NCBI GenBank assembly: GCA_045593405.1
Contig: JAZNWN010000001.1
Location: 22,926-86,925, forward strand
Reading direction: 5' to 3'
Origin: Clostridia bacterium
GTDB taxonomy: Bacteria > Bacillota > Clostridia > TANB77 > CAG-508
Length of the DNA stretch: 64,000 nucleotides
Part shown: positions 1 to 64,000 of the stretch, in pieces
How the letters are laid out: each line of letters opens with the position of its first letter
Position numbering within the stretch: the stretch's first letter is position 1
Position numbers and translations under genes: made by a program
Notes under the pieces: generated by a model
The model's database searches: none
Told to the model about the DNA's origin: nothing
Seen by the model: the letters and a program-made list of their open reading frames with translations, nothing else

Positions 1-776
1 GAGAATTAACAGCTGTATTTTTAGCAAGTAAAGAGATGAGTGTTTTATATTATTGGTTATATGGAATAGCAGCAATGCTACAAATATATTTTGATTTTTC
101 AGGTTATTCAGATATGGCAATTGGACTTGGAAAAATGTTTGGATTTGAATTTTTAGAAAATTTCAATTATCCATATATTGCAACAAGTATTACAGATTTT
201 TGGAGAAGATGGCACATATCTCTTAGCTCATGGTTTAGAGATTACATATATATTCCTCTTGGAGGGAATAGAGTAAGCAAATTAAAGTGGTTAAGGAACA
301 TTTTAGTAGTTTGGATGTTAACTGGTTTATGGCATGGAGCAGCATGGAATTTTATACTTTGGGGAACTTTCTTTGGAATATTGTTAATTATAGAAAAATT
401 ATTTTTAGGAGATATTTTAAAGAAATTACCAAAAGTTATATCAAGAATATATGTGCTACTTATTGTTATGATTAGCTTTATTATGTTTAATGGAGATAGT
501 AGCACACAAATTTTTGAAAACATTGGAGGATTAGTTGGAACAGGTGAAATTCCATTAGTATCAAAAGAAAGTATATATTATTTGAAAAGCTATTTAGTAG
601 TTATACTTGTAGGTGTAGTTGGCTCAACACCAATTATAAAAAATATTGTAAACAATATTAAAATGAAAAAAATCATAAACTTTATAGAACCAATATTTCT
701 ACTTTCAGTTTTATTAATTTGTACAAGTTATATTGTAGATGGTTCTTTTAATCCATTTTTATATTTTAGATTTTAG
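1..776 (+). CDS. MBOAT family O-acyltransferase (AlgI/DltB/PatA-like), 5-prime truncated at window edge
   Basis: Open frame runs in from the window start. Contains the WRRWHISLSSWFRDYIYIPLGGNR motif typical of membrane-bound O-acyltransferases and multiple TM segments. Confidence 0.85.
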   Translation, partial: ELTAVFLASKEMSVLYYWLYGIAAMLQIYFDFSGYSDMAIGLGKMFGFEFLENFNYPYIATSITDFWRRWHISLSSWFRDYIYIPLGGNRVSKLKWLRNILVVWMLTGLWHGAAWNFILWGTFFGILLIIEKLFLGDILKKLPKVISRIYVLLIVMISFIMFNGDSSTQIFENIGGLVGTGEIPLVSKESIYYLKSYLVVILVGVVGSTPIIKNIVNNIKMKKIINFIEPIFLLSVLLICTSYIVDGSFNPFLYFRF

Positions 777-788
777 GAGGGAGAAATA

Positions 789-1871
789 ATGCAAGATAAA
801 ACAAAGAATATCATAGTTACAATTGGCTTTGTATTAATACTTATATTAGTATTTTTAATAAATATATTAGCAGAAGATAAAGAAATATCTGTAACTGAAA
901 GAAGAAAATTAGCAAGTTTTCCCGAAGTTTCTATATCTAAATTATTAAAAGGTGAAACAACTTCTAAATTTGAAACTTACGCAGTAGATCAGTTTGTGGG
1001 AAGAGATACTTATAGAACAGTAAAAGCTTTCTATAGTACAAATATTTATAAACAAAAAGATAATAATAATTTGTTTGAAAAAGATGGAGCAATTTATAAA
1101 ATGGAATATCCATTAACCGAAACAAACATTAAAAAATCTGCTCAAAAAATAAATGAAGTGTACAATAGATATTTAAAAGATATGGATGTATATTATGCCA
1201 TTATCCCAGACAAAAATTATTATTTAAAAAATGATGACCACTTAAAATTTGATTATAATGAGTTGAAAACAATAATGGAGAATGAATTAACAAATTTTCA
1301 GTATATTGATATTTGGAATAGCTTAGAACTAGAAGATTATTACAAAACAGATATCCATTGGAGACAAGAAAATTTAGCTGAGGTCGTAGGCACAATACAA
1401 ACAAATATGAATTTAAGTAAAAAGGAAAATGATTATGTGGTATGTGATGTGGGAATTTTTTATGGAACATATTACGGACAAATACCTGGAGATATTGAAC
1501 CTGATAAAATGTATATTTTAATAAATGATACACTAAATAATTGTACAACATATAATTATGAAACAGGTGAAACAGGAAAAATTTATAATGAAAAAACTAC
1601 ACCTGATAAATATGATATTTATTTATCAGGTGCTACACCAATAATTAGTATAGAAAATAAAAATGCGAATACAGAAAAAGAATTATTGTTATTTAGAGAT
1701 TCTTTTGGAAGTTCTTTAGTACCATTATTAGTAGAAAATTACAGTAAAATAACACTAATAGATTTAAGATATATATCAAGTACGTTACTTGGACAATTTA
1801 TTGAATTTGAAAATCAAGATGTTCTATTTTTATACAGCACAGTTGTGTTAAACCAAAACATATTGAAATAA
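789..1871 (+). CDS. DHHW family protein (AlgJ/AlgX-like partner of MBOAT)
   Basis: N-terminal signal-anchor and a DIHW (DHHW-type) motif. Lies directly downstream of the MBOAT gene. RBS AGGAGGGAG precedes the ATG. Confidence 0.75.
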   Translation: MQDKTKNIIVTIGFVLILILVFLINILAEDKEISVTERRKLASFPEVSISKLLKGETTSKFETYAVDQFVGRDTYRTVKAFYSTNIYKQKDNNNLFEKDGAIYKMEYPLTETNIKKSAQKINEVYNRYLKDMDVYYAIIPDKNYYLKNDDHLKFDYNELKTIMENELTNFQYIDIWNSLELEDYYKTDIHWRQENLAEVVGTIQTNMNLSKKENDYVVCDVGIFYGTYYGQIPGDIEPDKMYILINDTLNNCTTYNYETGETGKIYNEKTTPDKYDIYLSGATPIISIENKNANTEKELLLFRDSFGSSLVPLLVENYSKITLIDLRYISSTLLGQFIEFENQDVLFLYSTVVLNQNILK

Positions 1872-1872
1872 A

Positions 1873-1977
1873 TGTAGGGGCGATTTTAATCACCCGAAAA
1901 AATATAAAAATACATAAACATGTAGGGGCGGACTTCCACGTCCGCCCGAGGGCAGGGGTGGAACCCTGCCCCTACAA
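1873..1977. repeat. REP/BIME-like palindromic element: short unit (GTAGGGGCGATTTTAATCACCC), AT-rich spacer, then a long two-hairpin unit
   Basis: Outer stem GTAGGGG/CCCCTAC encloses hairpins GGCGGAC-TTCCAC-GTCCGCC and GGGCAGGG-GTGGAA-CCCTGCCC. The 57-nt long unit is identical to the copy at 14405-14462. Confidence 0.9.
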
Positions 1978-1990
1978 GGAGGAAACATAA

Positions 1991-2947
1991 ATGAAAATTC
2001 CACAATTATTAGAAACAGCAATAGAAAATGAAATAAAGAACATAAAAATTACAGAATTAAAAAAACATGCTCAAGATCTAAGTAATAAATATATGAAAGA
2101 AGAAAGAACAGGAAAATCTTTACTATCAGAAGAAATAGAAGCTTTAGCATATTCTATAATGAGAATGCCAGCAACATTTGGGGCAATAACAACTGCATTA
2201 AAAAATTCATTAAAATTAATGCCTAATATAGAAATAAATTCTATACTTGATATTGGAGCAGGAACAGGTGCAGCAATTTGGGCAATAAATGAGTTTATAT
2301 CTCCAAGTAAAACAACATGTATTGAAAGAGAACAAGCAATGAGAACAGTTGGAGGAAAACTTCTAAAATATAATAATGAGATAAAAAATGTAGAATGGAT
2401 AGATGCAGATATAACAAACTGTGAGTTTCCTAAAAAAACAGATTTAATTATAGTATCATATATGATTAATGAATTAAATCCAGCAGAAAGAGAAAAATTA
2501 ATACATAAATTATTAAAAATAGAAAGTAAGTTAATATTAATTATAGAACCAGGTACACCAGAAGGTTTTAAAAACATAAAAAACATACAAAAACAGGTAA
2601 TAGAAGAGGGTGCATATATATTAGCACCATGCACAGCCCAAACAGTATGTCCTTTACCTGAAGATGACTGGTGCAACACAACTGTAAGAATAGAAAGAAC
2701 AAAAACACATAAGATTTTAAAAGATGGAGATGTGCCGTATGAAGATGAAAAATATTCATATATAGCAATAACAAAAGAAAAACATCAAACAGAAACATCA
2801 AGAATATTACGACATCCAATAATAGAAAAAGGAAAAATAACATTAAAATTATGTACAAATGGAAAGGTAGAACAAAAAACTATAACAAAAAAAGATGGAG
2901 AAATATTTAAACAAACAAAAAAGAAAAAATGCGGAGATGAATTATAA
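1991..2947 (+). CDS. class I SAM-dependent methyltransferase, Rsm22-like with Cys-rich C-terminus
   Basis: DIGAGTGAA SAM-binding motif. C-terminal cysteine cluster (CTAQTVCPLPEDDWCNTTV). Good RBS GGAGGAAAC. Confidence 0.6.
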   Translation: MKIPQLLETAIENEIKNIKITELKKHAQDLSNKYMKEERTGKSLLSEEIEALAYSIMRMPATFGAITTALKNSLKLMPNIEINSILDIGAGTGAAIWAINEFISPSKTTCIEREQAMRTVGGKLLKYNNEIKNVEWIDADITNCEFPKKTDLIIVSYMINELNPAEREKLIHKLLKIESKLILIIEPGTPEGFKNIKNIQKQVIEEGAYILAPCTAQTVCPLPEDDWCNTTVRIERTKTHKILKDGDVPYEDEKYSYIAITKEKHQTETSRILRHPIIEKGKITLKLCTNGKVEQKTITKKDGEIFKQTKKKKCGDEL

Positions 2948-3046
2948 GGTAAACTAAATGGCAATATCATTAATTTGATATTGCTTTTTTTGCTAGAAAA
3001 TGGTATTATATTTAAGGAAAAATATACGAAATTAGGAAGGAAATAT

Positions 3047-3754
3047 ATGTTAAATTTAAAAAATATATGTTTTGAAAGAGATGGTAAAAAAATATTAGAC
3101 AATTTAAATTTAAATTTAGATGATAATAAATTTATAGTAATTACTGGACCAAATGGTTCTGGAAAATCAACTCTTGCAAAAATAATAATGGGAATAGAAA
3201 AACCTGATGATGGACAAGTTCTTTTTAATGGACAAGACATATCAGTTAAAAGTATAGATGAAAGAGCAAATTCAGGAATAAGCTTTGCATTCCAACAACC
3301 GGTAAAATTTAAAGGAATTACTGTATTTGATTTATTAAAATTATCTGCAGAAAAAGATATTTCAAGAAAAGAAGCTTGTGATATATTATCAAAAGTAGGT
3401 TTATGTGCAAAAGAATATGTGGATAGAGAAGTAAACGCTTCTTTATCTGGTGGGGAGTTAAAAAGAATAGAAATAGCAAGTGTAGCTGTAAGAGAAGCAA
3501 AACTTACAATATTTGATGAACCAGAAGCAGGAATTGACTTATGGAGCTTTAATAACTTAATAAAAGTTTTTGAAGAAATGAGAAATATAATAGGGGGAAC
3601 TATTTTAATAATCTCTCACCAAGAAAGAATTTTAAATATAGCAGATGAAATAATACTTTTAAATAATGGAAAAATAGAAAAACAAGGCAAAAAAGAAGAT
3701 ATTATAGATGTTATTTTAAAAACGGAGAAAAAAGGATGTTGCAAAATAAAATAA
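3047..3754 (+). CDS. sufC: SufC-like ABC ATPase (Fe-S cluster assembly)
   Basis: Walker A GPNGSGKST and signature LSGGELKRIEI. Start moved to ATG 3047, which follows a GGAAGG RBS. The ORF-track start at 2975 has no RBS. Confidence 0.75.
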   Translation: MLNLKNICFERDGKKILDNLNLNLDDNKFIVITGPNGSGKSTLAKIIMGIEKPDDGQVLFNGQDISVKSIDERANSGISFAFQQPVKFKGITVFDLLKLSAEKDISRKEACDILSKVGLCAKEYVDREVNASLSGGELKRIEIASVAVREAKLTIFDEPEAGIDLWSFNNLIKVFEEMRNIIGGTILIISHQERILNIADEIILLNNGKIEKQGKKEDIIDVILKTEKKGCCKIK

Positions 3755-3770
3755 TGTTGAATACAAAATT

Positions 3771-3823
3771 TGTAGGGACGAGCATTACTCGTCCGCGGGT
3801 AGGGGTGGAACCCTGCCCCTACA
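3771..3823. repeat. REP-like palindromic element (two-hairpin type, slightly degenerate)
   Basis: TGTAGGGACGAGCATTACTCGTCC...GGGGTGGAACCCTGCCCCTAC lies immediately after the sufC stop. Confidence 0.85.
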
Positions 3824-3859
3824 TACAAAGACTAACCCAATAAAAAGAAAGGAAATTTA

Positions 3860-4777
3860 ATGGATAATATAGAAAAAAATATATTAAAAGAAATAGCAGG
3901 TATAGATGATACTCCAAAAGGTGCTTATAACGTTAGAAAAAATGGAGAAGGAGTAGCAAGACAAGTAACTGAAAATGTAAACATAGTAACTAAAACAGAT
4001 AAATCTGGAATTGATGTTTATGTAAAGGAAGATACAAAATTTGAGTTTATTCATATACCAGTTTTAATTACTGAAAGTGGTTTAAAAGATGTTGTATACA
4101 ATGATTTTTATATTGGAAAAAATGCAGATGTAGTTATTATTGCTGGATGTGGGATTCATAATGACCATCATAAAGATTCACAGCATGATGGAATACACAG
4201 ATTTTTCTTGGAAGAAGGGGCAAGAGTTAAATATATAGAAAAACATTATGGTGAAGGAGAAGGAACAGGAAAAAACATTCTAAATCCTATAACAGAAATA
4301 ACTTTAAAAGAAGGAAGTTATTTAGAAATGGAATCTGTTCAACTAAAAGGAGTAGACTCTACAATAAGAGAAACAATAGGAACATTAGGAAAAAATACTA
4401 ATTTAATAGTTTCTGAAAAAATAATGACACATGGAACACAAGCCGCTAAAACAATATTTAATGTAAAATTAGAAGGAGAAAATGCAAGCACACATGTGAC
4501 ATCAAGATCAGTAGCAACAGAAAATTCTATGCAAGAATTTGTGTCTGAAATAGTGGGTGATGAACGATGTTTTGGGCATGTAGAATGTGATGCAATAATA
4601 AAAGACAATGCAAAAGTAATAGCAGTACCAAAAATAGTTGCAAATAATGTAGAAGCAAATCTAATACATGAAGCAGCAATAGGAAAAATAGCAGGAGAAC
4701 AATTAACAAAACTAATGACACTAGGATTAAACGAAAAACAAGCAGAAGAACAAATAATAAAAGGATTTTTAAGATAA
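3860..4777 (+). CDS. SufB/SufD family Fe-S assembly protein (short clostridial form)
   Basis: Length and sequence agree with the beta-helix SufBD family. Paired with upstream SufC-like ATPase. Confidence 0.7.
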   Translation: MDNIEKNILKEIAGIDDTPKGAYNVRKNGEGVARQVTENVNIVTKTDKSGIDVYVKEDTKFEFIHIPVLITESGLKDVVYNDFYIGKNADVVIIAGCGIHNDHHKDSQHDGIHRFFLEEGARVKYIEKHYGEGEGTGKNILNPITEITLKEGSYLEMESVQLKGVDSTIRETIGTLGKNTNLIVSEKIMTHGTQAAKTIFNVKLEGENASTHVTSRSVATENSMQEFVSEIVGDERCFGHVECDAIIKDNAKVIAVPKIVANNVEANLIHEAAIGKIAGEQLTKLMTLGLNEKQAEEQIIKGFLR

Positions 4778-4842
4778 AAAATAGACATAATTATTTGATT
4801 AAGAGAATAATTTGTAATATTGATACTTAAAGAAAAAAGTAT

Positions 4843-4939
4843 ATGTGTTTAGTGTTTTGTGTTTGAAATTTAGAACTTATGATGTAAGTTACAGAAATTA
4901 TTTTGCATACTAAACACCAAATACTAAAAACTAAATACA
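4843..4939. repeat. heptad-arm inverted repeat element (GTGTTTA/GTGTTTT arm ... CAAATAC/CAAACAC arm)
   Basis: Left arm GTGTTTAGTGTTTTGTGTTTG and right arm CTAAACACCAAATACTAAAAACTAAATAC are inverted relative to each other. Same family as 31366, 35102 and 47333. Confidence 0.7.
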
Positions 4940-4957
4940 GAAATAGGAGGAAAAATA

Positions 4958-6424
4958 ATGAAAATATATAACTCAATGACAAGACAAAAAGAAGAATTCA
5001 TCCCAATGGATGGAAACAACGTAAAAATGTATGCATGTGGAATAACAGTATACGACTTAAGTCATATAGGTCATGCAAGACAAGCGATAGTATACTCAAT
5101 GATAGCAGATTACCTTAAATATAGAGGATATAATGTAAAATATGTACGTAATTACACAGATGTAGATGATAAAATAATAGCAAGAGCAAATGCATTAGGA
5201 AAAAATGCATTAGACTTTTCTAAAGAGCAAATAGAAGAAACAGAAAAAGATATGGCAAACTTACATGTAAGTGATGCAGATATTTTTGCAAAAGCATCTG
5301 AAAGTATTGATATAATAATTGATTTTGTTCAAGAACTTATAAATAAGGGGCACGCATATGCAGCAGACAATGGAGATGTTTATTTTGATGTAAGAAGCTT
5401 CAAAGGATATGGAAAATTATCTAATAGAAATGTAGATGAAATGTTAAATGGAGTTCGTAAAGATGTAGAACCAGGAAAAAGAGATCCAATAGATTTCGCA
5501 CTTTGGAAAGGTGCAAAACCAGGTGAAATAGCATGGGAATCTCCATGGGGACAAGGAAGACCAGGATGGCATATCGAATGTTCAGCAATGATTTTAAACA
5601 ACCTAGGAGAAACAATAGATATTCATGGAGGTGGGAAAGATTTAGTATTCCCTCACCATGAAAACGAAGTTGCTCAAAGTGAAGCACTAACAGGAAAACC
5701 TTTAACAAAATATTGGTCACATTGTGGATTAATAAAAATAAATGGAGAAAAAATGAGTAAATCTCTAGGAAACTCATTAACAATAAGAGATGCACTAGAA
5801 AAACACAATTATGAAATAATAAAATATGTAATATTATCAAAACATTATACAACAGATATTGACTTATTAGATGGAGATTTTAACTTAGCAGAAAATCATA
5901 TGTATTATTTTTACACTACAATTGGGGAAATGTTAGAGTTTATCTCAAACAATAAAAATGAAGAAATAACAACATTCAGACAAGATGATATTTCTGAAAC
6001 AATAATACCAGAGTTTATAAAACATATGGATGATGATTTCAACACAGCAGCAGCACTTGCAAATTTACATGGAATATTTAAATATGTAAATAATGTAATG
6101 AAACAAACAAAACAAAAAGAAGAAACAGCAAATACTTTAGAAAAAATATTAAAAAATGTTAAAGAAGTATATGGAGTACTTGGGTTATTTGAACAAGAAC
6201 CAAAAGAATTTACTGCTAAATTAAAGAAAAAATATCTTGAAAAATTAGAAATAGATGAAGCTTATATTGAAGAACAAATAAATAAAAGAGCAGAAGCAAA
6301 GAAAAACAGAGATTTTGAACAAGCAGATAAAATAAGAAATGAGTTAGATGAAAAAGGAATAATTTTAATGGATTCAAAAGAAGGAACAACATGGAATGTA
6401 AAAGCTTTATTTACTTTAAATTAA
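4958..6424 (+). CDS. cysS: cysteine--tRNA ligase
   Basis: HIGH motif (SHIGHAR), KMSKS motif (KMSKSLGN), typical CysS N-terminus MKIYNSMTRQKEEF. RBS AGGAGG. Confidence 0.95.
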   Translation: MKIYNSMTRQKEEFIPMDGNNVKMYACGITVYDLSHIGHARQAIVYSMIADYLKYRGYNVKYVRNYTDVDDKIIARANALGKNALDFSKEQIEETEKDMANLHVSDADIFAKASESIDIIIDFVQELINKGHAYAADNGDVYFDVRSFKGYGKLSNRNVDEMLNGVRKDVEPGKRDPIDFALWKGAKPGEIAWESPWGQGRPGWHIECSAMILNNLGETIDIHGGGKDLVFPHHENEVAQSEALTGKPLTKYWSHCGLIKINGEKMSKSLGNSLTIRDALEKHNYEIIKYVILSKHYTTDIDLLDGDFNLAENHMYYFYTTIGEMLEFISNNKNEEITTFRQDDISETIIPEFIKHMDDDFNTAAALANLHGIFKYVNNVMKQTKQKEETANTLEKILKNVKEVYGVLGLFEQEPKEFTAKLKKKYLEKLEIDEAYIEEQINKRAEAKKNRDFEQADKIRNELDEKGIILMDSKEGTTWNVKALFTLN

Positions 6425-6427
6425 AAC

Positions 6428-6455
6428 AAAGGGTAGTTTATTTTAACTACCCTTA
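6428..6455 (+). terminator. hairpin terminator after cysS
   Basis: AAGGGTAGTT-TATTTT-AACTACCCTT stem-loop, then a T-containing tract. Confidence 0.6.
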
Positions 6456-6630
6456 TTATAATTCTATAAACAACTAGTTTTGATTCTAAAGAAATCTTAC
6501 TAAAATAAATAAGAAATTTATAAAAACTATTGAATAAAATTGTATTATAAATTATAATAAAAAATGATTTTAAACATCTTAATTTCAAAGATGTTACTAA
6601 AAATTTTATTTTAAAATATAGGAGGAAAAA

Positions 6631-7800
6631 ATGAGAAAAACAAAAGAACAAAACACAAACAAAGGTATAACATTAATAGCATTAGTAATCACAATAATAG
6701 TAATGTTAATACTAGTAGCAGTAACAATAACAGTAGCAGTAAATAGAGGATTATTTGAATATGCCTCAAGAGCAGCAAGAGAAACAAATAGTGCAATACA
6801 AGCAGAACAAACCCTTGCAAATGGAAGAGTAAAAATACAGGGTACATGGTATAATAACATGGGAGATTATATAGACGAAATACCATCAAACGACCAAGGA
6901 GATGGAATAATAAGAGGTCCTTGGATAGATAATGGAAATAAAACATATACACATGCTAAAACAAAATTAACAGTAAATATAGGAGACTATGTAAATTATG
7001 AATGTCCAGATCTTGAAGATAGTTATGGAGAAACATATGAAGTTGAATGGAGAGTTCTAGGTGTAGAAAATGGGCAATTACAATTGTTATCAAATGATAT
7101 AGCTGATGACTCTGGATTTCGCTTACAAGGGAAAGATGGATATATTAATGGAGTAACTTATTTAGATGAAATATGTGAAAAATATATAGATGGAGAAATA
7201 ATCATAGATGCAAGAAGTATAAAAATAGAAGATATAAATAAAGTAACAGGATATATTCCAGATGAAAGTACTAAATGCACATTAACATTGCAATATGATG
7301 ATGAGTATGGAGATTCATATTTATTTGTATCCGGAGAACCTAATTATATGGATTATAGCTTTGTAGATATTGATGGTACAAGATTAGTAACAGAAGAAGA
7401 ATTTAATAATACAGAAGATAAAACAGGAATAGCAAAAGAAATAATTGTAGAAGATAATTTTTATTCTTATACTGCTTCTCAAGTTGGATTGGTTCCTGGT
7501 AGTGTTGAATATGATATGCTTTTTGATGATTTGGGTTTATATAATAATTGCTATCATTTGGCTTCACCCTATTTCTCTGTTATAGACTCTAGCTATTCTT
7601 ATGGCGGATCTGGTTATGGTTACTTCAGAGTATACAGTGATTATATTGAGGGACAAAGTTTTTGGATTACTAATGAAGGATATGATTCTTATGATATAGA
7701 AATGCCAGTTAGAGCTGTTGCAACATTATCTTCAGAAGTAGTTTTAAACCCAGTACAAGGAAAAACAAATGAATATAATCCAACTTTAAGCTCTAATTAA
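6631..7800 (+). CDS. prepilin-type N-terminal domain protein (type IV pilin/pseudopilin-like) with large unknown C-terminal domain
   Basis: N-terminus MRKTKEQNTNKG-ITLIALVITIIVMLIL resembles the class III signal peptide G|FTLIE plus hydrophobic helix. Position +5 is Ala rather than Glu. Confidence 0.5.
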   Translation: MRKTKEQNTNKGITLIALVITIIVMLILVAVTITVAVNRGLFEYASRAARETNSAIQAEQTLANGRVKIQGTWYNNMGDYIDEIPSNDQGDGIIRGPWIDNGNKTYTHAKTKLTVNIGDYVNYECPDLEDSYGETYEVEWRVLGVENGQLQLLSNDIADDSGFRLQGKDGYINGVTYLDEICEKYIDGEIIIDARSIKIEDINKVTGYIPDESTKCTLTLQYDDEYGDSYLFVSGEPNYMDYSFVDIDGTRLVTEEEFNNTEDKTGIAKEIIVEDNFYSYTASQVGLVPGSVEYDMLFDDLGLYNNCYHLASPYFSVIDSSYSYGGSGYGYFRVYSDYIEGQSFWITNEGYDSYDIEMPVRAVATLSSEVVLNPVQGKTNEYNPTLSSN

Positions 7801-7814
7801 CTTATAAATAATAA

Positions 7815-7850
7815 AAAAAGTAAGGTTATAACCTTACTTTTTTTATTATT
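7815..7850 (+). terminator. rho-independent terminator
   Basis: AGTAAGGTT-ATAA-CCTTACT followed by TTTTTTTATT. Confidence 0.8.
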
Positions 7851-8072
7851 TATAAGTATAAAGTTTAACTAAAAACTTTTTATTAAAGTAAATTAATAAT
7901 CATGAGCATTTTAATAAAGTATTTTTTCTTATTAATTTTCTTTATTTTAAAAATTATTTATGATATAATTCAAAAATACGATTAAAAGAAAAGAACCAAA
8001 TAAATGTAATTTAATCAGAAATAATTCATAAAGTAATTATATGATTTAAAATATTAAATTTGGAGGATAAGA

Positions 8073-11000
8073 ATGTTACAAATTAAAAATATTTCAAAAC
8101 AATATAAAACTGGAGATTTAGTTCAGAATGCTTTAAATGATGTAAGTTTGAATCTTAGAGATAATGAATTTGTATCAATTTTAGGACCATCTGGGTCAGG
8201 TAAAACTACACTACTTAACATTATAGGTGGATTGGACCGATATGATAAAGGAGATTTAATTATCAATAATGTTTCAACAAAACATTATAAAGATAGAGAT
8301 TGGGATTCCTACCGTAATCATACAATAGGATTTGTTTTTCAAAGTTACAATTTAATACCACATCAAACAGTTTTAGCAAATGTTGAATTAGCATTAACAA
8401 TAAGTGGTATATCAAAAAAGGAAAGAAAAAGAAGAGCACTAGAGGTATTAGAAAAAGTAGGTTTAAAAGATCAAGCTCATAAAAAACCAAATCAAATGTC
8501 TGGAGGTCAAATGCAAAGGGTTGCAATTGCAAGAGCCCTGGTAAATAATCCAGACATTTTATTAGCAGATGAGCCTACTGGTGCATTAGATACAGAAACT
8601 AGTGTACAAGTTATGGAATTATTAAAGCAAGTTGCTAATGATCGACTTGTAATTATGGTTACACATAATCCAGAACTTGCTGAAGAATATTCAACAAGAA
8701 TTGTAAAATTAAGAGATGGAAAAATAATAGGAGATACAAATCCTTTTAATCCAGATATTAAAAACTTAAAAAAGCCAGAATATAAAAATTTAGGAAAATC
8801 TTCAATGTCAATATTTACAGCATTGTCCTTAAGTTTAAATAATTTACTTACTAAAAAAGGTCGTACAATTTTAACATCTTTTGCAGGTTCAATAGGAATT
8901 ATTGGTATTGCATTAATTTTATCTTTGTCAACAGGTTTTCAAAATTATATAGATAAAATTCAAGAAGATACATTAACTTCTTACCCATTAACAATTACAG
9001 CAGAAACAGCAGATACAACATCAATGCTTCTTTCAATGGTATCAGAAAGCGAAGAAGAAGTAAAAGAGGGAAATGTTAAAGAACAACAACATATTGCTAA
9101 TATGTTTTCTAAAATAGGAACAAATGACTTAAGAACATTTAAATCTTACCTAGAAGAAAACACTAAAGAAGTAGACGGAATGGTATCATTAGTACAGTAT
9201 AATTATAGTGTAAGTCCATTAATTTATACAAAATATACTGAAAATAAGATTACTAGGCTTAATCCTAGCACAATGCTTTCAGCAATGAGTGGGGGTAGTA
9301 CAGAAATGATGTCTACCATGGGTGTTTCTATATCAGTTTTTAATGAGATGGTAGACGATAGACAAATGCTAGAGTCACAATATAAAGTTCTTCAAGGAAC
9401 ATGGCCAGAAAATTTTGATGAAGCAGTACTTATTTTGCCTGAAGAAAATAGCATATCAGATTTGCTACTTTATAGTTTGGGTTTACGTGATAGTAAAGAA
9501 TTAGAAAGTATGATATCTAATATTATGGAAGGCAAAGAAGCCCAAAATACTAGTAGTCCACTTGAATTTACGTATGAAGAATTAATGAATATACCATTAA
9601 AATTATTAAACGCGACAGATACTTATAAATATAATGAAAAATACCAAGTATATGAAGATATGACCCAAGATGAAGAATTTATGAATGATGTATACGAAAA
9701 TGCAATAGATTTAAAAATAGTTGGTATTATATGTCCTGATAGCTCAAATGGTGCAAGTCTAATGTCAGGAGTTGGATATACAAAAGAGTTGACGGAATAT
9801 ATTATAAATCAAGCTTCAGAATCAGAGATTGTAAGAAAACAATTAGCAAATGAAGATATAAATGTTTTTAGTAATAAACGTTTTGATGATGAAAGTAATG
9901 AGTCGACAATAGATTTTGATGATTTAGTTACTATTGATACTGAAATGTTATCTTCAGCTTTTGGTGGGAATATTAGTGAAGAAGATATATCTAATATGAC
10001 TGAAGGCTATATGAATGAAATATCTTTAGCAATAACAACAGATACAAGTAAAGCTCAAAACACATTTAATAATACTTTAGTTACTATAACTACAAATATG
10101 CTACGAGATTATATAACTAACAACCAAGTAGCAGGTGTTGCAACAATAACTTTAAATGATGTAGAAACAGTTGTAAATGAGTATATGGCTTCAGAAGCTA
10201 GTAAAGAGTTATTAGCAAAATTAGAAAGTGAATATCTAATTCCGCAAGATACGTTTTCATCAATGTATTCAGAATTTATAAAAGGGTTTTTAAATCAATA
10301 TATTACTATGATGGCACAAGACAAAGAAAAACCAAGTGCATTTTTAGTAGCTGATGCAGTTGAAGGAATGGTAACAGCATTTAGCCAGCAAGAAATGGTA
10401 CTTGAAGCATCAAGAACAATATCTGCAAAAATGACAGAAGCTACCATGCAAAAAACAATACTTTCAAAAGTTGGAGAATTAACAGGAAAACTAATGCAAA
10501 ATATGGCAAGTGCGTTTAATGTAGATGAGAGTAAAATTGCTTCAGCATTCCAATTTAATTTAGATGAAGAAGAATTACAAAGACTATTTCAAGCAATGTC
10601 ATCTTCAAATACTGTAAAAAATGCAAGTTCAAATTTAATATCACTAGGATATCAAGACATAAATGAACCAACTTCAATGGAATTTTACTTTAAAAATTTT
10701 GACTCAAAAGAGTTATTCTTAGATTTCTTAGAAGATTACAACAATAAAATGGAAGCGGAAGATGATGAAAAGGTAATAAAATATACAGATATTACGGGAA
10801 TTTTAATGTCATCTGTAAAAGTAATTGTAGATAGTGTAAGTTATGTTTTGATTGCATTTGTAAGTATTTCATTAATAGTATCATCAATAATGATAGGAAT
10901 TATAACTTATATATCAGTTTTAGAACGTACAAAGGAGATAGGAGTTTTAAGAGCAATAGGTGCATCAAAGAAAAACATATCATCAATTTTTAATGCAGAA

Positions 11001-11240
11001 ACTTTTATAGTAGGATTGTGTGCAGGAGTACTTGGAATTTTAACTACATTGGTTTTACTTGTTCCAATTAATTCTATAATCCATGCAGTTACAAATAATA
11101 TGGATATTATAGCAGTACTTCCAGTGCAAGGTGCAATAACATTAGTAATATTAAGTGTAATTTTAACATTAATTGGAGGAATAATTCCATCAAGACAAGC
11201 AGCAAAAAAAGATCCAGTAATAGCATTAAGAACAGAATAA
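8073..11240 (+). CDS. fused ABC transporter ATP-binding/permease protein (MacB/FtsX-type) with a very large extracytoplasmic domain
   Basis: N-terminal Walker A GPSGSGKTT, LSGGQMQRVAIARAL signature and Walker B ILLADEPTGALD. C-terminal four-TM FtsX-like domain. About 600 aa lie between the first TM and the FtsX module. Confidence 0.85.
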   Translation: MLQIKNISKQYKTGDLVQNALNDVSLNLRDNEFVSILGPSGSGKTTLLNIIGGLDRYDKGDLIINNVSTKHYKDRDWDSYRNHTIGFVFQSYNLIPHQTVLANVELALTISGISKKERKRRALEVLEKVGLKDQAHKKPNQMSGGQMQRVAIARALVNNPDILLADEPTGALDTETSVQVMELLKQVANDRLVIMVTHNPELAEEYSTRIVKLRDGKIIGDTNPFNPDIKNLKKPEYKNLGKSSMSIFTALSLSLNNLLTKKGRTILTSFAGSIGIIGIALILSLSTGFQNYIDKIQEDTLTSYPLTITAETADTTSMLLSMVSESEEEVKEGNVKEQQHIANMFSKIGTNDLRTFKSYLEENTKEVDGMVSLVQYNYSVSPLIYTKYTENKITRLNPSTMLSAMSGGSTEMMSTMGVSISVFNEMVDDRQMLESQYKVLQGTWPENFDEAVLILPEENSISDLLLYSLGLRDSKELESMISNIMEGKEAQNTSSPLEFTYEELMNIPLKLLNATDTYKYNEKYQVYEDMTQDEEFMNDVYENAIDLKIVGIICPDSSNGASLMSGVGYTKELTEYIINQASESEIVRKQLANEDINVFSNKRFDDESNESTIDFDDLVTIDTEMLSSAFGGNISEEDISNMTEGYMNEISLAITTDTSKAQNTFNNTLVTITTNMLRDYITNNQVAGVATITLNDVETVVNEYMASEASKELLAKLESEYLIPQDTFSSMYSEFIKGFLNQYITMMAQDKEKPSAFLVADAVEGMVTAFSQQEMVLEASRTISAKMTEATMQKTILSKVGELTGKLMQNMASAFNVDESKIASAFQFNLDEEELQRLFQAMSSSNTVKNASSNLISLGYQDINEPTSMEFYFKNFDSKELFLDFLEDYNNKMEAEDDEKVIKYTDITGILMSSVKVIVDSVSYVLIAFVSISLIVSSIMIGIITYISVLERTKEIGVLRAIGASKKNISSIFNAETFIVGLCAGVLGILTTLVLLVPINSIIHAVTNNMDIIAVLPVQGAITLVILSVILTLIGGIIPSRQAAKKDPVIALRTE

Positions 11241-11268
11241 AAATTTCCTATATTTTATTATAAACTTT

Positions 11269-11293
11269 GTAGGGGTCGGCCTTGGTCGACCCG
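11269..11293. repeat. REP-like short unit (GTAGGGGTCGGCC-TTG-GTCGACCC), doubles as terminator
   Basis: GTAG-prefixed GC hairpin followed by GCTTTTTA. Located 29 nt after the ABC gene stop. Confidence 0.8.
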
Positions 11294-11307
11294 CTTTTTA
11301 TAAAGAT

Positions 11308-11336
11308 TTGCCTTTTTATGGAAAATATTGTATAAT
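11308..11336 (+). promoter_or_regulatory. sigma-A type promoter (TTGCCT-N17-TGTATAAT)
   Basis: Extended -10 with TG. About 110-nt leader before the 11451 ORF. Confidence 0.5.
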
Positions 11337-11450
11337 AATTATGTTAATCTAAAAAGATTAAATTTATACTTTTTAGTAAGGCATAATTATGCTTTAATGT
11401 GTTAGCTTTGAAAAATTTTAATCTAATATAAAGGAGAGATTAGTCAACTA

Positions 11451-11981
11451 ATGGATTATTTGAATAAACGGTTATCAAATGCAGAGGCATTAGGAATTGC
11501 TAATGATTTGTTAAAAGCATTTAACATTTTATATAATGCAATTGAAATGAGGGTAGCTAGTTCTGTTCAAGGAAAACATCAAACTATTAGAAAAGTTTTT
11601 TGTAATTTAAAAAGCATAGAACCAATTAGAATAGAAGAACAAATAATTAATTACGATAATTCTAATAAATATCATTTAGATAATGTCTATGAACTTTATT
11701 GGAAAAATCGTAGATTTGTGGCAACTATTTACGTTTCACCTGAAGAATGCGGATATTATTCGGTATTACCTAATTATTGTGAATTGGATTATTATTTGTG
11801 TATTATCGAAGAAAAGAATCCCTTAGGTTATATGAAAAATCAGATGTGCTTTGGATTTGATTTTGAAAAGAAGGTATTTCTAGAATTATTTGATATTGAT
11901 TATCGTTCATCATATGACGGAATCATTTATAGTGCAGAGGATTCTGTAGAATCCAGACTTCAGGGAACAATTATTATTTAA
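11451..11981 (+). CDS. hypothetical protein (no recognisable family)
   Basis: RBS AAGGAGAG. Followed by hairpin terminator near 11993-12030. Confidence 0.6.
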   Translation: MDYLNKRLSNAEALGIANDLLKAFNILYNAIEMRVASSVQGKHQTIRKVFCNLKSIEPIRIEEQIINYDNSNKYHLDNVYELYWKNRRFVATIYVSPEECGYYSVLPNYCELDYYLCIIEEKNPLGYMKNQMCFGFDFEKKVFLELFDIDYRSSYDGIIYSAEDSVESRLQGTIII

Positions 11982-12192
11982 GCTAACACATAGAAAACCG
12001 TACCTATTATATATGGGTATGGTTTTTCTATTTTAAATTTGCAATAATTATAGTATAAAAATTATTGTAATATAATAAAAATTTATTAGGAATTTTAAAA
12101 TTAAAAAATATTTATAAAAAACATTGACAATAAAAAAACAAAATAGTATTATTGTATTATGCAAGTAATACAACAAAGAAAGGAAAGTAATT

Positions 12193-12558
12193 GTGGAATA
12201 TATTTTTGATAATGATAGACCAATTTATATTCAATTAGTAGAAAAATTAAGGCTTGAGATAGTTTCTAATAAGCTAAAACCGGGGGAGAGAATTCTGTCT
12301 GTAAGAGAGCTAGCACTTGAGGCAAGAGTTAATCCTAATACAATGCAAAAGGCTTTAGTTGAATTAGAAAATGAGGGCCTTATTTATACTGAAAGAACAA
12401 ACGGAAAATTTGTAACTACAAACAAAGAACTAATTGAAAAAATAAAAAAAAAATTGGCAGAAGAAAAAGTTAATAATTACCTTCAAGACATGAAAAATAT
12501 AGGTATAAACTATAAAGAAGCAATTAACTACTTGCAAGAATTAGGAGGAGATAAATAA
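12193..12558 (+). CDS. GntR family transcriptional regulator (YtrA-like)
   Basis: winged HTH segment ILSVRELALEARVNPNTMQKALVELENEGLIYT. GTG start after AAAGGAAAG RBS. First gene of a GntR-ABC operon. Confidence 0.8.
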   Translation: MEYIFDNDRPIYIQLVEKLRLEIVSNKLKPGERILSVRELALEARVNPNTMQKALVELENEGLIYTERTNGKFVTTNKELIEKIKKKLAEEKVNNYLQDMKNIGINYKEAINYLQELGGDK

Positions 12559-13253
12559 TGGAATTATTAGAATGTAAAAATCTATGTAAAGAATTCGACA
12601 ATAAACCAGTTTTACAAGATATTAACTTGAAAATTCCAAGAGGAAAGATAATAGGTCTTTTAGGTAAAAATGGTGCAGGTAAAAGTACATTAATTAAATT
12701 GATAAATGATTTATTAACACCAACCAGTGGCGAAATACTAATTAATGGAGAAAAACCAGGAATAAAATCAAAAGAATTAATAGCTTATTTACCAGAAAGA
12801 ACATATTTAGATAAAGAAATGACAATTAAACAAGTTATTAAATACTTTGAAGAGTTTCATAAAAACTTTGATTCTCAAAAAGCAATTAAATTGTTAAAAG
12901 ATTTAGATTTAGATATTAATAAAAAAATATCAAAAATGTCAAAAGGTATGCAAGAAAAACTTCAATTAATACTTGTAATGAGTAGGAGTGCAGAACTTTA
13001 TATTTTAGATGAACCATTAGGAGGAGTAGATCCTGCAACAAGAGATTACATTTTAGACACAATACTTTCTAATTTTAGTGAAGGCGCAACTGTAATAATA
13101 TCAACACATCTAATTGCAGATATTGAAAGAATATTAGATGAAGTTATTTTTATGGATAAAGGTAAAATAATTTTAACATCTTCAGCAGATGATTTAAGAA
13201 ACAAGGAGCAAACATCAATAGATGAAATATTTAGGAGGTATTTTAAATGTTAG
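12558..13253 (+). CDS. ABC transporter ATP-binding protein
   Basis: Walker A GKNGAGKSTL, signature MSKGMQEKLQL, Walker B YILDEPLGGVD. Start overlaps GntR stop (ATAATGG). Confidence 0.9.
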   Translation: MELLECKNLCKEFDNKPVLQDINLKIPRGKIIGLLGKNGAGKSTLIKLINDLLTPTSGEILINGEKPGIKSKELIAYLPERTYLDKEMTIKQVIKYFEEFHKNFDSQKAIKLLKDLDLDINKKISKMSKGMQEKLQLILVMSRSAELYILDEPLGGVDPATRDYILDTILSNFSEGATVIISTHLIADIERILDEVIFMDKGKIILTSSADDLRNKEQTSIDEIFRRYFKC

Positions 13254-14038
13254 GAAAAGTATTAAAATATGATTTAAAATGGGTATATAAAGTTGTTGGA
13301 GTTTTTTATATTTTAGCATTTATTTTTTCTATTATAGGTAGAGGATTAAATGAAATTGAAAACTCAGCTTTATTTTCTTTAATAGCAAAAATAGCATTTG
13401 GATTTGCAATAAGTATGATGGTAAGTAGTTTAATAAATTGTTTAATGAGATTATGGGCAAGGTTTATTAAAAATATGTATAAAGATGAATCATATCTTAC
13501 ACATACAATTCCAGTGCCAAGAAAAACAATATATGTGTCAAAAGTGCTTGCAGCATTAATAACTATTTTTACAACTACAATTGTTGCTCTTGTATGTTTA
13601 TATATATGTTATTATTCAGAAGCAAATATGGAAATTTTAAAAACATTACTTGAACTTGCCGCTTCTACTTATAACACAACAGTAGTAAAATTGTTGTTAT
13701 TAATTACAGTAGTAATATATTTAGAAGTAATGTTTATGGTATTAATAGGTTATACAGGAATAATATTAGGATATAAATCAAACCAAAATAAAATGGTAAA
13801 AACATTAGTATATTCATTTATATTATATATGGTAACACAAGTAGTTACCTTAGTAGTAATTTATATTTTTGGATTATTTAATCCAAGTGTAATGAATATA
13901 ATTAATACAACAGATATCGTAAATATAGATGCAATTAAAAATGTTATGTATGTTGGTATTGCAACTTATGTTGCTTATATAATTTTCTATTATCTTTTAG
14001 GAAAAAAACAACTTGAAAAAGGTGTTAATGTAGATTAG
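13247..14038 (+). CDS. ABC-2 type permease / integral membrane protein
   Basis: Six predicted TM helices. Translationally coupled to the upstream ATPase. Confidence 0.7.
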   Translation: MLGKVLKYDLKWVYKVVGVFYILAFIFSIIGRGLNEIENSALFSLIAKIAFGFAISMMVSSLINCLMRLWARFIKNMYKDESYLTHTIPVPRKTIYVSKVLAALITIFTTTIVALVCLYICYYSEANMEILKTLLELAASTYNTTVVKLLLLITVVIYLEVMFMVLIGYTGIILGYKSNQNKMVKTLVYSFILYMVTQVVTLVVIYIFGLFNPSVMNIINTTDIVNIDAIKNVMYVGIATYVAYIIFYYLLGKKQLEKGVNVD

Positions 14039-14118
14039 ATTTGATTTTCTAATGTAATCGTGTTAAAATAGTAAAGTATTTCCTTAAAGGGAAATAAATT
14101 AAAATAGGAGACGTTGTT

Positions 14119-14292
14119 ATGGACAGACTTAAAGGAATCGAAAAACAGATGGAACAAAGCAAAGTACAAATTGCAGAAGTGCAACGAAAATTTAGAGAAG
14201 GATCTATTTCTCCGGAAGAGGTTTTTCCTCAATGCATGAATGCGTTGGAAAAAATCGGAGAAGCGATTCGGAAGGCACAAAAACAAAGTTAA
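14119..14292 (+). CDS. small hypothetical protein (57 aa) with GC-enriched, atypical codon usage
   Basis: TAGGAG RBS 10 nt upstream of the ATG. Contains CCG/GCG/CGG/CGA codons that are rare elsewhere in the window. Absent from the ORF track, which shows only a minus-strand ORF here. Confidence 0.5.
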   Translation: MDRLKGIEKQMEQSKVQIAEVQRKFREGSISPEEVFPQCMNALEKIGEAIRKAQKQS

Positions 14293-14306
14293 TGTTCAAA
14301 CAGCAA

Positions 14307-14338
14307 AGAAGACAGTATGCAATTGCATACTGTCTTCT
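14307..14338. other. perfect 14-bp-stem palindrome (AGAAGACAGTATGC-AATT-GCATACTGTCTTCT) without U-tract
   Basis: Seen directly in sequence. Lies just after the small ORF and is not followed by a T-run on either strand. Confidence 0.7.
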
Positions 14339-14404
14339 ACTAAAATCATGATAAAAGTATAATTAACTATTGAAAAAAATATATTTTAAATATAAAATAA
14401 AAAA

Positions 14405-14462
14405 TGTAGGGGCGGACTTCCACGTCCGCCCGAGGGCAGGGGTGGAACCCTGCCCCTACAAA
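14405..14462. repeat. REP-like two-hairpin element, identical to 1921-1977
   Basis: TGTAGGGGCGGACTTCCACGTCCGCCCGAGGGCAGGGGTGGAACCCTGCCCCTACAA. Confidence 0.95.
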
Positions 14463-14519
14463 CGAAATACAAAATATATGCAAGGGGTGAAATCCCAGCA
14501 TTGCAAAATAGGAGAAAAA

Positions 14520-15761
14520 ATGGAACCAATTGAAATAATAAAAGAAAAAGCAAAATATTGTTTGAATTGTAAGCATAAACCATGCCAGAAGGCATGCCCT
14601 ATGCAAACTGAAATTCCTCTTTTTATAGAAAAACTAAAAGAAGGAAGTATTGAAGATGCATATAAAATATTATTAGATAATAATATTTTTAGTCCGTTAT
14701 GTAGCGCAATTTGCCCACAAGAAAATCAATGTGAGGGAAGTTGTACAAGAGGAATTAGAAGTAATCCAGTTGATATTGGAAAATTAGAATATTGGCTGAA
14801 TGTTTATGCAAAACAAAATGGAATAGAATATAATATTAAGCACACTGAAAAAAACAACCATTTAGTTGCAGTAATTGGCTCTGGACCTGCTTCTTTGTCA
14901 TGTGCATATGAATTAGCAAAAGCAGGAGTAAATGTTACAGTATTTGAAAAGGAAAATGAATTAGGGGGTATTTTAAGATATGGAATACCACAATATAGAC
15001 TAGATAAAGAAGAATTAGATAATACAATTAATAAAATATTAAGTTTAGGAATTAAAGTACAAACTAACTGTGAATTTGGAAAAGATATAAATATAAAAAA
15101 TTTAAAAGAACAAGGATATGAGGCGATTTTTATTGGAATTGGTGCAGGAGAACCTACAATATATTCATTATGTGACGAAAAATTAAAAGGAATTTATGCT
15201 TCTGACTATTTTTTAAAAGAGTATAATCAAGGCAAGAAAATAGAAAATTTAGGGAAAACTGTTGTAATAGGTGGCGGAAATGTTGCTATGGACTGTGCTA
15301 GAACTGCGAGTAGATTAGGTGCAGATGTATCAATTTTGTACAGAAGAAGAATAGAAAACATGCCTGCTAGAAAAATAGAAATACAGGAAGCTATTGAAGA
15401 CAATGTAAAAATTATTCCATGTACTAAAGTAATTAGTGCAAAAGGTAAAGATGGAGTTATAGCAGAAATAGAATGTATAAAAACTGAAGTTGTAGATGGA
15501 AAAGCAGTTGATTTAGAAAATACAAACTATAATATGAAAGTAGATACATTTATTTTTGCAATAGGATTATCACCAGAAAAACAATTATTAGAAAAAGAAG
15601 GAATAGTAATAGATAAAGGACTAATAGTAATAGATGAAAAAGGTAAAACAAACCTAGACAATGTTTATGCTGGAGGAGATGTAACAGAAAGCAAATCAAC
15701 AGTATGTCGAGCAATAGCAGCAGGGAAAAAAGCTGCAAAAGGAATATTAGAAAGTTTATAA
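14520..15761 (+). CDS. NAD(P)H-dependent oxidoreductase, glutamate synthase small-subunit (GltD/SudA) family
   Basis: N-terminal Fe-S cysteine motifs (CLNCKHKPCQKACP, CSAICPQENQCEGSC). Dinucleotide-binding motifs VAVIGSGPA and VVIGGGNVAMD. Start placed at ATG 14520 after the AGGAGAAAAAA RBS. Confidence 0.85.
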   Translation: MEPIEIIKEKAKYCLNCKHKPCQKACPMQTEIPLFIEKLKEGSIEDAYKILLDNNIFSPLCSAICPQENQCEGSCTRGIRSNPVDIGKLEYWLNVYAKQNGIEYNIKHTEKNNHLVAVIGSGPASLSCAYELAKAGVNVTVFEKENELGGILRYGIPQYRLDKEELDNTINKILSLGIKVQTNCEFGKDINIKNLKEQGYEAIFIGIGAGEPTIYSLCDEKLKGIYASDYFLKEYNQGKKIENLGKTVVIGGGNVAMDCARTASRLGADVSILYRRRIENMPARKIEIQEAIEDNVKIIPCTKVISAKGKDGVIAEIECIKTEVVDGKAVDLENTNYNMKVDTFIFAIGLSPEKQLLEKEGIVIDKGLIVIDEKGKTNLDNVYAGGDVTESKSTVCRAIAAGKKAAKGILESL

Positions 15762-15772
15762 ATTTATAAGGT

Positions 15773-15800
15773 GTAGGGGCGCATGGTTGCGCCCCTTTTT
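15773..15800 (+). terminator. REP-like short hairpin acting as terminator (GTAGGGGCGCA-TGGT-TGCGCCCC-TTTTTTT)
   Basis: GTAG-prefixed GC hairpin plus T7 run immediately after the stop. Confidence 0.8.
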
Positions 15801-15877
15801 TTAAAAGAATGCAAATTAAATCATATAAATTATAAAAACTACACATAATATTATTAAAAACATGTGGAGGTTTTAAA

Positions 15878-16000
15878 ATGAGTGAAAAGAAAGTAGATAA
15901 AATAAAAAAGAAAAATGAGAAAAAGACTAAAAAGGACATAAAAGAAAACTATAAAATGGGAATAGAATATTATGAAAAAGTTGAGGATAAGAAAGAATAA
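15878..16000 (+). CDS. small lysine-rich hypothetical protein (40 aa)
   Basis: GGAGGT RBS 7 nt upstream. Encodes MSEKKVDKIKKKNEKKTKKDIKENYKMGIEYYEKVEDKKE. Not in ORF track. Confidence 0.35.
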   Translation: MSEKKVDKIKKKNEKKTKKDIKENYKMGIEYYEKVEDKKE

Positions 16001-16067
16001 ATATATTGCTTATTAAGTAATTGAAATATATTGAGAAAAGATGGACGTCTAAGAAAAACAGCATTAA

Positions 16068-16105
16068 CTTGGTGGAGATTCGTAAATACGAATCTCCACT
16101 GTTTT
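16068..16105 (+). terminator. rho-independent terminator
   Basis: GGTGGAGATTCG-TAAATAC-GAATCTCCACTG followed by TTTTATTTT. Confidence 0.8.
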
Positions 16106-16185
16106 ATTTTAAAATATTCATTGTAAAAAAATAAGTGTTATGATAGAATAATCATAATAAAAATATAGATACAAGGAGTAATAAA

Positions 16186-17079
16186 ATGAGTTTATGTTTA
16201 AAAAATGTATCAAAATCATTTGTAGGAAAAAAAGTAGTAGATAATGTTTCTTTTAGTTTGGATAAACCTGGGGTATATGGTTTACTTGGAACTAATGGAG
16301 CAGGAAAAACTACAACAATAAGAATGTTACTTGGAATTATAAAAAAAGACAGTGGAGAAATTACTTGGAAATGTAAAGCTGTAGATAGAAAAAATGTAAA
16401 TTTTGGATATTTGCCAGAAGAAAGAGGAGTGTATCCTAAAACAAAAATATTTGATCAATTAATGTATTTTGCTGAATTAAAAGGCATGAAAAAACAAGAT
16501 GCCACAAATTTGATTAATAAATGGGCAAAAGAACTTAAAGTTGAAGAATACTTGCAAATGCCAGCTGAAAAATTATCAAAAGGAAATCAACAAAAAATAC
16601 AATTTATGACTGCAATAATACATAATCCAGAGTTAGTTGTTTTAGATGAACCTTTTAGTGGACTAGACCCTGTAAACACAGAAATATTGAAAAATATAAT
16701 AATAGATTTAGTAAAAAACGGAAAATATGTAATAATGTCAGCACATCAAATGTCAACAATTGAAGAATTTTGCAAAGATATTTTAATACTAAATAAAGGA
16801 AAGACTGTATTACAAGGTAATTTAAAAGAAATAAAAGAATCTTATCCTGCAAATAGAGTAGAAGTAGATGTAAATCAAGATATAAGAAATTATATTGAAG
16901 AGCTTGACTTAAAAATAGAAAACGAAACTAATAATAATTATATAATAAAAATATCAGATGAAGAAAAAGCACATATTCTTTTAAATAAATTAATACAAGA
17001 TGGAATTAGAGTTGATAAGTTTGAGATAAAGAAACCAACCCTAAATGACATATTTATTGAAAAAGTAGGAAATATGTAA
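16186..17079 (+). CDS. ABC transporter ATP-binding protein (ABC-2/NatA-like)
   Basis: Walker A GTNGAGKTT, signature LSKGNQQKIQF, Walker B VLDEPFSGLD. Confidence 0.9.
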   Translation: MSLCLKNVSKSFVGKKVVDNVSFSLDKPGVYGLLGTNGAGKTTTIRMLLGIIKKDSGEITWKCKAVDRKNVNFGYLPEERGVYPKTKIFDQLMYFAELKGMKKQDATNLINKWAKELKVEEYLQMPAEKLSKGNQQKIQFMTAIIHNPELVVLDEPFSGLDPVNTEILKNIIIDLVKNGKYVIMSAHQMSTIEEFCKDILILNKGKTVLQGNLKEIKESYPANRVEVDVNQDIRNYIEELDLKIENETNNNYIIKISDEEKAHILLNKLIQDGIRVDKFEIKKPTLNDIFIEKVGNM

Positions 17080-17136
17080 TGTAGGGGCAAGGTTCCACCC
17101 TTGCCCTCGGGCGGAGATGGAACTCCGCCCCTACAA
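17080..17136. repeat. REP-like two-hairpin element between the ATPase and permease genes of one operon
   Basis: TGTAGGGGC-AAGGTTCCACCCTTGCC-CTCG-GGCGGAGATGGAACTCCGCC-CCTACAA. Stems differ from the 1921 copy by compensatory changes, while the loops TTCCAC and ATGGAA are retained. Confidence 0.9.
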
Positions 17137-17164
17137 ATACATTATAATAGAAAGGAAGAAAAAA

Positions 17165-18388
17165 ATGAAAGATATAATAACAGTAATGAAATTTACAATA
17201 AAAGATATGGTAAAAAGAAAATCTTTTATCATTTCGACTTTAATTATTTTATTATTAATAGTTGTTGGATTTAATATACCAAATATAATAAAAAGTTTTA
17301 GCGGAGAAACTTCAGGAGATAAACTTTTAATAGTAGATAATGAAAATATTTTTGAGGGTAACCTAGAATTGCTAAAACAAATGGATTTAGGCTATGAAAT
17401 TGAAATAAGAAATGCTACTTTTGATGAAATAAAAACAAAAATAGAAAATGATGAAATATATGATGCAATAATTATAGAAAAACAAGATAATAATGTGAAA
17501 ATAAGATACATAGTAGAAAGTACAACTATGATGGAAGGTGTTCCAGAATCAATAATAAATACAATTAATACTTTGTATACTAATATTCAAATTAGTAAGT
17601 TAGGATTAACAGAAGCGGAACTACAATTAATCACACCAAATTTTGAATTTATCTTAGAACAAACAGAAGAAGAGGAAGCAAGCGGAAATATTTTAGTTAT
17701 GATGCTTATGTCAATTGTCTTGTTCTATGCAATATATTTTTGTGCTTACCAAGTATCAAGTTCAATAACAACAGAGAAAACTTCAAAAATAATGGAAACA
17801 CTTGTAACATCTACTAGTCCAAGGACAATAGTATTAGGAAAAACTATTGGAATAGGTATAGTAGGTTTAATACAAATGATTGCAATTGTAATAACCGCTC
17901 TGATAAGTGCAAAAACATTTTTAGATCCAGAAATATTAAATAGTGTATTAGATATGTCAAATATCACATTGTATTTAGGAATAATTACTATAGTTTATTT
18001 TATACTAGGATATTTTGCTTATGCTTTATTATATGCTTTAACAGGTTCAACTGTAAGTAAACCAGAAGATATACAATCAGCAAATCAACCAGTTGCTTTA
18101 ATAACAGTAGCAGGTTTTTACTTAGCATATTTTACAATGATGAATCCGACAAGCGAATTAAATTTACTTGCATCATTACTACCAATATCTTCACCATTTT
18201 GCATGCCATTTAGAATTATGATGGGCTTAGCAACTGGAACTGATGTTGCTTTATCAATTGCAATTTTAATAGTCACAATATTGCTTATAGCAAAAGTTGC
18301 AATAAAAATATACTCTAATGCAATTTTAAATTATGGTACAAAAATGGGAATAAAAGATATAATAAATATGTATAAAGAAAGAGGATAG
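17165..18388 (+). CDS. ABC-2 family transporter permease (NatB-like)
   Basis: Six TM helices. Start at ATG 17165 after the GGAAGAAAAAAA RBS. The ORF-track start at 17117 reads through the REP element. Confidence 0.8.
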   Translation: MKDIITVMKFTIKDMVKRKSFIISTLIILLLIVVGFNIPNIIKSFSGETSGDKLLIVDNENIFEGNLELLKQMDLGYEIEIRNATFDEIKTKIENDEIYDAIIIEKQDNNVKIRYIVESTTMMEGVPESIINTINTLYTNIQISKLGLTEAELQLITPNFEFILEQTEEEEASGNILVMMLMSIVLFYAIYFCAYQVSSSITTEKTSKIMETLVTSTSPRTIVLGKTIGIGIVGLIQMIAIVITALISAKTFLDPEILNSVLDMSNITLYLGIITIVYFILGYFAYALLYALTGSTVSKPEDIQSANQPVALITVAGFYLAYFTMMNPTSELNLLASLLPISSPFCMPFRIMMGLATGTDVALSIAILIVTILLIAKVAIKIYSNAILNYGTKMGIKDIINMYKERG

Positions 18389-18403
18389 TTATATAATATT
18401 AAT

Positions 18404-18438
18404 GAAAACTCTCGCACTTAATTTAAGTGCGAGAGTTT
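18404..18438. terminator. bidirectional hairpin terminator
   Basis: AAAACTCTCGCACTTAA-TTT-AAGTGCGAGAGTTTT. Confidence 0.8.
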
Positions 18439-18446
18439 TTGGCATA

Positions 18447-18725
18447 TTAATCATCAATATTTTTGTTTTGTTTTTCAATTTCAGGTTGAGGTGGAAAGTG
18501 AACTCCCAAAAGAATACCTCCCTGTATAAAAACTGCACAAATCGTAAGAGAAATGATAATAATTATTCCAACTCCTACAAAAGAAGTAGGAACATTATTT
18601 ACTATATAGACCCCTTTCCAATAATTGTGGTAAAGGTACAGTAAGCTTGTGAGAATAATAAGTGCAATTACGATTCCGATGATGAGCTTTTTTTCTAAAG
18701 AAATATGCCGTTTTTCTTTTTTCAT
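18447..18725 (-). CDS. small membrane protein (2 TM), unknown function
   Basis: AGGGAG RBS before the ATG giving MKKEKRH. The ORF-track start further upstream lacks an RBS. Confidence 0.55.
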   Translation of the reverse strand: MKKEKRHISLEKKLIIGIVIALIILTSLLYLYHNYWKGVYIVNNVPTSFVGVGIIIIISLTICAVFIQGGILLGVHFPPQPEIEKQNKNIDD

Positions 18726-18953
18726 AAATATACTCCCTTCATTAATTAATGAGATGTTTTTATATATATGTGAACTCCCAAAGGAGATTATAAAGATTAA
18801 CATAAATATTATAACATGATTTTATGATGTTTGCAAATAATAAAAATATAGGGGCTTGGGCTTGATACGCTCGAATTAATTAAGACAATAAAAAAGGATC
18901 GAAAAAGACGATCCCTGTAGATAATTTATAAATTTAAATTATATTAAGTATAG

Positions 18954-19553
18954 TTATTTTAATAATTTTACTACAATTTGTATTACTTCATTTTCCATAT
19001 TTTCATAATTAATTCTACTATGTCTATGATAAACAACTTCATGGCATAAATTTTCAATAACACCAATTGCTATATGTATTTTTTCAATTGGATTTTCAAT
19101 TTCAATATTATTGTATTTTAAAATATCAACTATTTTATTTGTCATTTTAATTTCAGATTCTTTGAATATATTTGCAACATCATCATCTAAATGTGACATA
19201 GCCATTAATTCTTCATGAGCCTTTTTAGAAATGTTATGATTTTTAATAAAACTATCTATCATATTTTTTAATAATTTTTCTATATTATCTATTTTTATTT
19301 TTTCACTTTCAAGAACTGTAAGCATAGGGAACATTATAGTATTTGAATAATTTTTTACACCTTCAATAAAAATATCTTTTTTATCGTTAAAATATTGATA
19401 AATAATTCCAGTTGAAACTCCAGCCGCTTCAGCAATATCTGGAGTAGAAACATTGTAATAGCCTTGTTCACACATAAGCTCAAAGCCTTTTTCAATTATT
19501 CTATTTCGCTTTTCAATTGATCTTTTTTGAGTAGGCATTCTAGTATCAGGCAT
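18954..19553 (-). CDS. TetR/AcrR family transcriptional regulator
   Basis: N-terminal HTH segment RIIEKGFELMCEQGYYNVSTPDIAEAAGVSTGIIYQYF. Start at the ATG giving MPDTRMP, after a GAGGTG RBS. A minus-strand terminator hairpin lies at about 18893-18925. Confidence 0.85.
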   Translation of the reverse strand: MPDTRMPTQKRSIEKRNRIIEKGFELMCEQGYYNVSTPDIAEAAGVSTGIIYQYFNDKKDIFIEGVKNYSNTIMFPMLTVLESEKIKIDNIEKLLKNMIDSFIKNHNISKKAHEELMAMSHLDDDVANIFKESEIKMTNKIVDILKYNNIEIENPIEKIHIAIGVIENLCHEVVYHRHSRINYENMENEVIQIVVKLLK

Positions 19554-19652
19554 CTCTATCACCTCTGAAACAATATTATACAATTTTGGTTATAAAAAAG
19601 CAAGTGAGCAATACAATACTTGTAGGGCATGTACAAAAAGAATGACAAAAAC

Positions 19653-19731
19653 ATGAAAAACTTTTCATATTCTATTGACTATAAAAAATATTAGACGTAT
19701 AATGTGAATGTAAAATATGAAATAAATTTCA
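19653..19731 (+). promoter_or_regulatory. feoA promoter region: operator-like palindrome ATGAAAAACTTTTCAT, TTGACT-N17-TATAAT promoter, Fur-like box TGAAATAAATTTCA
   Basis: All three are read directly. -35 at 19675-19680, -10 at 19698-19703, imperfect dyad at 19718-19731 overlapping the predicted transcript start. Confidence 0.55.
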
Positions 19732-19744
19732 CAAGGGAGGGTGT

Positions 19745-19993
19745 ATGAAAAAACTTAAAGAAAAATGTGTATTGTCTGACTTAAAGGTAGGGCAAAAAGC
19801 AAGAGTTTTAAAACTTAATGAAACTAATAAAGCCATTAGAAGGCATTTATTAGATATGGGAGTGACTCGAGATACAATAGTTACAATAAAAAAAATTGCA
19901 CCTATGGGTGATCCAATAGATATTAGTTTAAGAGATTATGAATTATGTATTTGTAAGGCAGATTTGAGCAAAATTGACGTTGAAATAATTTGA
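19745..19993 (+). CDS. feoA: ferrous iron transport protein A
   Basis: 82-aa FeoA/SH3-like domain protein with the LKVGQKARVLKL pattern. Confidence 0.85.
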   Translation: MKKLKEKCVLSDLKVGQKARVLKLNETNKAIRRHLLDMGVTRDTIVTIKKIAPMGDPIDISLRDYELCICKADLSKIDVEII

Positions 19994-20129
19994 AAAAGAA
20001 TGGTTATATTGCTAGGCAGAATTTATTCGAAAGGCAAGGGCGCATACGTGTGTATGTAACCGCGTTTCGAATGAATTCTAACAACGCAAGATGGGCATTA
20101 TTTTTCAAATTTAAAGAAAGGAGAAAAAT

Positions 20130-22235
20130 ATGAAAATAGGTTTAGTTGGTAATCAAAATAGTGGAAAAACTACATTGTTCAATTTACTAACCGGAATGAA
20201 TGCAAAGATTGGAAACTGGCCAGGGGTAACAATAGAAAAGAAAAGTGGAACAATTAAAAACACAGATTATGAAATAACAGATTTACCAGGAATATATTCT
20301 TTAAGTCCATATAGCCAAGAAGAAGATATTTCAAGAAAATTTATTTTTGAAGAAAAACCAGATGTAATTATAAATATAGTAGACAGTACATCTTTAGAGA
20401 GAAGTTTGTATCTTACTACTCAACTATTAGAACTTGATACAAAAGTTATTGTCGCATTAAATATGGCAGATATTTTAGAAAAAAGAGGGATAAAAATAAA
20501 TATAAAAAAATTAGAAGAAATTCTTGGCGCAAAAGTATTAAAAATTTCTGCATTAAAAGGAACAGGAATAGAAGAACTAATTAAGGAAATAAAAAATACT
20601 AAAAAAGAAGAAGCAATACCAATATATGATCAAAATATTGAAAATACTATAAATCAAATAACAAAAATATTACCAAAAGAGATGGTTCATAAAAGATTTG
20701 TTTCAGTTAAATTGTTAGAAGAGGATGAGAGATTTAAAAGCTTGAATACACCAAGTATAAAAAAATTATCTAATGAATTATTAAAAAATTATGAAACAGA
20801 TTTGGAAGAAACTATTGCAACCCAAAGGTATAAATTTATAGAAGATGTAAAAGACAAATCATTTAAGAAAGTAAAACAAAGTGATACAATATCTGATAAA
20901 CTAGATAAAATATTTTTAAATAAATGGTTAGCTTTTCCTATATTTGTAATTATAATGTTTTTAGTTTATTATTTGTCAGTTGGGATAGTTGGAAGTTTTA
21001 CAGTTGATTGGGTAGCAGGTATAATGGAAACATTTGGTGAAGTTGTTGGAGGCTTCTTGGAAAGCATTGGTACATCAGAATGGGTAAATAGTTTAGTTGT
21101 AGATGGAATTATAGCAGGAGTAGGAGCAGTTTTGGGCTTTGTACCTCAATTAATAATTTTATTTATATGTATTTCAATTTTAGAAACAACAGGATATATG
21201 TCAAGAATAGCTTTATTATTAGACAGGTTGTTTAGAAAAATTGGATTAAGTGGAAAAAGCTTAATACCTTTTATTGTTGGTTCAGGCTGTAGTGTGCCAG
21301 GAATTATGGGAACAAGAATAATAGAAAATCAAGATGAAAGAGAAATGACAACTATACTTACTCCTTTTATTCCTTGTAGTGCAAAGTTGCCAATAATATC
21401 ATTGTTTTCAGGATATTTCTTTGGAGAAAATTCAGGAGTGGCCTCTGCTTCATTATATTTCTTTGCAATTATTATAATTATTATAAGTGCATTGATTATG
21501 AAAAAATTTGTATATAAAAATACAAGTAGTACATATATATCTGAATTACCAGAATATAAATTACCTAGTGCAAAATATATTGCAAAAGATGTATTTGATA
21601 AAGTAATAGCATTTATTAAAAGAGCAGGAAGTGTTATTCTAATATGCTCAATAGTAATATGGTTTTTACTATCATTCTCGACTAGTTTTGAATATGGAAT
21701 AGATGTGGAAGATAGCATATTAGCTTCAGTTGGTAAGAAAATTTCTTGGATATTCTATCCAATGCTTGGAGAAAATAGTTGGGGTCTGGCTGTATCTGCT
21801 GTTCAAGGATTAGTTGCAAAAGAACAAGTAATATCTTCAATGTCTGTAATTGCAGGACTAGCAGAAGAAGCTGAACAAGGAAGTCAAATATTTGGAAGTG
21901 ATGGTATATTTGGGTTCTTTACAGCATCATCGGCTTATGCGTTTATGGTATTTAATTTGTTTAGTGCACCATGCTTTGGAGCAATAGGAGCAATGAGAAG
22001 AGAACTTGGAAGAACGGAAAAAATGTTAAAAGCAATAACATATCAAACAGTTTTTGCTTGGTTTTTAGCTACATTTGTATATCAAATAGGAAGTAGAATT
22101 GAAAATGGAACATTTAACCTAGCGAATGTAATTGTAATTTCAGTTATAGCAATAATTGTTGTGGCTATTCTATTAAAAAGCAATAAAAGAAAAGAATGTG
22201 CAGGTTGTCCATATTGTAATTCATGTAACAAATAA
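20130..22235 (+). CDS. feoB: ferrous iron transport protein B
   Basis: N-terminal G-domain GNQNSGKTTLFN, long polytopic membrane domain and a Cys-rich tail CAGCPYCNSCNK. Confidence 0.95.
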   Translation: MKIGLVGNQNSGKTTLFNLLTGMNAKIGNWPGVTIEKKSGTIKNTDYEITDLPGIYSLSPYSQEEDISRKFIFEEKPDVIINIVDSTSLERSLYLTTQLLELDTKVIVALNMADILEKRGIKINIKKLEEILGAKVLKISALKGTGIEELIKEIKNTKKEEAIPIYDQNIENTINQITKILPKEMVHKRFVSVKLLEEDERFKSLNTPSIKKLSNELLKNYETDLEETIATQRYKFIEDVKDKSFKKVKQSDTISDKLDKIFLNKWLAFPIFVIIMFLVYYLSVGIVGSFTVDWVAGIMETFGEVVGGFLESIGTSEWVNSLVVDGIIAGVGAVLGFVPQLIILFICISILETTGYMSRIALLLDRLFRKIGLSGKSLIPFIVGSGCSVPGIMGTRIIENQDEREMTTILTPFIPCSAKLPIISLFSGYFFGENSGVASASLYFFAIIIIIISALIMKKFVYKNTSSTYISELPEYKLPSAKYIAKDVFDKVIAFIKRAGSVILICSIVIWFLLSFSTSFEYGIDVEDSILASVGKKISWIFYPMLGENSWGLAVSAVQGLVAKEQVISSMSVIAGLAEEAEQGSQIFGSDGIFGFFTASSAYAFMVFNLFSAPCFGAIGAMRRELGRTEKMLKAITYQTVFAWFLATFVYQIGSRIENGTFNLANVIVISVIAIIVVAILLKSNKRKECAGCPYCNSCNK

Positions 22236-22237
22236 AA

Positions 22238-22268
22238 TTACCCCAGTAAGATTTCTTACTGGGTATTT
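22238..22268 (+). terminator. rho-independent terminator after feoB
   Basis: CCCAGTAAGA-TTTC-TTACTGGG followed by TATTTTTTG. Confidence 0.8.
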
Positions 22269-22444
22269 TTTGTTGGAGGATTTACTTTTCATATTTATCG
22301 TATTCCCATTTATTAAAATCGTCAATGGAAAATTTATTAAAAAAATTTAAAAAAATATTGTAAAAAAATGTTATATATGATATAAAAAAAATATTAATAT
22401 TATCGTGAATTTACACGAATGAAAAAGGGGAGGATTATAAAAAA

Positions 22445-24532
22445 ATGAAAATAAAAAGGATTTTATTATTAATGTCAATATTTTTATTTGTATTAGCTTT
22501 AGCTATTATACCAAATAAAGTATTAGCAACAGAAATGAGTGAAGAGTTTAAGAACATTTTAAATGATGAAGGCGAACTAGTTGTAACAGATACCACTATG
22601 TATGAAGACAAAGTTATGTTTTTATGGGAGTACTTACTAAATTATGGTACGAGTGATTATAGCTTTGCTGTAAACTATTATAATGAAGAAGATGATACTT
22701 GTAGCATTTCAATAACTCATACTGATGAAACACATACAGTACCAGTTGTATATGAAGAGAAATATAGTGATGAATTTAAAACTATATTAAAAGATGGAAA
22801 AATAGAATTACCAACTTCTAGTAAAAATTTTTCAGCAGAGTGGATAGAAACTTATTTACAAAGATTAGGTGATGAAAATTATTTTTTTGAAATCGCTAGT
22901 TATTATGATTATGAAAAAGGTGACTATATTAAACTTATAAATGAAGATAATACTAAAGCAACTGTAGTAATGAGAGAAAATGGAGGAAGTAAGTCTGAAC
23001 GACATATAATTGAGTTTGTAAAAGTAACAGAACAAAGTGAAAATTATAAAAAATACTTGAATGAAGATGGTAAATTAGTAGTAAATGGTATTAAACCATC
23101 AAATGAAATGGAGTTTGTTGTTTTATTTGAATTATTAATCTGGAAAGAAGATCTTGATATGGGATGGGGATATATAGCAGAAGATTTTTCGTCTTGTGAT
23201 TTTACAGTTAATAATGAAACACATACAGTTGAAATTGTATATAACTATGATAGTTCAGTAAAGAGCAAATTACAAAGTTTAATAAATAATTTCCCAGAAG
23301 ATATAGAATACTTTACAGTTCAAGATATGGAATTAATAAATTATTGGGTAAATACAATAGATAATGATGATGTAAACACTTTAGCTGGATATTCTGGAGA
23401 ATTAAAATCATATATAAATAATTATAATGTAAAATTAATTGTTGACACTCGTGCTGGATGGGATACAGCTTTTATGACAGCTAGAGCTGGTATGTCATTA
23501 ATTACTCATAATGATATTGCTTATTATGCTAGTCATTGGTTAGGTGCGCAAGGAAAACATATAATTTATGTACCTAATGAAACAGGAGATTCTAAAGATG
23601 AGCTTATAGCAGCTGCTCAAAAAAGAATAAATGAATATTTAGGAGATGAAAATATAGTAACAGTATCTTATGCTGGAAAAGCTGATAGGGTTCATGCACA
23701 GTTTGAGTATGAATATTATAGAGACTGGTGGGAAATAGAAAATCCTAATATGACTCTTGATGAGTTTATAGCAGAAAATTATCCAGAAGGAATTGACCTT
23801 AGTGAGCCTATGACAGGTATTGAAAATCTTAATGCTAATGATGATGTATTTAAAGTAACTGTAAAAGTAGGAGATATAGAAAGAAGTTTTAATATTTTTA
23901 TTAAAAAAGATAGTTCAAAAATGATTTTACCTACATATGCTACAGCTGATATGAAAACAAATGTTGAAATAAGTACAGAATCTTCTTCAATTCCATTAGA
24001 CACACAAGTTCAAGCTAATAAATTGACAAGTGGAACAGAATATGAAAGAATTGTAAATATACTAGAAGTAGAAGATAATGCTACTTATGATTTAAAATTA
24101 TATTCTAATTCATTAAAAGAATTTGTTACAAAACTTGAAGATGGAACATTTGAAGTAAAAATACCAATACCAGAGGAATTAGAAGGCAAAACATTAATTG
24201 TATATTATGTTGATGAAAATGATAATGTAACAGAACATGAAGTAACTGTTAAAGATGGATTTGCATCATTCGAAACAGACCACTTTAGTACTTATGTGTT
24301 AGCAGAAAAAGTGGAAGAAGATAATAATACAGATGACACTGATTCTGGAAATGCAAATACTGGAAATCCAACTGGTAGTGGAAGTAGTAGCGAAGAAACA
24401 AATAATAACCATACAGCTACAGGAAAAAACCCACAAACTGGAGATAATATAATATTATTTGTAGCAGTTTTAGTAATTGCAGTAGTAGGTATTCTTACAA
24501 CAACAATACTAAAAAAACATAAAAACAAATAG
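22445..24532 (+). CDS. cell-wall anchored surface protein with NPQTG sorting signal (sortase B-type substrate)
   Basis: Signal peptide MKIKRILLLMSIFLFVLALA. C-terminal NPQTG, hydrophobic segment and KKHKNK tail. Internal repeats of about 120 aa containing ETHTV-x-VYEE/VYNYD. Ser/Thr/Gly/Asn-rich stalk. Confidence 0.8.
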   Translation: MKIKRILLLMSIFLFVLALAIIPNKVLATEMSEEFKNILNDEGELVVTDTTMYEDKVMFLWEYLLNYGTSDYSFAVNYYNEEDDTCSISITHTDETHTVPVVYEEKYSDEFKTILKDGKIELPTSSKNFSAEWIETYLQRLGDENYFFEIASYYDYEKGDYIKLINEDNTKATVVMRENGGSKSERHIIEFVKVTEQSENYKKYLNEDGKLVVNGIKPSNEMEFVVLFELLIWKEDLDMGWGYIAEDFSSCDFTVNNETHTVEIVYNYDSSVKSKLQSLINNFPEDIEYFTVQDMELINYWVNTIDNDDVNTLAGYSGELKSYINNYNVKLIVDTRAGWDTAFMTARAGMSLITHNDIAYYASHWLGAQGKHIIYVPNETGDSKDELIAAAQKRINEYLGDENIVTVSYAGKADRVHAQFEYEYYRDWWEIENPNMTLDEFIAENYPEGIDLSEPMTGIENLNANDDVFKVTVKVGDIERSFNIFIKKDSSKMILPTYATADMKTNVEISTESSSIPLDTQVQANKLTSGTEYERIVNILEVEDNATYDLKLYSNSLKEFVTKLEDGTFEVKIPIPEELEGKTLIVYYVDENDNVTEHEVTVKDGFASFETDHFSTYVLAEKVEEDNNTDDTDSGNANTGNPTGSGSSSEETNNNHTATGKNPQTGDNIILFVAVLVIAVVGILTTTILKKHKNK

Positions 24533-24601
24533 TTTTTGATATAATAAATAGACTAGCAAGACAATAGCTAGTCTATTTTAGTAAAAGGGGCATTATATTT
24601 T

Positions 24602-25357
24602 ATGGAAAAAAATTCTAAGAAAAAAAATAAAAGTATAGTTATTTTATCTATATTAAGAATAATCTTTATTATAGCATTAATTATATCCATAATATATATC
24701 ATAAAATGGTATATAGATAGTAAACAAAACAAAGTAATAGAACAAAAAGTCTCAGAAGCAATAACGATAGAAAATAAAGAAGATAGCAAAGATAATGAAT
24801 ATAAAATAGATTTTGAAAAGTTAAAAGAGATTAATAATGAAATAGTAGCTTGGTTAAAAGTAAGAGGCACAGATATAGAGTATTCAGTAGTACAAGCAGA
24901 TGATAATAATTATTATTTAAAAAGAAATTTAAAAAAAGAATACAATATTGCTGGATGGGTCTTTGCTGATTATAAAAATAAACTTGATGGAACAGATAAA
25001 AATATAATAATATATGGGCATAACATGAGAGATGATTCAATGTTTGGAACTTTAAAAAATGTTTTGAAAGAACAATGGTATAATAATCAAGAGAATTATA
25101 TAATTAATTTTATAACGGAAAACAGACAAGAAAAATATCAAGTGTTTTCCGTTTACCAAATAGTAAATGAAGATTATTATATAGATACAGAGTTTGAAAA
25201 TAATGAGTTTGAAGATTTCATAAAAACATTAAAGAGTAGAAGTATAAAAGATTTTAATATAGAAGTAACAAAAGAAGATACTATATTAACTCTATCTACT
25301 TGTGCAAATAATAATAAATATAGAGTAGTATTACATGCTAAAAAAATACAGGAATAA
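24602..25357 (+). CDS. srtB: class B sortase
   Basis: N-terminal membrane anchor, catalytic His (IIYGHNM) and TLSTC active-site Cys motif. Lies immediately downstream of the NPQTG protein. Confidence 0.85.
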   Translation: MEKNSKKKNKSIVILSILRIIFIIALIISIIYIIKWYIDSKQNKVIEQKVSEAITIENKEDSKDNEYKIDFEKLKEINNEIVAWLKVRGTDIEYSVVQADDNNYYLKRNLKKEYNIAGWVFADYKNKLDGTDKNIIIYGHNMRDDSMFGTLKNVLKEQWYNNQENYIINFITENRQEKYQVFSVYQIVNEDYYIDTEFENNEFEDFIKTLKSRSIKDFNIEVTKEDTILTLSTCANNNKYRVVLHAKKIQE

Positions 25358-25449
25358 ATAAAATAATTAAAAAATACTACCCAAATTTAAAAATATATGT
25401 TAAAATATATCGGTGAATTAAATTTTTAATAAAAAGGGAGAGTGAAAAC

Positions 25450-26175
25450 ATGTCAGGACATAGCAAATGGCATAATATTCAAGCGAAAAAAGGAAAAGCA
25501 GATGCAGCAAGAGGAAAGATATTTACAAAATTAGGTAGAGAATTATTAATGGCTGTAAAACAAGGTGGACCAGATCCAGCAGGAAATGCAAAACTTCGAG
25601 ATGTTATTGCAAAATGTAAATCAAACAATATGCCAAATGATACAATTAATAATGCAATAAAAAGAGCAGCAGGAGCAAATAACAGTGAAAATTATGAAGA
25701 AATTACATATGAAGGATATGGACCAAATGGTGTTGCTGTAATTGTAAATGCATCAACAGATAATAAAAATAGAACAGCAGCAGATGTAAGACATGTATTT
25801 GATAAATTTGGTGGAAACTTAGGAACAGCAGGATGTGTTTCTTATATGTTTGAAAGAAAAGGTGTTATTGTAATTGAAAAAACATCAACAACTTTAAGTG
25901 AAGATGATTTAATGATGCTTGCTTTAGATAATGGTGCAGATAACATGGAAACAGACGAAGAAATCTATGAAATAACATCTGATCCAGCAGAGTTTTCTAC
26001 ATTAAGAGAAGCTTTAGAAACTAATGGATTAACATTTGCACAAGCAGAAATTCAAATGGTTCCAAGTACATATGTTTCATTAGATGAAAATGGAGTAAGA
26101 AGAATGGAATTATTACTAGAAAAATTAGATGAATTAGATGATGTAATAGAAGTATTTCATAATTGGGAAGAATAG
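25450..26175 (+). CDS. YebC/PmpR family DNA-binding transcriptional regulator
   Basis: Characteristic N-terminus [31 protein letters not shown]. Confidence 0.95.
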
Positions 26176-26182
26176 AATTTTG

Positions 26183-26259
26183 TGTAGGGGTCGGTCTTGA
26201 CCGACCCGAAAATAAATATATTATAATCATAACGGGCTGGTCTTGACCAGCCCCTACAA
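26183..26259. repeat. BIME-like composite: two inverted REP-like half units (GGGTCGGTC-TTG-ACCGACCC and GGGCTGGTC-TTG-ACCAGCCC) flanking a 25-nt AT-rich spacer
   Basis: TGTAGGGG at the left end and CCCCTACAA at the right end. Same architecture at 37340-37417 and 44337-44417. Confidence 0.9.
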
Positions 26260-26261
26260 AT

Positions 26262-27488
26262 TTATAATGTAATCAATTTATTTGTTAAATCCAAATTTGC
26301 TTTTGGATTTTTTTTGTAACCCAAAGTATAAATATTGCTTGCAAACATATCTTTCTCAAGCATTTTTTTTAATATTTTATTTTTATTTGTATCTAAAAAT
26401 TTCTTAGGAGAAGTAACAATATTCAATTTCTTATTTGTTTTTGATATTTTAGATAGTAGCTCTTTTCCTTTTTGATTTACTCCAAGTACACGGATGTAGG
26501 GAAGAACTTTATAAGAATCTTCAATATCTTTTTTAGTAATGTTTAATAAAACGTATAATAAAATTCTATTAATTCTTGTCATGGTATATCTTTTTGATTT
26601 AATCATATTAGTTAAATCTACTAATGTATTACAAGAGTCAGAGGCTTTTTTAATTTTATTTTCTAAACCTTCAGAAACATCAGGGAGGATTGATATTTCT
26701 TGGGTACTCATAGTTCTTAATTTATATAGAATTGCTTGCTCAAAAGTAGCAATTCCGGGAACGAATTCATTTTTTGAAATTTTATCTTGCAAAATTTTAT
26801 AAGAAGCTTTTGGCATACATTTTTCAAGATTTTCACCATTTGCAATCCCTTGTCTAATTGCAGTTGCACTAGGATAAAAATCTTCTAGATCAGTACTATT
26901 ATATTTTGATCCTTTTCTTGTAACTGTAACTGCACTTAATCTAGCTTTTTGTTTTTGTATGGCTTTCAAATATTCTATTCCTAAAATATTATTAGATTCA
27001 GAAAGTATATTTGCATATTTGCGAATATCATTTAAATACATTAAAAGAGCATGTTCACGTGCTTTTGGAAATGATACTCCTAAGGAAAGCTCATGATTTA
27101 GTATAGATAAATATTCTGGTGGTTCTTGAACTAAAACTTTTGCAATTTCATTTAAAACAGAAATGTTTCCAGATTCACTTCCAAAAGAAATAGTAGTATC
27201 CATGTTTAAGCTATTTAAAATTTTTATAGCTCCCATAGCAAAATTTTCAGCACTTGAAATACTATACACTAAAGGTAATTCAATTACTAAATCAACACCA
27301 TTTTTTAAGGCCATTTCAGCTCTAGACCATTTATCTATAATTGCTGTATCTCCACGTTCTACAAAATTACCACTCATAATTGCAACTGTATAGTCAGGTT
27401 TAATAATTCTTTTAGATTCTTTTAAATGATATAAATGACCTAAATGAAATGGATTATATTCACTTACTATTCCTAATATTTTATCCAT
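26262..27488 (-). CDS. tmcAL: tRNA(Met) cytidine acetate ligase (YlbM/UPF0348 nucleotidyltransferase family)
   Basis: N-terminus MDKILGIVSEYNPFHLGHLYHL (HxGH nucleotidyltransferase motif). About 400 aa, as expected for this family. Confidence 0.8.
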   Translation of the reverse strand: MDKILGIVSEYNPFHLGHLYHLKESKRIIKPDYTVAIMSGNFVERGDTAIIDKWSRAEMALKNGVDLVIELPLVYSISSAENFAMGAIKILNSLNMDTTISFGSESGNISVLNEIAKVLVQEPPEYLSILNHELSLGVSFPKAREHALLMYLNDIRKYANILSESNNILGIEYLKAIQKQKARLSAVTVTRKGSKYNSTDLEDFYPSATAIRQGIANGENLEKCMPKASYKILQDKISKNEFVPGIATFEQAILYKLRTMSTQEISILPDVSEGLENKIKKASDSCNTLVDLTNMIKSKRYTMTRINRILLYVLLNITKKDIEDSYKVLPYIRVLGVNQKGKELLSKISKTNKKLNIVTSPKKFLDTNKNKILKKMLEKDMFASNIYTLGYKKNPKANLDLTNKLITL

Positions 27489-27559
27489 AAAAAACTCCTA
27501 AATTATTGCATTTGTAAATTATTTACTGATATAATATCATAAACAAAATGTTATCGCAA

Positions 27560-27730
27560 GAGATTAGATAAATACTTCGAAGAAATGGCAAGAGAGCCCC
27601 TTTAATAAGGGGGCAGTCACCGTTAGGTGACTGGGGGTTCTTTCTAAGGAGTTTTAAGAACCCTCCGTCAGCCTTCGGATGCCACCTCCCTTGTTAAAGG
27701 AGGTTTCTTGCAAGGTCATCGAAGCATAAA
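27560..27730. ncRNA. candidate structured RNA / leader element (GC-rich multi-hairpin domain), identity unresolved
   Basis: Lies in the AT-rich divergent intergenic region between tmcAL and rnhA. Four consecutive GC-rich hairpins (CCCCTT..AAGGGG, CAGTCACC..GTGACTG, GGGTTCTT..AAGAACCC, CCTCC..GGAGG) are enclosed by a closing helix (GCAAGA..TCTTGC, CTTCGA..TCGAAG). Confidence 0.35.
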
Positions 27731-27745
27731 TAAAGGAGAAATATT

Positions 27746-28186
27746 ATGAACAAAGAAGTTATAATCTATACAGATGGAGCATGTTCTGGAAACCCAGGTC
27801 CAGGAGGATGGGGAACAATACTTATGTATAAAGATTCAAAAAAAGAAATAAGTGGATATAAAAAAGATACTACTAATAATGTAATGGAAATAACAGCTGT
27901 AATAGAAGGCCTGAAATTATTAAAAGAACCTTGTAATGTTCAAATTTATAGTGACAGCGCGTATGTAGTAAATGCATTTAATCAGCATTGGATAGAAAAT
28001 TGGATTAAGAAAAACTGGCAAAACTCAAAAAAAGAACCAGTAAAAAATAAAGAACTATGGCTAGAATTATATGCATTAGTAAAACAACATGAAGTTGAAT
28101 TTATAAAAGTAAAAGGACATAGTGATAATGAATTTAATAATAGATGTGATGAATTAGCAAGAAATGCAATAACAGAAAATCAATAA
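27746..28186 (+). CDS. rnhA: ribonuclease HI
   Basis: [17 protein letters not shown] catalytic N-terminus, 146 aa. Confidence 0.95.
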
Positions 28187-28263
28187 ATAAAAATACCTTA
28201 ACACTTCATAATAATGATGTGTCAAGGTATTTTTTTGTTCAAATGAACCTCATGGAATTTTGA

Positions 28264-28440
28264 TTACTCCTTGGTAAAAACTAAGTAAGCATTGTGTTTT
28301 TCGTATGCAGCACCAGCTGTACAAGATAAAGCAGTCAGCTTAAAACCCTTACGATTCATTTCAGAAGTGATTTTCTGAATATCATCTACAAGATGATATC
28401 CACCTTCTTTCATATGTACATACTTAATCTGTTGTTCCAT
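28264..28440 (-). CDS. small protein (58 aa), possibly DUF4177-like
   Basis: GAAAGGGG RBS 8 nt upstream of the ATG. Encodes MEQQIKYVHMKEGGYHLVDDIQKITSEMNRKGFKLTALSCTAGAAYEKHNAYLVFTKE. The ORF track lists a different-frame overlapping ORF instead. Confidence 0.45.
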   Translation of the reverse strand: MEQQIKYVHMKEGGYHLVDDIQKITSEMNRKGFKLTALSCTAGAAYEKHNAYLVFTKE

Positions 28441-28539
28441 GATTTTGCCCCTTTCTTTAAATTTAGTATTGCATAATAAGTATAAAGAGGTTCAATTGTT
28501 AACATAAGTATTTTAACATAATATATAAATTTTTGCAAA

Positions 28540-28563
28540 TGTAGGGGCGATTTTAATCGCCCG
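28540..28563. repeat. REP-like short unit GTAGGGGCGATTTTAATCGCCC
   Basis: Nearly identical to the short units at 1873 and 41622. Confidence 0.9.
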
Positions 28564-28689
28564 TGTTTCGAAGATATATTTTTAAATATTGGCATTTCTA
28601 CAATTTTATTAAAAAAAAGTTGATTTTTATTTTTTTTTGATATATAATATCACACGGTTAAAAAAAGAAAAAAGAAAGAAGGTTTGTTT

Positions 28690-31323
28690 ATGAGCAAAAA
28701 ATACGTATACCTTTTTAAAGAAGGTAACGCAGATATGCGTGAATTGCTAGGTGGTAAAGGTGCTAACTTAGCAGAAATGACAAATTTAGGTTTACCAATC
28801 CCACAAGGTTTTACAGTTTCAACAGAAGCATGTACAGAATATTACAAGGATGGTAAAACAATTAATGAAGAAATTCAAAATCAAATTTTTGCTGCATTAA
28901 AAGAATTAGAAGCAATGCAAGGTAAAAAATTTGGAGATACTTCAGATCCATTATTAGTATCAGTAAGAAGTGGTGCTAGAGCATCAATGCCTGGTATGAT
29001 GGATACAATATTAAACTTAGGTTTAAATGATGTAGCAGTTGAAGGGTTCGCTGCAAAAACTGGAAATCCAAGATTTGCATATGATTCATATAGAAGATTT
29101 ATTCAAATGTATTCAGATGTTGTTATGGAAGTTCCAAAATCTTTCTTCGAAAAAATTATTGATGAATTAAAAGAAGAAAAAGGAGTTCATTTCGATACAG
29201 AATTAACTGTAGAAGATTTAAAAGAATTAGTAAATAGATTTAAAGCTGTTTACAAAAACGCAATGAATGGTGAAGAATTCCCACAAGAACCAGTAGAACA
29301 ATTAATGGGAGCTGTTAAGGCTGTATTTAGAAGCTGGGACAACCCAAGAGCAATTGTTTATAGAAGAATGAATGATATCCCAGGTGATTGGGGAACAGCT
29401 GTTAACGTTCAAGCAATGGTTTTCGGTAACATGGGAGAAACATCTGGAACAGGTGTTGCATTTACAAGAAACCCATCAACAGGTGAAAAAGGAATATATG
29501 GTGAATACTTAATCAACGCTCAAGGTGAAGACGTTGTTGCAGGTGTTAGAACACCACAACCAATAACAAAACTTGCAGAAGATTTACCAGAATGCTATGA
29601 AGAATTCATGAAAATAGCAAACAAACTAGAAAATCACTATAGAGATATGCAAGATATGGAATTCACAATCCAAGAAGGAAAATTATATTTCTTACAAACA
29701 AGAAATGGTAAAAGAACAGCTCCAGCAGCTATTCAAATCGCTTGTGATTTAGTTGACGAAGGAATGATAACTAAAGAAGAAGCTGTTTTAAGAATAGAAG
29801 CTAAATCTTTAGATCAATTATTACACCCAACATTTGATAAAGATAGCTTAAAAGCAGGAGAAGTAATTGGTGAAGCTCTTCCAGCATCTCCAGGTGCAGC
29901 AGCAGGTAAAGTAGTATTTACAGCTGAAGAAGCAAAAGAACTTGGAAAAGGTGGAAAAGGAGAAAGAGTAGTACTTGTTCGTTTAGAAACAACACCAGAA
30001 GATATTGAAGGTATGGTAGCTGCACAAGGTATATTAACTGTTCGTGGTGGTATGACATCTCACGCTGCAGTTGTTGCTCGTGGTATGGGTACTTGCTGTG
30101 TATCTGGTTGTGGAGATATCAAAATGAATGAAGAAGCTAAAGAATTTGAACTTGGTGGATATACTTTCCATGAAGGAGATTACATTTCTTTAGATGGAAC
30201 AACTGGAAAAATCTATAAAGGTGATATAAAAACAGTTGAAGCTAGTGTAAGCGGAAACTTTGGAAGAATAATGGGATGGGCAGATGAATTTAGAACTCTA
30301 AAAGTTAGAACAAATGCTGATAACCCAAGAGATACTAAAAATGCTGTAGCATTAGGAGCAGAAGGTATCGGATTATGTAGAACAGAGCACATGTTCTTTG
30401 ATGAAGAAAGAATTCCAAAAATAAGAAAAATGATTCTTTCTGAAACAGTTGAAGCTAGAGAAGAAGCTTTAAATCAATTAATACCTTTCCAAAAAGGTGA
30501 TTTCAAAGCTATGTATAAAGAATTAAAAGGATTACCAATGACAGTTCGTTATTTGGATCCACCACTACATGAATTCTTACCAACAGCTGAAGAAGATATA
30601 AAAGCATTAGCAAATGATATGGGAGTTACAGTTGAACACTTAAAACAAAAATGTGCAGATTTACACGAATTTAACCCAATGATGGGACATCGTGGATGCC
30701 GTCTTGCTGTAACATATCCAGAAATAGCTAAAATGCAAACAAGAGCATTAATGGAAGCAGCTATTGAAGTTAAAGAAGAAGATGGATACGATATAGTTCC
30801 AGAAATAATGATTCCATTAGTTGGAGAAAAGAAAGAATTAAAATTTGTTAAAGATGTTGTTGTAGAAACAGCTGAACAAGTTAAAAAAGAAAAAGGATCA
30901 GATATCGAATACCATATTGGTACAATGATAGAAATACCAAGAGCAGCTTTAACAGCTGATGAAATAGCTGAAGAAGCAGAATTCTTCTCATTTGGAACAA
31001 ATGACTTAACACAAATGACATTTGGTTTCTCAAGAGATGATGCTGGTAAATTCTTAGATGCTTACTATAAAGCAAAAATATATGAATCAGATCCATTCGC
31101 AAAATTAGATCAAAATGGTGTTGGACAATTAGTAAAAATGGCAGCAGAAAAAGGAAGAACTACAAGACCAAATATTAAACTTGGTATATGTGGTGAACAC
31201 GGTGGAGAACCATCAAGTGTTGAATTCTGCCACAAAGTAGGATTAACATATGTATCTTGCTCACCATTTAGAGTTCCAATTGCTCGTTTAGCAGCAGCAC
31301 AAGCAGCATTAAATAATAAATAA
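28690..31323 (+). CDS. ppdK: pyruvate, phosphate dikinase
   Basis: Typical PPDK N-terminus MSKKYVYLFKEGNADMRELLGGKGANLAEM. Phospho-His region GGMTSHAAVVARGMG. C-terminal PEP-utilising TIM barrel with CGE motif. Start at ATG 28690 preferred over the TTG at 28684. Confidence 0.95.
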   Translation: MSKKYVYLFKEGNADMRELLGGKGANLAEMTNLGLPIPQGFTVSTEACTEYYKDGKTINEEIQNQIFAALKELEAMQGKKFGDTSDPLLVSVRSGARASMPGMMDTILNLGLNDVAVEGFAAKTGNPRFAYDSYRRFIQMYSDVVMEVPKSFFEKIIDELKEEKGVHFDTELTVEDLKELVNRFKAVYKNAMNGEEFPQEPVEQLMGAVKAVFRSWDNPRAIVYRRMNDIPGDWGTAVNVQAMVFGNMGETSGTGVAFTRNPSTGEKGIYGEYLINAQGEDVVAGVRTPQPITKLAEDLPECYEEFMKIANKLENHYRDMQDMEFTIQEGKLYFLQTRNGKRTAPAAIQIACDLVDEGMITKEEAVLRIEAKSLDQLLHPTFDKDSLKAGEVIGEALPASPGAAAGKVVFTAEEAKELGKGGKGERVVLVRLETTPEDIEGMVAAQGILTVRGGMTSHAAVVARGMGTCCVSGCGDIKMNEEAKEFELGGYTFHEGDYISLDGTTGKIYKGDIKTVEASVSGNFGRIMGWADEFRTLKVRTNADNPRDTKNAVALGAEGIGLCRTEHMFFDEERIPKIRKMILSETVEAREEALNQLIPFQKGDFKAMYKELKGLPMTVRYLDPPLHEFLPTAEEDIKALANDMGVTVEHLKQKCADLHEFNPMMGHRGCRLAVTYPEIAKMQTRALMEAAIEVKEEDGYDIVPEIMIPLVGEKKELKFVKDVVVETAEQVKKEKGSDIEYHIGTMIEIPRAALTADEIAEEAEFFSFGTNDLTQMTFGFSRDDAGKFLDAYYKAKIYESDPFAKLDQNGVGQLVKMAAEKGRTTRPNIKLGICGEHGGEPSSVEFCHKVGLTYVSCSPFRVPIARLAAAQAALNNK

Positions 31324-31334
31324 TTATAAATTAA

Positions 31335-31367
31335 AAAAATGAGAGTAGAAATACTCTCATTTTTTGT
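31335..31367 (+). terminator. rho-independent terminator after ppdK
   Basis: ATGAGAGTA-GAAA-TACTCTCAT followed by TTTTTTG. Confidence 0.85.
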
Positions 31368-31456
31368 GTTATGTATTTGGTATTTGGTATTTTGCTTTTG
31401 AGTCTGACTTTACAAGAATAATCCAAAAACAAAAAACGAAATACAAAACACATAAG
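31366..31456. repeat. heptad-arm inverted repeat element (GTATTTGGTATTTGGTATTTTG ... CAAAAACAAAAAACGAAATACAAAACAC)
   Basis: Same family as 4843, 35102 and 47333. Confidence 0.75.
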
Positions 31457-31492
31457 ACATAAAAATATTGCCAAAAAATACCTTTCATAACC

Positions 31493-31522
31493 TTGAACAA
31501 AACTGGTAACATATGGTATAAT
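31493..31522 (+). promoter_or_regulatory. strong sigma-A promoter for mgtE (TTGAAC-N18-TG-TATAAT)
   Basis: -35 at 31493-31498, extended -10 at 31517-31522. About 100-nt leader follows. Confidence 0.6.
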
Positions 31523-31629
31523 ATCTTAGTTAGAAAATAAACCAAAATGAGGTGATGGTATGGAACCGTGTCCGCGATGTAATTTAGAATTTAAATTTAA
31601 TTTAATATTATCAAAAATGGAGGTTTATT

Positions 31630-32967
31630 ATGCTAGAAAGAGTAGAAGAATTACTTGAAGAAAAGAAATATAAAGCAGCAAAAGTAGAATTAAACAAATT
31701 AAATAGCTCAGATGTTGCTGAGTTACTAGAAGATATAGACTCAAAAGAAATTGTAAAAGTTTTTAGATTAATAAATAAAGACAAAGCGGCAGAGGTTTTT
31801 GCATATTTGCCAGTAGAACATGAAACTGAATTAATCGGTTTGTTAAGCGATAAAGAAGCAGTTTCATTATTAGATGAAATGTATACTGATGATGCAGTTG
31901 ATTTACTTGAAGAAATGCCAGCTAACGTAGTTAAAAGATTATTAAAAAAATGTACAACTGATACTAGAAACGATATAAATAAATTATTAAAATATCCAGA
32001 AAATTCTGCAGGAAGTATTATGACTGTAGAATATGCAGAACTAAAAGAAGAGCTTACTATAAAACAAGCAATTGCAAAATTAAGAAAAGAAATGGAATAT
32101 TATGAAACAGTTAACACATGTTTTGTAGTAAATGTAGAAAGAAAATTAATTGGATATATTCATTTAAAAGACATTATTTGTGCAAACGAAAATGATTTAG
32201 TTAAAGATATTGTACAAACTGATGTAATATCTTGTAAAACAACAGAGGATCAGGAAGAAGCAGCTAAAATGTTCCAGAAATATGATTTGGCTGCAATGCC
32301 AGTTGTTGATAGTGAAAATAGAATGGTTGGAATTATTACAATTGACGATATTGTGGATGTATTACAAGAAGAAAATACAGAAGATATCGAAAAAATGGCT
32401 GCTATTAACCCTACAAGCAATAAAACTTATTTAAAAACAGGTATTTTTGAAACATGGAAAGCGAGAATTCCTTGGCTTATGATACTTATGCTTTCAGCTA
32501 CATTTACAGGAAAAATAATTCAAGTTTATGAAGAAGCTTTAACAGCATATGTAATTTTAACATCATTTATACCAATGCTTATGGGTTCTGCTGGTAATGC
32601 AGGAGGTCAGGCAAGTGTTACAATAATTCGTAGTTTATCATTAGGTGATATTGAATTTGAAGATACATGGAAAGTTATTTGGAAAGAACTAAGAGTGGCA
32701 ATACTTTGTGGACTTACTCTTGCAATTGTAAATATTGCAAAGCTAATGCTAGTAGACAAAGTGACATTTATTGTTGCTGCTGTAGTAAGTTTAACATTGC
32801 TTATAACGATAATAATTTCAAAAATAGTAGGATGTTCTTTACCAATTTTGGTAAAAAAGATAAAATTAGATCCTGCTGTTATGGCTAGTCCAATTATAAC
32901 TACAATAATAGATGCTTTAAGTTTAGTAATTTATTTCCAAATTGCAACACATTTATTAAGTTTATAA
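31630..32967 (+). CDS. mgtE: magnesium transporter MgtE
   Basis: MgtE N-domain, tandem CBS domains and C-terminal five-TM domain with the PMLMGSAGNAGGQ motif. Confidence 0.9.
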   Translation: MLERVEELLEEKKYKAAKVELNKLNSSDVAELLEDIDSKEIVKVFRLINKDKAAEVFAYLPVEHETELIGLLSDKEAVSLLDEMYTDDAVDLLEEMPANVVKRLLKKCTTDTRNDINKLLKYPENSAGSIMTVEYAELKEELTIKQAIAKLRKEMEYYETVNTCFVVNVERKLIGYIHLKDIICANENDLVKDIVQTDVISCKTTEDQEEAAKMFQKYDLAAMPVVDSENRMVGIITIDDIVDVLQEENTEDIEKMAAINPTSNKTYLKTGIFETWKARIPWLMILMLSATFTGKIIQVYEEALTAYVILTSFIPMLMGSAGNAGGQASVTIIRSLSLGDIEFEDTWKVIWKELRVAILCGLTLAIVNIAKLMLVDKVTFIVAAVVSLTLLITIIISKIVGCSLPILVKKIKLDPAVMASPIITTIIDALSLVIYFQIATHLLSL

Positions 32968-32988
32968 TATATGAGGTATAGAAATATA

Positions 32989-35103
32989 ATGAATAAACAA
33001 CCAATAACATATGTAGTAAAAAAGAAAAAAAAACATATAGCAGGAAAAATATCTGTAATATTATTAAAAGTAATATTAATTTTAATAATATTACTGCTAA
33101 TTGGTGTGCTAATTGCTGAGACATTGGTGTTTTTATACTTAAAAAACATGTATACTACAGTGTATGAAGATATTAATAAATTAATGCTAGGATTAAATAC
33201 TGATTTTGCAAACTCTGTAGTATTAGATATTGATGGTAATTATTTGGCTACTTTAAATGCGGATGAAAAAAGAGAGATGATTACATTACAAGAAATGTCG
33301 GATTTTTTGCCAAAAGCGTATATTTCTATTGAAGACGAAAGATTTAAAGAACATTATGGAATAGATATAAAAAGAACCGCAAATGCAATTATAAATTACA
33401 TAAGAAATGAAGGATATTCTTCATTCGGAGGAAGTACAATAACTCAACAATTAGTAAAAAACATAACAAATAATAGAGAAGATTCAGTAGAAAGAAAAAT
33501 AAAGGAATGGATATTGGCATATGAGTTAGAACAGCAGTTTTCAAAAGAGGATATTTTGGAAAAATATTTAAATATAATATTCATTGGTGGAGATGTATAT
33601 GGTGTAGAATTAGGAGCGCAATATTATTTTAATAAAAGTGCATCTGAACTTTCACTTTCACAATGTGCATATTTAGCAGGAATAACTCATTCACCAAACA
33701 GCTATAATCCTTTTGAAGGTTTAGATAATGAGGAGCTTATAAAAAATAGAACAATAACTGTCTTAAATAAAATGTTAGAAACTGAAGCTATATCACAGAT
33801 GGAGTATAATAAGGCTTTAGCAGAAACTAATAGAGGTTTAGAATTTGAAAGAGGAAATGAAGTAAGTACACTTTATTCCTACCATACTGATGCAGCATTA
33901 AATCAAATTATTGAAGAAGTTGCTGAAAAAAATAATCTTTCAATACAACTTGCAAAAAGCTATGTATATTCAGGTGGATTTACAATATATACAACACAAA
34001 ACACATCAATACAAACTATGATGGAGCAAGATTTTAATAATTCAGATTATATGAAACCTTCAAAGAATAGAGAAGGGGAAACAACACAAGCTGCAATGGT
34101 AGTAATAGACCATGCAACAGGTTATGTAGTAGGGTGTGTTGGAGGACTTGGAGAAAAAACAGTATCAAGAGGATTTAATAGAGCAACACAAAGTACAAGA
34201 CAAACTGGTTCTTCCATGAAACCAATAGCAGTTGTTGGACCTGCAATGCAAGAAAGAATTATTACAGCAGCTTCTATATATAGTGATACAAGAACAACAT
34301 TTACCTTGAAAACAGGAGAAGCATATACTCCAAAGAATTATAATTATTATAGAGGAAATATAAATATTAGACAAGCATTAGAAACGTCTCAAAATATACC
34401 TTTTGTAAAGATTATGCAAGATTTAACAACAGATAAATCAAAAGAATATTTAATAAAAATGGGTGTTACAACTTTAACTGAGAATGATAATGATTTAGCA
34501 CTAGCATTAGGAGGTTTAGACTTAGGAATAAGCCCGTTAGAAATGGCAGGAGCATATGCAACAATTGCTAATGGTGGAGAATATATAGAGCCAACATTTT
34601 ATACAAAAGTTACAGATTCTAAGAGGAATGTAGTGATTCAGGTAAAACAAGAAAAACGAAGAGTATTTACAGAACCAAATGCTTATGTATTACAAAACTT
34701 ACTTATGCAACCAGTAGTAGGAAGTAAAGGTACAGCAAGAAATTGTGCAATAGAAGGAATAGATGTAGCAGCAAAAACTGGAACAACTGATGAAGATTTT
34801 GATAGATGGCTTTGTGGATTTACACCATATTATACAGCTGCAACATGGTTTGGATATGATTATAATGAAACTGTTGACTCTTATGGGGTTACAAATCCTG
34901 CAGGATTATTGTGGTCGGGTGTAATGCATAAATTACATGAAGGTCTTGAAGATGCAACATTTAAAATGCCAGATGGAGTTGCTATATATAAGGTATGTAA
35001 ATCAACAGGAATGCTAGCAACAACACGTTGTTGGAATACTTATGAAGAATATTTTTGGGTAGATAATCTGCCGAATTATTGTACAACACACCCGTATAGA
35101 TAG
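32989..35103 (+). CDS. penicillin-binding protein 1A (bifunctional glycosyltransferase/transpeptidase)
   Basis: GT51 motifs (EDERFKEHYGID, GGSTITQQL), transpeptidase SxxK (STRQTGSSMKP) and KTGT motifs. Start at ATG 32989 after a GAGGT RBS. Confidence 0.9.
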   Translation: MNKQPITYVVKKKKKHIAGKISVILLKVILILIILLLIGVLIAETLVFLYLKNMYTTVYEDINKLMLGLNTDFANSVVLDIDGNYLATLNADEKREMITLQEMSDFLPKAYISIEDERFKEHYGIDIKRTANAIINYIRNEGYSSFGGSTITQQLVKNITNNREDSVERKIKEWILAYELEQQFSKEDILEKYLNIIFIGGDVYGVELGAQYYFNKSASELSLSQCAYLAGITHSPNSYNPFEGLDNEELIKNRTITVLNKMLETEAISQMEYNKALAETNRGLEFERGNEVSTLYSYHTDAALNQIIEEVAEKNNLSIQLAKSYVYSGGFTIYTTQNTSIQTMMEQDFNNSDYMKPSKNREGETTQAAMVVIDHATGYVVGCVGGLGEKTVSRGFNRATQSTRQTGSSMKPIAVVGPAMQERIITAASIYSDTRTTFTLKTGEAYTPKNYNYYRGNINIRQALETSQNIPFVKIMQDLTTDKSKEYLIKMGVTTLTENDNDLALALGGLDLGISPLEMAGAYATIANGGEYIEPTFYTKVTDSKRNVVIQVKQEKRRVFTEPNAYVLQNLLMQPVVGSKGTARNCAIEGIDVAAKTGTTDEDFDRWLCGFTPYYTAATWFGYDYNETVDSYGVTNPAGLLWSGVMHKLHEGLEDATFKMPDGVAIYKVCKSTGMLATTRCWNTYEEYFWVDNLPNYCTTHPYR

Positions 35104-35190
35104 TATTTGGTGTTTGGTATTTGGACTTTAGTAATGATTATAATATAAAAATATTTACAAAATTCAAAAAACAAAACACAAAACACAATT
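35102..35190. repeat. heptad-arm inverted repeat element (TATTTGGTGTTTGGTATTTGG ... CAAAAAACAAAACACAAAACAC)
   Basis: Same family as 4843, 31366 and 47333. Starts at the PBP1A stop. Confidence 0.75.
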
Positions 35191-35254
35191 AAGTTAATTT
35201 TTTAGAGAGAGTAATAAACAATATTATATAAAATTAAAAGGAGAGATATAAATT

Positions 35255-36679
35255 ATGAAAAACAAATCAATTACAAGTAGAGACGAAGATTTTGCAGCTT
35301 GGTATACAGATATAGTTAAAGCAGCAAAACTTGCATCATATTCAAATGTTAAAGGATGCGTGGTAATAGAACCAAATGGTTATGCAATTTGGGAGCAAAT
35401 ACAAAAAACATTAGATAAAATGTTTAAGGAAACAGGACATCAAAATATTTGTATGCCAATGCTTATACCAGAAAATTTAATGAGAAAAGAAGGAGAACTA
35501 ATAAATGGATTTGCACCAGAAGTTGCTTGGGTTACAATTGGAGGACAAAAAGAGTTAGAAGAAAGAATGTGTATTAGACCGACTTCTGAAACATTATTCA
35601 GTGACTATTATAGCTCAGTTGTAAAATCACATAGAGATTTACCAATAAAATATAATCAATGGTGTAATGTTCTAAGATGGGAAAAAGAAACAAGACCATT
35701 TTTGAGAAGTAGAGAATTTTTATGGCAAGAAGGACATACAATTCATGAAACACAAAAAGAGGCTGAGGAAGAAACATACAATATGTTAAATGTATATAAA
35801 AGATTTTTTGAAGAATATCTTGCAATTCCAGTTATGACAGGAAGAAAAACTGAAAAGGAAAAATTTGCAGGAGCTGAATATACACTTACTGTAGAAGCTT
35901 TAATGTATAATGGTGTGGCTCTTCAGTCTGGAACAAGTCATTATTTTGGACAAAAATTTTCTAAAGCATATGATATATCTTTTACAGATAGAAATAACGA
36001 GCAATCATATGTATATCAAACATCTTGGGGAGTTTCAACAAGAATGATTGGTGGTTTAATAATGGTACATAGTGATGATAATGGATTAATATTACCACCT
36101 AAAATTGCACCTAGACAGGTTGTTTTAGTTCCAATTGGAAAATCTGAGCAAGTTGTTGAACTTTGCAATAAATACTGTGAAGAATTATTAGATGCAGGAG
36201 TTACTGCATATGTAGATAATTCAGAAAAATCTCCAGGATTTAAATTTGCAGAAGCAGAGGTTAATGGAATACCAGTAAGAATTGAAATTGGAGAAAGAGA
36301 TTTAGCTGAAAATAAAATAACATTTGCAAGAAGAGATACTAGAGAAAAACTAGTAGAAACATTAGATGTAAATGTTGTAGAATATACTAAAAACCTATTA
36401 GATACAATCCAAGAAAATCTTTATAATAATGCATTAAAAAGAAGAGAAGAACTAACATATGAATGCCACAAATTAGAAGAAGTAGAAGAAATAATGAATA
36501 CAAAACCTGGATTTGTAAAAGCAATGTGGTGTGGAGATGAAAATTGTGAACTAAAAATGAAAGAAATAAAAGGAACAAAATCTAGATGTATTATAGAAAA
36601 CCATGAGCATATTGATGATAAATGTATTGTATGTGGTAACCCTGCAAAACATCTTGTTGTTTGGGGAATACAGTATTAG
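35255..36679 (+). CDS. proS: proline--tRNA ligase (archaeal/eukaryotic type)
   Basis: 474 aa with C-terminal zinc-binding domain (CIVCGNPAKHLVVWG). N-terminus ITSRDEDFAAWYTDIV typical of the ProRS-C1 type. Confidence 0.9.
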   Translation: MKNKSITSRDEDFAAWYTDIVKAAKLASYSNVKGCVVIEPNGYAIWEQIQKTLDKMFKETGHQNICMPMLIPENLMRKEGELINGFAPEVAWVTIGGQKELEERMCIRPTSETLFSDYYSSVVKSHRDLPIKYNQWCNVLRWEKETRPFLRSREFLWQEGHTIHETQKEAEEETYNMLNVYKRFFEEYLAIPVMTGRKTEKEKFAGAEYTLTVEALMYNGVALQSGTSHYFGQKFSKAYDISFTDRNNEQSYVYQTSWGVSTRMIGGLIMVHSDDNGLILPPKIAPRQVVLVPIGKSEQVVELCNKYCEELLDAGVTAYVDNSEKSPGFKFAEAEVNGIPVRIEIGERDLAENKITFARRDTREKLVETLDVNVVEYTKNLLDTIQENLYNNALKRREELTYECHKLEEVEEIMNTKPGFVKAMWCGDENCELKMKEIKGTKSRCIIENHEHIDDKCIVCGNPAKHLVVWGIQY

Positions 36680-36692
36680 TGAATGTTTTTTG

Positions 36693-36747
36693 CGTAGGGG
36701 GTCGGTCTTGACCGACCCGAGGGGTAGTCAAGACTAGCCCCTACAAA
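36693..36747. repeat. REP-like two-hairpin element (GGGTCGGTC-TTG-ACCGACCC and GGGGTAGTC-AAG-ACTAGCCCC)
   Basis: CGTAGGGGG...CCCCTACAA lies directly after the proS stop. Confidence 0.9.
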
Positions 36748-36767
36748 ATGGAAAATTTGGAGGAATT

Positions 36768-37337
36768 ATGAAAATTATTTTAGCTTCCCAATCTCCCATG
36801 AGAAAAGAACTATTAAAGCAAATGGGATTTGAATTTGAAATATTAGTTAGTAATGCTGATGAAACATTTGAAGAAGGTTTAAGCCTAGAGGAACAATCAA
36901 AAAGATTAGCATATATAAAAGCAAAAACTGTTTTTAATCAAACTGAAGGTGATAGAGTAGTTATAGGTTCAGATACAATGGTTTTAAAAAATAATGAGGT
37001 TTTGGGAAAACCAAAAGATAAACAAGAAGCAATAAACATGTTAAACAAATTAAAAAATACTTACCATACAGCAATTACAAGCCTTTGTGTTCTAGTAGAA
37101 CAAAATGGAGAATATAAAGAATATTTAGATTACGATACAACAAAAGTATTTTTTAAAGATATGACTAAAGAGGAAATTTTACATTGGATTGAAATAGGAA
37201 ATCCATATGAAAAAGCAGGTGCTTATGAACTAGCTAGTCCATTTTGTGTATTTGTAGAAAAATTAGAAGGAAATATTACAACAGTACAAGGTTTACCAAC
37301 ACATAAATTATATGAAATTTTAAAAAACATTCTATAA
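36768..37337 (+). CDS. maf: Maf-like nucleoside triphosphate pyrophosphatase
   Basis: MKIILASQSPMRKELLKQMGFEFEI N-terminus, 189 aa. Confidence 0.9.
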   Translation: MKIILASQSPMRKELLKQMGFEFEILVSNADETFEEGLSLEEQSKRLAYIKAKTVFNQTEGDRVVIGSDTMVLKNNEVLGKPKDKQEAINMLNKLKNTYHTAITSLCVLVEQNGEYKEYLDYDTTKVFFKDMTKEEILHWIEIGNPYEKAGAYELASPFCVFVEKLEGNITTVQGLPTHKLYEILKNIL

Positions 37338-37339
37338 AC

Positions 37340-37417
37340 CGTAGGGGCTGGTCTTGACTAGCCCGCTAAATAACAAATATAATTATTTTCGGGTCGGTCA
37401 AGACCGACCCCTACAAA
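37340..37417. repeat. BIME-like composite (GGGCTGGTC-TTG-ACTAGCCC, 26-nt AT spacer, GGGTCGGTC-AAG-ACCGACCC)
   Basis: Same units as 26183-26259, with the two halves in swapped order. Confidence 0.9.
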
Positions 37418-37431
37418 GGGAGAATATAACA

Positions 37432-38017
37432 ATGAAAATAATATATGGAACAGGAAATAAAAACACTATTTAAGAATCATAGAATAAATGCAGAAATCCT
37501 TTCATTAAAAGATATTGGTTTTAATGAAGAAATAGAAGAAAATGGAATGACATTTGAAGAAAATTCTATGATAAAAGCAAAAGCTGTAAAAGAATTCTGT
37601 GATAAAAATAATATAAAAGAAATTATAATTACAGATGATGCGGGATTATGTGTAGAAGCTCTACATGGAGCTCCTGGAATTTATAGTGCCAGATATGCAG
37701 GTGATCATGCACCTCAAGAAGTGACATTAAATAAATTACTAAATGAAATGAAAAATATACCTAAAGAAAAAAGAACAGCTGAATTTGTTTGTGTTCTAAC
37801 TGCATTACTTCCAAATGGAGAAGTGATTGTAGCAAAAGGAATAACCACAGGTAGCATAGCAGAAGAAATTGGTACAATGGGAGGACTTACATTTTGCCCA
37901 GTATTTATACCAGAAGGTTCAGATAAAGTCATGAATGATATGTCAGACGAAGAAAAAGAGCAAACACATAGAGAAAAAGCATTTAGGGAATTGATTAAAA
38001 AATTAAATATAAGGTAA
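37432..38017 (+). pseudogene. rdgB: RdgB/HAM1 non-canonical purine NTP pyrophosphatase, interrupted by a +1 frameshift in an A5 run
   Basis: ATG 37432 has an AAGGGAG RBS and encodes MKIIYGTGNKNTI before a stop. The rest of the protein (frame of ORF 37445) matches RdgB from ...INAEILSLKDIGF onward. Removing one A from AAAAA at 37459-37463 restores one ORF (MKIIYGTGNKTLFKNHRINAEIL...). Confidence 0.7.
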
Positions 38018-38075
38018 TGTAGGGGCAGGGTTCCATCCCTGCCCGCGGGCGGACGTGGAAGTCCACCCCCTACAA
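38018..38075. repeat. REP-like two-hairpin element in inverted orientation relative to 1921-1977
   Basis: TGTAGGGGCAGGGTTCCATCCCTGCC-CGCG-GGCGGACGTGGAAGTCCACC-CCCTACAA. Confidence 0.9.
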
Positions 38076-38103
38076 TAAATAAAAATTAGAAAGGAATAAA
38101 CTA

Positions 38104-38652
38104 ATGAAAGAAACAATAATCGAATTATTAAAATCTACAAATAGAGAAGGTATGGATAATTTAATAGACTTTTTGGAAAAATCAGACTTTTTTAAAGCAC
38201 CAGCAAGTACAAGATTCCATGGTGACCATGAAGGAGGACTTTCAGAACATAGTTTTAAAGTATATGAAATATTAAAAGATAAAGTAAAAATTGCATGTTT
38301 AGATATTCCAGAAGAAACTATAATAATATCAGCACTTTTACATGATATTTGTAAAACTAATTTCTATAAAATTGATTATAGAAATGCTAAAAATAGTTTG
38401 GGAGTATGGGAGAAAGTTCCATATTATACAATTGAAGATACAATACCATATGGACATGGAGAAAAATCTGTAATGATGCTTACAGAATATATAAAATTAA
38501 CTAACAATGAAAAATATGCTATTCGTTGGCATATGGGATTTTCTGAGCCAAAAGAATTATATGGAACATTAGGACAAGCATTTACTAAGTATCCATTTGC
38601 TTTATTATTGCATGAGGCAGATATGGAAGCGACGTATTTTTTTAATATATAA
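38104..38652 (+). CDS. HD domain phosphohydrolase
   Basis: RFHGDHEGGLSEHS and ISALLHDICK, consistent with the His...His-Asp...His-Asp metal-binding pattern. Confidence 0.75.
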   Translation: MKETIIELLKSTNREGMDNLIDFLEKSDFFKAPASTRFHGDHEGGLSEHSFKVYEILKDKVKIACLDIPEETIIISALLHDICKTNFYKIDYRNAKNSLGVWEKVPYYTIEDTIPYGHGEKSVMMLTEYIKLTNNEKYAIRWHMGFSEPKELYGTLGQAFTKYPFALLLHEADMEATYFFNI

Positions 38653-38660
38653 TTTTACTG

Positions 38661-38812
38661 ACCGCCAAATCTCATCGGGGCATATATATTTGTATTTTTA
38701 TCGCTGCCCCATCCAAGAAAATGTAATTCACTTTGTTCAAACATTTTCTAAGGCGGTCACCCCGGAATCACTCTAAAAATAAAATATATATGCCCCTGCG
38801 TTTGGCTTATTG
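38661..38812. repeat. MITE-like segment bounded by about 23-bp imperfect inverted repeats (GCCAAATCTCATCGGGGCATATATAT / ATATATATGCCCCTGCGTTTGGC)
   Basis: Inverted termini read directly. The internal motif CCGATGAGATTTGGCGGTC recurs at 41668-41686 as CCGACGAGATTTGGCGGAC. Confidence 0.55.
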
Positions 38813-38843
38813 TTAAAAAAATTAACAGGAAAGGTGAAATAAG

Positions 38844-39845
38844 ATGAATTTTATTAATGGAATAAAAGAAAAAGCAAGTAATGATGTAAAAACAATAGTA
38901 TTACCAGAAGCGACAGATGTAAGAGTTTTAAGAGCTGCTGAAATAATAAATAAGGAGAAGTTCGCAAAGGTTATACTTATAGGAAATGAGGAAGAGGTAA
39001 ATAAAATTTTAAATGAAAATAATATTGACTTAGGTGATACAAAAGTAATAGACCCTGAAAAGTCTGGAGAAAAAGAGACTTATGCAAATACTCTTTATGA
39101 ATTAAGAAAAGCCAAAGGAATGACAGAAGAACAAGCAAAAGAATTGATATTAAATCCAGTTTATTTTGGTATGATGATGGTTAAATTAGAAAAAGCAGAT
39201 GGATTAGTATCTGGTGCAGCACACTCAACAGCAGATACTTTAAGACCAGCACTTCAAATAATAAAAACAGCACCAGGAACAAAATTAGTATCTACATTTG
39301 TTGCAATTGATGTTCCAAATTGTGAGTTTGGAGAAAATGGATTATTTTTCTTTGGTGATTGTGGTTTAAATCAAAATCCAAATAGTGAAGAATTAGCTCA
39401 AATTGCTCTTTCTACTGCAAAAAGTTTTGAAAACTTAGTAGGAGAAAAGGCAAAAGTTGCAATGCTTTCATATTCTACAATGGGAAGTGCTAAAGCAGAT
39501 GAAGTAACAAAAGTACAAGAAGCAACAAAAATTGCAAAAGAAAGTGCACCAGAATTAATGCTAGATGGAGAAATGCAATTAGATGCAGCTATTGTTCCAG
39601 AAATAGCAGCAAGTAAAGCACCAAATAGTAAAGTTGCAGGACATGCGAATGTATTAATATTCCCAGAATTAGAAGCAGGAAATATTGGATATAAATTAGT
39701 AGAAAGACTTGCAAAAGCTGAAGCTTATGGACCAATATGCCAAGGAATAGCAAAACCAGTAAACGATTTATCAAGAGGATGCAAAGCAGAAGATATAGTT
39801 GGGGTTGTTGCAATAACAGCAGTACAAGCCCAAATAAGTAAATAA
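38844..39845 (+). CDS. pta: phosphate acetyltransferase
   Basis: 333 aa, typical Pta length, with segments such as VSGAAHSTADTLRPALQIIKT. No ackA follows. gltX is next. Confidence 0.9.
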   Translation: MNFINGIKEKASNDVKTIVLPEATDVRVLRAAEIINKEKFAKVILIGNEEEVNKILNENNIDLGDTKVIDPEKSGEKETYANTLYELRKAKGMTEEQAKELILNPVYFGMMMVKLEKADGLVSGAAHSTADTLRPALQIIKTAPGTKLVSTFVAIDVPNCEFGENGLFFFGDCGLNQNPNSEELAQIALSTAKSFENLVGEKAKVAMLSYSTMGSAKADEVTKVQEATKIAKESAPELMLDGEMQLDAAIVPEIAASKAPNSKVAGHANVLIFPELEAGNIGYKLVERLAKAEAYGPICQGIAKPVNDLSRGCKAEDIVGVVAITAVQAQISK

Positions 39846-39857
39846 TAATTAGAAAAA

Positions 39858-39895
39858 AGGAGATTTTGTAATTAACAAAATCTCCTTTTTTTCTT
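39858..39895 (+). terminator. rho-independent terminator after pta
   Basis: AGGAGATTTTG-TAATTAA-CAAAATCTCCT followed by TTTTTTTC. Confidence 0.85.
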
Positions 39896-39958
39896 TACTT
39901 TTTACCAATCTAATAGTATAATATAAAAGCTAGAAATGAAAGGAATGTGATAATTATT

Positions 39959-41605
39959 ATGGATTATAAAGAATTAGCAGATTTAATTTTTCCAGATGCA
40001 AAACCAATAGAATATTATGAAGAAAAATATCCTGTAAGAAATTTAGAAGAAGGTGCTATGGTTACTAGATTTGCACCAAGCCCTACAGGTTTTATACATA
40101 TTGGTGGTCTTTTTGGAAGTATAGTAGATAGAAAATTAGCAAAACAAAGTAATGGAACATTTATTTTAAGAATTGAAGATACAGACCAAAAAAGAGAAAT
40201 TGAAAATGGAATTTTACAAATAGTAAATGGATTAGCGGATTTTGGAATAGTTCCAGATGAAGGTATGATTTCAGAAACAGATGAAAAAGGTGTTTATGGA
40301 CCATATAAACAAAGCGAAAGAAAAGATATTTACCAAGCTTTCGCAAAAAGCTTAATAGAAAAAGGACTAGCATATCCATGTTTTTGTTCACCAGAAGATT
40401 TAGATGAAATAAGAGCAAAACAAGAATCAGCGAAAATAAGACCAGGATACTATGGTTTATGGGCAAAATGCAGAACCATGCCAATTGATGAAGTGGCTGA
40501 GAAAATAAAAAATGGTGATAAATTTATTATAAGATTTAAATCTCAAGGTAGAGAAGATAGAAAAATTAAACATAAAGATGTTATAAAAGGAAATCTTGAG
40601 TTCCCAGAAAATGACCAAGATATTGTAATAATAAAAGCCGATGGACTACCAACATATCACTTTGCGCATGCAGTTGATGATCATTTGATGAGGGTAACAC
40701 ATGTAATAAGAGGAGATGAGTGGTTATCATCACTTCCGCTTCATTTAGAATTGTTTTATGCTTTAGGGTTTAAAGCTCCAAAATACGCGCATACATCTAC
40801 AATAATGAAAGATGAAAATGGAAATAAAAGAAAAATAAGTAAGAGAAAAGATCCAGAAGCAGCAGTAAGCTATTATAGTGAAGAAGGAATTCCAAAAGAG
40901 GCTGTAGTAGAGTATTTACTTAATATTGCAAATTCAACATTTGAACCATGGAGAAGATCAAATCCAGATAAATCAATTGATGAATTCGAGCTTCAATTAA
41001 ATAAAATGAGTGTGAGCGGTGCTGTATTTGATATGGTAAAGTTATTAGACGTATCTAAAAATGTAATTTGCAAATTTGATGCACAGAAAATATATGATGA
41101 AGCATTTGATTGGTCAGAAAGATATGATTCAGAATTAAAGGAATTATTAGAAGATAAAGAATATTCTTTAAAAGTACTTGGAATTGAAAGAGGAAATATA
41201 AAACCAAGAAAAGATATATCAAAATGGTCAGATATAAAGAATACTATTATTTATATGTATGATGAAAAATTTGAGAATAATGATATTTATGAATTTCAAA
41301 AAGTAGCTGATAAAGAAGAAATAAATGATATATTAAAATCATATATAGAAAAATACTTTAATATAAACGATAATAAACAAACATGGTTTGATAAAATAAA
41401 AGATCTTGCAGAAGAAAAGGGTTATGCAAGAGAAGTAAAACAATATAAACAAGAACCAGAAAAATATAAAGGCCATGTTGGGGATATAAGTACAGTTATA
41501 AGAGTAGCACTAACAGGAAGAAGCAATACGCCAGATCTATACGAAATAATGCAAGTGTTGGGTGAAGAAAGTATAAAAGAAAGAATAAACAAAATAACAA
41601 AATAA
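39959..41605 (+). CDS. gltX: glutamate--tRNA ligase
   Basis: HIGG motif (RFAPSPTGFIHIGGL) and KISKR class-I motif. Start placed at ATG 39959 (MDYKELADL). Confidence 0.85.
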   Translation: MDYKELADLIFPDAKPIEYYEEKYPVRNLEEGAMVTRFAPSPTGFIHIGGLFGSIVDRKLAKQSNGTFILRIEDTDQKREIENGILQIVNGLADFGIVPDEGMISETDEKGVYGPYKQSERKDIYQAFAKSLIEKGLAYPCFCSPEDLDEIRAKQESAKIRPGYYGLWAKCRTMPIDEVAEKIKNGDKFIIRFKSQGREDRKIKHKDVIKGNLEFPENDQDIVIIKADGLPTYHFAHAVDDHLMRVTHVIRGDEWLSSLPLHLELFYALGFKAPKYAHTSTIMKDENGNKRKISKRKDPEAAVSYYSEEGIPKEAVVEYLLNIANSTFEPWRRSNPDKSIDEFELQLNKMSVSGAVFDMVKLLDVSKNVICKFDAQKIYDEAFDWSERYDSELKELLEDKEYSLKVLGIERGNIKPRKDISKWSDIKNTIIYMYDEKFENNDIYEFQKVADKEEINDILKSYIEKYFNINDNKQTWFDKIKDLAEEKGYAREVKQYKQEPEKYKGHVGDISTVIRVALTGRSNTPDLYEIMQVLGEESIKERINKITK

Positions 41606-41621
41606 ATTTAAATTATGATAA

Positions 41622-41644
41622 TGTAGGGGCGATTTTAATCGCCC
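41622..41644. repeat. REP-like short unit GTAGGGGCGATTTTAATCGCCC
   Basis: Third copy of the short unit, the others being at 1873 and 28540. Confidence 0.9.
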
Positions 41645-41720
41645 TCACATTAAAAACATATAACACCGACGAGATTTGGCGGACGTTGAAAGATAATGGT
41701 TAAATAAAAAAGGAATTAAT

Positions 41721-41912
41721 ATGGAATATAAAATAGGAGATATTGTAGAATTTAAAAAACCACATCCATGTGGAAATAAACAATGGGAAATAACAAGAAT
41801 AGGTGTAGATTTTAAATTTAAATGCAAAGGTTGTGGCCATAATATTGTACTCGAAAGACAACAAGCCTTAAAAAGAATAATTAAAAAGGTGAATGCTAAT
41901 GAAAAAAAGTAA
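41721..41912 (+). CDS. DUF951 family protein
   Basis: 63 aa with KKPHPCGNKQW and CKGCGH motifs, as in small DUF951/YyzM-like proteins. Confidence 0.75.
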   Translation: MEYKIGDIVEFKKPHPCGNKQWEITRIGVDFKFKCKGCGHNIVLERQQALKRIIKKVNANEKK

Positions 41913-43216
41913 TATTCCTTCATGGATATTTATGATTATTATGTTATTTATAATATATTTTTTATTTGGTATTTATAAATCACATTATTTTAATGGATTT
42001 ATAAAAGCTGAATCAACAATTGGAATTTCTGAATTTAAAAGAGATGCAAATATTAAATATTTAGATTATGACACTTATAGAATAGTGTCACCTGAACAAA
42101 ATGATGCAGCCTTTTATAAAGAAATAGAGGTAGAACCTAATACTCCATATAGAGTAACTTGTATGATAAAAACAGAAAATGTTATACCATCTGCAATTAA
42201 TACTGATGGAGGTGCTTGTATTTCTATAATAGAGTCATCAGAAATTTCAAAGAGTATTACTGGTACAACTGATTGGCAGAAAGTAGAGTTGATGTTCAAT
42301 TCTAAAAATAGAACAAGTTTAAAAATAGGTTTTAGATTGGGAGGAAATTCAGGAACTGCTGAGGGTACTGCATGGTTTTCAGATTTTAAATTAGAAAAAG
42401 GTTTAAAAGTAAAAGATTCAAATTGGAAAGTTGCATGCTTTATTTTTGAAAATACAGATGTAGAAATTAATGGTAAAAGAGTGAATTTTTCGATGTCTTT
42501 ATCAGAAATTGAAACCGTAAAAAGTGATATGGCAAGGTTTGAATCTACATGTGAAACTATGAGTAATGAAAAACTACAGGTTGATTATGATGTTTACAAT
42601 ATAGAAGAACCGCTTAGAACTATTTCTTATTCAGAAGAGCATAAGTATTATTTTGACCCATACGATGTAAATAATATGATTGAGGATATTGTTTTAGAAA
42701 ATGACTATGATTATATATTTGCAGTAGTAAAGATGGGTGATAGTGAAAAAGAAATACCAGTAGCTAATTGGGTTGGACTTCGGAAGTATGGATTTGTATG
42801 GTATAGGGTTTTCAAATATTAGAATATCTAATGATGATAGTAACTATATTTATAAATATGACTATAGAATAAATGTTTTTCCAGAAGAGGTATTTATACA
42901 TGAGTTTTTACATACTTTAGAAAGAACGTCACAAGAATATGGATTTGATGTACCAAATTTACATAGTTATTCAAATTATGGATATGAAGAAGGAGGCATA
43001 AATGGTCTTAAAAATTGGTACCAAGCTTATTTGAGTTCTGAAATATTAGATAAATCAACACATGAATATATAGGAATAAATGAGAAAGTATTTATTTTAA
43101 AACCAACTCATAAAAATAATTTTAAATTTACAATAGAAATAGATTTTAGTAAAGAACCTAGTAATATAATAGAAGAAATAAAAAGCTTATTTAACGTGAT
43201 AGCAGATGTAATATAA
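41899..43216 (+). pseudogene. membrane-anchored HExxH zinc-metallopeptidase-like protein split by a +1 frameshift at a GGGTTTT run
   Basis: ORF 41893-42822 (N-terminal TM then beta-rich domain) and ORF 42773-43216 (HEFLHTLE motif) overlap by 50 nt in adjacent frames. Removing one T near 42807-42810 fuses them (..GFVWYRVSNIRISNDD..). Confidence 0.6.
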
Positions 43217-43218
43217 AT

Positions 43219-43279
43219 TGTAGGGGAGGACTTCCACGTCCACCCGTGGTACAGGGGGGGAGAACACTGCACCTACGAA
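43219..43279. repeat. REP-like two-hairpin element, degenerate, contains a G7 run
   Basis: TGTAGGGGAGGACTTCCACGTCCACC...ACCTACGAA. Confidence 0.75.
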
Positions 43280-43295
43280 TGGAAGGAAACAAAAA

Positions 43296-44336
43296 ATGAA
43301 AGTATCAGATTTCAATTACAATTTACCAAAAGAATTAATAGCACAACATCCATTAGAAAATAGAGATGAATCTAGATTAATGGTATTAAATAGAACCACA
43401 CAAACAATAGAACATAAAATTTTTAAGAATGTAATAGATTATTTGAATCCAGGTGATTGTTTAGTAATAAATAATACAAAAGTAATACCTGCTAGACTTT
43501 ATGGAGTGAAAATTAATTTAACTACTGAACATGAACCAGCTCATGTAGAGTTTTTACTTTTAAAACAACTAGAAAAGGATATTTGGGAGGTTATGGTAAG
43601 ACCAGGTAAAAAATTAAAAACAGGAGCAAAAGTTACTTTCGGAGATGGTCTGCTTGAAGCTGAAATATTGGAAATATTAGAAAATGGTAACAGAAAAGTA
43701 AAATTCTACTATGAGGGTATTTTTAATGAAATATTAGACCAAATTGGCTTAATGCCATTACCTCCATACATAACAGAAAAATTAAAGAATAAAGATAGGT
43801 ATCAAACAGTTTATGCAAAACATGATGGATCAGCGGCTGCTCCAACAGCTGGTTTACACTTTACACCAGATTTATTAGAGAAAATAAAAGAAAAGGGAAT
43901 CATTATTGCAAATGTAACTTTACATGTTGGAATTGGAACATTTAGACCTGTAAAAGTTGATAAAATTGAAGAACATGAGATGCATACTGAACATTTTTAT
44001 ATAAAACAAGAAGATGTTGATAAGATTAATACTGCAAAGAAAAATGGGCATAAAGTAATTGCAGTTGGAACAACATCTTGCAGAGTTTTAGAAACAGTAG
44101 CAGATGAAAATGGAATGCTTATCGAAACTGAAGGAGATACAAATATTTTTATCTATCCAGGATACAAATTTAAATGCATTGATAACTTAATAACTAATTT
44201 TCACTTGCCAGAATCAACACTTATCATGCTAGTATCAGCGCTTGCAGGAAAGGATTTTATAATGAATGCATATGAAACAGCAGTAGAAGAAAGGTATAGA
44301 TTCTTTAGCTTTGGCGATGCAATGCTTATTTGTTAA
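43296..44336 (+). CDS. queA: S-adenosylmethionine:tRNA ribosyltransferase-isomerase
   Basis: N-terminus [31 protein letters not shown], 346 aa. Confidence 0.95.
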
Positions 44337-45572
<1,236 letters not shown>

Positions 45573-45581
45573 GAGGTATGT

Positions 45582-46784
45582 ATGGATTTATTACAAGATA
45601 ATAAAAATAAAAAGAAAAAAACACCAGCACAAAAACTTGTTTTAGCATTATTAATTATTTTAATAGTATTATGTGTTATTATTGGAGGAGTAATTGCTTA
45701 TCTATCTATTGAGGGGGGACAAAAGCCCTATTCAATTACTATAAATGGAAATGTAATTGATTTTAATAACATACAAATTATTGTTAATGAATATGGTCAA
45801 AAGTACATTTCATTAAAATCAATATGTAGTATTCTAGAGTATAATTATTATAATGGTGAATTTAAAATTGCAGAAGAAGATAAAACTAAAGGTTATATAG
45901 ATAATGGAATTAATATAATACAATTTTTTGCAAATTCTAAAAGAATATATAAAACAAATGAAAAATCTAATTTAGATTATGAATATTATAATTTAGAAAA
46001 TAAAATAATAGTATCTGCAGAAAATCTATATATAGCTTTAGATGATTTAGATATAGCTTTAAATTTAATTGTAACTTATTCTGAGGCTAATAATCAAACA
46101 GTAATAGAGTCTCCAGAATATTGGATTTCACAGAAAAAAGAGGATTTTAGTAAGAATAATTTTATTATTAGTAATACACCAGAAAATCTTAAAACTTTAT
46201 CTTATGGATTTATTGTAATAAGTAAGGATAATAAATATGGAGTTCTAAATTTATATGGAGAAGAAATAATAGGGAACAAATATAATACGATTACCTTTTC
46301 TGAATATACGGGAGATTTTATTGTATCAAATACAAATAATAAATTTGGAATTATAACAAATAATGGCTTGGCAAAAGTTAATTTACAATACGATAATATT
46401 GAGATTTTAAATTTTGATCCTTTGTTATACAAAGTAAAAAGATTAGAAAAGTATGGAATAATGAAACATGATGGAAGTATTATAAATGATATAGAATATG
46501 ACTCTATTGGATATCCTGAAAATAAAGCAAAAGAAATAAATTATACTGTAATTATACCTAACTTAAATGAGAATATTCCAGAATCTATAGTAATATGTAT
46601 TGACAATAAATATGGATTGTTAAATTTAGAAACTGGTAACGAACTGATTCCATGTACTTTAGATGGTATTTATTCTGCAACAGAAGATGGAAAAAACTAT
46701 TATATTGTAGAAACACAGAATAATAAAATGTTTTTGGAAAATTATATTGATAATTTAAATAAAGTAACAGTTACTATAGACTAG
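45582..46784 (+). CDS. membrane-anchored WG-repeat (KWG-like) protein
   Basis: N-terminal TM. Repeated K(Y/W)G(V/I/L)(L/M)N modules (KYGVLNLYGEE, KFGIITNNG, KYGIMKHDG, KYGLLNLETG). Confidence 0.65.
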   Translation: MDLLQDNKNKKKKTPAQKLVLALLIILIVLCVIIGGVIAYLSIEGGQKPYSITINGNVIDFNNIQIIVNEYGQKYISLKSICSILEYNYYNGEFKIAEEDKTKGYIDNGINIIQFFANSKRIYKTNEKSNLDYEYYNLENKIIVSAENLYIALDDLDIALNLIVTYSEANNQTVIESPEYWISQKKEDFSKNNFIISNTPENLKTLSYGFIVISKDNKYGVLNLYGEEIIGNKYNTITFSEYTGDFIVSNTNNKFGIITNNGLAKVNLQYDNIEILNFDPLLYKVKRLEKYGIMKHDGSIINDIEYDSIGYPENKAKEINYTVIIPNLNENIPESIVICIDNKYGLLNLETGNELIPCTLDGIYSATEDGKNYYIVETQNNKMFLENYIDNLNKVTVTID

Positions 46785-46830
46785 AGAAAAACCGATATAG
46801 ATTAAATATCTATATCGGTTTTTCTCTACA
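46785..46830. terminator. bidirectional hairpin terminator between convergent genes
   Basis: GAGAAAAACCGATATAGAT-TAAAT-ATCTATATCGGTTTTTCTC. Confidence 0.85.
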
Positions 46831-47200
46831 TTTCTTGATTTCCAGGAATTAAATAATCTACTATTCCATATATTAAAGCACCTATTATTGCAGCAAGCCA
46901 AGATATAGAATATCCAGCTACAAAATATTGTGTAACATAAAGAATAGCAGCTGAAAGAATGAAACCAACAAATCCCTTACCAAAAGGACTTGCATTTAAA
47001 CCAGTAAATTTGATTATTAAATAATCTAAAACAGTAAGTACAACAGCAGCTATTGCTAAAGACCAAATATTATTAATAGCAAAACCTGGTGTAAAGAAAG
47101 CTGTAATAGCTAAAACGATTGTAGCAGTGATAAATCTACCAACTATTTGCCAAACTGTACTAGTTCCATTATTGCTTTGAGCATGTGAGTCATTATTCAT
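46826..47200 (-). CDS. small polytopic membrane protein (holin-like / DUF2512-like)
   Basis: 124 aa, four predicted TM segments, FTPGF motif. AAAGGGGA RBS. Confidence 0.55.
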   Translation of the reverse strand: MNNDSHAQSNNGTSTVWQIVGRFITATIVLAITAFFTPGFAINNIWSLAIAAVVLTVLDYLIIKFTGLNASPFGKGFVGFILSAAILYVTQYFVAGYSISWLAAIIGALIYGIVDYLIPGNQEM

Positions 47201-47332
47201 AAAATTTTCCCCTTTCTATATAATGTATATAAATTTGCTTTCAAAATCAAGCTATATATTTGTATTATTTTCAAAAATCAAAAAAATATACAATATGAAT
47301 ATTTTTTTGATTTTTACAAAAAATAAAATAAA

Positions 47333-47468
47333 TTGTGTTTGGTTTTTTTGTATTTTTTGTATTTTTTGTTTTAAAATCGTATTATAAAATATTAAATTCT
47401 AAAAATAAATAGTATATGTTAATAATAAATTTTCCAAATTCCAAACACCAAATACTAAATACACAATC
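47333..47468. repeat. heptad-arm inverted repeat element (GTGTTTGGTTTTTTTGTATTTTTTGTATTTTTTG ... CCAAATTCCAAACACCAAATACTAAATAC)
   Basis: Same family as 4843, 31366 and 35102. Longest spacer of the four copies. Confidence 0.7.
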
Positions 47469-47480
47469 CAGGGAGCGATA

Positions 47481-48171
47481 ATGTTAAATACATTTGTTAG
47501 AGTACTAATTATATATTTGTTGGTTTTAATTGTTATGAGGCTTATGGGGAAACGAGAAATTCGGACAGATGCAACCTTTCGAATTAGTTATTGCAATAAT
47601 GATAGCGGATTTGGCTACTATACCAATGTCTGACACAGGAGTTCCAATATCAAGTGGGATTATTCCAATATTAGCATTATTATTATTACAATTAATTATA
47701 TCAATTATTAATTTAAAGAGTATGAAAGTAAGAGAGATAATGTGTGGAGTTCCATCAATATTAATTTATAGAGGGAAAATTGATGAAACAGCTTTAAGAA
47801 AAGAAAAATTTACAATTAATGAATTGCAAGAAAGATTAAGACAAAATAATGTTTTTAATATTGGAGATGTTGAGTATGCAATATTAGAAACAAGCGGTCA
47901 AGTGACAGTTATTCAAAAACCTGAGAAAAGAAATACTATACCAGAAGATTTTGGAATTATTCCAGAATATGAGGGGATTCCATATGATTTAGTGGTAGAC
48001 GGTAAGGTTATGCATGATAATCTAAAGGCAATAGGGCGAGACTACAATTGGTTAAAAAAAGAGGCTAATAAATTTGATATTGAACCAGAATCAGCATTGA
48101 TTATAACTTTCGACGGAAAAGGACAATTTTTTTGTCAAGCAAAAATAAAAGATAGGAAAGATAATATATGA
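47481..48171 (+). pseudogene. DUF421 (YetF-like) membrane protein with a single-base insertion frameshift near 47562
   Basis: ATG 47481 (GGGAG RBS) encodes MLNTFVRVLIIYLLVLIVMRLMGKREI then goes out of frame. The ORF at 47569 continues with MQPFELVIAIMIADLATIP. Deleting the C at 47562 yields the canonical GKREIGQMQPFELV junction. Confidence 0.6.
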
Positions 48172-48560
48172 AGGAATTTATAATAATTTTTATTATTTTA
48201 ATATTTATAATTGGAGGAGCAATATATATAGATAAATATTTAGAAAATACAAGTAAAGAATTAGTAGGAATGTTAGAAGATTTAAAAGAGAGAGTTAAAT
48301 TAAATAATAATATTAGTAATTTAGAAGAAATAAAAAAAGAAGTTGAGAAGGTATATAGAAAATGGGAAGAAACAGAAGAAAAATGGGCATTTATAGTTTT
48401 GCATTCAGAATTAGATTTAATAGAAACATCATTTGTTAGAATGAAGGCTCAAATAGAAGAAGGAACACTAGATAGAAGTATAGAAGAAATAGATACTAGT
48501 ATTTTTTTAGTAAATCATATAAGTGAAAAAGAGAAGTTTCGATTAAAAAATATCTTTTAA
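48168..48560 (+). CDS. DUF4363 family protein
   Basis: N-terminal TM plus coiled-coil region. Overlapping ATGA start with the DUF421 gene. Confidence 0.65.
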   Translation: MKEFIIIFIILIFIIGGAIYIDKYLENTSKELVGMLEDLKERVKLNNNISNLEEIKKEVEKVYRKWEETEEKWAFIVLHSELDLIETSFVRMKAQIEEGTLDRSIEEIDTSIFLVNHISEKEKFRLKNIF

Positions 48561-48599
48561 ATAATAAAAATCTCCGGCATTGCCAGAGATTTTTATTAT

Positions 48600-49835
48600 T
48601 TATTTTTTCATCCAATTTTTTCCGTCTACGATTCTTGCTGCCAGCATTGAGGATGCCGTATCTCCAACAACGTTAAGTACAGTTGCAGGAGCATCTATAA
48701 TAGTTGCAATTATTGTTAAAATAGGTAATGCATTTACAGGGAAGCCCATCATTGTTAATATCATCATTTCAGAAATTGTACCTCCTCCTATTGGCACAGC
48801 TGTTACAAGTAAAGTAACAAGCAATGATACTAATAATACTTTAAAAAATCCAACACTGCTTCCAAATAAACAAACTAAGAACATAATTTTAAAAACAGAT
48901 CCAATAATAGAACCATCTTTATGGAAACTTGTTCCAAGAGGGATTAATGTTTCTGCGATGTCATCAGATACACCTAATTTTTTTGATGTTTCAATGTTTA
49001 CAGGTATTGACGCTGCACTTGAACATGTAGCAAGGGCTGTAATTGTAGATGGTATGATATTTTTCCAAAATACTTTTACTCCTTTAAAACCTGCGGCAAT
49101 ATATGCATAGATTGTATAAATTACCACGTAGAAAAGTATAGAAACAACAAGATAAATAAAAAATGTTTTAGCATAACCAACTGCAATTGCTGCGCCATAT
49201 GTACCAACTAAAGCTGCAAAATAGGCTCCAAGTCCAATTGGTGCATAATACATAATTATTTTAATAAAATTCATTACTACTTCATTTGCAGATGTTAAAA
49301 ATTCTTGAACTGGTTTACCTTTTTCACCAGACATATTAATTGCTAAACCTACTAGTAAAGAAACTACTAATAATGCAATTAAATTGTTTTTTGAAAGTAA
49401 ATCTGAAAAGTCACTAACAGTAAGAACTGAAACAGTTCTCTCTAAGAATGATACATCCTCGTTTTCAACATTAGCTTCTTCATCTGTTTCAAGAGAAGCT
49501 CTGATTTGTTCGCCATCTTCAGGCTCAACTAAATTAAAAGAGTAAGTGCTAAGTAAGCCAATTAAAACTGCAACTAAAGAAGTAAGTATAAATATGCCTA
49601 CTGTTGTAAGCATTATTTTTCCAAGTCTTTTAGGTTGTTTCATTTTAGATATTGATACAGTTATGCTAACAAAAATAAGAGGAATGATAGCAACAAAAAG
49701 TAAATTTAAAAAAATGTCTCCTAAAGGACTAAGTACAGCTGCTTTTTCTCCAAATACTATCCCAACGATAGCGCCAACAATTATTGCAGCTAATAAAATA
49801 AGTGTTGACTTATAAGTTTTAAAAAATTTTTTCAT
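48600..49835 (-). CDS. dicarboxylate/amino acid:cation symporter (DAACS family)
   Basis: About 410 aa polytopic protein with a DAACS-like hairpin-loop region. Start at the ATG giving MKKFFK, after an AGGAG RBS. Confidence 0.8.
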   Translation of the reverse strand: MKKFFKTYKSTLILLAAIIVGAIVGIVFGEKAAVLSPLGDIFLNLLFVAIIPLIFVSITVSISKMKQPKRLGKIMLTTVGIFILTSLVAVLIGLLSTYSFNLVEPEDGEQIRASLETDEEANVENEDVSFLERTVSVLTVSDFSDLLSKNNLIALLVVSLLVGLAINMSGEKGKPVQEFLTSANEVVMNFIKIIMYYAPIGLGAYFAALVGTYGAAIAVGYAKTFFIYLVVSILFYVVIYTIYAYIAAGFKGVKVFWKNIIPSTITALATCSSAASIPVNIETSKKLGVSDDIAETLIPLGTSFHKDGSIIGSVFKIMFLVCLFGSSVGFFKVLLVSLLVTLLVTAVPIGGGTISEMMILTMMGFPVNALPILTIIATIIDAPATVLNVVGDTASSMLAARIVDGKNWMKK

Positions 49836-50039
49836 TTTTGATCTCCTTAATAGAAGTATCATGTGAAGACTATAATTATATTCTTCCGCTATTTACGATT
49901 ATAATATTATATTCAAAAAAAATCAAGATATGAGTTTATAGTTTTTGAATATAAATATATATAAAAATTTTCAGTTATTACTTGAAAAGTTCTTTTTTTA
50001 TGTAATATAATGTAGAAAATTAAATTTTAAGGAGAAAAA

Positions 50040-50579
50040 ATGCAAAAGTTTTCTGAATATATTTTAAATGAAAAAGATTTCTATAAAAAAATTGATATTA
50101 TGATGTTTGTTGCAAAAAAAGTACCAATTTTTTTTGATAAATCTGTTGTTTTCAAAACAATGATTGCAAAATTATTTATTGAAAGTACTAATCTAGATGT
50201 TGATAAAAATTTAGTTATTACAGCATGTTTATTATATAATTGTAAGAAAACTCAAGATGCTCAGAGCTTAGATAAAGTAAAATCTTATGCTCAAGAAAGT
50301 GCAGATTACCTAAAAAAACTTGGCTTTTCTGAAAGATTTTGCAAAATATGTTTAGAACATAATAGATATAATAACAATTTAAGAAGAGAAAAAGAAAGTG
50401 ATATTCTAGAATTAGTAGACCAATTAGGTGGTATGATGGTTGATAGAGAAGAAAGAAGAGGATTTCCTCTAGATGAAGCAATTGTATTATTAGAACATAG
50501 AAATATGAAAGCTTACAATAATATATATATGGATGATTTCATAAGGTTTATTAATAAAGAAATGGAGATAATTGTATGA
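50040..50579 (+). CDS. hypothetical protein
   Basis: AAGGAG RBS. No family recognised. Confidence 0.55.
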   Translation: MQKFSEYILNEKDFYKKIDIMMFVAKKVPIFFDKSVVFKTMIAKLFIESTNLDVDKNLVITACLLYNCKKTQDAQSLDKVKSYAQESADYLKKLGFSERFCKICLEHNRYNNNLRREKESDILELVDQLGGMMVDREERRGFPLDEAIVLLEHRNMKAYNNIYMDDFIRFINKEMEIIV

Positions 50580-50734
50580 TTGGAAAAGGAAGATTATTTG
50601 ATTTAATATCAAGAACAGCAGATGATGTAAATAACTCAGAAGTAACAGTTGACCACATGTTAGAAAATTTTAAAACAAGAAAAGAAAAATATGATAAACA
50701 GATTCAAATGACTGATAATAATTTGGAAAGATAA
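50576..50734 (+). CDS. small hypothetical protein (52 aa), translationally coupled
   Basis: ATGA overlap with the upstream stop. Encodes MIGKGRLFDLISRTADDVNNSEV... Below the ORF-track size cutoff. Confidence 0.4.
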   Translation: MIGKGRLFDLISRTADDVNNSEVTVDHMLENFKTRKEKYDKQIQMTDNNLER

Positions 50735-50767
50735 TTTTTTAAATGCAGTAGAAAGGGGAAAACAATC

Positions 50768-51967
50768 ATGTACGAAGTGTTTGCGGATTTACATGTTCAT
50801 ATAGGAAGAAGCGAAAATAATAAACCTATAAAAATTACAGCAGCGAAATCATTAAATTTTGCTAATATTGCAAAAGAATGTAATGAAAGGAAAGGAATTG
50901 ATATTGTAGGAATAATAGATTGTGCATCTCCCTATGTAATAGAAGATATAGAAAAATTTTTAAAAACTGGTGATGCATATGAAATTAAAGATGGAGGAAT
51001 TATTTACAAAGACAAAATTTGCATAATATTAGGAAGTGAAATTGAAACTTCTGAAGTTGGTTTGAATGGTCAATGTGGAAGTGCTCACAATTTATGCTAT
51101 TTTCCACATTTATCAGATATTAAAGCTTTTTCAACTGAAATGAGTAAACATATAAAAAATATCACCTTGAGTTCTCAAAGAGCAGATATTTCTGCTTATG
51201 AGCTTATTGATATAGTTCATAAATATAATGGAATATTAATTCCGGCACATTGTTTTACACCACATAAAAGCTTTTATGGGAATTGTACTGATAGACTAGA
51301 AAAAATTTTCAAAGAAAAATATGATAAAGTTTTAGCAATAGAATTAGGATTGAGTTCAGATACTTCTATGGCAGATATGATTTCAGAACTTGAAAATAAA
51401 ACTTTTCTTACAAATTCAGATGCTCACTCTCTACCTAAAATTGCTAGAGAGTATAATAAGGTTTTAGTAAATGATATAAGTTTTAAGGAATTGGTAAAAG
51501 CATTAAAAAACGAGGATGGAAGGAAATTTATATCTAATTATGGATTAGATCCAAAACTAGGAAAGTATAATAGAACTTATTGTGAAATATGCGGAAAAGT
51601 GATATCAGGTGAAGCTCCAGTTTTTAAATGTGACGCATGTGATAGTAAAAATATTACAATGGGTGTTTATGATAGAGTTACAGTGATAAAAGATAAAACT
51701 GAAACTATTAGTCCAGAATTTAGACCTAAATATATTTATCAAGTTCCATTAGGCTTTATTCCTGGTTTAGGCCAAAAAACAATAGAAAAACTATTATCTA
51801 GTTTTGGTACAGAAATGAATATATTACATAAAGTATCATGTGATGATATTGAAGCTATAATTGGAAGAAAAAATGCAGAAAATATTATAGCTGCAAGAAG
51901 CGGAAAATTAAATATAAATGCTGGTGGTGGCGGAGTATATGGAAAAGTTGATTTGAATAAAAATTAA
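50768..51967 (+). CDS. PHP-domain protein, endonuclease Q-like (TIGR00375-like) with C-terminal zinc finger
   Basis: N-terminal ADLHVHIGRS PHP motif. CEICGKV...CDACDS zinc ribbon. Confidence 0.5.
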   Translation: MYEVFADLHVHIGRSENNKPIKITAAKSLNFANIAKECNERKGIDIVGIIDCASPYVIEDIEKFLKTGDAYEIKDGGIIYKDKICIILGSEIETSEVGLNGQCGSAHNLCYFPHLSDIKAFSTEMSKHIKNITLSSQRADISAYELIDIVHKYNGILIPAHCFTPHKSFYGNCTDRLEKIFKEKYDKVLAIELGLSSDTSMADMISELENKTFLTNSDAHSLPKIAREYNKVLVNDISFKELVKALKNEDGRKFISNYGLDPKLGKYNRTYCEICGKVISGEAPVFKCDACDSKNITMGVYDRVTVIKDKTETISPEFRPKYIYQVPLGFIPGLGQKTIEKLLSSFGTEMNILHKVSCDDIEAIIGRKNAENIIAARSGKLNINAGGGGVYGKVDLNKN

Positions 51968-52052
51968 AGTTTATTTTTCCTACATAAGCTTGTTCTTTTT
52001 TTTACTCTACTAGAATACAAATTAGATAGACAAAGGAGGCTAAGAAGAGAGC

Positions 52053-52700
52053 ATGCAAAAAAGAAGAAAACATCGTTATAAATATGGAATTAGACAATTA
52101 ATTATAAATCATATGAATGAAAATATAAATGCCTATGTTAAAGTTTTAATTATTTTTATAATAGGTATTTGTATAGGAATAGCAGTTGTAAATCAACTGC
52201 CAGAAATAGGGTTGCAAAATATTTATGAATATATAAACAATTCAATTAATGCAATAAAAAATGGTACTGAAATCTCAAAAATACAAATTTTAAAAACATC
52301 GTTATTTAAGAATATACTTGTTGTTCTAATAATATGGTTTTTTGGTTTAACTTTTCTTGGAAAATTTGTTTTATATTTTATTATATTACTTATTGGGGTG
52401 ACAATTGGATATACCTTAGCAGCAATAATGACATCCCTTACATTTATACAAGGGATATTATTTGTTTTTACAGCAATGTTACTGCAAAATATAATAAATA
52501 TTCCAGCAATAATATTTTTAAGTATACAAGGTATAAACTTACATAAGGAATTGAATTTTAACCAAAATATTAGTTTGAAATATATTATAGCAAAATATAG
52601 CGCATATTCTATTTTAGTAATGATATTGTTAACAGTTTCCTCGTTGATTGAAACATACATTTCAGGTGGTTTAATATATAGTGTAGCAAAATATTTGTAA
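52053..52700 (+). CDS. spoIIM: stage II sporulation protein M
   Basis: About 210-aa polytopic membrane protein with a basic N-terminus. Position upstream of xerD matches the usual clostridial arrangement. Start codon uncertain. Confidence 0.6.
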   Translation: MQKRRKHRYKYGIRQLIINHMNENINAYVKVLIIFIIGICIGIAVVNQLPEIGLQNIYEYINNSINAIKNGTEISKIQILKTSLFKNILVVLIIWFFGLTFLGKFVLYFIILLIGVTIGYTLAAIMTSLTFIQGILFVFTAMLLQNIINIPAIIFLSIQGINLHKELNFNQNISLKYIIAKYSAYSILVMILLTVSSLIETYISGGLIYSVAKYL

Positions 52701-52797
52701 AATTTTTGTAAAATCTATTTACAATTTTTACTTAATTTGATATAACAATATACATATTATTATGTATACAGAAAATTAAAAATAAAGGAGCAAAAAA

Positions 52798-53679
52798 ATG
52801 AAAAAACAAATTGAACTTTTCTTAGATTTTATAAAAAATGAAAAAAAATTATCAGATAATACTTTTCAATCTTATAAAAGAGATATTTTACAATTTCAAG
52901 ATTATATCAATATAAATAATATAAATTATGATGATATAAATGAAGGAAATGTTAAAGATTATTTAGCTTATTTAAGTGATTTAAATAAAAAAGCAACAAC
53001 AATTTCTAGACATTTAGCATCAATTAGATTATTTTATCAATATTTGTTAAAATTTCATAAAGTACAAGCGGATCCTACTGCAAATGTACAGGCTCCAAAA
53101 ATAGATAAAAAAGCTCCTAGCATATTAACTTCTGAAGAAGTTACACTTCTTTTAAATCAACCAAAAAATGTTGATTTAAAAGGAATTAGAGATAAGGCAA
53201 TGTTAGAATTTGCATATGCAACAGGTATGCGTGTTACTGAAATAATATCTTTAAATATTGAAGATGTAAATTTAGAAGAAGGAGTTGTAAATTGTAAAGC
53301 AAGAACAAAAACAAGAGCAATTCCATTAGGCAAGATATCATTAAATGCACTTAAAGAATATGTAGCGAATGCAAGAGATATATTAATAAAAGACGATAAT
53401 GAGAAAGCTTTATTTGTTAATATAAATGGAAAAAGATTAACTAGACAAGGAGTATGGAAAATAATAAAATTCTATAAAGAACAGGCTAACATAACAAAAG
53501 AAATAACACCACATGTTTTAAGACACTCATTTGCAACACATTTATTACAAAATGGTGCAGACCTAAAATCTATTCAAACAATGCTTGGGCATTCAGATAT
53601 ATCTTCAACTCAAGTATATATGCAATTTCAGGATGAAAGTTTAAAGAATATATATAGAAAGGCACATCCAAGAGCATAA
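52798..53679 (+). CDS. xerD: site-specific tyrosine recombinase XerD
   Basis: Catalytic motifs RDKAMLEFAYATGMRVTE, HVLRHSFATHLL and LGHSDISSTQVY. Confidence 0.9.
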   Translation: MKKQIELFLDFIKNEKKLSDNTFQSYKRDILQFQDYININNINYDDINEGNVKDYLAYLSDLNKKATTISRHLASIRLFYQYLLKFHKVQADPTANVQAPKIDKKAPSILTSEEVTLLLNQPKNVDLKGIRDKAMLEFAYATGMRVTEIISLNIEDVNLEEGVVNCKARTKTRAIPLGKISLNALKEYVANARDILIKDDNEKALFVNINGKRLTRQGVWKIIKFYKEQANITKEITPHVLRHSFATHLLQNGADLKSIQTMLGHSDISSTQVYMQFQDESLKNIYRKAHPRA

Positions 53680-53752
53680 TAAATGAAATAAAAACCTAAG
53701 ATACTAAAATTAATTAGTATTTTAGGTTTTTTTAATTATTTTAAAAAAAATA

Positions 53753-53781
53753 TTGACAAAGAACGAACAAACGTTTATAAT
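53753..53781 (+). promoter_or_regulatory. consensus sigma-A promoter (TTGACA-N17-TATAAT) for the LysM gene
   Basis: Perfect hexamers and spacing read directly. Confidence 0.7.
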
Positions 53782-53822
53782 GTATTTACAACAAATAAAT
53801 GTTCGCACAAAGGAGGCTAATT

Positions 53823-54119
53823 ATGAAAATAAAAAATATAAAAAAATTTATTAGAAGTATATTCTTAATATCAGGAATTATATTTATATTATCTTTAATA
53901 ATGGTTAAATCAACTTTATCATATACTGATACTGAATATAAATTAATATATGTAAATTCAGGAGATACTTTATGGAGTATAGCAAGTGATTTACAGGAAA
54001 ATAATTTATATTATGAAGGAAAAGATATTAGATATATAATAGGCGACTTAAAAGAAGTTAATAAATTAAATGATAGTACAGTATATGTTAATCAAGAATT
54101 ACAAATTCCAATTATATGA
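53823..54119 (+). CDS. LysM domain-containing small membrane-anchored protein
   Basis: N-terminal TM and C-terminal LysM (YVNSGDTLWSIASDL...VNQELQIP). Start at ATG 53823 after an AAGGAGG RBS. Confidence 0.8.
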   Translation: MKIKNIKKFIRSIFLISGIIFILSLIMVKSTLSYTDTEYKLIYVNSGDTLWSIASDLQENNLYYEGKDIRYIIGDLKEVNKLNDSTVYVNQELQIPII

Positions 54120-54181
54120 TGTTTGTATAGTAGATAATAATATTAAAAAATAGGGGGTTAGATAAATTTAACCCTCTATTT

Positions 54182-55144
54182 TTATAAATTAGCTAATGGA
54201 TTACTTTCTACAGCATTTCTTACTTGAACATTATCTACATGAGTATAAATTTCGGTTGTAGAAATACTTTCGTGTCCCAATAATTCTTGCAGAGCTCTTA
54301 TATCAACATTACCATATTGATACATTAATGTTGCTGCAGTATGTCTTAGTTTATGGACTGAATATTTGTTTATATCTAAACCAGCTTTAAGTAATTCTTT
54401 TCTTATAATACTTTGAACTGTTCTATTACTAATTCGCTCTTTACGTTCACTTAAAAATAAGGCATCTTTAGAATCATATTTTATAGAGACTTTAGGTCTA
54501 CATTCTAAATAATCATTAATTGCATTTATACAAGCTTTATTTAAGTAAATTGTTCGTTCTTTATTTCCTTTACCAATAACATTAAGTTTACATTCTGAAA
54601 AATTGATATTACTGATATTAATACCTACAAGTTCAGACAAACGCATGCCACAATTTAAAAATAAAGTTGTTATTGCAAAATCTCTTTTATTATTTCTATT
54701 ATTCTCATCTTGAGAAACATCTAAAAGTTTTTTACTTTCATCTAAGCTTAGGTATTTAGGAATACGTTTTCCTAGCTTTGGTGTTTCTAAATATTGCGCA
54801 GGATTATTTTCAATCAGTTTTGCTTTCTTTGCTAGATATGTAAAAAATACTTTAATACTAGATACTTTTCGAGCCCTAGTAGTTGGTTTACTATTTAATG
54901 TAGTTGCCATATATGCAATGTAACTGTGAATGTCTTCTAAGGAAATTTTTTTAATTTCATTAATAGTCATATTTGAAATATCAATATCCTTAAAATCGGA
55001 TTTATTATTACTTTTAATAAACTTTAAAAAGTTGGCAATATCATAATTATATTCTTTTACAGTATTAGGTGATTTATTTAAAATAGTTATGTTATAATCT
55101 AGAAATGAATTTAAAAAATCTGGATTATTATTTCTACTAATCAT
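54182..55144 (-). CDS. tyrosine-type recombinase/integrase (XerC-like)
   Basis: C-terminal HKLRHTAATLMYQ and LGHESISTTEIYTHV. Start at the ATG giving MISRNNNPDFL. Convergent with xerD across the LysM gene. Confidence 0.85.
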   Translation of the reverse strand: MISRNNNPDFLNSFLDYNITILNKSPNTVKEYNYDIANFLKFIKSNNKSDFKDIDISNMTINEIKKISLEDIHSYIAYMATTLNSKPTTRARKVSSIKVFFTYLAKKAKLIENNPAQYLETPKLGKRIPKYLSLDESKKLLDVSQDENNRNNKRDFAITTLFLNCGMRLSELVGINISNINFSECKLNVIGKGNKERTIYLNKACINAINDYLECRPKVSIKYDSKDALFLSERKERISNRTVQSIIRKELLKAGLDINKYSVHKLRHTAATLMYQYGNVDIRALQELLGHESISTTEIYTHVDNVQVRNAVESNPLANL

Positions 55145-55260
55145 AGAATCACAACCTCTCATTTTCATTTTTAAATTTATAATAATTATATAACAAAACT
55201 ATTGCAAAAGTCATCTAATTTAGTGTAAAATATTAGAAATTTAAAAAGGAGGATAAAAAA

Positions 55261-56772
55261 GTGTCTAAAATATTAGAAAATGTATCTAGAACATTTAATG
55301 AATTTCTTTTATTACCAAATTTGACAGATGAAAGATGTATACCATCAAATGTTAGCTTAAAAACTCCATTGGTAAAATTTAAAAAAGGTGAACAATCAAA
55401 ATTTAATGCAAACATCCCTTTCGTATCAGCCATAATGCAATCTGTATCAGGAGAAAAAATGGCGATAGCTCTTGCGCGAGAAGGTGGATGTTCTTTTATT
55501 TATGGAGCTCAAACAATAGAAAATCAAGCGCAAATGATTAAAAATGTAAAAAAATATAAGGCAGGTTTTATTACAAGTGATTCTAATGTAACAAGAAAAA
55601 CGACAATTCAGGAGTTAATTGAATTAATAGAAATAACTGGCCATTCAACAGTTATGGTGACTGAGGATGGATCTCCAAATGGCAGATTTTTAGGACTTGT
55701 AACAGATAAAGATTATAGATTATCTAGAGTAGATATTAATTCACTGGTAGAAGAATATATGGTACCAAAAGAAAAAATTGTATTTGCTAGAAAAGGAATT
55801 ACATTAAGTGAAGCAAATGATATAATCTGGGATAATAAAATAAGTTGTTTACCAATTTTAGATAAAAATGATTGTTTAGATAGTTTAGTATTTAGAAAAG
55901 ATTATGAATCAGATAAAGAAAATCCAAATTCTTTGTTAGATGAAAATAAAAGATTTATAGTAGGAGCTGGCATAAATACAAGAGATTATGCAGAAAGAAT
56001 ACCAGCATTAGTAGAAGTTGGTGTTGATATGCTTTGTATTGATTCGTCAGATGGATATTCTATATGGCAAAAAAATACAATTGATTGGGTAAGAGAACAC
56101 TATGGAGATACAGTAAAAATAGGAGCAGGAAATGTTGTAGATAAAGAAGGTTTTTATTATTTAGCCGATGCAGGTGCGGACTTTATTAAAGTTGGTGTTG
56201 GAGGAGGCTCTATTTGCATAACTCGTGAGACAAAGGGAATTGGACGTGGACAAGCAAGTGCCTTAATGGATGTAGTAGAAGCAAGAAATGAATATTATGA
56301 AAGAACTGGTATATATATTCCTGTGTGTTCAGATGGCGGAATTGTACATGACTATCATATTACTTTAGCACTAGCTATGGGAGCAGATTTTGTAATGATG
56401 GGAAGATATTTTGCTAGATTTGATGAAAGCCCAACAAGAAAATTAAAAATTAATGGTAGCTTTGTAAAAGAATATTGGGGAGAAGGCTCAAATAGAGCAA
56501 GAAATTGGCAAAGATATGATTTAGGTGGAGCTGCTAAAAATAAATTAACATTTGAAGAAGGTGTTGATTCTTATATACCATATGCAGGTCCATTAAAAGA
56601 TAATGTCGACATAACAGTTAATAAGATTAAATCTACAATGTGTAACTGTGGAGCAATCACAATACCAGAATTACATAAAAAAGCAAGATTAACAATGGTG
56701 TCAGCTGTAAGCATCAAAGAAGGCGGGGCACATGATGTAATTTTAAAACAGGTTGAAACAGGCAGAGAATAA
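55261..56772 (+). CDS. guaB: IMP dehydrogenase family protein (divergent, with CBS pair)
   Basis: GTG start after an AAGGAGGA RBS. Catalytic loop [16 protein letters not shown], flap RY dyad and a tandem CBS insert. N-terminal region diverges from typical GuaB ([16 protein letters not shown]). Confidence 0.8.
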
Positions 56773-56793
56773 TAAATAAATGGAGGAAAAGAA

Positions 56794-57774
56794 ATGAAGG
56801 ATAATATACGTCCGGAAACAATGAATAGAATAAATACAAATGAATCAGCAGAATTATTTATTGAAGAACAAATAAATATAATTCGTAAACAGGTTGGAGA
56901 TAAAAAGGTTTTATTAGCACTTTCGGGAGGTGTTGATTCATCAGTTGTTGCTGCATTATTAATAAAGGCTATTGGAAAACAACTTGTGTGTGTACATGTT
57001 AATCATGGACTTTTAAGAAAAGGTGAACCAGAGCAAGTTGTTGAGGTTTTTAAAAATCAACTGGGTGCAAATTTAATTTATGTTGATGCAGTTGATCGAT
57101 TTTTAGATAAACTTGCAGGAATAGCAGATTCAGAGCAAAAGCGTAAAATAATAGGTGCTGAATTTATAAGAGTATTTGAAGAAGAAGCAAGAAAATTAGA
57201 TGGAATAGAATTTCTTGCACAAGGTACAATCTACCCAGACATATTAGAAAGTCATGGTGTAAAAGCGCATCATAATGTAGGTGGATTGCCAGAAGATTTA
57301 CAGTTTTCTCTTATAGAACCAATAAAATTATTGTTTAAAGATGAAGTAAGAATTGTTGGAAAAGCTTTAGGATTACCAGATTGTATGGTATATCGTCAAC
57401 CATTCCCAGGTCCAGGACTTGGAGTTAGATGTCTTGGTGCAATTACAAGAGAAAGATTAGAAGCTGTACGTGAATCTGATGCAATTCTTAGAGAAGAATT
57501 TGCAAAAAACGGATTAGAAGGAAGGGTTTGGCAATATTTTACAGCTGTACCAGATTTTAAATCAGTAGGAGTTTTAAACAATCAAAGAACCTTCGCATAT
57601 CCAGTAATAATAAGAGCAGTAGATACAGTTGACGCTATGACAGCAACAGTTCATAATATCCCTTTTCAACTGTTGCAGCATATAACAAACAGAATTACTT
57701 CTGAAATTCCCAATGTAAATAGAGTATTATATGATTTGACTCCAAAACCAACAGGAACTATTGAGTGGGAATAG
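56794..57774 (+). CDS. guaA: GMP synthase ATP-pyrophosphatase subunit (GuaA C-terminal domains only, no glutamine amidotransferase domain)
   Basis: PP-loop [12 protein letters not shown] and C-terminal dimerisation domain ending KPTGTIEWE. Its own GGAGGA RBS. The protein begins at the inter-domain linker of canonical GuaA. Confidence 0.8.
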
Positions 57775-57807
57775 AAATACAAAAAAAATAATAAGATTTA
57801 AAAATAC

Positions 57808-57845
57808 AACCCTCAGTTTCAGTTGCAACTGAGGGTTATATTTAT
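57808..57845. terminator. bidirectional terminator
   Basis: AACCCTCAGTT-TCAGTTGCA-ACTGAGGGTT followed by ATATTTATTTTTT. Confidence 0.8.
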
Positions 57846-57848
57846 TTT

Positions 57849-57974
57849 TTATGATAATAGGAACATTAGCATAAAAAATAGTGCTATTAGGAAGGATAGT
57901 CCTACCATTGCGAGAAATTCGGGCAGTTTTTTTGTAAAGAAAATCTTTACGAGTTGTTTTCTTGTATAGAACAT
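57849..57974 (-). CDS. small hydrophobic peptide (41 aa)
   Basis: AGGAGA RBS. Encodes MFYTRKQLVKIFFTKKLPEFLAMVGLSFLIALFFMLMFLLS. Not in ORF track. Confidence 0.35.
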   Translation of the reverse strand: MFYTRKQLVKIFFTKKLPEFLAMVGLSFLIALFFMLMFLLS

Positions 57975-58146
57975 TTTATTTCTCCTTTATAATTATTCTT
58001 GCGAGAATTATAATAATATTATATCATATTTTATTAAAATAATCAAATTTATTAGAAACGTATATTTAAAGCTTGAAATTTGACAATAAAATTATTTAAT
58101 AGTATAATTATAATATAAAATTAAAGCAAGAAATGAGGTAATTGTT

Positions 58147-58692
58147 ATGGATTTAAAAAATGAAGCAACTGCTAAATATACAAAATATAGTACGACAATT
58201 GATATAATATTTGATACCCAGTTAGGTGATGCTTATGATATGAGATATGAATTAAAAGATGTTTTAACTGCATATAAACATTTGCAAGAAAAAATTGAAA
58301 AAGACAAGGAATTAACTCAAGAATATAAAGATGAATTAAAGAAAAGAATAGAAGAAAAAACTGAGAAAGCAAAAAACAGAGAAGAAGAAATAAAAAAGGC
58401 AGAGGAAAAATATTCACAACAACAATATATTACGTTAATAAATGCAAAAGAAAATTATAGAAGAAATATGAGATTAAGAATGGATCCATCTTCTTCAAAA
58501 TTACGTACAATGATAGAACATAAAGGATATTATATTTTTTTCAACGAGGAACAAATTGAAGCAATTTACGAAGGTCGTATAAATCAAGTGGATTTTGAAG
58601 AAATGGGTAAAGAATATCCTGTTATTTTTAAAGAATTGGAAGAAGCAATAAATAAAGCAAAAAATGTTGGGCAAAGAGAAGAACAAGAATAA
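58147..58692 (+). CDS. hypothetical Lys/Glu-rich coiled-coil protein
   Basis: First of three tightly linked genes of unknown function. GAGGT RBS. Confidence 0.6.
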   Translation: MDLKNEATAKYTKYSTTIDIIFDTQLGDAYDMRYELKDVLTAYKHLQEKIEKDKELTQEYKDELKKRIEEKTEKAKNREEEIKKAEEKYSQQQYITLINAKENYRRNMRLRMDPSSSKLRTMIEHKGYYIFFNEEQIEAIYEGRINQVDFEEMGKEYPVIFKELEEAINKAKNVGQREEQE

Positions 58693-58716
58693 TATAAATT
58701 ATTTTATGGAAGGAAG

Positions 58717-59388
58717 GTGTATATTATGGAATCGACATTACAAAAAATACAAGCACATCATCATTTAAAATCATTTGAAGAAACAGTTATTGAATTATAT
58801 AGTAAAGTAGAAGTAGTGAAATTTGAACAATCAGAGTTTATAAGTACATATAAACAGTATTCTTACTTAAAGCAAGAATATAATAAGGCAATAGATAAAT
58901 CAAGTACACCAATATATAAAATTGATTCTAAAGAAGAAAAGAAAGAAAAAAAGAAGCAAAGAAAAGAAGGAAAAAAATCTGCAAAAGATTTGCTAAAAGA
59001 ACTTAAATCAATAGAGCAAATCTTAAATCCTATGATGTCACAATTTGATTTAGCGGAACTAGGTGGAATTGAAGGAGTTAAATTAATATTACAAAACGCA
59101 GAAGGGTACGACAGAGAAAAAGCTAAAGAACTTGAAGGTTTGCGAAGAAGAGTTGAATTTCATGAAGAACATCCTGAAATAAATATAGTTGGATTTCCTG
59201 ATAAAGATAAAGAGATATTAGAAACTACTACTACAGGAATTGATAAAGTTGAAAGAGAATATCTAACAAATGTACTTAATAAAGCTTTAACAGAAACGTC
59301 AGCAGATAATGCTAATAAGGCTCAGGGCATAGAACAGTTAGGATTAAATCCAGAACATATTAACGAAGGAGAAACAAAAGATGATTAG
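58717..59388 (+). CDS. hypothetical acidic protein with KEKKKQRKEGKK stretch
   Basis: Start at either ATG 58717 or ATG 58726. No family recognised. Confidence 0.55.
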   Translation: MYIMESTLQKIQAHHHLKSFEETVIELYSKVEVVKFEQSEFISTYKQYSYLKQEYNKAIDKSSTPIYKIDSKEEKKEKKKQRKEGKKSAKDLLKELKSIEQILNPMMSQFDLAELGGIEGVKLILQNAEGYDREKAKELEGLRRRVEFHEEHPEINIVGFPDKDKEILETTTTGIDKVEREYLTNVLNKALTETSADNANKAQGIEQLGLNPEHINEGETKDD

Positions 59389-59845
59389 TAAAGCTTATGC
59401 AAGGGCTTATACAGAAGTATTAGAAATAATTAAATATTTTCCAGAAGAAGAATATGCTAAAATACCTACAGAAAAAATTGAGTTTTATAAAAAAAATATG
59501 GACAAAGATTATATTTTTACAATTAATCCAGAAATTGACTTATCAAAGCAAAATATTTCTTTAGAAGCAAATGCTATCATAGTTAATTTATTTAGAGATT
59601 ATTTAGCAACTGAAGAACAAAAAATAATAATAAAAGAAATATTAGATTTAAATCAAAAAAAAGTAGAACAAGAAAAAAGAGAAATATATAATCCAGATAA
59701 TATATTTAAAAAGGTAAATAAAAACGCAGAAAGAACTCATATTGAAATACCTGATAATACTAATACAACTACACTAGTTGAATATAAAGTATCATTTTTT
59801 ACAAAGCTTAAAGAGTTTATATTCAAAATATTACATATAAATTAA
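59381..59845 (+). CDS. hypothetical protein
   Basis: ATGATTAG overlap with the upstream stop (translational coupling). Followed by a terminator at 59861-59890. Confidence 0.55.
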   Translation: MISKAYARAYTEVLEIIKYFPEEEYAKIPTEKIEFYKKNMDKDYIFTINPEIDLSKQNISLEANAIIVNLFRDYLATEEQKIIIKEILDLNQKKVEQEKREIYNPDNIFKKVNKNAERTHIEIPDNTNTTTLVEYKVSFFTKLKEFIFKILHIN

Positions 59846-59860
59846 ACAAATAGTTTATTG

Positions 59861-59890
59861 GAGCTAAGAAATTAGCTCTTTTTTGATTAT
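59861..59890 (+). terminator. rho-independent terminator
   Basis: GAGCTAA-GAAA-TTAGCTC followed by TTTTTTG. Confidence 0.8.
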
Positions 59891-60117
59891 TGCTGAAAAT
59901 CAAGCAGAGTAGGAGAGAGGAGCAGTTTTGAAGAATTAAAGATTTTTTTAAAATAATAAATATAATTTCAAAACTAAACTAATTATACAAAAATCAAAAA
60001 TAAAATCATAAAGATAAAATATAAAATTAATATAAAAGTTTTTATTAAATTAAAATTTTTAAATTTTGTGCAAAGTTTTAAATTTATAAAAATTTTCAAA
60101 ATAAAATATTTTAATTA

Positions 60118-60160
60118 TTGAACGCGTTAAAATCGTTTTTAAGACATTTTAATATTAAAG
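60118..60160. repeat. iteron-like repeat copy 1 (ACGCGTTAAAATCGTTTTTAAGACATTTTA)
   Basis: Shares the core GAATCG-TTTTAAG-NN-ATTTTA with copies 2 and 3. Lies in a 1-kb ORF-free AT-rich region. Confidence 0.7.
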
Positions 60161-60282
60161 TCAACAAGTTAATCGTTTATAAATTGCAGCTAAAAATAAC
60201 AATTATATATAATATTAGTAAAAACTTGTAAAAATGCTGATTTTTATAGACATTCAAAAAAACACAAAAAAGTGCCTAAAAA

Positions 60283-60325
60283 ACGACGCACGAGAATCGA
60301 TTTTAAGCCATTTTAAAAAAAGAGG
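60283..60325. repeat. iteron-like repeat copy 2 (ACGACGCACGAGAATCGATTTTAAGCCATTTTA)
   Basis: Direct repeat of copy 1. Confidence 0.7.
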
Positions 60326-60476
60326 CATATAGTTACTTACCTTGATTTTTGGCTAATTATTGACATATAAGGGTTTGATAGATTTTTAAGAAAATTTTAT
60401 AGATAATAATATAAATTGTAATTAAAAATTTTTGAAATTTAAAATTTATATAAAGATTATAAAATTAGTTAAAATC

Positions 60477-60520
60477 ATGACGCATCAGAATCCGTTTTAA
60501 GCGATTTTATTTAAAAAGTA
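60477..60520. repeat. iteron-like repeat copy 3 (ATGACGCATCAGAATCCGTTTTAAGCGATTTTA)
   Basis: Direct repeat of copies 1 and 2. Confidence 0.7.
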
Positions 60521-60866
60521 ATAAAGTTACATTAATAAGAATATAAGGCTAAACACTTGAAAGTGCTAAAAATAGCGAGATAGAGGTTCTTTTGAAGAAA
60601 AGCATATTTTGTCCTATACTCTTTTGCGCAAAACCTTGATAATAATAACCCCCCTTATAAATAACCTATTCCATTATGCACAAAACTTACCTAATAATAA
60701 CCCACTCTCAGTAAAAATATTCAAAATTTACTTCCCTAATTAAAATATTAATTCTCAATTTTCCATTTATAATTTAAAAGATATAGTTATTGAAATAATA
60801 TCTAGCATAAAAATTAATTGTAATAATAATCTTAATTATTTTTCATATCTCCAAGAGGAGGTAAAT

Positions 60867-61667
60867 ATGAAAAGTACAAAAATTATTGCGATTGCAAATC
60901 AAAAGGGTGGAGTTGGTAAAACAACAACTACACTCTCTATTGGAGTAGCCCTTGCAAAAGAGGGCAAAAAAGTATTGTTGATAGATGCAGATCCACAAGG
61001 AAATTTAACAACTTCTTTAGGATACTATCAACAAGAAGATATGCCAATAACATTGGCAGACTTAATGTATGCAGAAATTATGGATAAGGAAATAAAAATA
61101 CATGAAGCCATTTTGCATCATGAAGAAAAAATCGACCTTATTCCATCTGATATAAGTCTTTCTGCTATAGAATTATCATTAGGAAATGCTATGAGCAGAG
61201 AGTTTATATTAAGAAATTGTTTAAACAAGATAAAAGATGAGTATGATTATATTTTAATTGATTGTATGCCATCTTTAGGATTAATTCCTATAAATTGTTT
61301 AGCTTGTAGCAATGAAATAATTATTCCAGTTCAAAGTCAGTATTTAGCAATGAGAGGAATGACATATTTATTTGAAACTGTTTCAAAAGTTAAAAGGACA
61401 ATAAATCCAGATTTAAGAATTAAAGGGATTTTATTGACTTTAGTAGATAGAAGAGCAAATCTTTCAAAGAATGTCAGACAAGAATTGGAAAATAATTATG
61501 GTAAATATGTAAAAATATATGAAACTGAAATACCTTTAGCTATAAAAACTGCTGAAGCATCTATTAAAGGAAAAAGCATTTTCGAATATGATAAAAAAGG
61601 AACTGTTGCAAACGCTTATGAGAATTTAGTGGAGGAGGTTTTAGAAGATGAAAAACAAAGCATTTAA
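60867..61667 (+). CDS. ParA/Soj family partition ATPase (small type)
   Basis: Deviant Walker A KGGVGKTTTT, 266 aa. AGGAGG RBS. Confidence 0.9.
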   Translation: MKSTKIIAIANQKGGVGKTTTTLSIGVALAKEGKKVLLIDADPQGNLTTSLGYYQQEDMPITLADLMYAEIMDKEIKIHEAILHHEEKIDLIPSDISLSAIELSLGNAMSREFILRNCLNKIKDEYDYILIDCMPSLGLIPINCLACSNEIIIPVQSQYLAMRGMTYLFETVSKVKRTINPDLRIKGILLTLVDRRANLSKNVRQELENNYGKYVKIYETEIPLAIKTAEASIKGKSIFEYDKKGTVANAYENLVEEVLEDEKQSI

Positions 61668-62598
61668 GATGAACTTGCCTACATTAGATAGTTTATTTAC
61701 AACACAAGAAGAAAGAGACAATCCTAAAATATTACAAGTAACTGAACTTCCAATAAATATAATAAAAGATTTTCCGAATCATCCATTTAAAGTTGTAGAT
61801 GATGAATACATGGACGATATGGTCGAAAGCGTTAAAGTTAGTGGAGTAATAATGCCTGTAATAGTAAGAAAAGAAGTTGATGGCAGTTATTGTATGATAT
61901 CTGGACATAGAAGAAAACACGCAGCAACTAGAGCAGGATTAGAAAAAATCCCTAGTATAGTTATGAAATTAACAGATGATGAAGCGACACTTTTGATGGT
62001 AGATACAAATATAAATCAAAGGTTAAGTTTACTTGCATCAGAGAGAGCCTTTGCTTATAAAATGAAACTAGATGCAATAAAACATCAAGGAAAGAAAGTA
62101 GAAGAAACTTATCGCCCACTGGTCGAGAAGTTAGAAAAAATACTTTCAGCAGATCTTGTTGGCCAAGAGGTTGGTGCAAGTGCTAGAACTATTCAAAGAT
62201 ATGTAAGATTAACAGAGTTAATTCCTGAACTCTTGGAATTGGCTGATAAAGAAAAAGATGGAATGGCATTAAGACCAGCAGTTGAAATTTCTTATATTAG
62301 CAAAGAAAATCAAAAGTTAATATACGACAGTTTTAAATATAATGAAGCAACAGCTACTTTAAGTCAGGCTCAATTGTTAAGGAAATTAGATGAATCTAAC
62401 GAATTGACAATTGAAAAAATTGAAGAAATAATGCAACAGGAAAAACCAAATCAAAAAGAGCAGTTTAAAACTTCTTATGATAAAATTAGACACTATTTTC
62501 CTAAAAATTATTCAAATGAACAAATAGATAATAAAATTATGGAATTGTTAGAAATTTTTTATCAAGATTGGAAGCGAAAAGCAGCAAAAGTAAACTAA
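61648..62598 (+). CDS. ParB-like partition protein (ParB/Srx N-terminal domain)
   Basis: ISGHRRKHAATRAGL (GxRR box) and an HTH region. Overlaps the parA stop. Confidence 0.8.
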   Translation: MKNKAFKMNLPTLDSLFTTQEERDNPKILQVTELPINIIKDFPNHPFKVVDDEYMDDMVESVKVSGVIMPVIVRKEVDGSYCMISGHRRKHAATRAGLEKIPSIVMKLTDDEATLLMVDTNINQRLSLLASERAFAYKMKLDAIKHQGKKVEETYRPLVEKLEKILSADLVGQEVGASARTIQRYVRLTELIPELLELADKEKDGMALRPAVEISYISKENQKLIYDSFKYNEATATLSQAQLLRKLDESNELTIEKIEEIMQQEKPNQKEQFKTSYDKIRHYFPKNYSNEQIDNKIMELLEIFYQDWKRKAAKVN

Positions 62599-62699
62599 TT
62601 TATACATAATAGTCAAGTGTATAAATTATCAAAAATTTGTATATTTACACATTAATAAGCCCTTAGTGGCTTATTTTTTATGGAGGTGATTTATTATAT

Positions 62700-63440
62700 G
62701 TGAATGAAGAAAATAAACTAGGATATTATGCAATAATACCTTCTACTGTATTATTTAACAAAGATTTAAAAGCAAATGAAAAGCTTTTATATGCTGTTAT
62801 AACGGTATTAGCAAATAAAGAAGGATACTGTTATGCATCAAATAATTATTTAGCTGATTTATTTAATTCTAAACCACATACAATATCTAATTGGATATCA
62901 CATCTTAATAAATTAAATTTTGTATATGTAGAATTAGTAAGAAACAATAAAAATGAAATAATACAAAGAAGAATTTATATAAATGACATACCCTATGTTA
63001 CAAAAATAACATACCCCTATTCTATGAAAATGACAGAGGGCATGTCGCAAAAACGACAAGATAATAATATAAATAAAAAGATAGATAGATTTTTTATTTA
63101 TATTATAAAAAAAGAAAAGGAAAATCCTGAAAAAATGACAAAAGATGAAGATATAGGTTTTAAGGATTTGCTAGAAAAGTACGAGTTGAATTATACAGAA
63201 GAACTTATAAATATCTTTGCTGAAGAAAATATAGAGAAATTAAAAATTATAATCTATGCTTTAAAAGATATTTATATTAGCACAAGAAGAAGCCTTATTA
63301 CAAAGTTGACAAGAGATGAATTGATATTCATTTATGATAAATGTAGAACTAAAGAAAGTGAATATAGAAATACAACAAATGAAATCAATAATTTTTATGA
63401 ATATTATTACACAAGTTTGATTAAAAAGTTAGAAAGCTAA
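62700..63440 (+). CDS. HTH domain replication-initiator-like protein (plasmid/phage Rep N-terminal domain type)
   Basis: N-terminal winged-helix pattern YYAIIPSTVLFNKDLKANEKLLYAVITVLANKEGYCYASNNYLADLF typical of Firmicute plasmid/phage Rep or DnaD-like initiators. GTG start after a GGAGGTGA RBS. Confidence 0.5.
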   Translation: MNEENKLGYYAIIPSTVLFNKDLKANEKLLYAVITVLANKEGYCYASNNYLADLFNSKPHTISNWISHLNKLNFVYVELVRNNKNEIIQRRIYINDIPYVTKITYPYSMKMTEGMSQKRQDNNINKKIDRFFIYIIKKEKENPEKMTKDEDIGFKDLLEKYELNYTEELINIFAEENIEKLKIIIYALKDIYISTRRSLITKLTRDELIFIYDKCRTKESEYRNTTNEINNFYEYYYTSLIKKLES

Positions 63441-63476
63441 ATGTTTTTATTTTTTTATTCAAAGGACAGGAGGAAT

Positions 63477-63635
63477 ATGATACCGACTTATGATATAGAA
63501 AACTTAACAGGAGGACTAGATAGTGTATTTCAAAATGTTATGAGAATAGGTTTTACAGCTACTATAGTTCTTTTAACAATATGGATGTTATTAAGTCTAT
63601 TAATATGGTTATTTCGGAGCCAGGAAGAAATCTGA
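63477..63635 (+). CDS. small membrane protein (52 aa)
   Basis: GGAGGAAT RBS. Single TM (TATIVLLTIWMLLSLLIWLF). Confidence 0.45.
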   Translation: MIPTYDIENLTGGLDSVFQNVMRIGFTATIVLLTIWMLLSLLIWLFRSQEEI

Positions 63636-63796
63636 AAAAGCAATAAAGTTTGGGATAAGTAATTCAATAATAACTTTAATATTAATTATTATTATATTAG
63701 CAGTTCCAATACTGCTTAATATGTTTTAATTGAGATAAAGAAAAGTGTTCATACCATAACCAAAAACAATAAAAAAATCAAGGAGGGTTATGAGAT

Positions 63797-64000
63797 ATGC
63801 AAAAAAATAATTTAAAGAATATATTTTATAAAATAAAAAATAAAATTTGGATATTACCAACTACTTTAATGTTAATGCCAGCTAAAGTTTTTGCTGCAGG
63901 TGGAAGTATTAGTACAGCAGAGGTCAACCAAGCTACAGAAAATGTTAAAAATGCAATTATAAAACTTGCAATGCCAATAGGTGGAATATTAGTGTTTGTA
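63797..64000 (+). CDS. TrbC/VirB2-like conjugative pilin-like protein, 3-prime truncated at window edge
   Basis: Signal peptide ending AKVFAAGG, then a hydrophobic segment. AAGGAGGG RBS. Confidence 0.4.
   Translation, partial: MQKNNLKNIFYKIKNKIWILPTTLMLMPAKVFAAGGSISTAEVNQATENVKNAIIKLAMPIGGILVFV

Follow-up and report, generated by a model that had tools for sequence, protein, structure and literature searches.

The 64-kb stretch of Clostridia DNA that we analysed (64,000 nucleotides in full; hereafter the window) carries at positions 26184-26257 a genuine copy of a small mobile palindromic repeat, namely a head-to-head pair of GTAG-tagged REP units of the REPIN class. The copy consists of the unit GTAGGGGTCGGTCTTGACCGACCCG, a 24-nt spacer AAAATAAATATATTATAATCATAA and the inverse unit CGGGCTGGTCTTGACCAGCCCCTAC, and it fills the 86-nt gap between two convergent genes, those for YebC (25450-26175, + strand) and for a HIGH_NTase1 protein (26262-27488, - strand). 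When one arm is reverse-complemented, 19 of its 25 positions are identical to the other. The left unit folded alone to -15.3 kcal/mol with its GTAG unpaired, and the whole composite folded to -38.2 kcal/mol (z = -7.6). The element class is a known one; its host here is an uncultured gut Firmicute of low GC content, and we found no earlier report of such repeats from that group. We consider it likely that elements of this kind are REPIN-like head-to-head dimers of GTAG-tagged REPs that are moved by a RAYT-type enzyme and are tolerated, or used, as hairpins at RNA 3' ends.

Fourteen related elements were found in the window: three spaced doublets, six compact doublets without spacer, one trimer and four free singletons (Table 1). 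The window has a GC content of 28%, with nearly all genes on the + strand. All of the elements are intergenic, and the sole other GC-rich intergenic island lies at 38750-38767. The consensus unit is 23 to 27 nt long and reads (T)GTAGGGG-stem-loop-stem-CCCG, with an unpaired GTAG head at the 5' end and a CCCG foot. The stems are mostly 8 to 9 bp of GC-rich sequence, and the loops have 4 to 6 nt. Among the 24 units, the tag is GTAGGGG in 22, GTAGGGA in one and GTAGAGG in one, and a T immediately precedes GTAG in 20 of 23 tags. GTAGGGG was observed 23 times in the window, one of these copies being internal to another unit, against an expectation of 1.36; none of 100 shuffles reached 23. Single units folded to -11 to -19 kcal/mol, and GTAG was free in most of the 24. 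At least ten stem sequences occur in the window, with complementarity kept in most of them. Stem and loop lengths vary among 22 window units and their 3' halves do not align; the anatomy given here is that of per-unit folds, and the pairing count reported below was made on fixed-length metagenome units.

Table 1. GTAG-tagged repeat elements of the 64-kb window. Letters denote unit types; positions are counted from the first nucleotide of the window.
Element	Unit types	Position	Strand	Remarks
Trimer	E, A/B	1874..1975	.	singleton unit E (1874-1896), 25-nt AT stretch, compact doublet A/B (1922-1975)
Compact doublet	I/B	3772..3822	.	left tag GTAGGGA
Singleton	H	11269..11294	+	followed by T run, terminator-like
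Compact doublet	A/B	14406..14459	.	same sequence as 1922-1975
Singleton	G	15773..15796	+	followed by TTTTTTT, canonical terminator shape
Compact doublet	F/A*	17081..17134	.	starts 1 nt past stop
Focal composite, left REP unit	C	26184..26208	+	unpaired GTAG head, 8-bp GC stem, 4-nt loop
Focal composite, AT-rich spacer AAAATAAATATATTATAATCATAA		26209..26232	.	24 nt; loop of the long hairpin in the predicted fold
Focal composite, right REP unit, inverted	D	26233..26257	-	GTAG head on - strand
Singleton	E	28541..28563	+	tail GTGTTTCGAAGA
Compact doublet	C/D*	36694..36744	.	unit pair of the focal composite without spacer; between ProS and Maf
Spaced doublet	D..C	37341..37414	-	24-nt AT spacer; the 26184 composite in opposite orientation; between Maf and Ham1-family (RdgB-like) gene
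Compact doublet	B/A	38019..38073	.	1922-type element reversed; starts 1 nt past stop
Singleton	E	41623..41645	+	free singleton
Compact doublet, decayed		43220..43276	.	left arm A-like, right arm degenerate
Spaced doublet, degenerate	J..J*	44338..44415	.	24-nt AT spacer; between QueA and Tgt

A search against Rfam gave no match at gathering thresholds. With relaxed thresholds, the only matches were spurious ones between microRNA precursors and the long hairpin. CRISPR arrays, integron attC sites and riboswitches were also dropped as candidates, there being no arrays or cassettes, housekeeping genes as neighbours and copies in both orientations.

The original prediction had placed composites of two different hairpin units at 26183-26259, 37340-37417 and 44337-44417, with a short-plus-long variant at 1873-1977. 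The three positions were confirmed to within 1-2 nt, with spacers of 24 nt, and the variant corresponds to the trimer at 1874-1975, in which a short unit and a 25-nt AT stretch precede a compact doublet. Six compact doublets and four singletons of the same family had been missed. The two units of a composite are, however, diverged inverted copies of one type, with 19 of 25 identical positions between the arms at 26184 and 20 of 25 at 37341. Because of this relationship between the arms, the predicted minimum-energy fold of all three spaced composites is one long imperfect hairpin (z = -7.1 to -9.6) and not a pair of hairpins as had been supposed. The composite at 37341 folded to -43.1 kcal/mol (z = -9.6) and the one at 44338, in which the right tag has decayed to GTAGAGG, to -40.8 kcal/mol (z = -7.1).

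The reverse complement of the 37341 composite matches the 26184 composite unit for unit, the spacers being alike at about 15 of 24 positions as counted by hand from the alignment. The swapped order that had been noticed between these two sites does involve the same two units, but it is one composite reversed and not a separate arrangement. The units were not paired at random. C was paired with D at 26184, 36694 and 37341, in both orientations, and A with B at 1922, 14406 and 38019 as well as in a related locus (L002). The A/B doublets at 1922-1975 and 14406-14459, 12 kb apart, are identical at 54 of 54 positions. What recurs, in one orientation or the other, is the doublet as a fixed whole, and the description as combinatorial, which had been applied to these elements, is not supported. 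Since the C/D pair at 36694 exists without a spacer, the spacer is optional. As for the orientation of the pairs, the window has eight with GTAG outside (HH), none with GTAG inside (TT) and one in tandem (HT); the corresponding numbers for the metagenome loci are 69, 35 and 64.

The unit family is not confined to the window. The pattern GTAGGGGCNNNNTTCCAYNNNNGCCC matched at least 120 metagenome stretches and five viral contigs; the matches listed have GC contents of 25-70%, and their sources include termite gut, human gut and fermenters. We counted the base pairing at the eight unconstrained stem bases of 41 distinct units, where 149 of 164 positions were paired (135 Watson-Crick and 14 G:T), as opposed to a mean of 82 and a maximum of 97 Watson-Crick pairs in a partner-shuffled control. 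By this count, it is the hairpin that is maintained in these units. Doublets with heads outside were also present elsewhere, as a compact form (L080), with AT-rich spacers (L152, L174) and in clusters (L069).

A tblastn search with the E. coli RayT protein revealed RAYT-like ORFs in L097, L070, L113, L074, L148 and L150. The ORF lies beside or around matched units in L070, L074, L113, L148 and L150, and the pattern matches in L097 are kilobases away from it. Overall, matches to the pattern were often situated next to or within RAYT-like Y1 transposase genes. The L148 protein had 1721 homologues at E ≤ 1e-5, several of which are named RayT and attributed to Clostridia or Bacillota. The RAYT-like proteins passed the Pfam Y1_Tnp model, and their best NCBIfam model was REP_Tyr_transpos with 61-78 bits, compared to 25-31 bits for IS200; the NCBI cut-off for RayT is 80 bits, and the Clostridial proteins fall just below it. 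In L178 (30% GC), the RAYT-like gene is flanked by an upstream unit on the + strand and a downstream unit on the - strand, which is the classical REPtron layout, and in L198, a 28% GC contig, a unit is located just past the stop codon of the gene. A RAYT-like gene is thus flanked by or associated with the unit family in several other organisms (L178, L113, L074, L148 and L198). A motif scan and tblastn with E. coli RayT, applied to the window and to related loci totalling about 0.8 Mb, detected neither a RAYT gene nor any other Y1 transposase gene. The AT-rich RAYT homologues P0026, P0021, P0111, P0010 and P0006 are encoded on contigs of 28-37% GC with the expected repeats, and none of them could be linked to the lineage of the window.

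The relatives of the window identified through ProS were metagenome-assembled genomes of uncultured gut Clostridia and Bacilli, the best being UMGS1933 with 93% identity; Clostridium sp. CAG:914 showed 73%. We compared the orthologous sites of the syntenic ProS-Maf-RdgB-HD operon between the window and the loci L001 to L004. At the ProS-Maf site, the window has the C/D doublet, L001 another singleton and L002 an A/B doublet; L003 has a repeat unrelated to these units, and L004 has no element. The Maf-RdgB site holds the spaced D..C doublet in the window, a B singleton in L002 and, in L003, a unit of type D whose partner arm is degenerate; L004 has nothing there, and the Maf gene itself is absent in L001. 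The RdgB-HD site contains the B/A doublet in the window and another unit in L002 and is empty in L001 and L004, a comparison that excludes L003 because its contig ends before the site. Spacers at the empty sites of the sister genomes are 13-30 nt long. Furthermore, the intergenic region of the singleton at 28541 is about 524 nt long in the window; in L004, which does not have the unit, its length is about 109 nt. The comparison of filled with empty sites yielded no target-site signature.

For the site of the focal composite, close homologues of YebC were used, an exact-protein look-up of the window YebC having returned no match; a single YebC variant, P0128, occurs on 77 contigs. Relatives with a 98%-identical YebC have one 27-nt GTAG...CTAC hairpin there (GTAGGGGGCGCAATCATGCGCCCCTAC), and in relatives at 95% identity an ordinary terminator hairpin, bidirectional in type, takes the place of the 74-nt doublet of the window. 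The repeat content of the window and of the 98% relatives also differs at further intergenic sites. The elements thus turn over on the time scale of strains, and the differing contents of orthologous sites in close relatives indicate mobility. This agrees with the original prediction, which had favoured a mobile element over independent terminators: orthologous sites are filled, differently filled or empty, presence/absence polymorphism extends to close relatives, and some relatives have the same family, sometimes the same unit type, at these sites, others a different unit or none. The outcome that would have counted against the prediction, unrelated sequence with no unit types in common, was not obtained.

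Part of this variation could have arisen without a dedicated transposase, if existing hairpins exchanged sequence through homologous recombination or gene conversion or if resident terminators were replaced. The same three intergenic spots hold different unit types in the window, L001, L002 and L003, and gene conversion or replacement at hairpins already in place could also produce the pattern. The series at the focal site from a plain terminator to a 27-nt GTAG hairpin and a 74-nt doublet is also compatible with such a process, as is the lack of a transposase gene in the 64-kb window. However, conversion requires flanking homology, and none is visible around the copies. For those sites that the window has filled and L004 has empty, an element must have been inserted where no hairpin stood. 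In other organisms, moreover, there is a physical link between the units and genes for RAYT-like proteins. We consider spread by conversion alone to be unlikely.

The position of the elements relative to the genes is regular. Twelve of the 14 start 1-28 nt past a stop codon, seven of these within 3 nt and most of the elements at a distance of 1-17 nt, and the operon-internal doublets end 15-37 nt before the next start codon, often with the ribosome-binding site directly 3'. For example, the 37341 composite starts 3 nt past the Maf stop codon and ends 30 nt short of the next start codon, the 44338 composite starts 1 nt past the QueA stop codon, and the trimer starts 2 nt past a stop codon and is adjoined at its 3' end by a ribosome-binding site. 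A T run typical of intrinsic terminators is present only at the singletons 11269 and 15773; the focal composite and the other doublets have no T run 3' of the hairpin.

The location of most elements just 3' of stop codons would be expected of ordinary terminators or operon-internal RNA stabiliser hairpins that evolved in place, their likeness being a convergence of GC hairpins in an AT-rich genome. The two singletons with T runs score as terminators, and the 95%-identical relatives have a plain bidirectional terminator at the focal site. Such an origin is nevertheless inconsistent with several features of the doublets, which have no T tract and lie within operons ahead of ribosome-binding sites. 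It does not account for the complete identity of two copies 12 kb apart, for the occurrence of one pair in both orientations or for the GTAG tag on the copies, which a terminator does not need. The same unit sequences on unrelated contigs of widely differing GC content and the empty sites with short spacers in sister genomes also argue against it, and we regard evolution in place as quite improbable. A MITE of a DDE transposon with TGTAGGGG as its terminal inverted repeat would fit the inverted termini TGTAGGGG...CCCCTACA and the element lengths of 51-78 nt, but it is hardly credible given that direct target-site duplications are absent at every copy, singleton half-elements are common, no DDE transposase with such ends was seen and Y1/HUH is the sole transposase family found beside the units.

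In the explanation that we favour, head-to-head dimers of GTAG-tagged REPs moved by a RAYT-type enzyme, the pair of units that meet at their feet and bear GTAG at both outer ends (HH dimer or REPIN) would be what replicates, and the 24-nt AT spacer would be its optional middle part. The enzyme, whose gene would lie in another part of the genome, would excise copies in the form of single-stranded DNA hairpins and insert them anew. Against this explanation stand the lack of a Y1 transposase gene in the loci searched, the RayT scores just below the cut-off, the modest repetition reported for sequences flanking RAYT genes of the Clostridial group and the missing target-site signature. They may persist just past stop codons because that position is harmless, and the RNA hairpins predicted for them (-33 to -43 kcal/mol) may act as 3'-end barriers, terminators or attenuators.

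We compared the window elements with known repeat systems. GTAG-tagged REPs were described by Di Nocera, De Gregorio and Rocco in 2013 (PMC3733652) as an unpaired GTAG beside a GC stem-loop, with stems of 6-13 bp and short loops. In their survey, HH dimers predominate, as homo- and heterodimers with partners 1-5 bp or 20-100 bp apart. Stem substitutions that preserve pairing, G:T included, set the sub-families apart, the two ends of a spacer are in many cases complementary, and a singleton and a dimer can be combined into a trimer (PMC3733652). The copies are found 3' of ORFs whose neighbour is co-directional or convergent, and they flank RAYT genes. The repeats were reported from Proteobacteria, Cyanobacteria, Chloroflexi and the PVC group, with no mention of Firmicutes (PMC3733652). 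The window elements resemble these repeats in the tag, the stem-loop, the stem variants, the HH dimers, the heterodimers, the partner distances and spacers, the trimer and the position, and the unit family in other organisms resembles them in the flanking of RAYT genes. They differ in the host, a 28% GC Firmicute in which the repeats are nearly the only GC islands between genes. The survey distinguishes 24 GTAG families; the comparison made here is with the GTAG-tagged REPs as a whole.

The window elements also share with REPINs the two inverted REPs, the short spacer and the fold into one long hairpin. The term REPIN reportedly goes back to Bertels and Rainey in 2011. Furthermore, in both cases it is the doublet that recurs and not the lone REP, the singletons have the look of leftovers, copies diverge slightly from one another within a population, and movement is ascribed presumptively to a Y1 transposase. 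In the window, the doublet behaves as the copied unit, with A/B present three times there and once in L002, and C/D three times. The differences are that the inner stems of the two arms in the window are in many cases heterologous, A/B being an example, and that the commonest form is without a spacer. RAYT Group 1 was found in Clostridia by Bertels, Gallie and Rainey in 2017 (PMC5581495) with flanking 16-mers that were modestly repeated; abundant repeats and REPIN populations were tied to RAYT Groups 2 and 3 alone, in Proteobacteria.

The likeness to E. coli BIMEs, which had been the original interpretation, lies in inverted REP units that alternate with short segments and are extragenic, at gene ends. 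E. coli BIMEs have the unit types Y, Z1 and Z2 and named linker motifs, bind IHF or gyrase and often form long tandem arrays. In contrast, the window has at least ten stem types, and its largest array is a trimer. Its spacers are only weakly alike (about 15 of 24 positions, AT-rich), and there is a second spacer class, a 12-nt sequence CACTTCGAAGAA that joins two units in L185, beside the 24-nt AT spacer. The parallel therefore holds for REP-like units in inverted pairs, but the elements are not BIMEs in the strict E. coli sense; their closest counterpart is the HH dimer or REPIN, and they have those defining features of GTAG REPs and REPINs that were tested.

IS200/IS605 elements are similar in that single-strand hairpins are the substrates of a Y1 HUH enzyme and that a short unpaired motif is needed beside the hairpin. 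They differ from the window elements, which are without distinct left and right ends and without cargo, and the proteins associated with the units score far better on the RayT than on the IS200 model. Under IS200/IS605-type single-strand chemistry, GTAG is expected on the lagging-strand template. The GC skew is about +0.2 across the window, and going by its positive sign we take the + strand to be the lagging-strand template. All five singleton units, the four free ones and that of the trimer, have GTAG on the + strand, which is consistent with such a bias, although this orientation is confounded with the direction of transcription, nearly all genes being on the + strand.

Nearly all work on REPs, REPINs and the domesticated transposases that go with them has been done in Proteobacteria. 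A dense repeat population that turns over between near-identical strains of an uncultured, reduced gut Firmicute of 28% GC extends the host range of the system. It also offers favourable conditions for study, as there are almost no other GC islands between genes, and insertion, decay and terminator replacement can be traced across metagenome strains. Such repeats can be expected to break short-read assemblies and to confuse the prediction of terminators and small RNAs in genomes of this kind. Moreover, operon-internal hairpins 1-3 nt past stop codons may influence how stable the mRNA is and how housekeeping genes are expressed.

The RAYT-like genes of this clade were observed to contain two in-frame REP units, heads outside, that flank the HUH motif. 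These are located at 572-598 (+) and 735-767 (-) in L148, at 10118 and 10308 in L182, at 10115 and 10299 in L192 and at 1667 and 1857 in L198, and they are translated as V-G-x-G-F-H-x-x-P and G-G-H-G-N-P-P-L (proteins P0001-P0120). The variable residues co-vary among the 96 motif-bearing proteins, with the combinations E-L (53), G-A (21), D-V (5), G-T (4), A-R (3) and V-D (2). Because this co-variation matches the complementarity of the hairpin, the nucleic-acid hairpin and not the peptide is apparently conserved. The window doublets may belong to one widespread REP lineage (GTAGGGG-stem-TTCCAY-stem-CCCG) whose RAYT-like partner gene has in-frame head-to-head hairpins around HUH, an idea that we put forward tentatively and hold to be doubtful at present. 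If it is true, a transposase gene that holds its own substrate would be a REP-RAYT arrangement of which we found no description in the literature. The in-gene copy could then serve autoregulation or be the source of short doublets via internal deletion, and it could explain the conservation of the repeat across distant hosts.

Single GTAG units that are apparently in frame within coding regions, as judged by eye from the flanking sequence, were seen on contigs of 34-36% GC (L114:232-257 and 7046; L147:3119 and 3533; L060:4338). They resemble the intragenic REPs of Di Nocera 2013. Units were also found on contigs classed as viral, including L054 (2233 and 3443) and L057 (at least six copies); one of these contigs has 28% GC and resembles the lineage of the window, and several have 62-66% GC. 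Either the phages of the hosts carry the repeats or the contigs are misclassified.

Some variation was observed at the ends of the units. L187 (12749-12807) and L190 (12749-12808) encode the same YebC protein as L186 (12736) and differ from it by a 46-nt AT-rich insertion, which is flanked by duplicated ACAATTGTAGGGG and located exactly at the REP head. Cleavage or slippage at the GTAG tag may have left this insertion behind. Singletons of this lineage often have, 2-4 nt past their CCCG, a conserved tail that includes TTCGAAG (window 28564-28575; L054:2255-2275; L185:3385-3400; L186:12760-12775; L002:8520-8535).

Other differences between the window and its relatives were also seen. Two genes at 22445-25357 separate FeoB from YebC in the window, and FeoB and YebC are adjacent in the 98% relatives L184 and L185. 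The first encodes a 695-aa protein with a C-terminal NPQTG-like sorting signal followed by a hydrophobic stretch, and the second a 251-aa protein with a sortase-like TLSTC motif. This region looks like a recent gain or loss of 3 kb. The repeat at the ProS-Maf site of L003 (7013-7150) is another inverted-repeat element of about 140 nt (GAGAAGTGAGAAGTTAGAGG … CCCCCACTTCACACATCTCACTTCT) with no GTAG doublet, and since this non-GTAG element is present there, inserts of more than one kind can occupy the spot. Upstream of the RNase H gene, at 27590-27720, the window has a GC-rich, structured-looking segment (GAGCCCCTTTAATAAGGGGGCAGTCACCGTTAGGTGACTGGGGG…) that gave no Rfam match at gathering thresholds; the same position has a GTAG singleton in L184 and unrelated AT-rich sequence in L186. 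Finally, the HD-Pta intergenic region (38653-38843) contains an insertion, about 160 nt in length, whose ends contain GC and are inverted relative to each other (…CCGCCAAATCTCATCGGGGCATATATAT … ATATATATGCCCCTGCGTTTGG…), a second repeat type with no relation to the GTAG units, which is absent in L001 and L004 and partial in L002.

Follow-up and report, generated by a model that had tools for sequence, protein, structure and literature searches.

A short GMP synthase without a glutaminase domain in a chromosomal guaB-guaA operon of a Clostridia bacterium

The 64-kb stretch of Clostridia bacterium DNA analyzed here (the window) contains a guaB gene followed by a short guaA gene. We report that the two form an operon predicted to carry out the last two steps to GMP, and that the guaA product, as judged from its homologs, is a stand-alone ATP-pyrophosphatase (ATPPase) unit of GMP synthase. 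This protein belongs to an extremely conserved clade of short enzymes, named GuaA2 below. Our best explanation of the region, which we regard as rather probable as a whole, combines a resident chromosomal guaB-guaA operon, a synthase of the GuaA2 clade, the presumed use of ammonia by this enzyme, and neighboring mobile DNA that is unrelated to the operon. For the window this amounts mostly to a correction of the first-pass annotation: guaB-guaA are housekeeping genes, a Xer-like gene of the backbone had been taken for an integrase, and the plasmid-like genes mark where a separate conjugative element begins.

Table 1. Features of the window in and around the guaB-guaA operon
Feature	Coordinates	Strand	Description
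xerD	52798-53679	+	core tyrosine recombinase, backbone marker; TIGR02225 344 bits (cut-off 329.6); 75% amino acid identity in L016
small LysM-domain membrane protein	53799-54119	+	Pfam LysM; beside the 328-aa recombinase in L001, L015, L016
Xer-like tyrosine recombinase	54182-55168	-	328 aa; Pfam Phage_integrase
promoter-like site 5' of guaB	55202-55231	+	TTGCAA-18-TAAAAT; weak consensus match only
guaB	55261-56772	+	503 aa; GTG start; AGGAGG ribosome-binding site; predicted IMP to XMP
short guaA (GuaA2 type)	56794-57774	+	326 aa; ATP-pyrophosphatase and dimerisation unit, no GATase; predicted XMP to GMP
GAGTGGGA	57763-57770	+	E-W-E codons, guaA 3' end; identical to the GIsul2 attachment core
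lineage-specific insertion, 2.08 kb	57777-59853	+	exactly between guaA stop codon and ancestral terminator
terminator of the insertion	57808-57837		terminator scan
hydrophobic ORF	57849-57974	-	41 aa; within insertion
perfect sigma-70 promoter	58080-58108		in insertion
inserted ORF	58147-58692		no Pfam/PHROG family
inserted ORF	58717-59388		no Pfam/PHROG family
inserted ORF	59381-59845		no Pfam/PHROG family
AT-rich backbone non-coding region	59854-60660	.	~0.8 kb; 3' of guaA in relatives; element abuts its right end
ancestral guaA terminator	59860-59879	+	hairpin GGAGCTAAGAAATTAGCTC, then T-run; displaced by insertion; terminator scan
left end of integrated conjugative element	60660-64000	+	runs off the window; 2.9 kb past guaA
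64-aa ORF			in left end of conjugative element
parA	60867-61667		in conjugative element
parB	61648-62598		in conjugative element
HTH_36 replication-initiator-like gene	62700-63440		PHROG replication-initiator matches

Enzymes of the guaB-guaA operon

The guaB product matches the Pfam IMPDH family (E=1e-109) and, over residues 1-499 of 503, the NCBIfam model NF005493 (PRK07107), with 900 bits (cut-off 585). The IMP dehydrogenase of Tritrichomonas foetus (PDB 1ak5), likewise 503 aa long, is 66% identical to it over 493 residues (E=1e-225), and this similarity takes in the barrel strand region at the N terminus as well as the Bateman domain, Cys loop, and R-Y dyad. The Cys loop (GSICIT) and the dyad (NWQRYDLGG, in the mobile flap) align with the same residues of 1ak5; the CBS pair, i.e., the Bateman subdomain in the barrel, lies in an unbroken alignment with 1ak5 at GuaB residues ~100-220, and its Pfam CBS match is weak (E=1.5e-7). 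Hence, all the catalytic hallmarks previously claimed for this gene (Cys loop, dyad and CBS pair) are present. The N-terminal barrel, described at the same time as divergent, deserves that name only when canonical bacterial GuaB is the reference; over the first 104 aligned residues, identity to 1ak5 is 65%. Canonical GuaB proteins encoded in other genomes with a short guaA are only 31-35% identical to the window GuaB. By homology, GuaB falls within the Tritrichomonas-type IMPDH clade (NF005493/PRK07107), in which Listeria Lmo0132 (8ebc) is also grouped; it shows no notable difference from that clade and is a regular bacterial member of it.

The start codon of guaA (ATG) is located 21 nt past the guaB stop codon and is preceded, 7 nt upstream, by GGAGG; the gap between the genes is too small for any GATase domain. 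GuaA matches TIGR00884 (guaA_Cterm) over its full length with 444 bits (cut-off 338.75) and PF00958 (GMP_synt_C, the C-terminal dimerisation domain) with 124.5 bits (cut-off 27), and its match to the two-domain model NF000848 (457 bits) is confined to positions 190-512. PF00117 has no match in the short GuaA, and the GATase with a Cys-His-Glu triad that marks two-domain enzymes is absent from it. No class-I GATase was detected in the 64-kb window by Pfam scans of substantive ORFs, nor did tblastn with a GuaA GATase probe find a match there. The earlier description of guaA as a 326-aa ATP-pyrophosphatase and dimerisation unit with a good ribosome-binding site and no adjacent GATase partner is therefore borne out.

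All blocks for XMP adenylation and binding are retained in GuaA (SGGVDSS, YPD, K-HH-N, KDEVR, FPGPGL, TIEWE), among them the PP-loop, the catalytic Asp (in YPD), the lid K-x-HH-N and the C-terminal (I/V)E(W/F)E XMP-binding tail. Compared with the canonical two-domain GuaA (E. coli 1gpm; NF000848/PRK00074), whose synthetase half is homologous and carries the same catalytic motifs, the short enzyme is devoid of the class-I GATase half, and its lid loop lacks 8 residues relative to bacterial two-domain enzymes. Since homology extends to all catalytic motifs, which are intact in both proteins, GuaB would oxidise IMP to XMP, and the short GuaA would adenylate XMP with ATP at the PP-loop site and then aminate adenyl-XMP to GMP. 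The short intergenic gap, a ribosome-binding site in front of each gene and a terminator after guaA identify the pair as a two-gene operon for these predicted steps.

Genomic setting of the operon

Up to 57.8 kb, the window contains housekeeping genes, including cysS, proS, gltX, pta, ppdK, tgt, queA, a penicillin-binding protein gene, spoIIM, and xerD. The 328-aa recombinase encoded next to guaB scores 243 and 214 bits with the XerC and XerD models, respectively, both under the cut-offs; its assignment as an integron-like integrase was rejected (100 bits with the integron model, cut-off 265). Its orthologs in four relatives (L001, L015, L016, and L019), where the par/rep module is absent, are 77-78% identical at the amino acid level; the LysM neighbor is likewise conserved in these four genomes, and the DNA identity of the recombinase gene, 72-78%, is at the backbone level. 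We conclude from these comparisons that it is a backbone Xer-like gene rather than the integrase of an element carrying guaB-guaA.

The operon itself diverges from its relatives in the same manner. DNA identity to L016 is 79% for guaB and 82% for guaA, similar to the 71-79% of flanking backbone genes, and hence the pair is not an outlier; in comparison with the closest fetched relatives, the identity of both genes is 79-88%. The guaA GC3 of 0.12 fits the low-GC host. Orthologous guaB-guaA pairs are found without nearby mobile genes, e.g., in L099 with the gene order pgi-guaB-guaA-tal...recA. The search for direct repeats covered positions 57500-64000 only, and no repeat pair bracketing guaB-guaA was noticed. 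Taken by their sequence, guaB and guaA constitute an ordinary resident chromosomal operon and not the cargo of a mobile element.

The stretch immediately 3' of guaA, on the other hand, is by comparison with other loci an insertion hotspot. The same four relatives align with the window up to position 57776 and resume at 59854, and in all of them the GGAGCTAAGAAATTAGCTC hairpin comes right after the stop codon of guaA. The 2.08-kb insertion between these points has no clear flanking repeats and no integrase inside, and its three larger ORFs gave no match in Pfam and PHROGs. The octamer GAGTGGGA, known as the attachment core of the guaA-targeting island GIsul2 (PMC9376610), ends 52 of 87 short guaA genes, and in L006-L008, L021, and L066 the short guaA has integrase or Mob genes immediately behind it. 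The window resembles the islands that integrate at the guaA 3' end (GIsul2, ATE-1, and the Brucella IncP island) in having the GAGTGGGA core with foreign DNA right after the stop codon; it differs from them in that the insertion contains no integrase and the conjugative element, at a further distance of ~0.8 kb, is placed in non-coding DNA.

This AT-rich non-coding region belongs to the backbone. It is 70% identical over 885 nt to positions 2266-3142 of L019, it is present in two copies in L001, of which one shows 86% identity over 294 nt, and the element-bearing L091, L095, and L097 have it in co-linear form at an identity of only 66-74%. As to the iterons noted earlier, the search for direct repeats revealed only two pairs of imperfect repeats of 36-39 nt, at 60.3-60.7 kb. 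Rfam searches yielded no family at E<=1 in positions 55100-60900, nor at gathering thresholds in the whole window; thus, neither a purine riboswitch nor an RNA family that would account for the conserved AT-rich region was found.

The DNA that follows is of a different kind. From a point that varies with the contig between 60.27 and 60.78 kb, overall ~60.66 kb, the window is 93-97% identical at the DNA level to many ruminant-gut contigs (L089-L098), whereas the backbone of these contigs is only 72-77% identical. There the element goes on with genes for PrgI-like, VirB4/TraG-like (DUF87/AAA_10) and TrbL-like proteins, an M23 peptidase, a sortase, and a SpaA adhesin; clusters at 90% identity contain 94 members for ParA and 71 for the HTH_36 protein. 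The integrase and the right end of the element lie outside the 64-kb window. The parA, parB, and rep-like genes are thus the left end of a separate conjugative element, to which guaB-guaA are unrelated as cargo.

The first-pass annotation had suggested the guaB-guaA pair as a possible horizontally acquired module on an element that extends from the tyrosine integrase to the parAB/rep genes. The pair is indeed physically located between the recombinase gene and parA, parB, and the rep-like gene, so that both flanks were correctly noted; its position relative to the LysM-recombinase pair varies among relatives, the short GuaA clade crossed phyla in the past, and the presence of short guaA differs between strains of a related species. 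Nevertheless, we find this model hardly credible. The recombinase, present in relatives without par/rep genes and with backbone-like divergence, is no part of the element; highly conserved mobile DNA starts only at ~60.66 kb; the ancestral terminator and ~0.8 kb of backbone non-coding DNA separate guaA from it; guaB and guaA are as similar to their relatives as the flanking housekeeping genes and have a host-like GC3; and megablast of positions 54000-64000 against plasmid and phage collections found no related element. Carriage on a mobile element is thus contradicted by the divergence of the genes, by the element-free orthologs of the recombinase and by the start of the conserved block, and conserved neighborhoods such as that of L099 speak against it as well.

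Conservation and descent of the GuaA2 clade

Short GuaA proteins of this type and their longer, stub-bearing relatives occur in anaerobes of the gut and rumen that include Clostridia, Bacteroidota, Sutterellaceae, Desulfovibrio, and Planctomycetes. Within the clade, which covers at least five phyla, identity is 73-100% with a median of 81%, far above the level of the native two-domain enzymes of the same genomes (median 57%). Identity between the clade and the native ATPPase domains at the same loci is 46-60%, and subunit B of Pyrococcus horikoshii, at ~53%, is equal to native bacterial domains in this respect. All members share the 8-residue deletion in the lid loop and the N-terminal peptide N[VI]RPE[ST]M.RI. 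In a neighbor-joining tree on p-distances, which is a rough test, the clade is monophyletic and is placed beside clostridial two-domain GuaA, apart from archaeal subunit B. An exhaustive search of representatives returned mostly fragments and chimeric gene calls, its sole yield being an identity gap between the clade (70-83%) and its next relatives (<=63%). On this evidence the short proteins are distinct, extremely conserved, GATase-defective GuaA paralogs (GuaA2) that would have arisen within clostridial two-domain GuaA.

Longer forms of 429-435 aa are found, e.g., in Parabacteroides distasonis (WP_022191716.1, in tandem after guaA WP_005854975.1), in Subdoligranulum and at locus L066. Their ATPPase domain is 74-82% identical to the window GuaA, and they too occur in tandem behind guaA. 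They retain a conserved N-terminal piece of ~115 residues corresponding to positions 1-76 of 190 of the GATase profile; like the window GuaA, they have no Cys-His-Glu triad, and their lid loop is of intermediate length. In the window GuaA, the GATase stub is wholly lost. Two further candidates for longer homologs, P0001 and P0002, were rejected as assemblies with internal duplication; the N-terminal stub of P0001 is informative and was confirmed at the genomic locus L066.

The archaeal subunit B (Pyrococcus horikoshii 2dpl/3a4i, Methanocaldococcus jannaschii 6jp9) is, like the short GuaA, a stand-alone protein of ~310-326 aa with a PP-loop ATPPase and a C-terminal dimerisation domain. GuaA can be aligned with 2dpl and 6jp9 over the full length (E 1e-99), and a short lid loop precedes K-x-HHNVGGLP in both. 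The short GuaA differs from subunit B in that it is bacterial, only ~53% identical and sister to clostridial two-domain GuaA, has a conserved N-terminal extension of ~20 residues and was found with no GATase subunit in the 64-kb window. The earlier comparison with an archaeal-style split therefore holds for the stand-alone synthetase unit, but as an analogy only, as the protein groups with clostridial two-domain GuaA and not with subunit B. Two reviews give bacterial GMP synthetase only as a two-domain protein (PMC10526850, PMC9312489), and in the literature, at incomplete coverage, we found no description of a GATase-less or second bacterial GMP synthase.

At 27 of 88 guaA-anchored loci, the short gene adjoins a gene for full-length GuaA with an intact GATase triad; at other loci, it is located right behind guaB, and canonical guaA is absent from the fetched flank. 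Operons of guaB and short guaA are found in the window, L005-L008, L015, and L099. The gene order in Sutterellaceae is guaB, guaA, short guaA; native guaA is gone from this position in Duodenibacillus and two Burkholderiaceae MAGs, where the short gene is kept. In tandem loci of the Ruminococcus type, the native enzyme has the lid motif KTHHNKVKMP instead of K[ST]HHNVGGLP. Two strains of one species, L001 and L089, whose flanks are 97.8% identical, differ in the presence of short guaA at the locus, implying that the gene is either dispensable there or duplicated elsewhere.

The neighbor-joining tree points to an ancient horizontal spread of GuaA2 between gut phyla. Recent transfer was rejected, as GC3 of short guaA follows that of each host, from 0.07 to 0.94. 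For the guaB-guaA pair, amino acid identity between the window and L099 is 92% and 87%, compared with 66% for Pta; a recent transfer was not convincing here either, because both families evolve very slowly (even the protist enzyme is 66% identical to GuaB) and Pta is the only gene compared. A mobile cassette composed of the spacer and short guaA is unsupported, as spacers between native and short guaA have no similarity across phyla. Placement of GuaA2 behind a resident guaA may possibly have proceeded via the attachment hotspot at the guaA 3' end, by accretion together with guaA-targeting islands. Of the horizontal acquisition proposed in the earlier annotation, then, an old cross-phylum spread of the short GuaA family stands, while carriage on a mobile element in this genome does not.

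Nitrogen donor of the short enzyme

As GuaA has no glutaminase domain, free ammonia, an abundant compound in the rumen or gut habitat of this lineage, would supply the nitrogen for amination; we consider its use by the short GuaA the most likely mode of action. A precedent from a different family is NadE, a PP-loop adenylating amidotransferase that exists with or without a fused glutaminase, of the nitrilase type in that case, and uses free ammonia when the domain is missing; the parallel with the short GuaA is one of analogy. ATPPase units of GMP synthetases accept external ammonia in vitro (PMC10526850). The Km for NH4+ of characterised GMP synthetases is high, 26-174 mM (PMC10526850, Table 1), and hence an enzyme operating on ammonia only would need either a better ammonia affinity or very high ammonia. 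The broader proposal is that GuaA2, including the 429-435-aa stub forms, is a GATase-independent, ammonia-using GMP synthetase that was taken up by gut and rumen anaerobes of at least five phyla and may serve as the sole GMP synthase in several lineages, probably including this one; we advance it tentatively, short of calling it probable.

Glutamine would remain the donor if the short GuaA were one half of a two-subunit GMP synthase, as in Pyrococcus and Methanocaldococcus, with the GATase provided by an unlinked subunit or by a co-resident full-length GuaA. Archaeal subunit B (PDB 2dpl, 6jp9) scores nearly as well as bacterial two-domain enzymes and shares the short lid loop, and a GATase partner need not bind tightly, as the archaeal subunits associate only transiently (PMC10526850). 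The 27 tandem loci with an intact triad fit equally well with a short GuaA that borrows a GATase in trans, and the altered native lid motif at Ruminococcus-type tandem loci could reflect a division of labor. However, no GATase was found in the 64 kb of the window, nor in the fetched flanks (up to 10 kb per side) of loci without native guaA; some Sutterellaceae have lost native guaA with its GATase from its position and retained the short gene; the GATase stub of the relatives is catalytically dead; and the neighbor-joining tree shows no common descent of the clade with archaeal subunit B. On balance, we regard a glutamine-fed, two-subunit enzyme as rather unlikely. Much less probable still is an in vivo role of the short GuaA other than GMP synthesis, either as a regulatory or scaffolding paralog (e.g., in heterodimers with full-length GuaA) or as a PP-loop enzyme with another substrate. 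Its unusually strong conservation (median 81% across phyla against 57% for native enzymes), the conserved N-terminal peptide with the altered lid loop and the frequent co-residence of canonical guaA could be read in this way, but every XMP adenylation and binding block is retained, guaB is the operon partner in the window, L005-L008, L015, and L099, and several lineages have short guaA directly 3' of guaB while their fetched flank contains no full-length guaA.

If the preferred reading, amination with free ammonia, is true, GuaA2 is a counter-example to the reviews' statement that the bacterial enzyme is a two-domain glutamine amidotransferase. Guanine nucleotide synthesis would then be tied to ammonia rather than glutamine, with corresponding changes to metabolic models of many abundant gut and rumen bacteria, and the retention of a second guaA beside the first in cultured species, e.g., Parabacteroides distasonis, would be explained. 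The clade would also offer a natural and readily testable case of an amidotransferase that lost its glutaminase domain. In current databases, hundreds of 326-aa proteins are labeled glutamine-hydrolyzing GMP synthase, although, judging by their domain content, they would have no glutamine hydrolysis of their own.

The guaB–guaA pair

The window stems from the chromosome of a spore-forming bacterium of the class Clostridia and is poor in GC (about 27%); its first 57.8 kb consist of housekeeping genes, e.g., cysS, proS, gltX, pta, mgtE, feoB, maf, tgt, queA, spoIIM, xerD and the genes for pyruvate phosphate dikinase and a class A penicillin-binding protein. ORFs in this part without a Pfam match at E ≤ 1e-5 include 6631–7800 (389 aa), 13247–14038 (263 aa), 22445–24532 (695 aa), 41893–43216 (309/147 aa), and 45582–46784 (400 aa).

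Judged by homology, guaB is no oddity and is a member of a known clade of IMP dehydrogenases (IMPDH). Its product reaches 900 bits with the NCBIfam equivalog NF005493 (PRK07107), for which the cut-off is 585, and the closest solved structure is the Tritrichomonas foetus IMPDH (PDB 1ak5; E = 1e-225), with 66% identity over 493 residues and 65% across the first 104; the Cys loop, the R-Y dyad, and the Bateman domain can all be aligned. The first-pass annotation had placed both genes and their motifs correctly, but the N-terminal barrel that it regarded as divergent is normal for this clade, given the identity to 1ak5 in that region and the NF005493 score. The two genes share a reading frame, with no more than TAA TAA and 18 nt between them. 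Within its lineage the pair is nothing unusual; guaB of the Tritrichomonas type is followed directly by a short guaA in the window and in loci L005–L008, L015, and L099. Rfam searches revealed no purine or guanine riboswitch ahead of guaB or guaA; according to work cited in a review, guaA of Clostridioides difficile is riboswitch-controlled (PMC9312489).

The suggestion that the short GuaA has no class-I glutamine amidotransferase (GATase) domain was borne out. The protein covers the whole of TIGR00884 (guaA_Cterm) at 444 bits (cut-off 338.75), while only positions 190–512 of the two-domain model NF000848 are matched. No class-I GATase was found in the 64-kb window by Pfam scans of substantive ORFs or by tblastn with the E. 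coli GuaA GATase domain, a probe that did pick up the native enzymes of other loci. The protein keeps the PP-loop SGGVDSS, the YPD aspartate, the lid motif, KDEVR, FPGPGLGVR, and the C-terminal TIEWE, and its lid loop is shorter by 8 residues than that of the bacterial two-domain enzymes.

Features of the guaB–guaA region and its downstream flank (window coordinates)
Feature	Position	Strand	Remarks
Xer-like recombinase	54182–55168	−	328 aa; LysM gene beside
guaB, IMP dehydrogenase	55261–56772	+	503 aa; GTG start; AGGAGG ribosome-binding site
short guaA	56794–57774	+	326 aa; GGAGG upstream; 21 nt past guaB double stop codon
octamer GAGTGGGA	57763–57770		in guaA 3' end
insertion	57777–59853		2,077 bp between guaA stop codon and ancestral terminator
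insertion's own terminator	57808–57837
hydrophobic ORF (MFYTRKQLVKIFFTKKLPEFLAMVGLSFLIALFFMLMFLLS)	57849–57974	−	41 aa; ribosome-binding site
insertion promoter	58080–58108		perfect sigma-70, TTGACA-17-TATAAT
AT-rich non-coding region	59854–60660		about 0.8 kb, past terminator; backbone-level identity in relatives
ancestral guaA terminator hairpin	59860–59879		same as in L001, L015, L016, L019
conjugative element, left end	60660–64000		runs past window; parA, parB, HTH_36 replication-initiator-like gene

A clade of GATase-less GuaA proteins

Hundreds of clusters in a large protein database contain proteins of 326–330 aa that are 84–89% identical to the window GuaA, which is alone in its 90%-identity cluster. 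A one-genome-per-species scan found the short form at 75–86% identity in Ruminococcus, Oscillospiraceae, Acutalibacteraceae, and other Clostridia, in Sutterella, Duodenibacillus, and other Burkholderiales, in Desulfovibrio, and in MAGs of Planctomycetes and Bacteroidaceae. Identity within the clade is 73–100% (median 81%), compared with 49–100% (median 57%) among the native synthetase domains from the same loci; the two sets are 46–60% identical to each other, and the median identity of the clade to the P. horikoshii subunit B is about 53%. The lid-loop deletion and the N-terminal peptide N[VI]RPE[ST]M.RI are common to all members. The neighbour-joining tree recovers the clade as monophyletic, with clostridial two-domain GuaA as its sister group; the copies from Proteobacteria, Planctomycetes, Bacteroidaceae, and Desulfovibrio fall inside it. 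GC3 of the short gene varies from 0.07 to 0.94 and in every locus matches that of the host and the native guaA; hence, the inter-phylum transfers are old. The window copy (0.12) is fully at home in its host.

A native full-length guaA precedes the short gene in 27 of 88 guaA-anchored loci, at less than 200 bp in 18 of them and at 0.6–4.5 kb in the remainder. These include Desulfovibrio and every Sutterella or Aphodousia locus with a captured upstream flank (8 of 9), and the native enzymes retain the GATase triad. The Sutterella order guaB, guaA, short guaA is reduced to guaB, short guaA in Duodenibacillus and two Burkholderiaceae MAGs, where the native gene is absent from this position. Related paralogues of 429–435 aa, e.g., in locus L066, Subdoligranulum, and Parabacteroides distasonis (WP_022191716.1, whose gene forms a tandem with the canonical guaA ahead of it), have a conserved N-terminal stub corresponding to positions 1–76 only of the 190-position GATase profile and devoid of the Cys-His-Glu triad. 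Within this broader set of GuaA paralogues with a defective GATase, the short GuaA is therefore the form in which truncation is complete.

The clade shows an unusual evolutionary pattern: its sequence is extremely conserved, the gene stands in tandem behind guaA or appears to have replaced it, and it spread between phyla long ago. Two reviews describe bacterial GMP synthetases as two-domain proteins, with separate units in archaea only (PMC10526850, PMC9312489), whereas the window GuaA is a synthetase unit alone. We found no description of this clade in the literature searched, and it appears to be an undescribed variant of a known enzyme, open to direct testing in cultured gut species.

Several observations concern individual loci. 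The second guaA of P. distasonis (L100 3054–5933, NZ_OY725764.1) encodes 435 aa and stands in tandem behind a canonical guaA of 506 aa; the synthetase domain of its product is 74–75% identical to the window GuaA, the N-terminus is the triad-less stub, and a site-specific integrase gene lies immediately upstream of the pair. Cultured Bacteroidales carry a second guaA, and Bacteroides finegoldii (NZ_OY725961.1) also matched; both "plasmid" records look like chromosomal fragments. In Ruminococcus-type loci (L009, L014, L017, L018, L020, L022, L024, L025, L030, L034, L077) the native GuaA beside the short one has an altered lid, K-T-HHN-(K/Q)-V-(K/G/R)-(M/V)-P, instead of the lid motif that is invariant elsewhere; the GATase triad is intact in both such proteins checked (L017, L022), and the two paralogues may divide the labour. 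MAG RGIG4035 has a short guaA on each of two contigs (L050, L052; 79% identity to the window's), one directly behind a canonical-type guaB, which may reflect duplication or a strain mixture in the bin.

Predicted reaction and nitrogen donor

Homology with intact motifs and the operon structure suggest that GuaB would oxidize IMP to XMP and that the short GuaA would adenylate XMP and aminate the intermediate. Rumen and gut, the habitats sampled for the relatives, are rich in ammonia. Free ammonia would be the simplest nitrogen donor, since the short gene has neither a fused nor a linked glutaminase, the relatives have dead stubs and not live GATase domains, the native guaA is gone from its locus in some lineages, and synthetase units of GMP synthetases take external ammonia in vitro (PMC10526850). 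Against this reading, known GMP synthetases have a Km(NH4+) of 26–174 mM (PMC10526850), and the full-length GuaA that is often encoded in tandem might supply GATase activity to the short protein in trans. A two-subunit GMP synthase, in which the short GuaA works with an unlinked GATase partner, seems to us less likely. Ammonia dependence of the short GuaA is plausible, and we hold the functional assignment of the pair as a whole, ammonia step included, with moderate confidence.

Insertions downstream of guaA and the conjugative element

In four relatives' loci (L001, L015, L016, L019), a terminator hairpin (AGAGCTAAGAAATTAGCTC, then Ts) directly follows the guaA stop codon. The insertion that separates the two in the window contains three ORFs (181, 223, and 154 aa) without Pfam or PHROG matches, the 181-aa protein being the sole member of its 90% cluster; it has no integrase and no clear flanking repeats. 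The strongly hydrophobic 41-aa ORF is oriented toward the guaA terminator hairpin; its product may be a type I toxin or some small membrane peptide that arrived with the insertion. The octamer in the guaA 3' end is the same as the attachment core of GIsul2, and several islands target the guaA 3' end (PMC9376610, PMC5704250). Together with the integrase/Mob genes directly 3' of short guaA in other loci, the insertion and the GIsul2 core mark this neighbourhood as an insertion hotspot, which explains mobile genes beside a housekeeping operon. The AT-rich region, without Rfam matches, has counterparts downstream of guaA in L001 (11055–11723 and 13774–14406, duplicated) and L019 (2266–3142), with up to 86% identity over 294 nt among relatives, and carries repeated GACGCA..GAATC..TTTTAAGC motifs. 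It is also where the conjugative element has inserted, bordering the right end of the region in several hosts.

From 60.27–60.78 kb to 64.0 kb, the window is 93–97% identical to ten contigs from other samples (L089–L098), while backbone genes, where visible on them (L089, L091), are only 72–77% identical. These contigs go on with a type IV secretion set of the Gram-positive kind, made up of PrgI-like, VirB4/TraG-like, and TrbL-like genes along with those for an M23 peptidase, a sortase, and a SpaA adhesin. Hence, the par/rep genes are the left end of an integrated conjugative element, whose integrase, right end, and attachment sites lie beyond the window. The 90%-identity clusters of ParA and HTH_36 have 94 and 71 members, against one for GuaA. 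The guaB–guaA pair, which the first-pass annotation suggested might be a purine module borne on a mobile element, lies outside it. Comparison with element-free relatives speaks against that proposal: L001, L015, L016, and L019 lack par/rep genes and yet keep the LysM gene and the recombinase (77–78% amino acid identity), the supposed integrase of the element. Relative to L016, DNA identity is 79% for guaB and 82% for guaA, like that of their surroundings (two upstream genes, 71–79%; xerD, 76%; LysM, 72%; recombinase, 76%).

Many contigs from metagenomes of ruminants and the gut share the conjugative element on differing backbones (L089–L098). The L001 and L089 contigs are 97.8% identical over 6.3 kb, hence from the same species, and diverge just past it (L001 9892–13773; L089 6272–7302); one has short guaA and a WG-repeat gene, the other two unrelated small ORFs and then the conjugative element, so that presence of short guaA is polymorphic between strains at this locus. 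The position of the LysM–recombinase pair (53799–55168) varies: it precedes guaB in the window, separates guaB from guaA in L016 and L001, and follows guaA in L015, which points to mobility of the pair itself or else to frequent rearrangement of the region.

Follow-up and report, generated by a model that had tools for sequence, protein, structure and literature searches.

The ORF-free, AT-rich kilobase at 59846-60866 of the window (the whole 64,000-nt stretch of DNA analyzed here, to which all positions refer) is probably a conserved non-coding module that ends in a Xer/dif-like site carrying an inserted ParA-ParB-Rep element, rather than a plasmid replication origin. The module is a member of a family with a conserved anatomy. 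Its relatives share a junction immediately after the central region of the recombination core, and some of them form tandem arrays. With moderate confidence, we read the module as the XerC-side flank of a dif-like core; a ParA-ParB-Rep element, inserted in the manner of integrative elements that exploit Xer (IMEX), would begin on its left with the sequence TAATAATAACC.

The non-coding stretch and its neighboring genes

ORFs of at least 60 aa are absent from 59846-60866, in agreement with the preliminary description of this DNA. Just one ORF of at least 40 aa lies wholly inside it (44 aa, 60609-60743); a second, on the minus strand (51 aa, 60843-60998), covers the final 24 nt of the stretch and the beginning of the ParA gene. 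The AT-richness reported for the region is likewise real, with a GC content of 0.23 at 60001-61000, the most AT-rich kilobase in the vicinity, vs about 0.27-0.28 for the 64-kb window. A terminator scan placed an intrinsic-terminator-like hairpin on the plus strand at the end of the upstream 154-aa ORF (59860-59879, an 8-bp stem followed by TTTTTT).

The genes 3′ of the stretch, all on the plus strand, match Pfam and PHROG families as the preliminary description had named them. They encode a ParA ATPase (60867-61667; Pfam AAA_31, E = 5e-61), a ParB-like protein (61648-62598; Pfam ParB_N, E = 3e-19; PHROG 4715, E = 1e-46) and a 246-aa, replication-initiator-like HTH_36 protein (62700-63440; Pfam HTH_36; PHROG 270 and 19658, "replication initiation protein", E = 2e-16 and 5e-16). 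The ParB gene had been called divergent; it is co-directional with the ParA gene and overlaps it by 20 nt. The VirB2-like pilin corresponds to a hydrophobic ORF of 64 aa without a Pfam match, which speaks neither for nor against that label. Together these matches support assigning the genes right of the junction to an inserted mobile element, as its putative module for partition and replication. Of the earlier proposal of an integrated plasmid or ICE module, the part that concerns these plasmid- or phage-like genes therefore stands, and the part that made the 1-kb stretch their iteron origin does not.

An exact look-up of the ParB returned a 1.3-kb contig as the sole match. BLAST searches against plasmid and phage collections, in near and distant modes, gave one 47-nt match, which lies within the ParA coding sequence and is to an Acinetobacter plasmid ATPase gene. 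We found no relevant paper in a literature search for the invariant strings of the module, and no circular contigs by terminal overlap.

A family of conserved non-coding modules

With a 23-nt degenerate pattern we found at least 120 metagenome contigs that contain the module, its repeats and their spacing included; mis-joins at repeats can occur in such assemblies. In blastn comparisons with the window module, 113 of the 120 pattern-found loci match, as do 118 of 132 loci overall. Genes for par and rep functions are absent near most of these loci; relatives of ParA/ParB(/Rep) are adjacent in about 6 of 125. The window module is most similar to rho-adjacent modules lacking par genes (L023, L016, L065), whereas the ParA-proximal 100-150 nt are conserved with the ParA loci L066 and L002 instead. 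The par/rep genes and the repeats thus have separate histories.

The module spans about 59904-60650 in the window (about 0.75 kb) and up to about 1 kb in relatives. On the plus strand its parts are, in order, a purine block, an AT-rich stretch, the repeat units, one or two hairpins, a CCTAY block and the terminal TTTGCRCAAAA-CTTTGA. Homology between loci begins at the purine-rich 5′ boundary block GCAGAGTAGGAGAGAGGAGCAG (59904-59925, plus strand), variants of which, such as GAGTAGGGAATAGGGGAATAGG, occur in 48 loci. It is followed by a very AT-rich stretch (59926-60113) in which Tandem Repeats Finder detects A/T tracts with a period of 10-13 nt. Within this stretch lies an inverted copy of the core arm, the half-site TTTTGTGCAAA (60064-60074), which is conserved in relatives. 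Beyond the repeat units, a degenerate copy of the terminal hairpin (CTTTT/AAAAG) with a T-rich tail occupies 60589-60611 on the plus strand, and the pyrimidine CCTAY block (60613-60622, plus strand), conserved in 76 non-redundant loci, directly precedes the recombination core.

Two further roles for the boundary blocks were considered and set aside. Correlated variants in the 5′ purine block and the CCTAY block suggest long-range pairing between the two, and they fit co-evolving inverted protein sites equally well. A KOPS- or SRS-like role of the purine block was suggested by 7-mers that are fully skewed toward the core, as are many purine-rich words.

The repeat units

The direct repeats of the preliminary description are present in three copies on the plus strand (60114-60172, 60278-60336 and 60472-60530). 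They are 59-nt units spaced 164 and 194 nt apart and do not form short, closely spaced iterons. Copy 2 contains the near-invariant core GACGCACGAGAATCGATTTTAAG. The core pattern AATCNNTTTTAAGNNATTTTA matches the 64 kb only at 60131, 60295 and 60489, with 0 matches expected from 100 shuffles, and the 22-mer ACGCACGAGAATCGATTTTAAG is identical in the first five loci compared (the window, L003, L005, L007 and L011). Across the family there are one to three copies per locus, always on one strand, with the spacing quantized at 164/173 and 193/81 nt; spacings of 164 and 193-194 nt are common to about 20 of 30 three-copy loci. The repeat core is nearly invariant across units with unrelated cargo, many of them without a Rep, a conservation that is partly by construction because the loci were ascertained through the repeat core.

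Phased A-tracts lie 5′ of the repeat-unit copies, and the center of the repeat core is partly palindromic, up to CTTAAAATCGATTTTAAG. Because of these phased bends, the palindromic center and the position on the XerC side, we favor a reading of the three repeats as bent, candidate protein-binding DNA sites that would be accessory to a Xer reaction or to the upkeep of dif after insertions.

Several other interpretations of the repeats were tried and rejected. A small palindrome directly preceding each repeat (AACGCGTT, GAAGCTTC) resembled, in six copies, a hairpin with co-variation, a resemblance that was lost in a wider alignment. A stem around the repeat core (AACGC...GCGTT) and a bidirectional terminator at the core both proved inconsistent when variants were checked by eye.

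Copies of the repeat core are present in 36 viral contigs as well, in many cases inside lysis modules, and they can face either way. Endolysin-adjacent copies in both orientations had suggested a prophage att core, a reading that does not fit the copies between holin and endolysin genes. The Xer reading of the module leaves the presence of the repeat core in phage lysis modules unexplained.

A dif-like core at the 3′ end of the module

The module always terminates in TTTGCRCAAAA-CTTTGA, and inter-locus homology breaks off directly 3′ of CTTTGA. We located 104 core sites in 84 loci, 63 of them full and 41 with divergent right arms. A full core is an inverted 11-6-11 site, TTTGCACAAAA CTTTGA TTTTGTGCAAT, whose arms match at 10 of 11 positions when inverted. 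The divergent right arms include TAATACAAACC, TGCCGCGACAC, TACGGGGCTAT and the TAATAATAACC of the window, whose two sites are among the 41. The full-core consensus is identical to E. coli dif at 17 of 28 positions (arms 7/11 and 8/11) and to B. subtilis dif at 14 of 28 (dif sequences from PMC3025954), a similarity that is weak on its own because random 28-mers of the same AT-rich loci match the arms equally well at a rate of 6e-5 per position.

In the window, the left (XerC-type) arm TTTGCGCAAAA and the central region CCTTGA occupy 60623-60639 on the plus strand and match the family consensus TTTGCACAAAA CTTTGA. Next to them is the divergent, class-B right arm TAATAATAACC (60640-60650, plus strand), with which the ParA-ParB-Rep element would begin. 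The pair of TAATAATAACCC repeats noted earlier is genuine and belongs to a longer 39-nt repeat (60613-60651 and 60665-60703, 77% identity); a 23-nt pattern for it has 2 matches in the window vs 0.01 expected. As the TAATAATAACCC motif is the arm beyond the recombination core, it would mark the left end of the ParA-ParB-Rep element. The second copy (60665-60703, plus strand) comprises a CCTAY block, TATGCACAAAA (60675-60685), CTTACC (60686-60691) and TAATAATAACC (60692-60702), and is read as a degenerate older junction. The left-arm/central pattern matches the window only at 60623-60639 and at 60677, and both sites consist of a left arm and central region alone, without a full core. In L058 the same TAATAATAACC arm occurs once, without duplication. 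An imperfect palindrome upstream of the ParA gene (GATATAGTTATTGAAATAATATC, 60780-60802), read from the sequence, may serve the inserted element as a par operator or centromere, and a near-identical copy lies 3′ of the same arm in L058.

Full cores at the GC-skew switch and tandem arrays

At full cores in relatives, mean GC skew switches from +0.199 in the 500 nt to the left to −0.234 in the 500 nt to the right (n = 58 loci). Among long loci, skew is negative on the right in 16 of 16 with a full core and stays positive in 3 of 3 with a divergent arm, the window among them. The window itself has a skew of +0.21 to the left and +0.19 to the right of 60640, with no flip. Gene orientation changes at the full core as well, from the plus strand on its left to the minus strand on its right (rho, ftsB, yabQ, yabP, aspartate kinase, prfB). 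The flips in skew and in gene orientation place the complete core of the relatives where the two replichores meet, an assignment to the terminus that rests on convergent long co-oriented blocks and not on a whole chromosome, since gene orientation alone can flip the skew.

Nineteen loci contain at least two co-oriented sites, e.g. L097 with three modules. Thirteen of these multi-site loci end in a full core, and all of their earlier sites bear divergent arms; the other six (among them L003, L078, L088 and L108) have divergent arms only. The divergent arms precede new cargo genes, and an arm can recur with its cargo, as in L088 and L123, where GCCGCGACAC precedes clusters c42-c44 and c25. The cargo consists mostly of plus-strand accessory genes, including two-component/ABC modules, ECF sigma/anti-sigma pairs, Fic, a PBP and small ORFs. 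A recombinase is often absent from the cassettes, and the module is also found in Rep-less cassettes of 2-5 kb. We rejected a filamentous-phage (inovirus) reading of the cassettes, as their cargo is ordinary accessory genes and both Zot and RCR Rep are absent.

Xer recombinases in the window and its relatives

A plus-strand xerD gene (52798-53679) lies 7 kb 5′ of the core; its product scores 343.9 bits against the NCBIfam XerD model TIGR02225 (cutoff 329.6). On the minus strand, 54182-55168 encodes a Xer-like tyrosine recombinase paralogue with Pfam Phage_integrase and SAM-like N domains, which scores 242.9 bits against the XerC model, under its cutoff of 335, and is also under the XerD cutoff. 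Against integron-integrase models the paralogue reaches 58-100 bits (cutoffs 265-435). As the canonical xerD is present beside the paralogue, two recombinases are likely to be involved.

Eight other loci have an orthologue of the Xer-like gene (62-86% identity) in the vicinity of the module, making 9 with the window. In six of them the gene is on the minus strand and starts 0.4-4.8 kb left of the copy-2 anchor, compared with 5.1 kb in the window. In L087 it is on the plus strand 7.2 kb to the left of the anchor, and in L033 it is 6.3 kb to the right, past rho. The orthologues adjoin the module in L093 and L060. In the window, cargo separates the Xer-like gene from the module, and the recombinase gene has no module adjacent to it.

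A model for the locus

Our model for the locus is as follows. In related genomes, tandem mobile units lie to the left of a complete core, each unit beginning with its divergent right arm and ending with its own module, left arm and central region, the pattern that IMEX leave behind. The core would be the chromosomal dif, acted on by XerD and the Xer-like paralogue. The ParA-ParB-Rep element of the window would begin at TAATAATAACC (60640) and run beyond 64000; the place of the window in such an array is assigned by analogy, because the window itself has neither a skew flip nor a full core. The module may act at the DNA level as an accessory region, like the accessory sequences of cer and psi, with the repeats helping to assemble or control the Xer synapse or to keep dif functional after an insertion. 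The plus-strand hairpin before the core could halt transcription that would otherwise enter it.

Alternative explanations

An ordinary tyrosine-integrase att site has a low but appreciable probability. Elements would then accrete at a hot spot between convergent gene blocks, and the module would be an attP arm unrelated to dimer resolution. Site-specific accretion is expected to give the tandem arrays and hybrid junctions that we observe, many loci have element-borne recombinase pairs together with a 108-aa ORF directly 5′ of the module, and the repeat core adjoins integrase genes in the minimal forms L164 and L120. The recombinases, however, are of Xer-type architecture without an arm-binding domain, and many cassettes lack a recombinase of their own. 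The 11-6-11 dif layout of the full core, the exact coincidence of this core with the skew flip in 58 loci of diverse lineages, and the linkage of xerD and a conserved chromosomal Xer-like gene likewise count against an unrelated att site.

It is improbable, in our estimate, that the module is a non-coding RNA gene or a set of tandem sRNA genes. In that case it would be transcribed on the plus strand, with the repeats as paralogous RNA domains, the hairpin as the terminator and the RNA gene itself as the integration target; tRNA and tmRNA genes serve as integration targets elsewhere. The terminal hairpin and the smaller one before it do co-vary, and in relatives the stability of the terminal hairpin is specific to the plus strand in 71 of 76 loci (Wilcoxon p = 8e-14), whereas the window's own copy is weak (z = −0.08). 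A sigma-70-like promoter (TTGAWA-16-TATAAT) between copies 2 and 3 is partly conserved and present in some loci, but a sigma-70 promoter scan projected on the alignment found none that is family-wide; the same scan gave a weak minus-strand promoter-like ATGCCT-17-TAAAAT. The cer site, with an RNA encoded inside a Xer site, is a precedent. Against an RNA, an Rfam scan of 57500-64000 returned no matches at E up to 1, and RNAalifold found weak covariation within the three repeat units on both strands. The phased A-tracts and palindromic core suggest recognition at the DNA level instead.

The preliminary description had proposed an iteron-type origin, in which the Rep-like HTH protein binds the repeats, melts the AT-rich DNA at 60000-60120 and replicates an excised element, with ParB perhaps using the region as a centromere. 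The periodic A/T tracts of the AT-rich stretch (10-13 nt), the non-randomness of the repeats and the replication-initiator-like protein and ParA/ParB directly 3′ all agree with this, and in a circular form the element's own module would again precede parA. We nevertheless regard it as very unlikely. Iterons are short direct repeats of about 17-22 bp, closely spaced in helical phase, and they co-vary with their Rep; the units here measure 59 nt and are spaced by 164-194 nt. The repeat core stays invariant while ParB falls to 43% identity: L005 has three repeats at 164/193 nt despite a ParB with just 43% identity to that of the window, and its homologous non-coding kilobase is placed differently relative to genes. 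Repeats as Rep- or ParB-binding sites are at odds with the family, since relatives of ParA and ParB lie downstream of the module in about six of the at least 120 loci that carry it (adjoining it in about 6 of more than 100). DnaA boxes are not enriched, with 18 found in the window vs 23.6 expected, and a recombination junction sits between the module and parA. The separate histories of the par/rep genes and the repeats, reflected in the grouping of the window module with par-less modules, thus argue against an iteron origin together with the repeat geometry, the invariance of the core in Rep-less units such as the 2-5 kb cassettes, and the lack of DnaA-box enrichment.

Polar, Ter-like fork barriers, in which co-oriented repeats would bind a terminator protein and stop forks past dif, are scarcely credible, for although one to three co-oriented copies lie directly left of the skew switch, mirror-image copies right of the core are nearly absent (2 loci only), copies occur in every inserted cassette and within phage lysis modules, and no terminator-protein gene was identified.

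Wider implications

More tentatively, the chromosomal site of dimer resolution in this Clostridium lineage could be a composite of about 1 kb, made of the repeat-bearing accessory module and an unconventional 28-bp core, that doubles as a cassette-capture platform served by XerD and the linked Xer-like paralogue. Module-bearing circles with a half-degenerate core would stack at the terminus, and carriage of the module would be obligatory because the module would restore a working dif after each insertion. If so, this composite dif would amount to integron-like gene acquisition run by the Xer machinery.

If the Xer reading is correct, the locus would be an undescribed and unusual site of dimer resolution and element capture at the replication terminus of gut Clostridium, and the range of Xer-exploiting elements would widen to gut Firmicutes. 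Plasmid-like par/rep elements, resistance-type two-component/ABC modules and toxin-antitoxin-like genes would all be stackable at the terminus, with consequences for the movement of accessory genes in gut Clostridium. In a large survey, dif prediction failed for Clostridium perfringens 13 and C. beijerinckii (Kono et al., PMC3025954); a dif-like core with a long accessory module would be a concrete candidate for dimer resolution in such clostridia. As a caution, this widespread 1-kb region should not be annotated as a plasmid origin.

Comparison with known systems

A dif site is about 28 bp long, with two inverted 11-bp arms about a center of 6-8 bp, lies at the GC-skew switch and is served by Xer recombinases. 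The 11-bp inverted arms, 6-bp center and GC-skew switch are found at the full cores of relatives, and the Xer genes are found in the window.

Among the closest parallels are IMEX such as TLC-phi, VGJ-phi, the gonococcal genetic island and EludIMEX-1, which also form tandem elements at a terminal dif-like site. In their attP sites the XerC arm and the central region are retained, and the XerD arm has diverged (PMC5357621). Our junctions likewise keep a XerC-type arm and central region beside a divergent XerD-side arm (41 sites), and many units are without a recombinase of their own. Unlike the known attP sites of about 28-150 bp, each unit here has a conserved module of up to about 1 kb beside the arm. 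The present units reside in low-GC Clostridium and carry ordinary accessory genes or ParA-ParB-Rep rather than filamentous-phage genes, and some have a Xer-like gene pair of their own.

The plasmid sites cer and psi are comparable in layout: next to the XerC arm of their core lies a long non-coding accessory sequence, which is needed for recombination and bound by accessory proteins. In cer this DNA is about 180 bp and also encodes a small RNA (PMC5357621). The present module is about four times longer (about 0.75 kb vs about 180 bp), contains one to three units of 165-195 nt, and sits at the terminus, either in the chromosome or on an element. The xerS gene adjoins difSL (PMC5357621), and a Xer-family gene is similarly linked to the presumed site here, 0.4-5 kb away and adjoining the module in basal loci; unlike in that system, a canonical xerD is also present and the central region is 6 nt, not 11.

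Iteron plasmid origins share with this window direct repeats by an AT-rich stretch near par and rep genes, and differ in repeat length and spacing, in the absence here of co-variation with Rep and in the occurrence of the repeats in Rep-less units. Integron arrays, finally, also consist of co-oriented cassettes that each end in a recombination element, beside a divergent tyrosine recombinase gene. In place of the structure-conserved attC hairpin, however, the cassettes here have a dif-like duplex core and a sequence-conserved module; no attI was identified, and the recombinase scores far below the integron-integrase cutoffs.

Repeat core in viral and prophage DNA

The 17-nt core of the 59-nt repeats (CGAGAATCGATTTTAAG) is present in 36 viral contigs of IMG/VR (handles L133-L166; for example L139, L150, L136, L142 and L164). 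In these contigs the sites lie between holin and endolysin genes, 3′ of endolysin or capsid genes, or 17 nt past a tyrosine recombinase gene; the orientation of the core relative to the neighbouring viral genes is variable. Isolated copies of the repeat core in metagenome loci adjoin prophage endolysin genes.

Genes and sites of the mobile segments

Directly 5′ of the module, some of the mobile units stacked beside the dif-like site carry two consecutive Xer-like recombinase genes together with a 108-aa ORF that has no family match (database loci L057, L059, L065, L089 and L112). Another cassette (locus L123, ~6100-8317; cluster c25) encodes a 738-aa protein built of ~19 tandem 27-aa repeats (KNKIEVTGSVF..AEEIEKIVEVC).

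An imperfect palindrome, GATATAGTTATTGAAATAATATC, is positioned ~65 nt 5′ of parA (60780-60802), and a near-identical copy is found in database locus L058, 3′ of the same TAATAATAGCC arm. The inserted element may use this palindrome as its par operator or its centromere. The ParA, ParB and HTH genes of the window are 98% identical to those of a 2.9-kb contig (L002, SUUK01000015.1), in which the 175 nt 5′ of parA are only 70% identical to the window. The contig is filed under an Alphaproteobacteria MAG, an assignment that is probably a binning error because its GC content is ~27%.

Chromosomal genes around the dif-like core

Comparison of the gene order around the dif-like core revealed that spoIIM is encoded on the plus strand to the left of the core in the window and in locus L028, whereas in locus L032 it is encoded on the minus strand to the right, as expected for inversions symmetric about a terminus. 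The guaA ORF of the window (56794-57774) encodes only 326 aa, versus 512 aa in L032. Its product covers positions 190-512 of the GMP synthase model, which is the C-terminal synthetase part alone, and has no glutamine amidotransferase part fused to it. The 370-nt gap past the guaA terminator holds a minus-strand ORF of 41 codons (57849-57974). Its predicted product is very hydrophobic and could be a small membrane peptide or a type I toxin, or the ORF could have arisen by chance alone.

The interval between xerD and the Xer-like gene (53740-54110) contains a gene for a YneA-like LysM cell-division suppressor. It is preceded by TTGACA...GAACGAACAAACGTTTATAAT; by comparison with the Firmicutes LexA box, this sequence resembles an SOS box (Cheo box) that overlaps the promoter.
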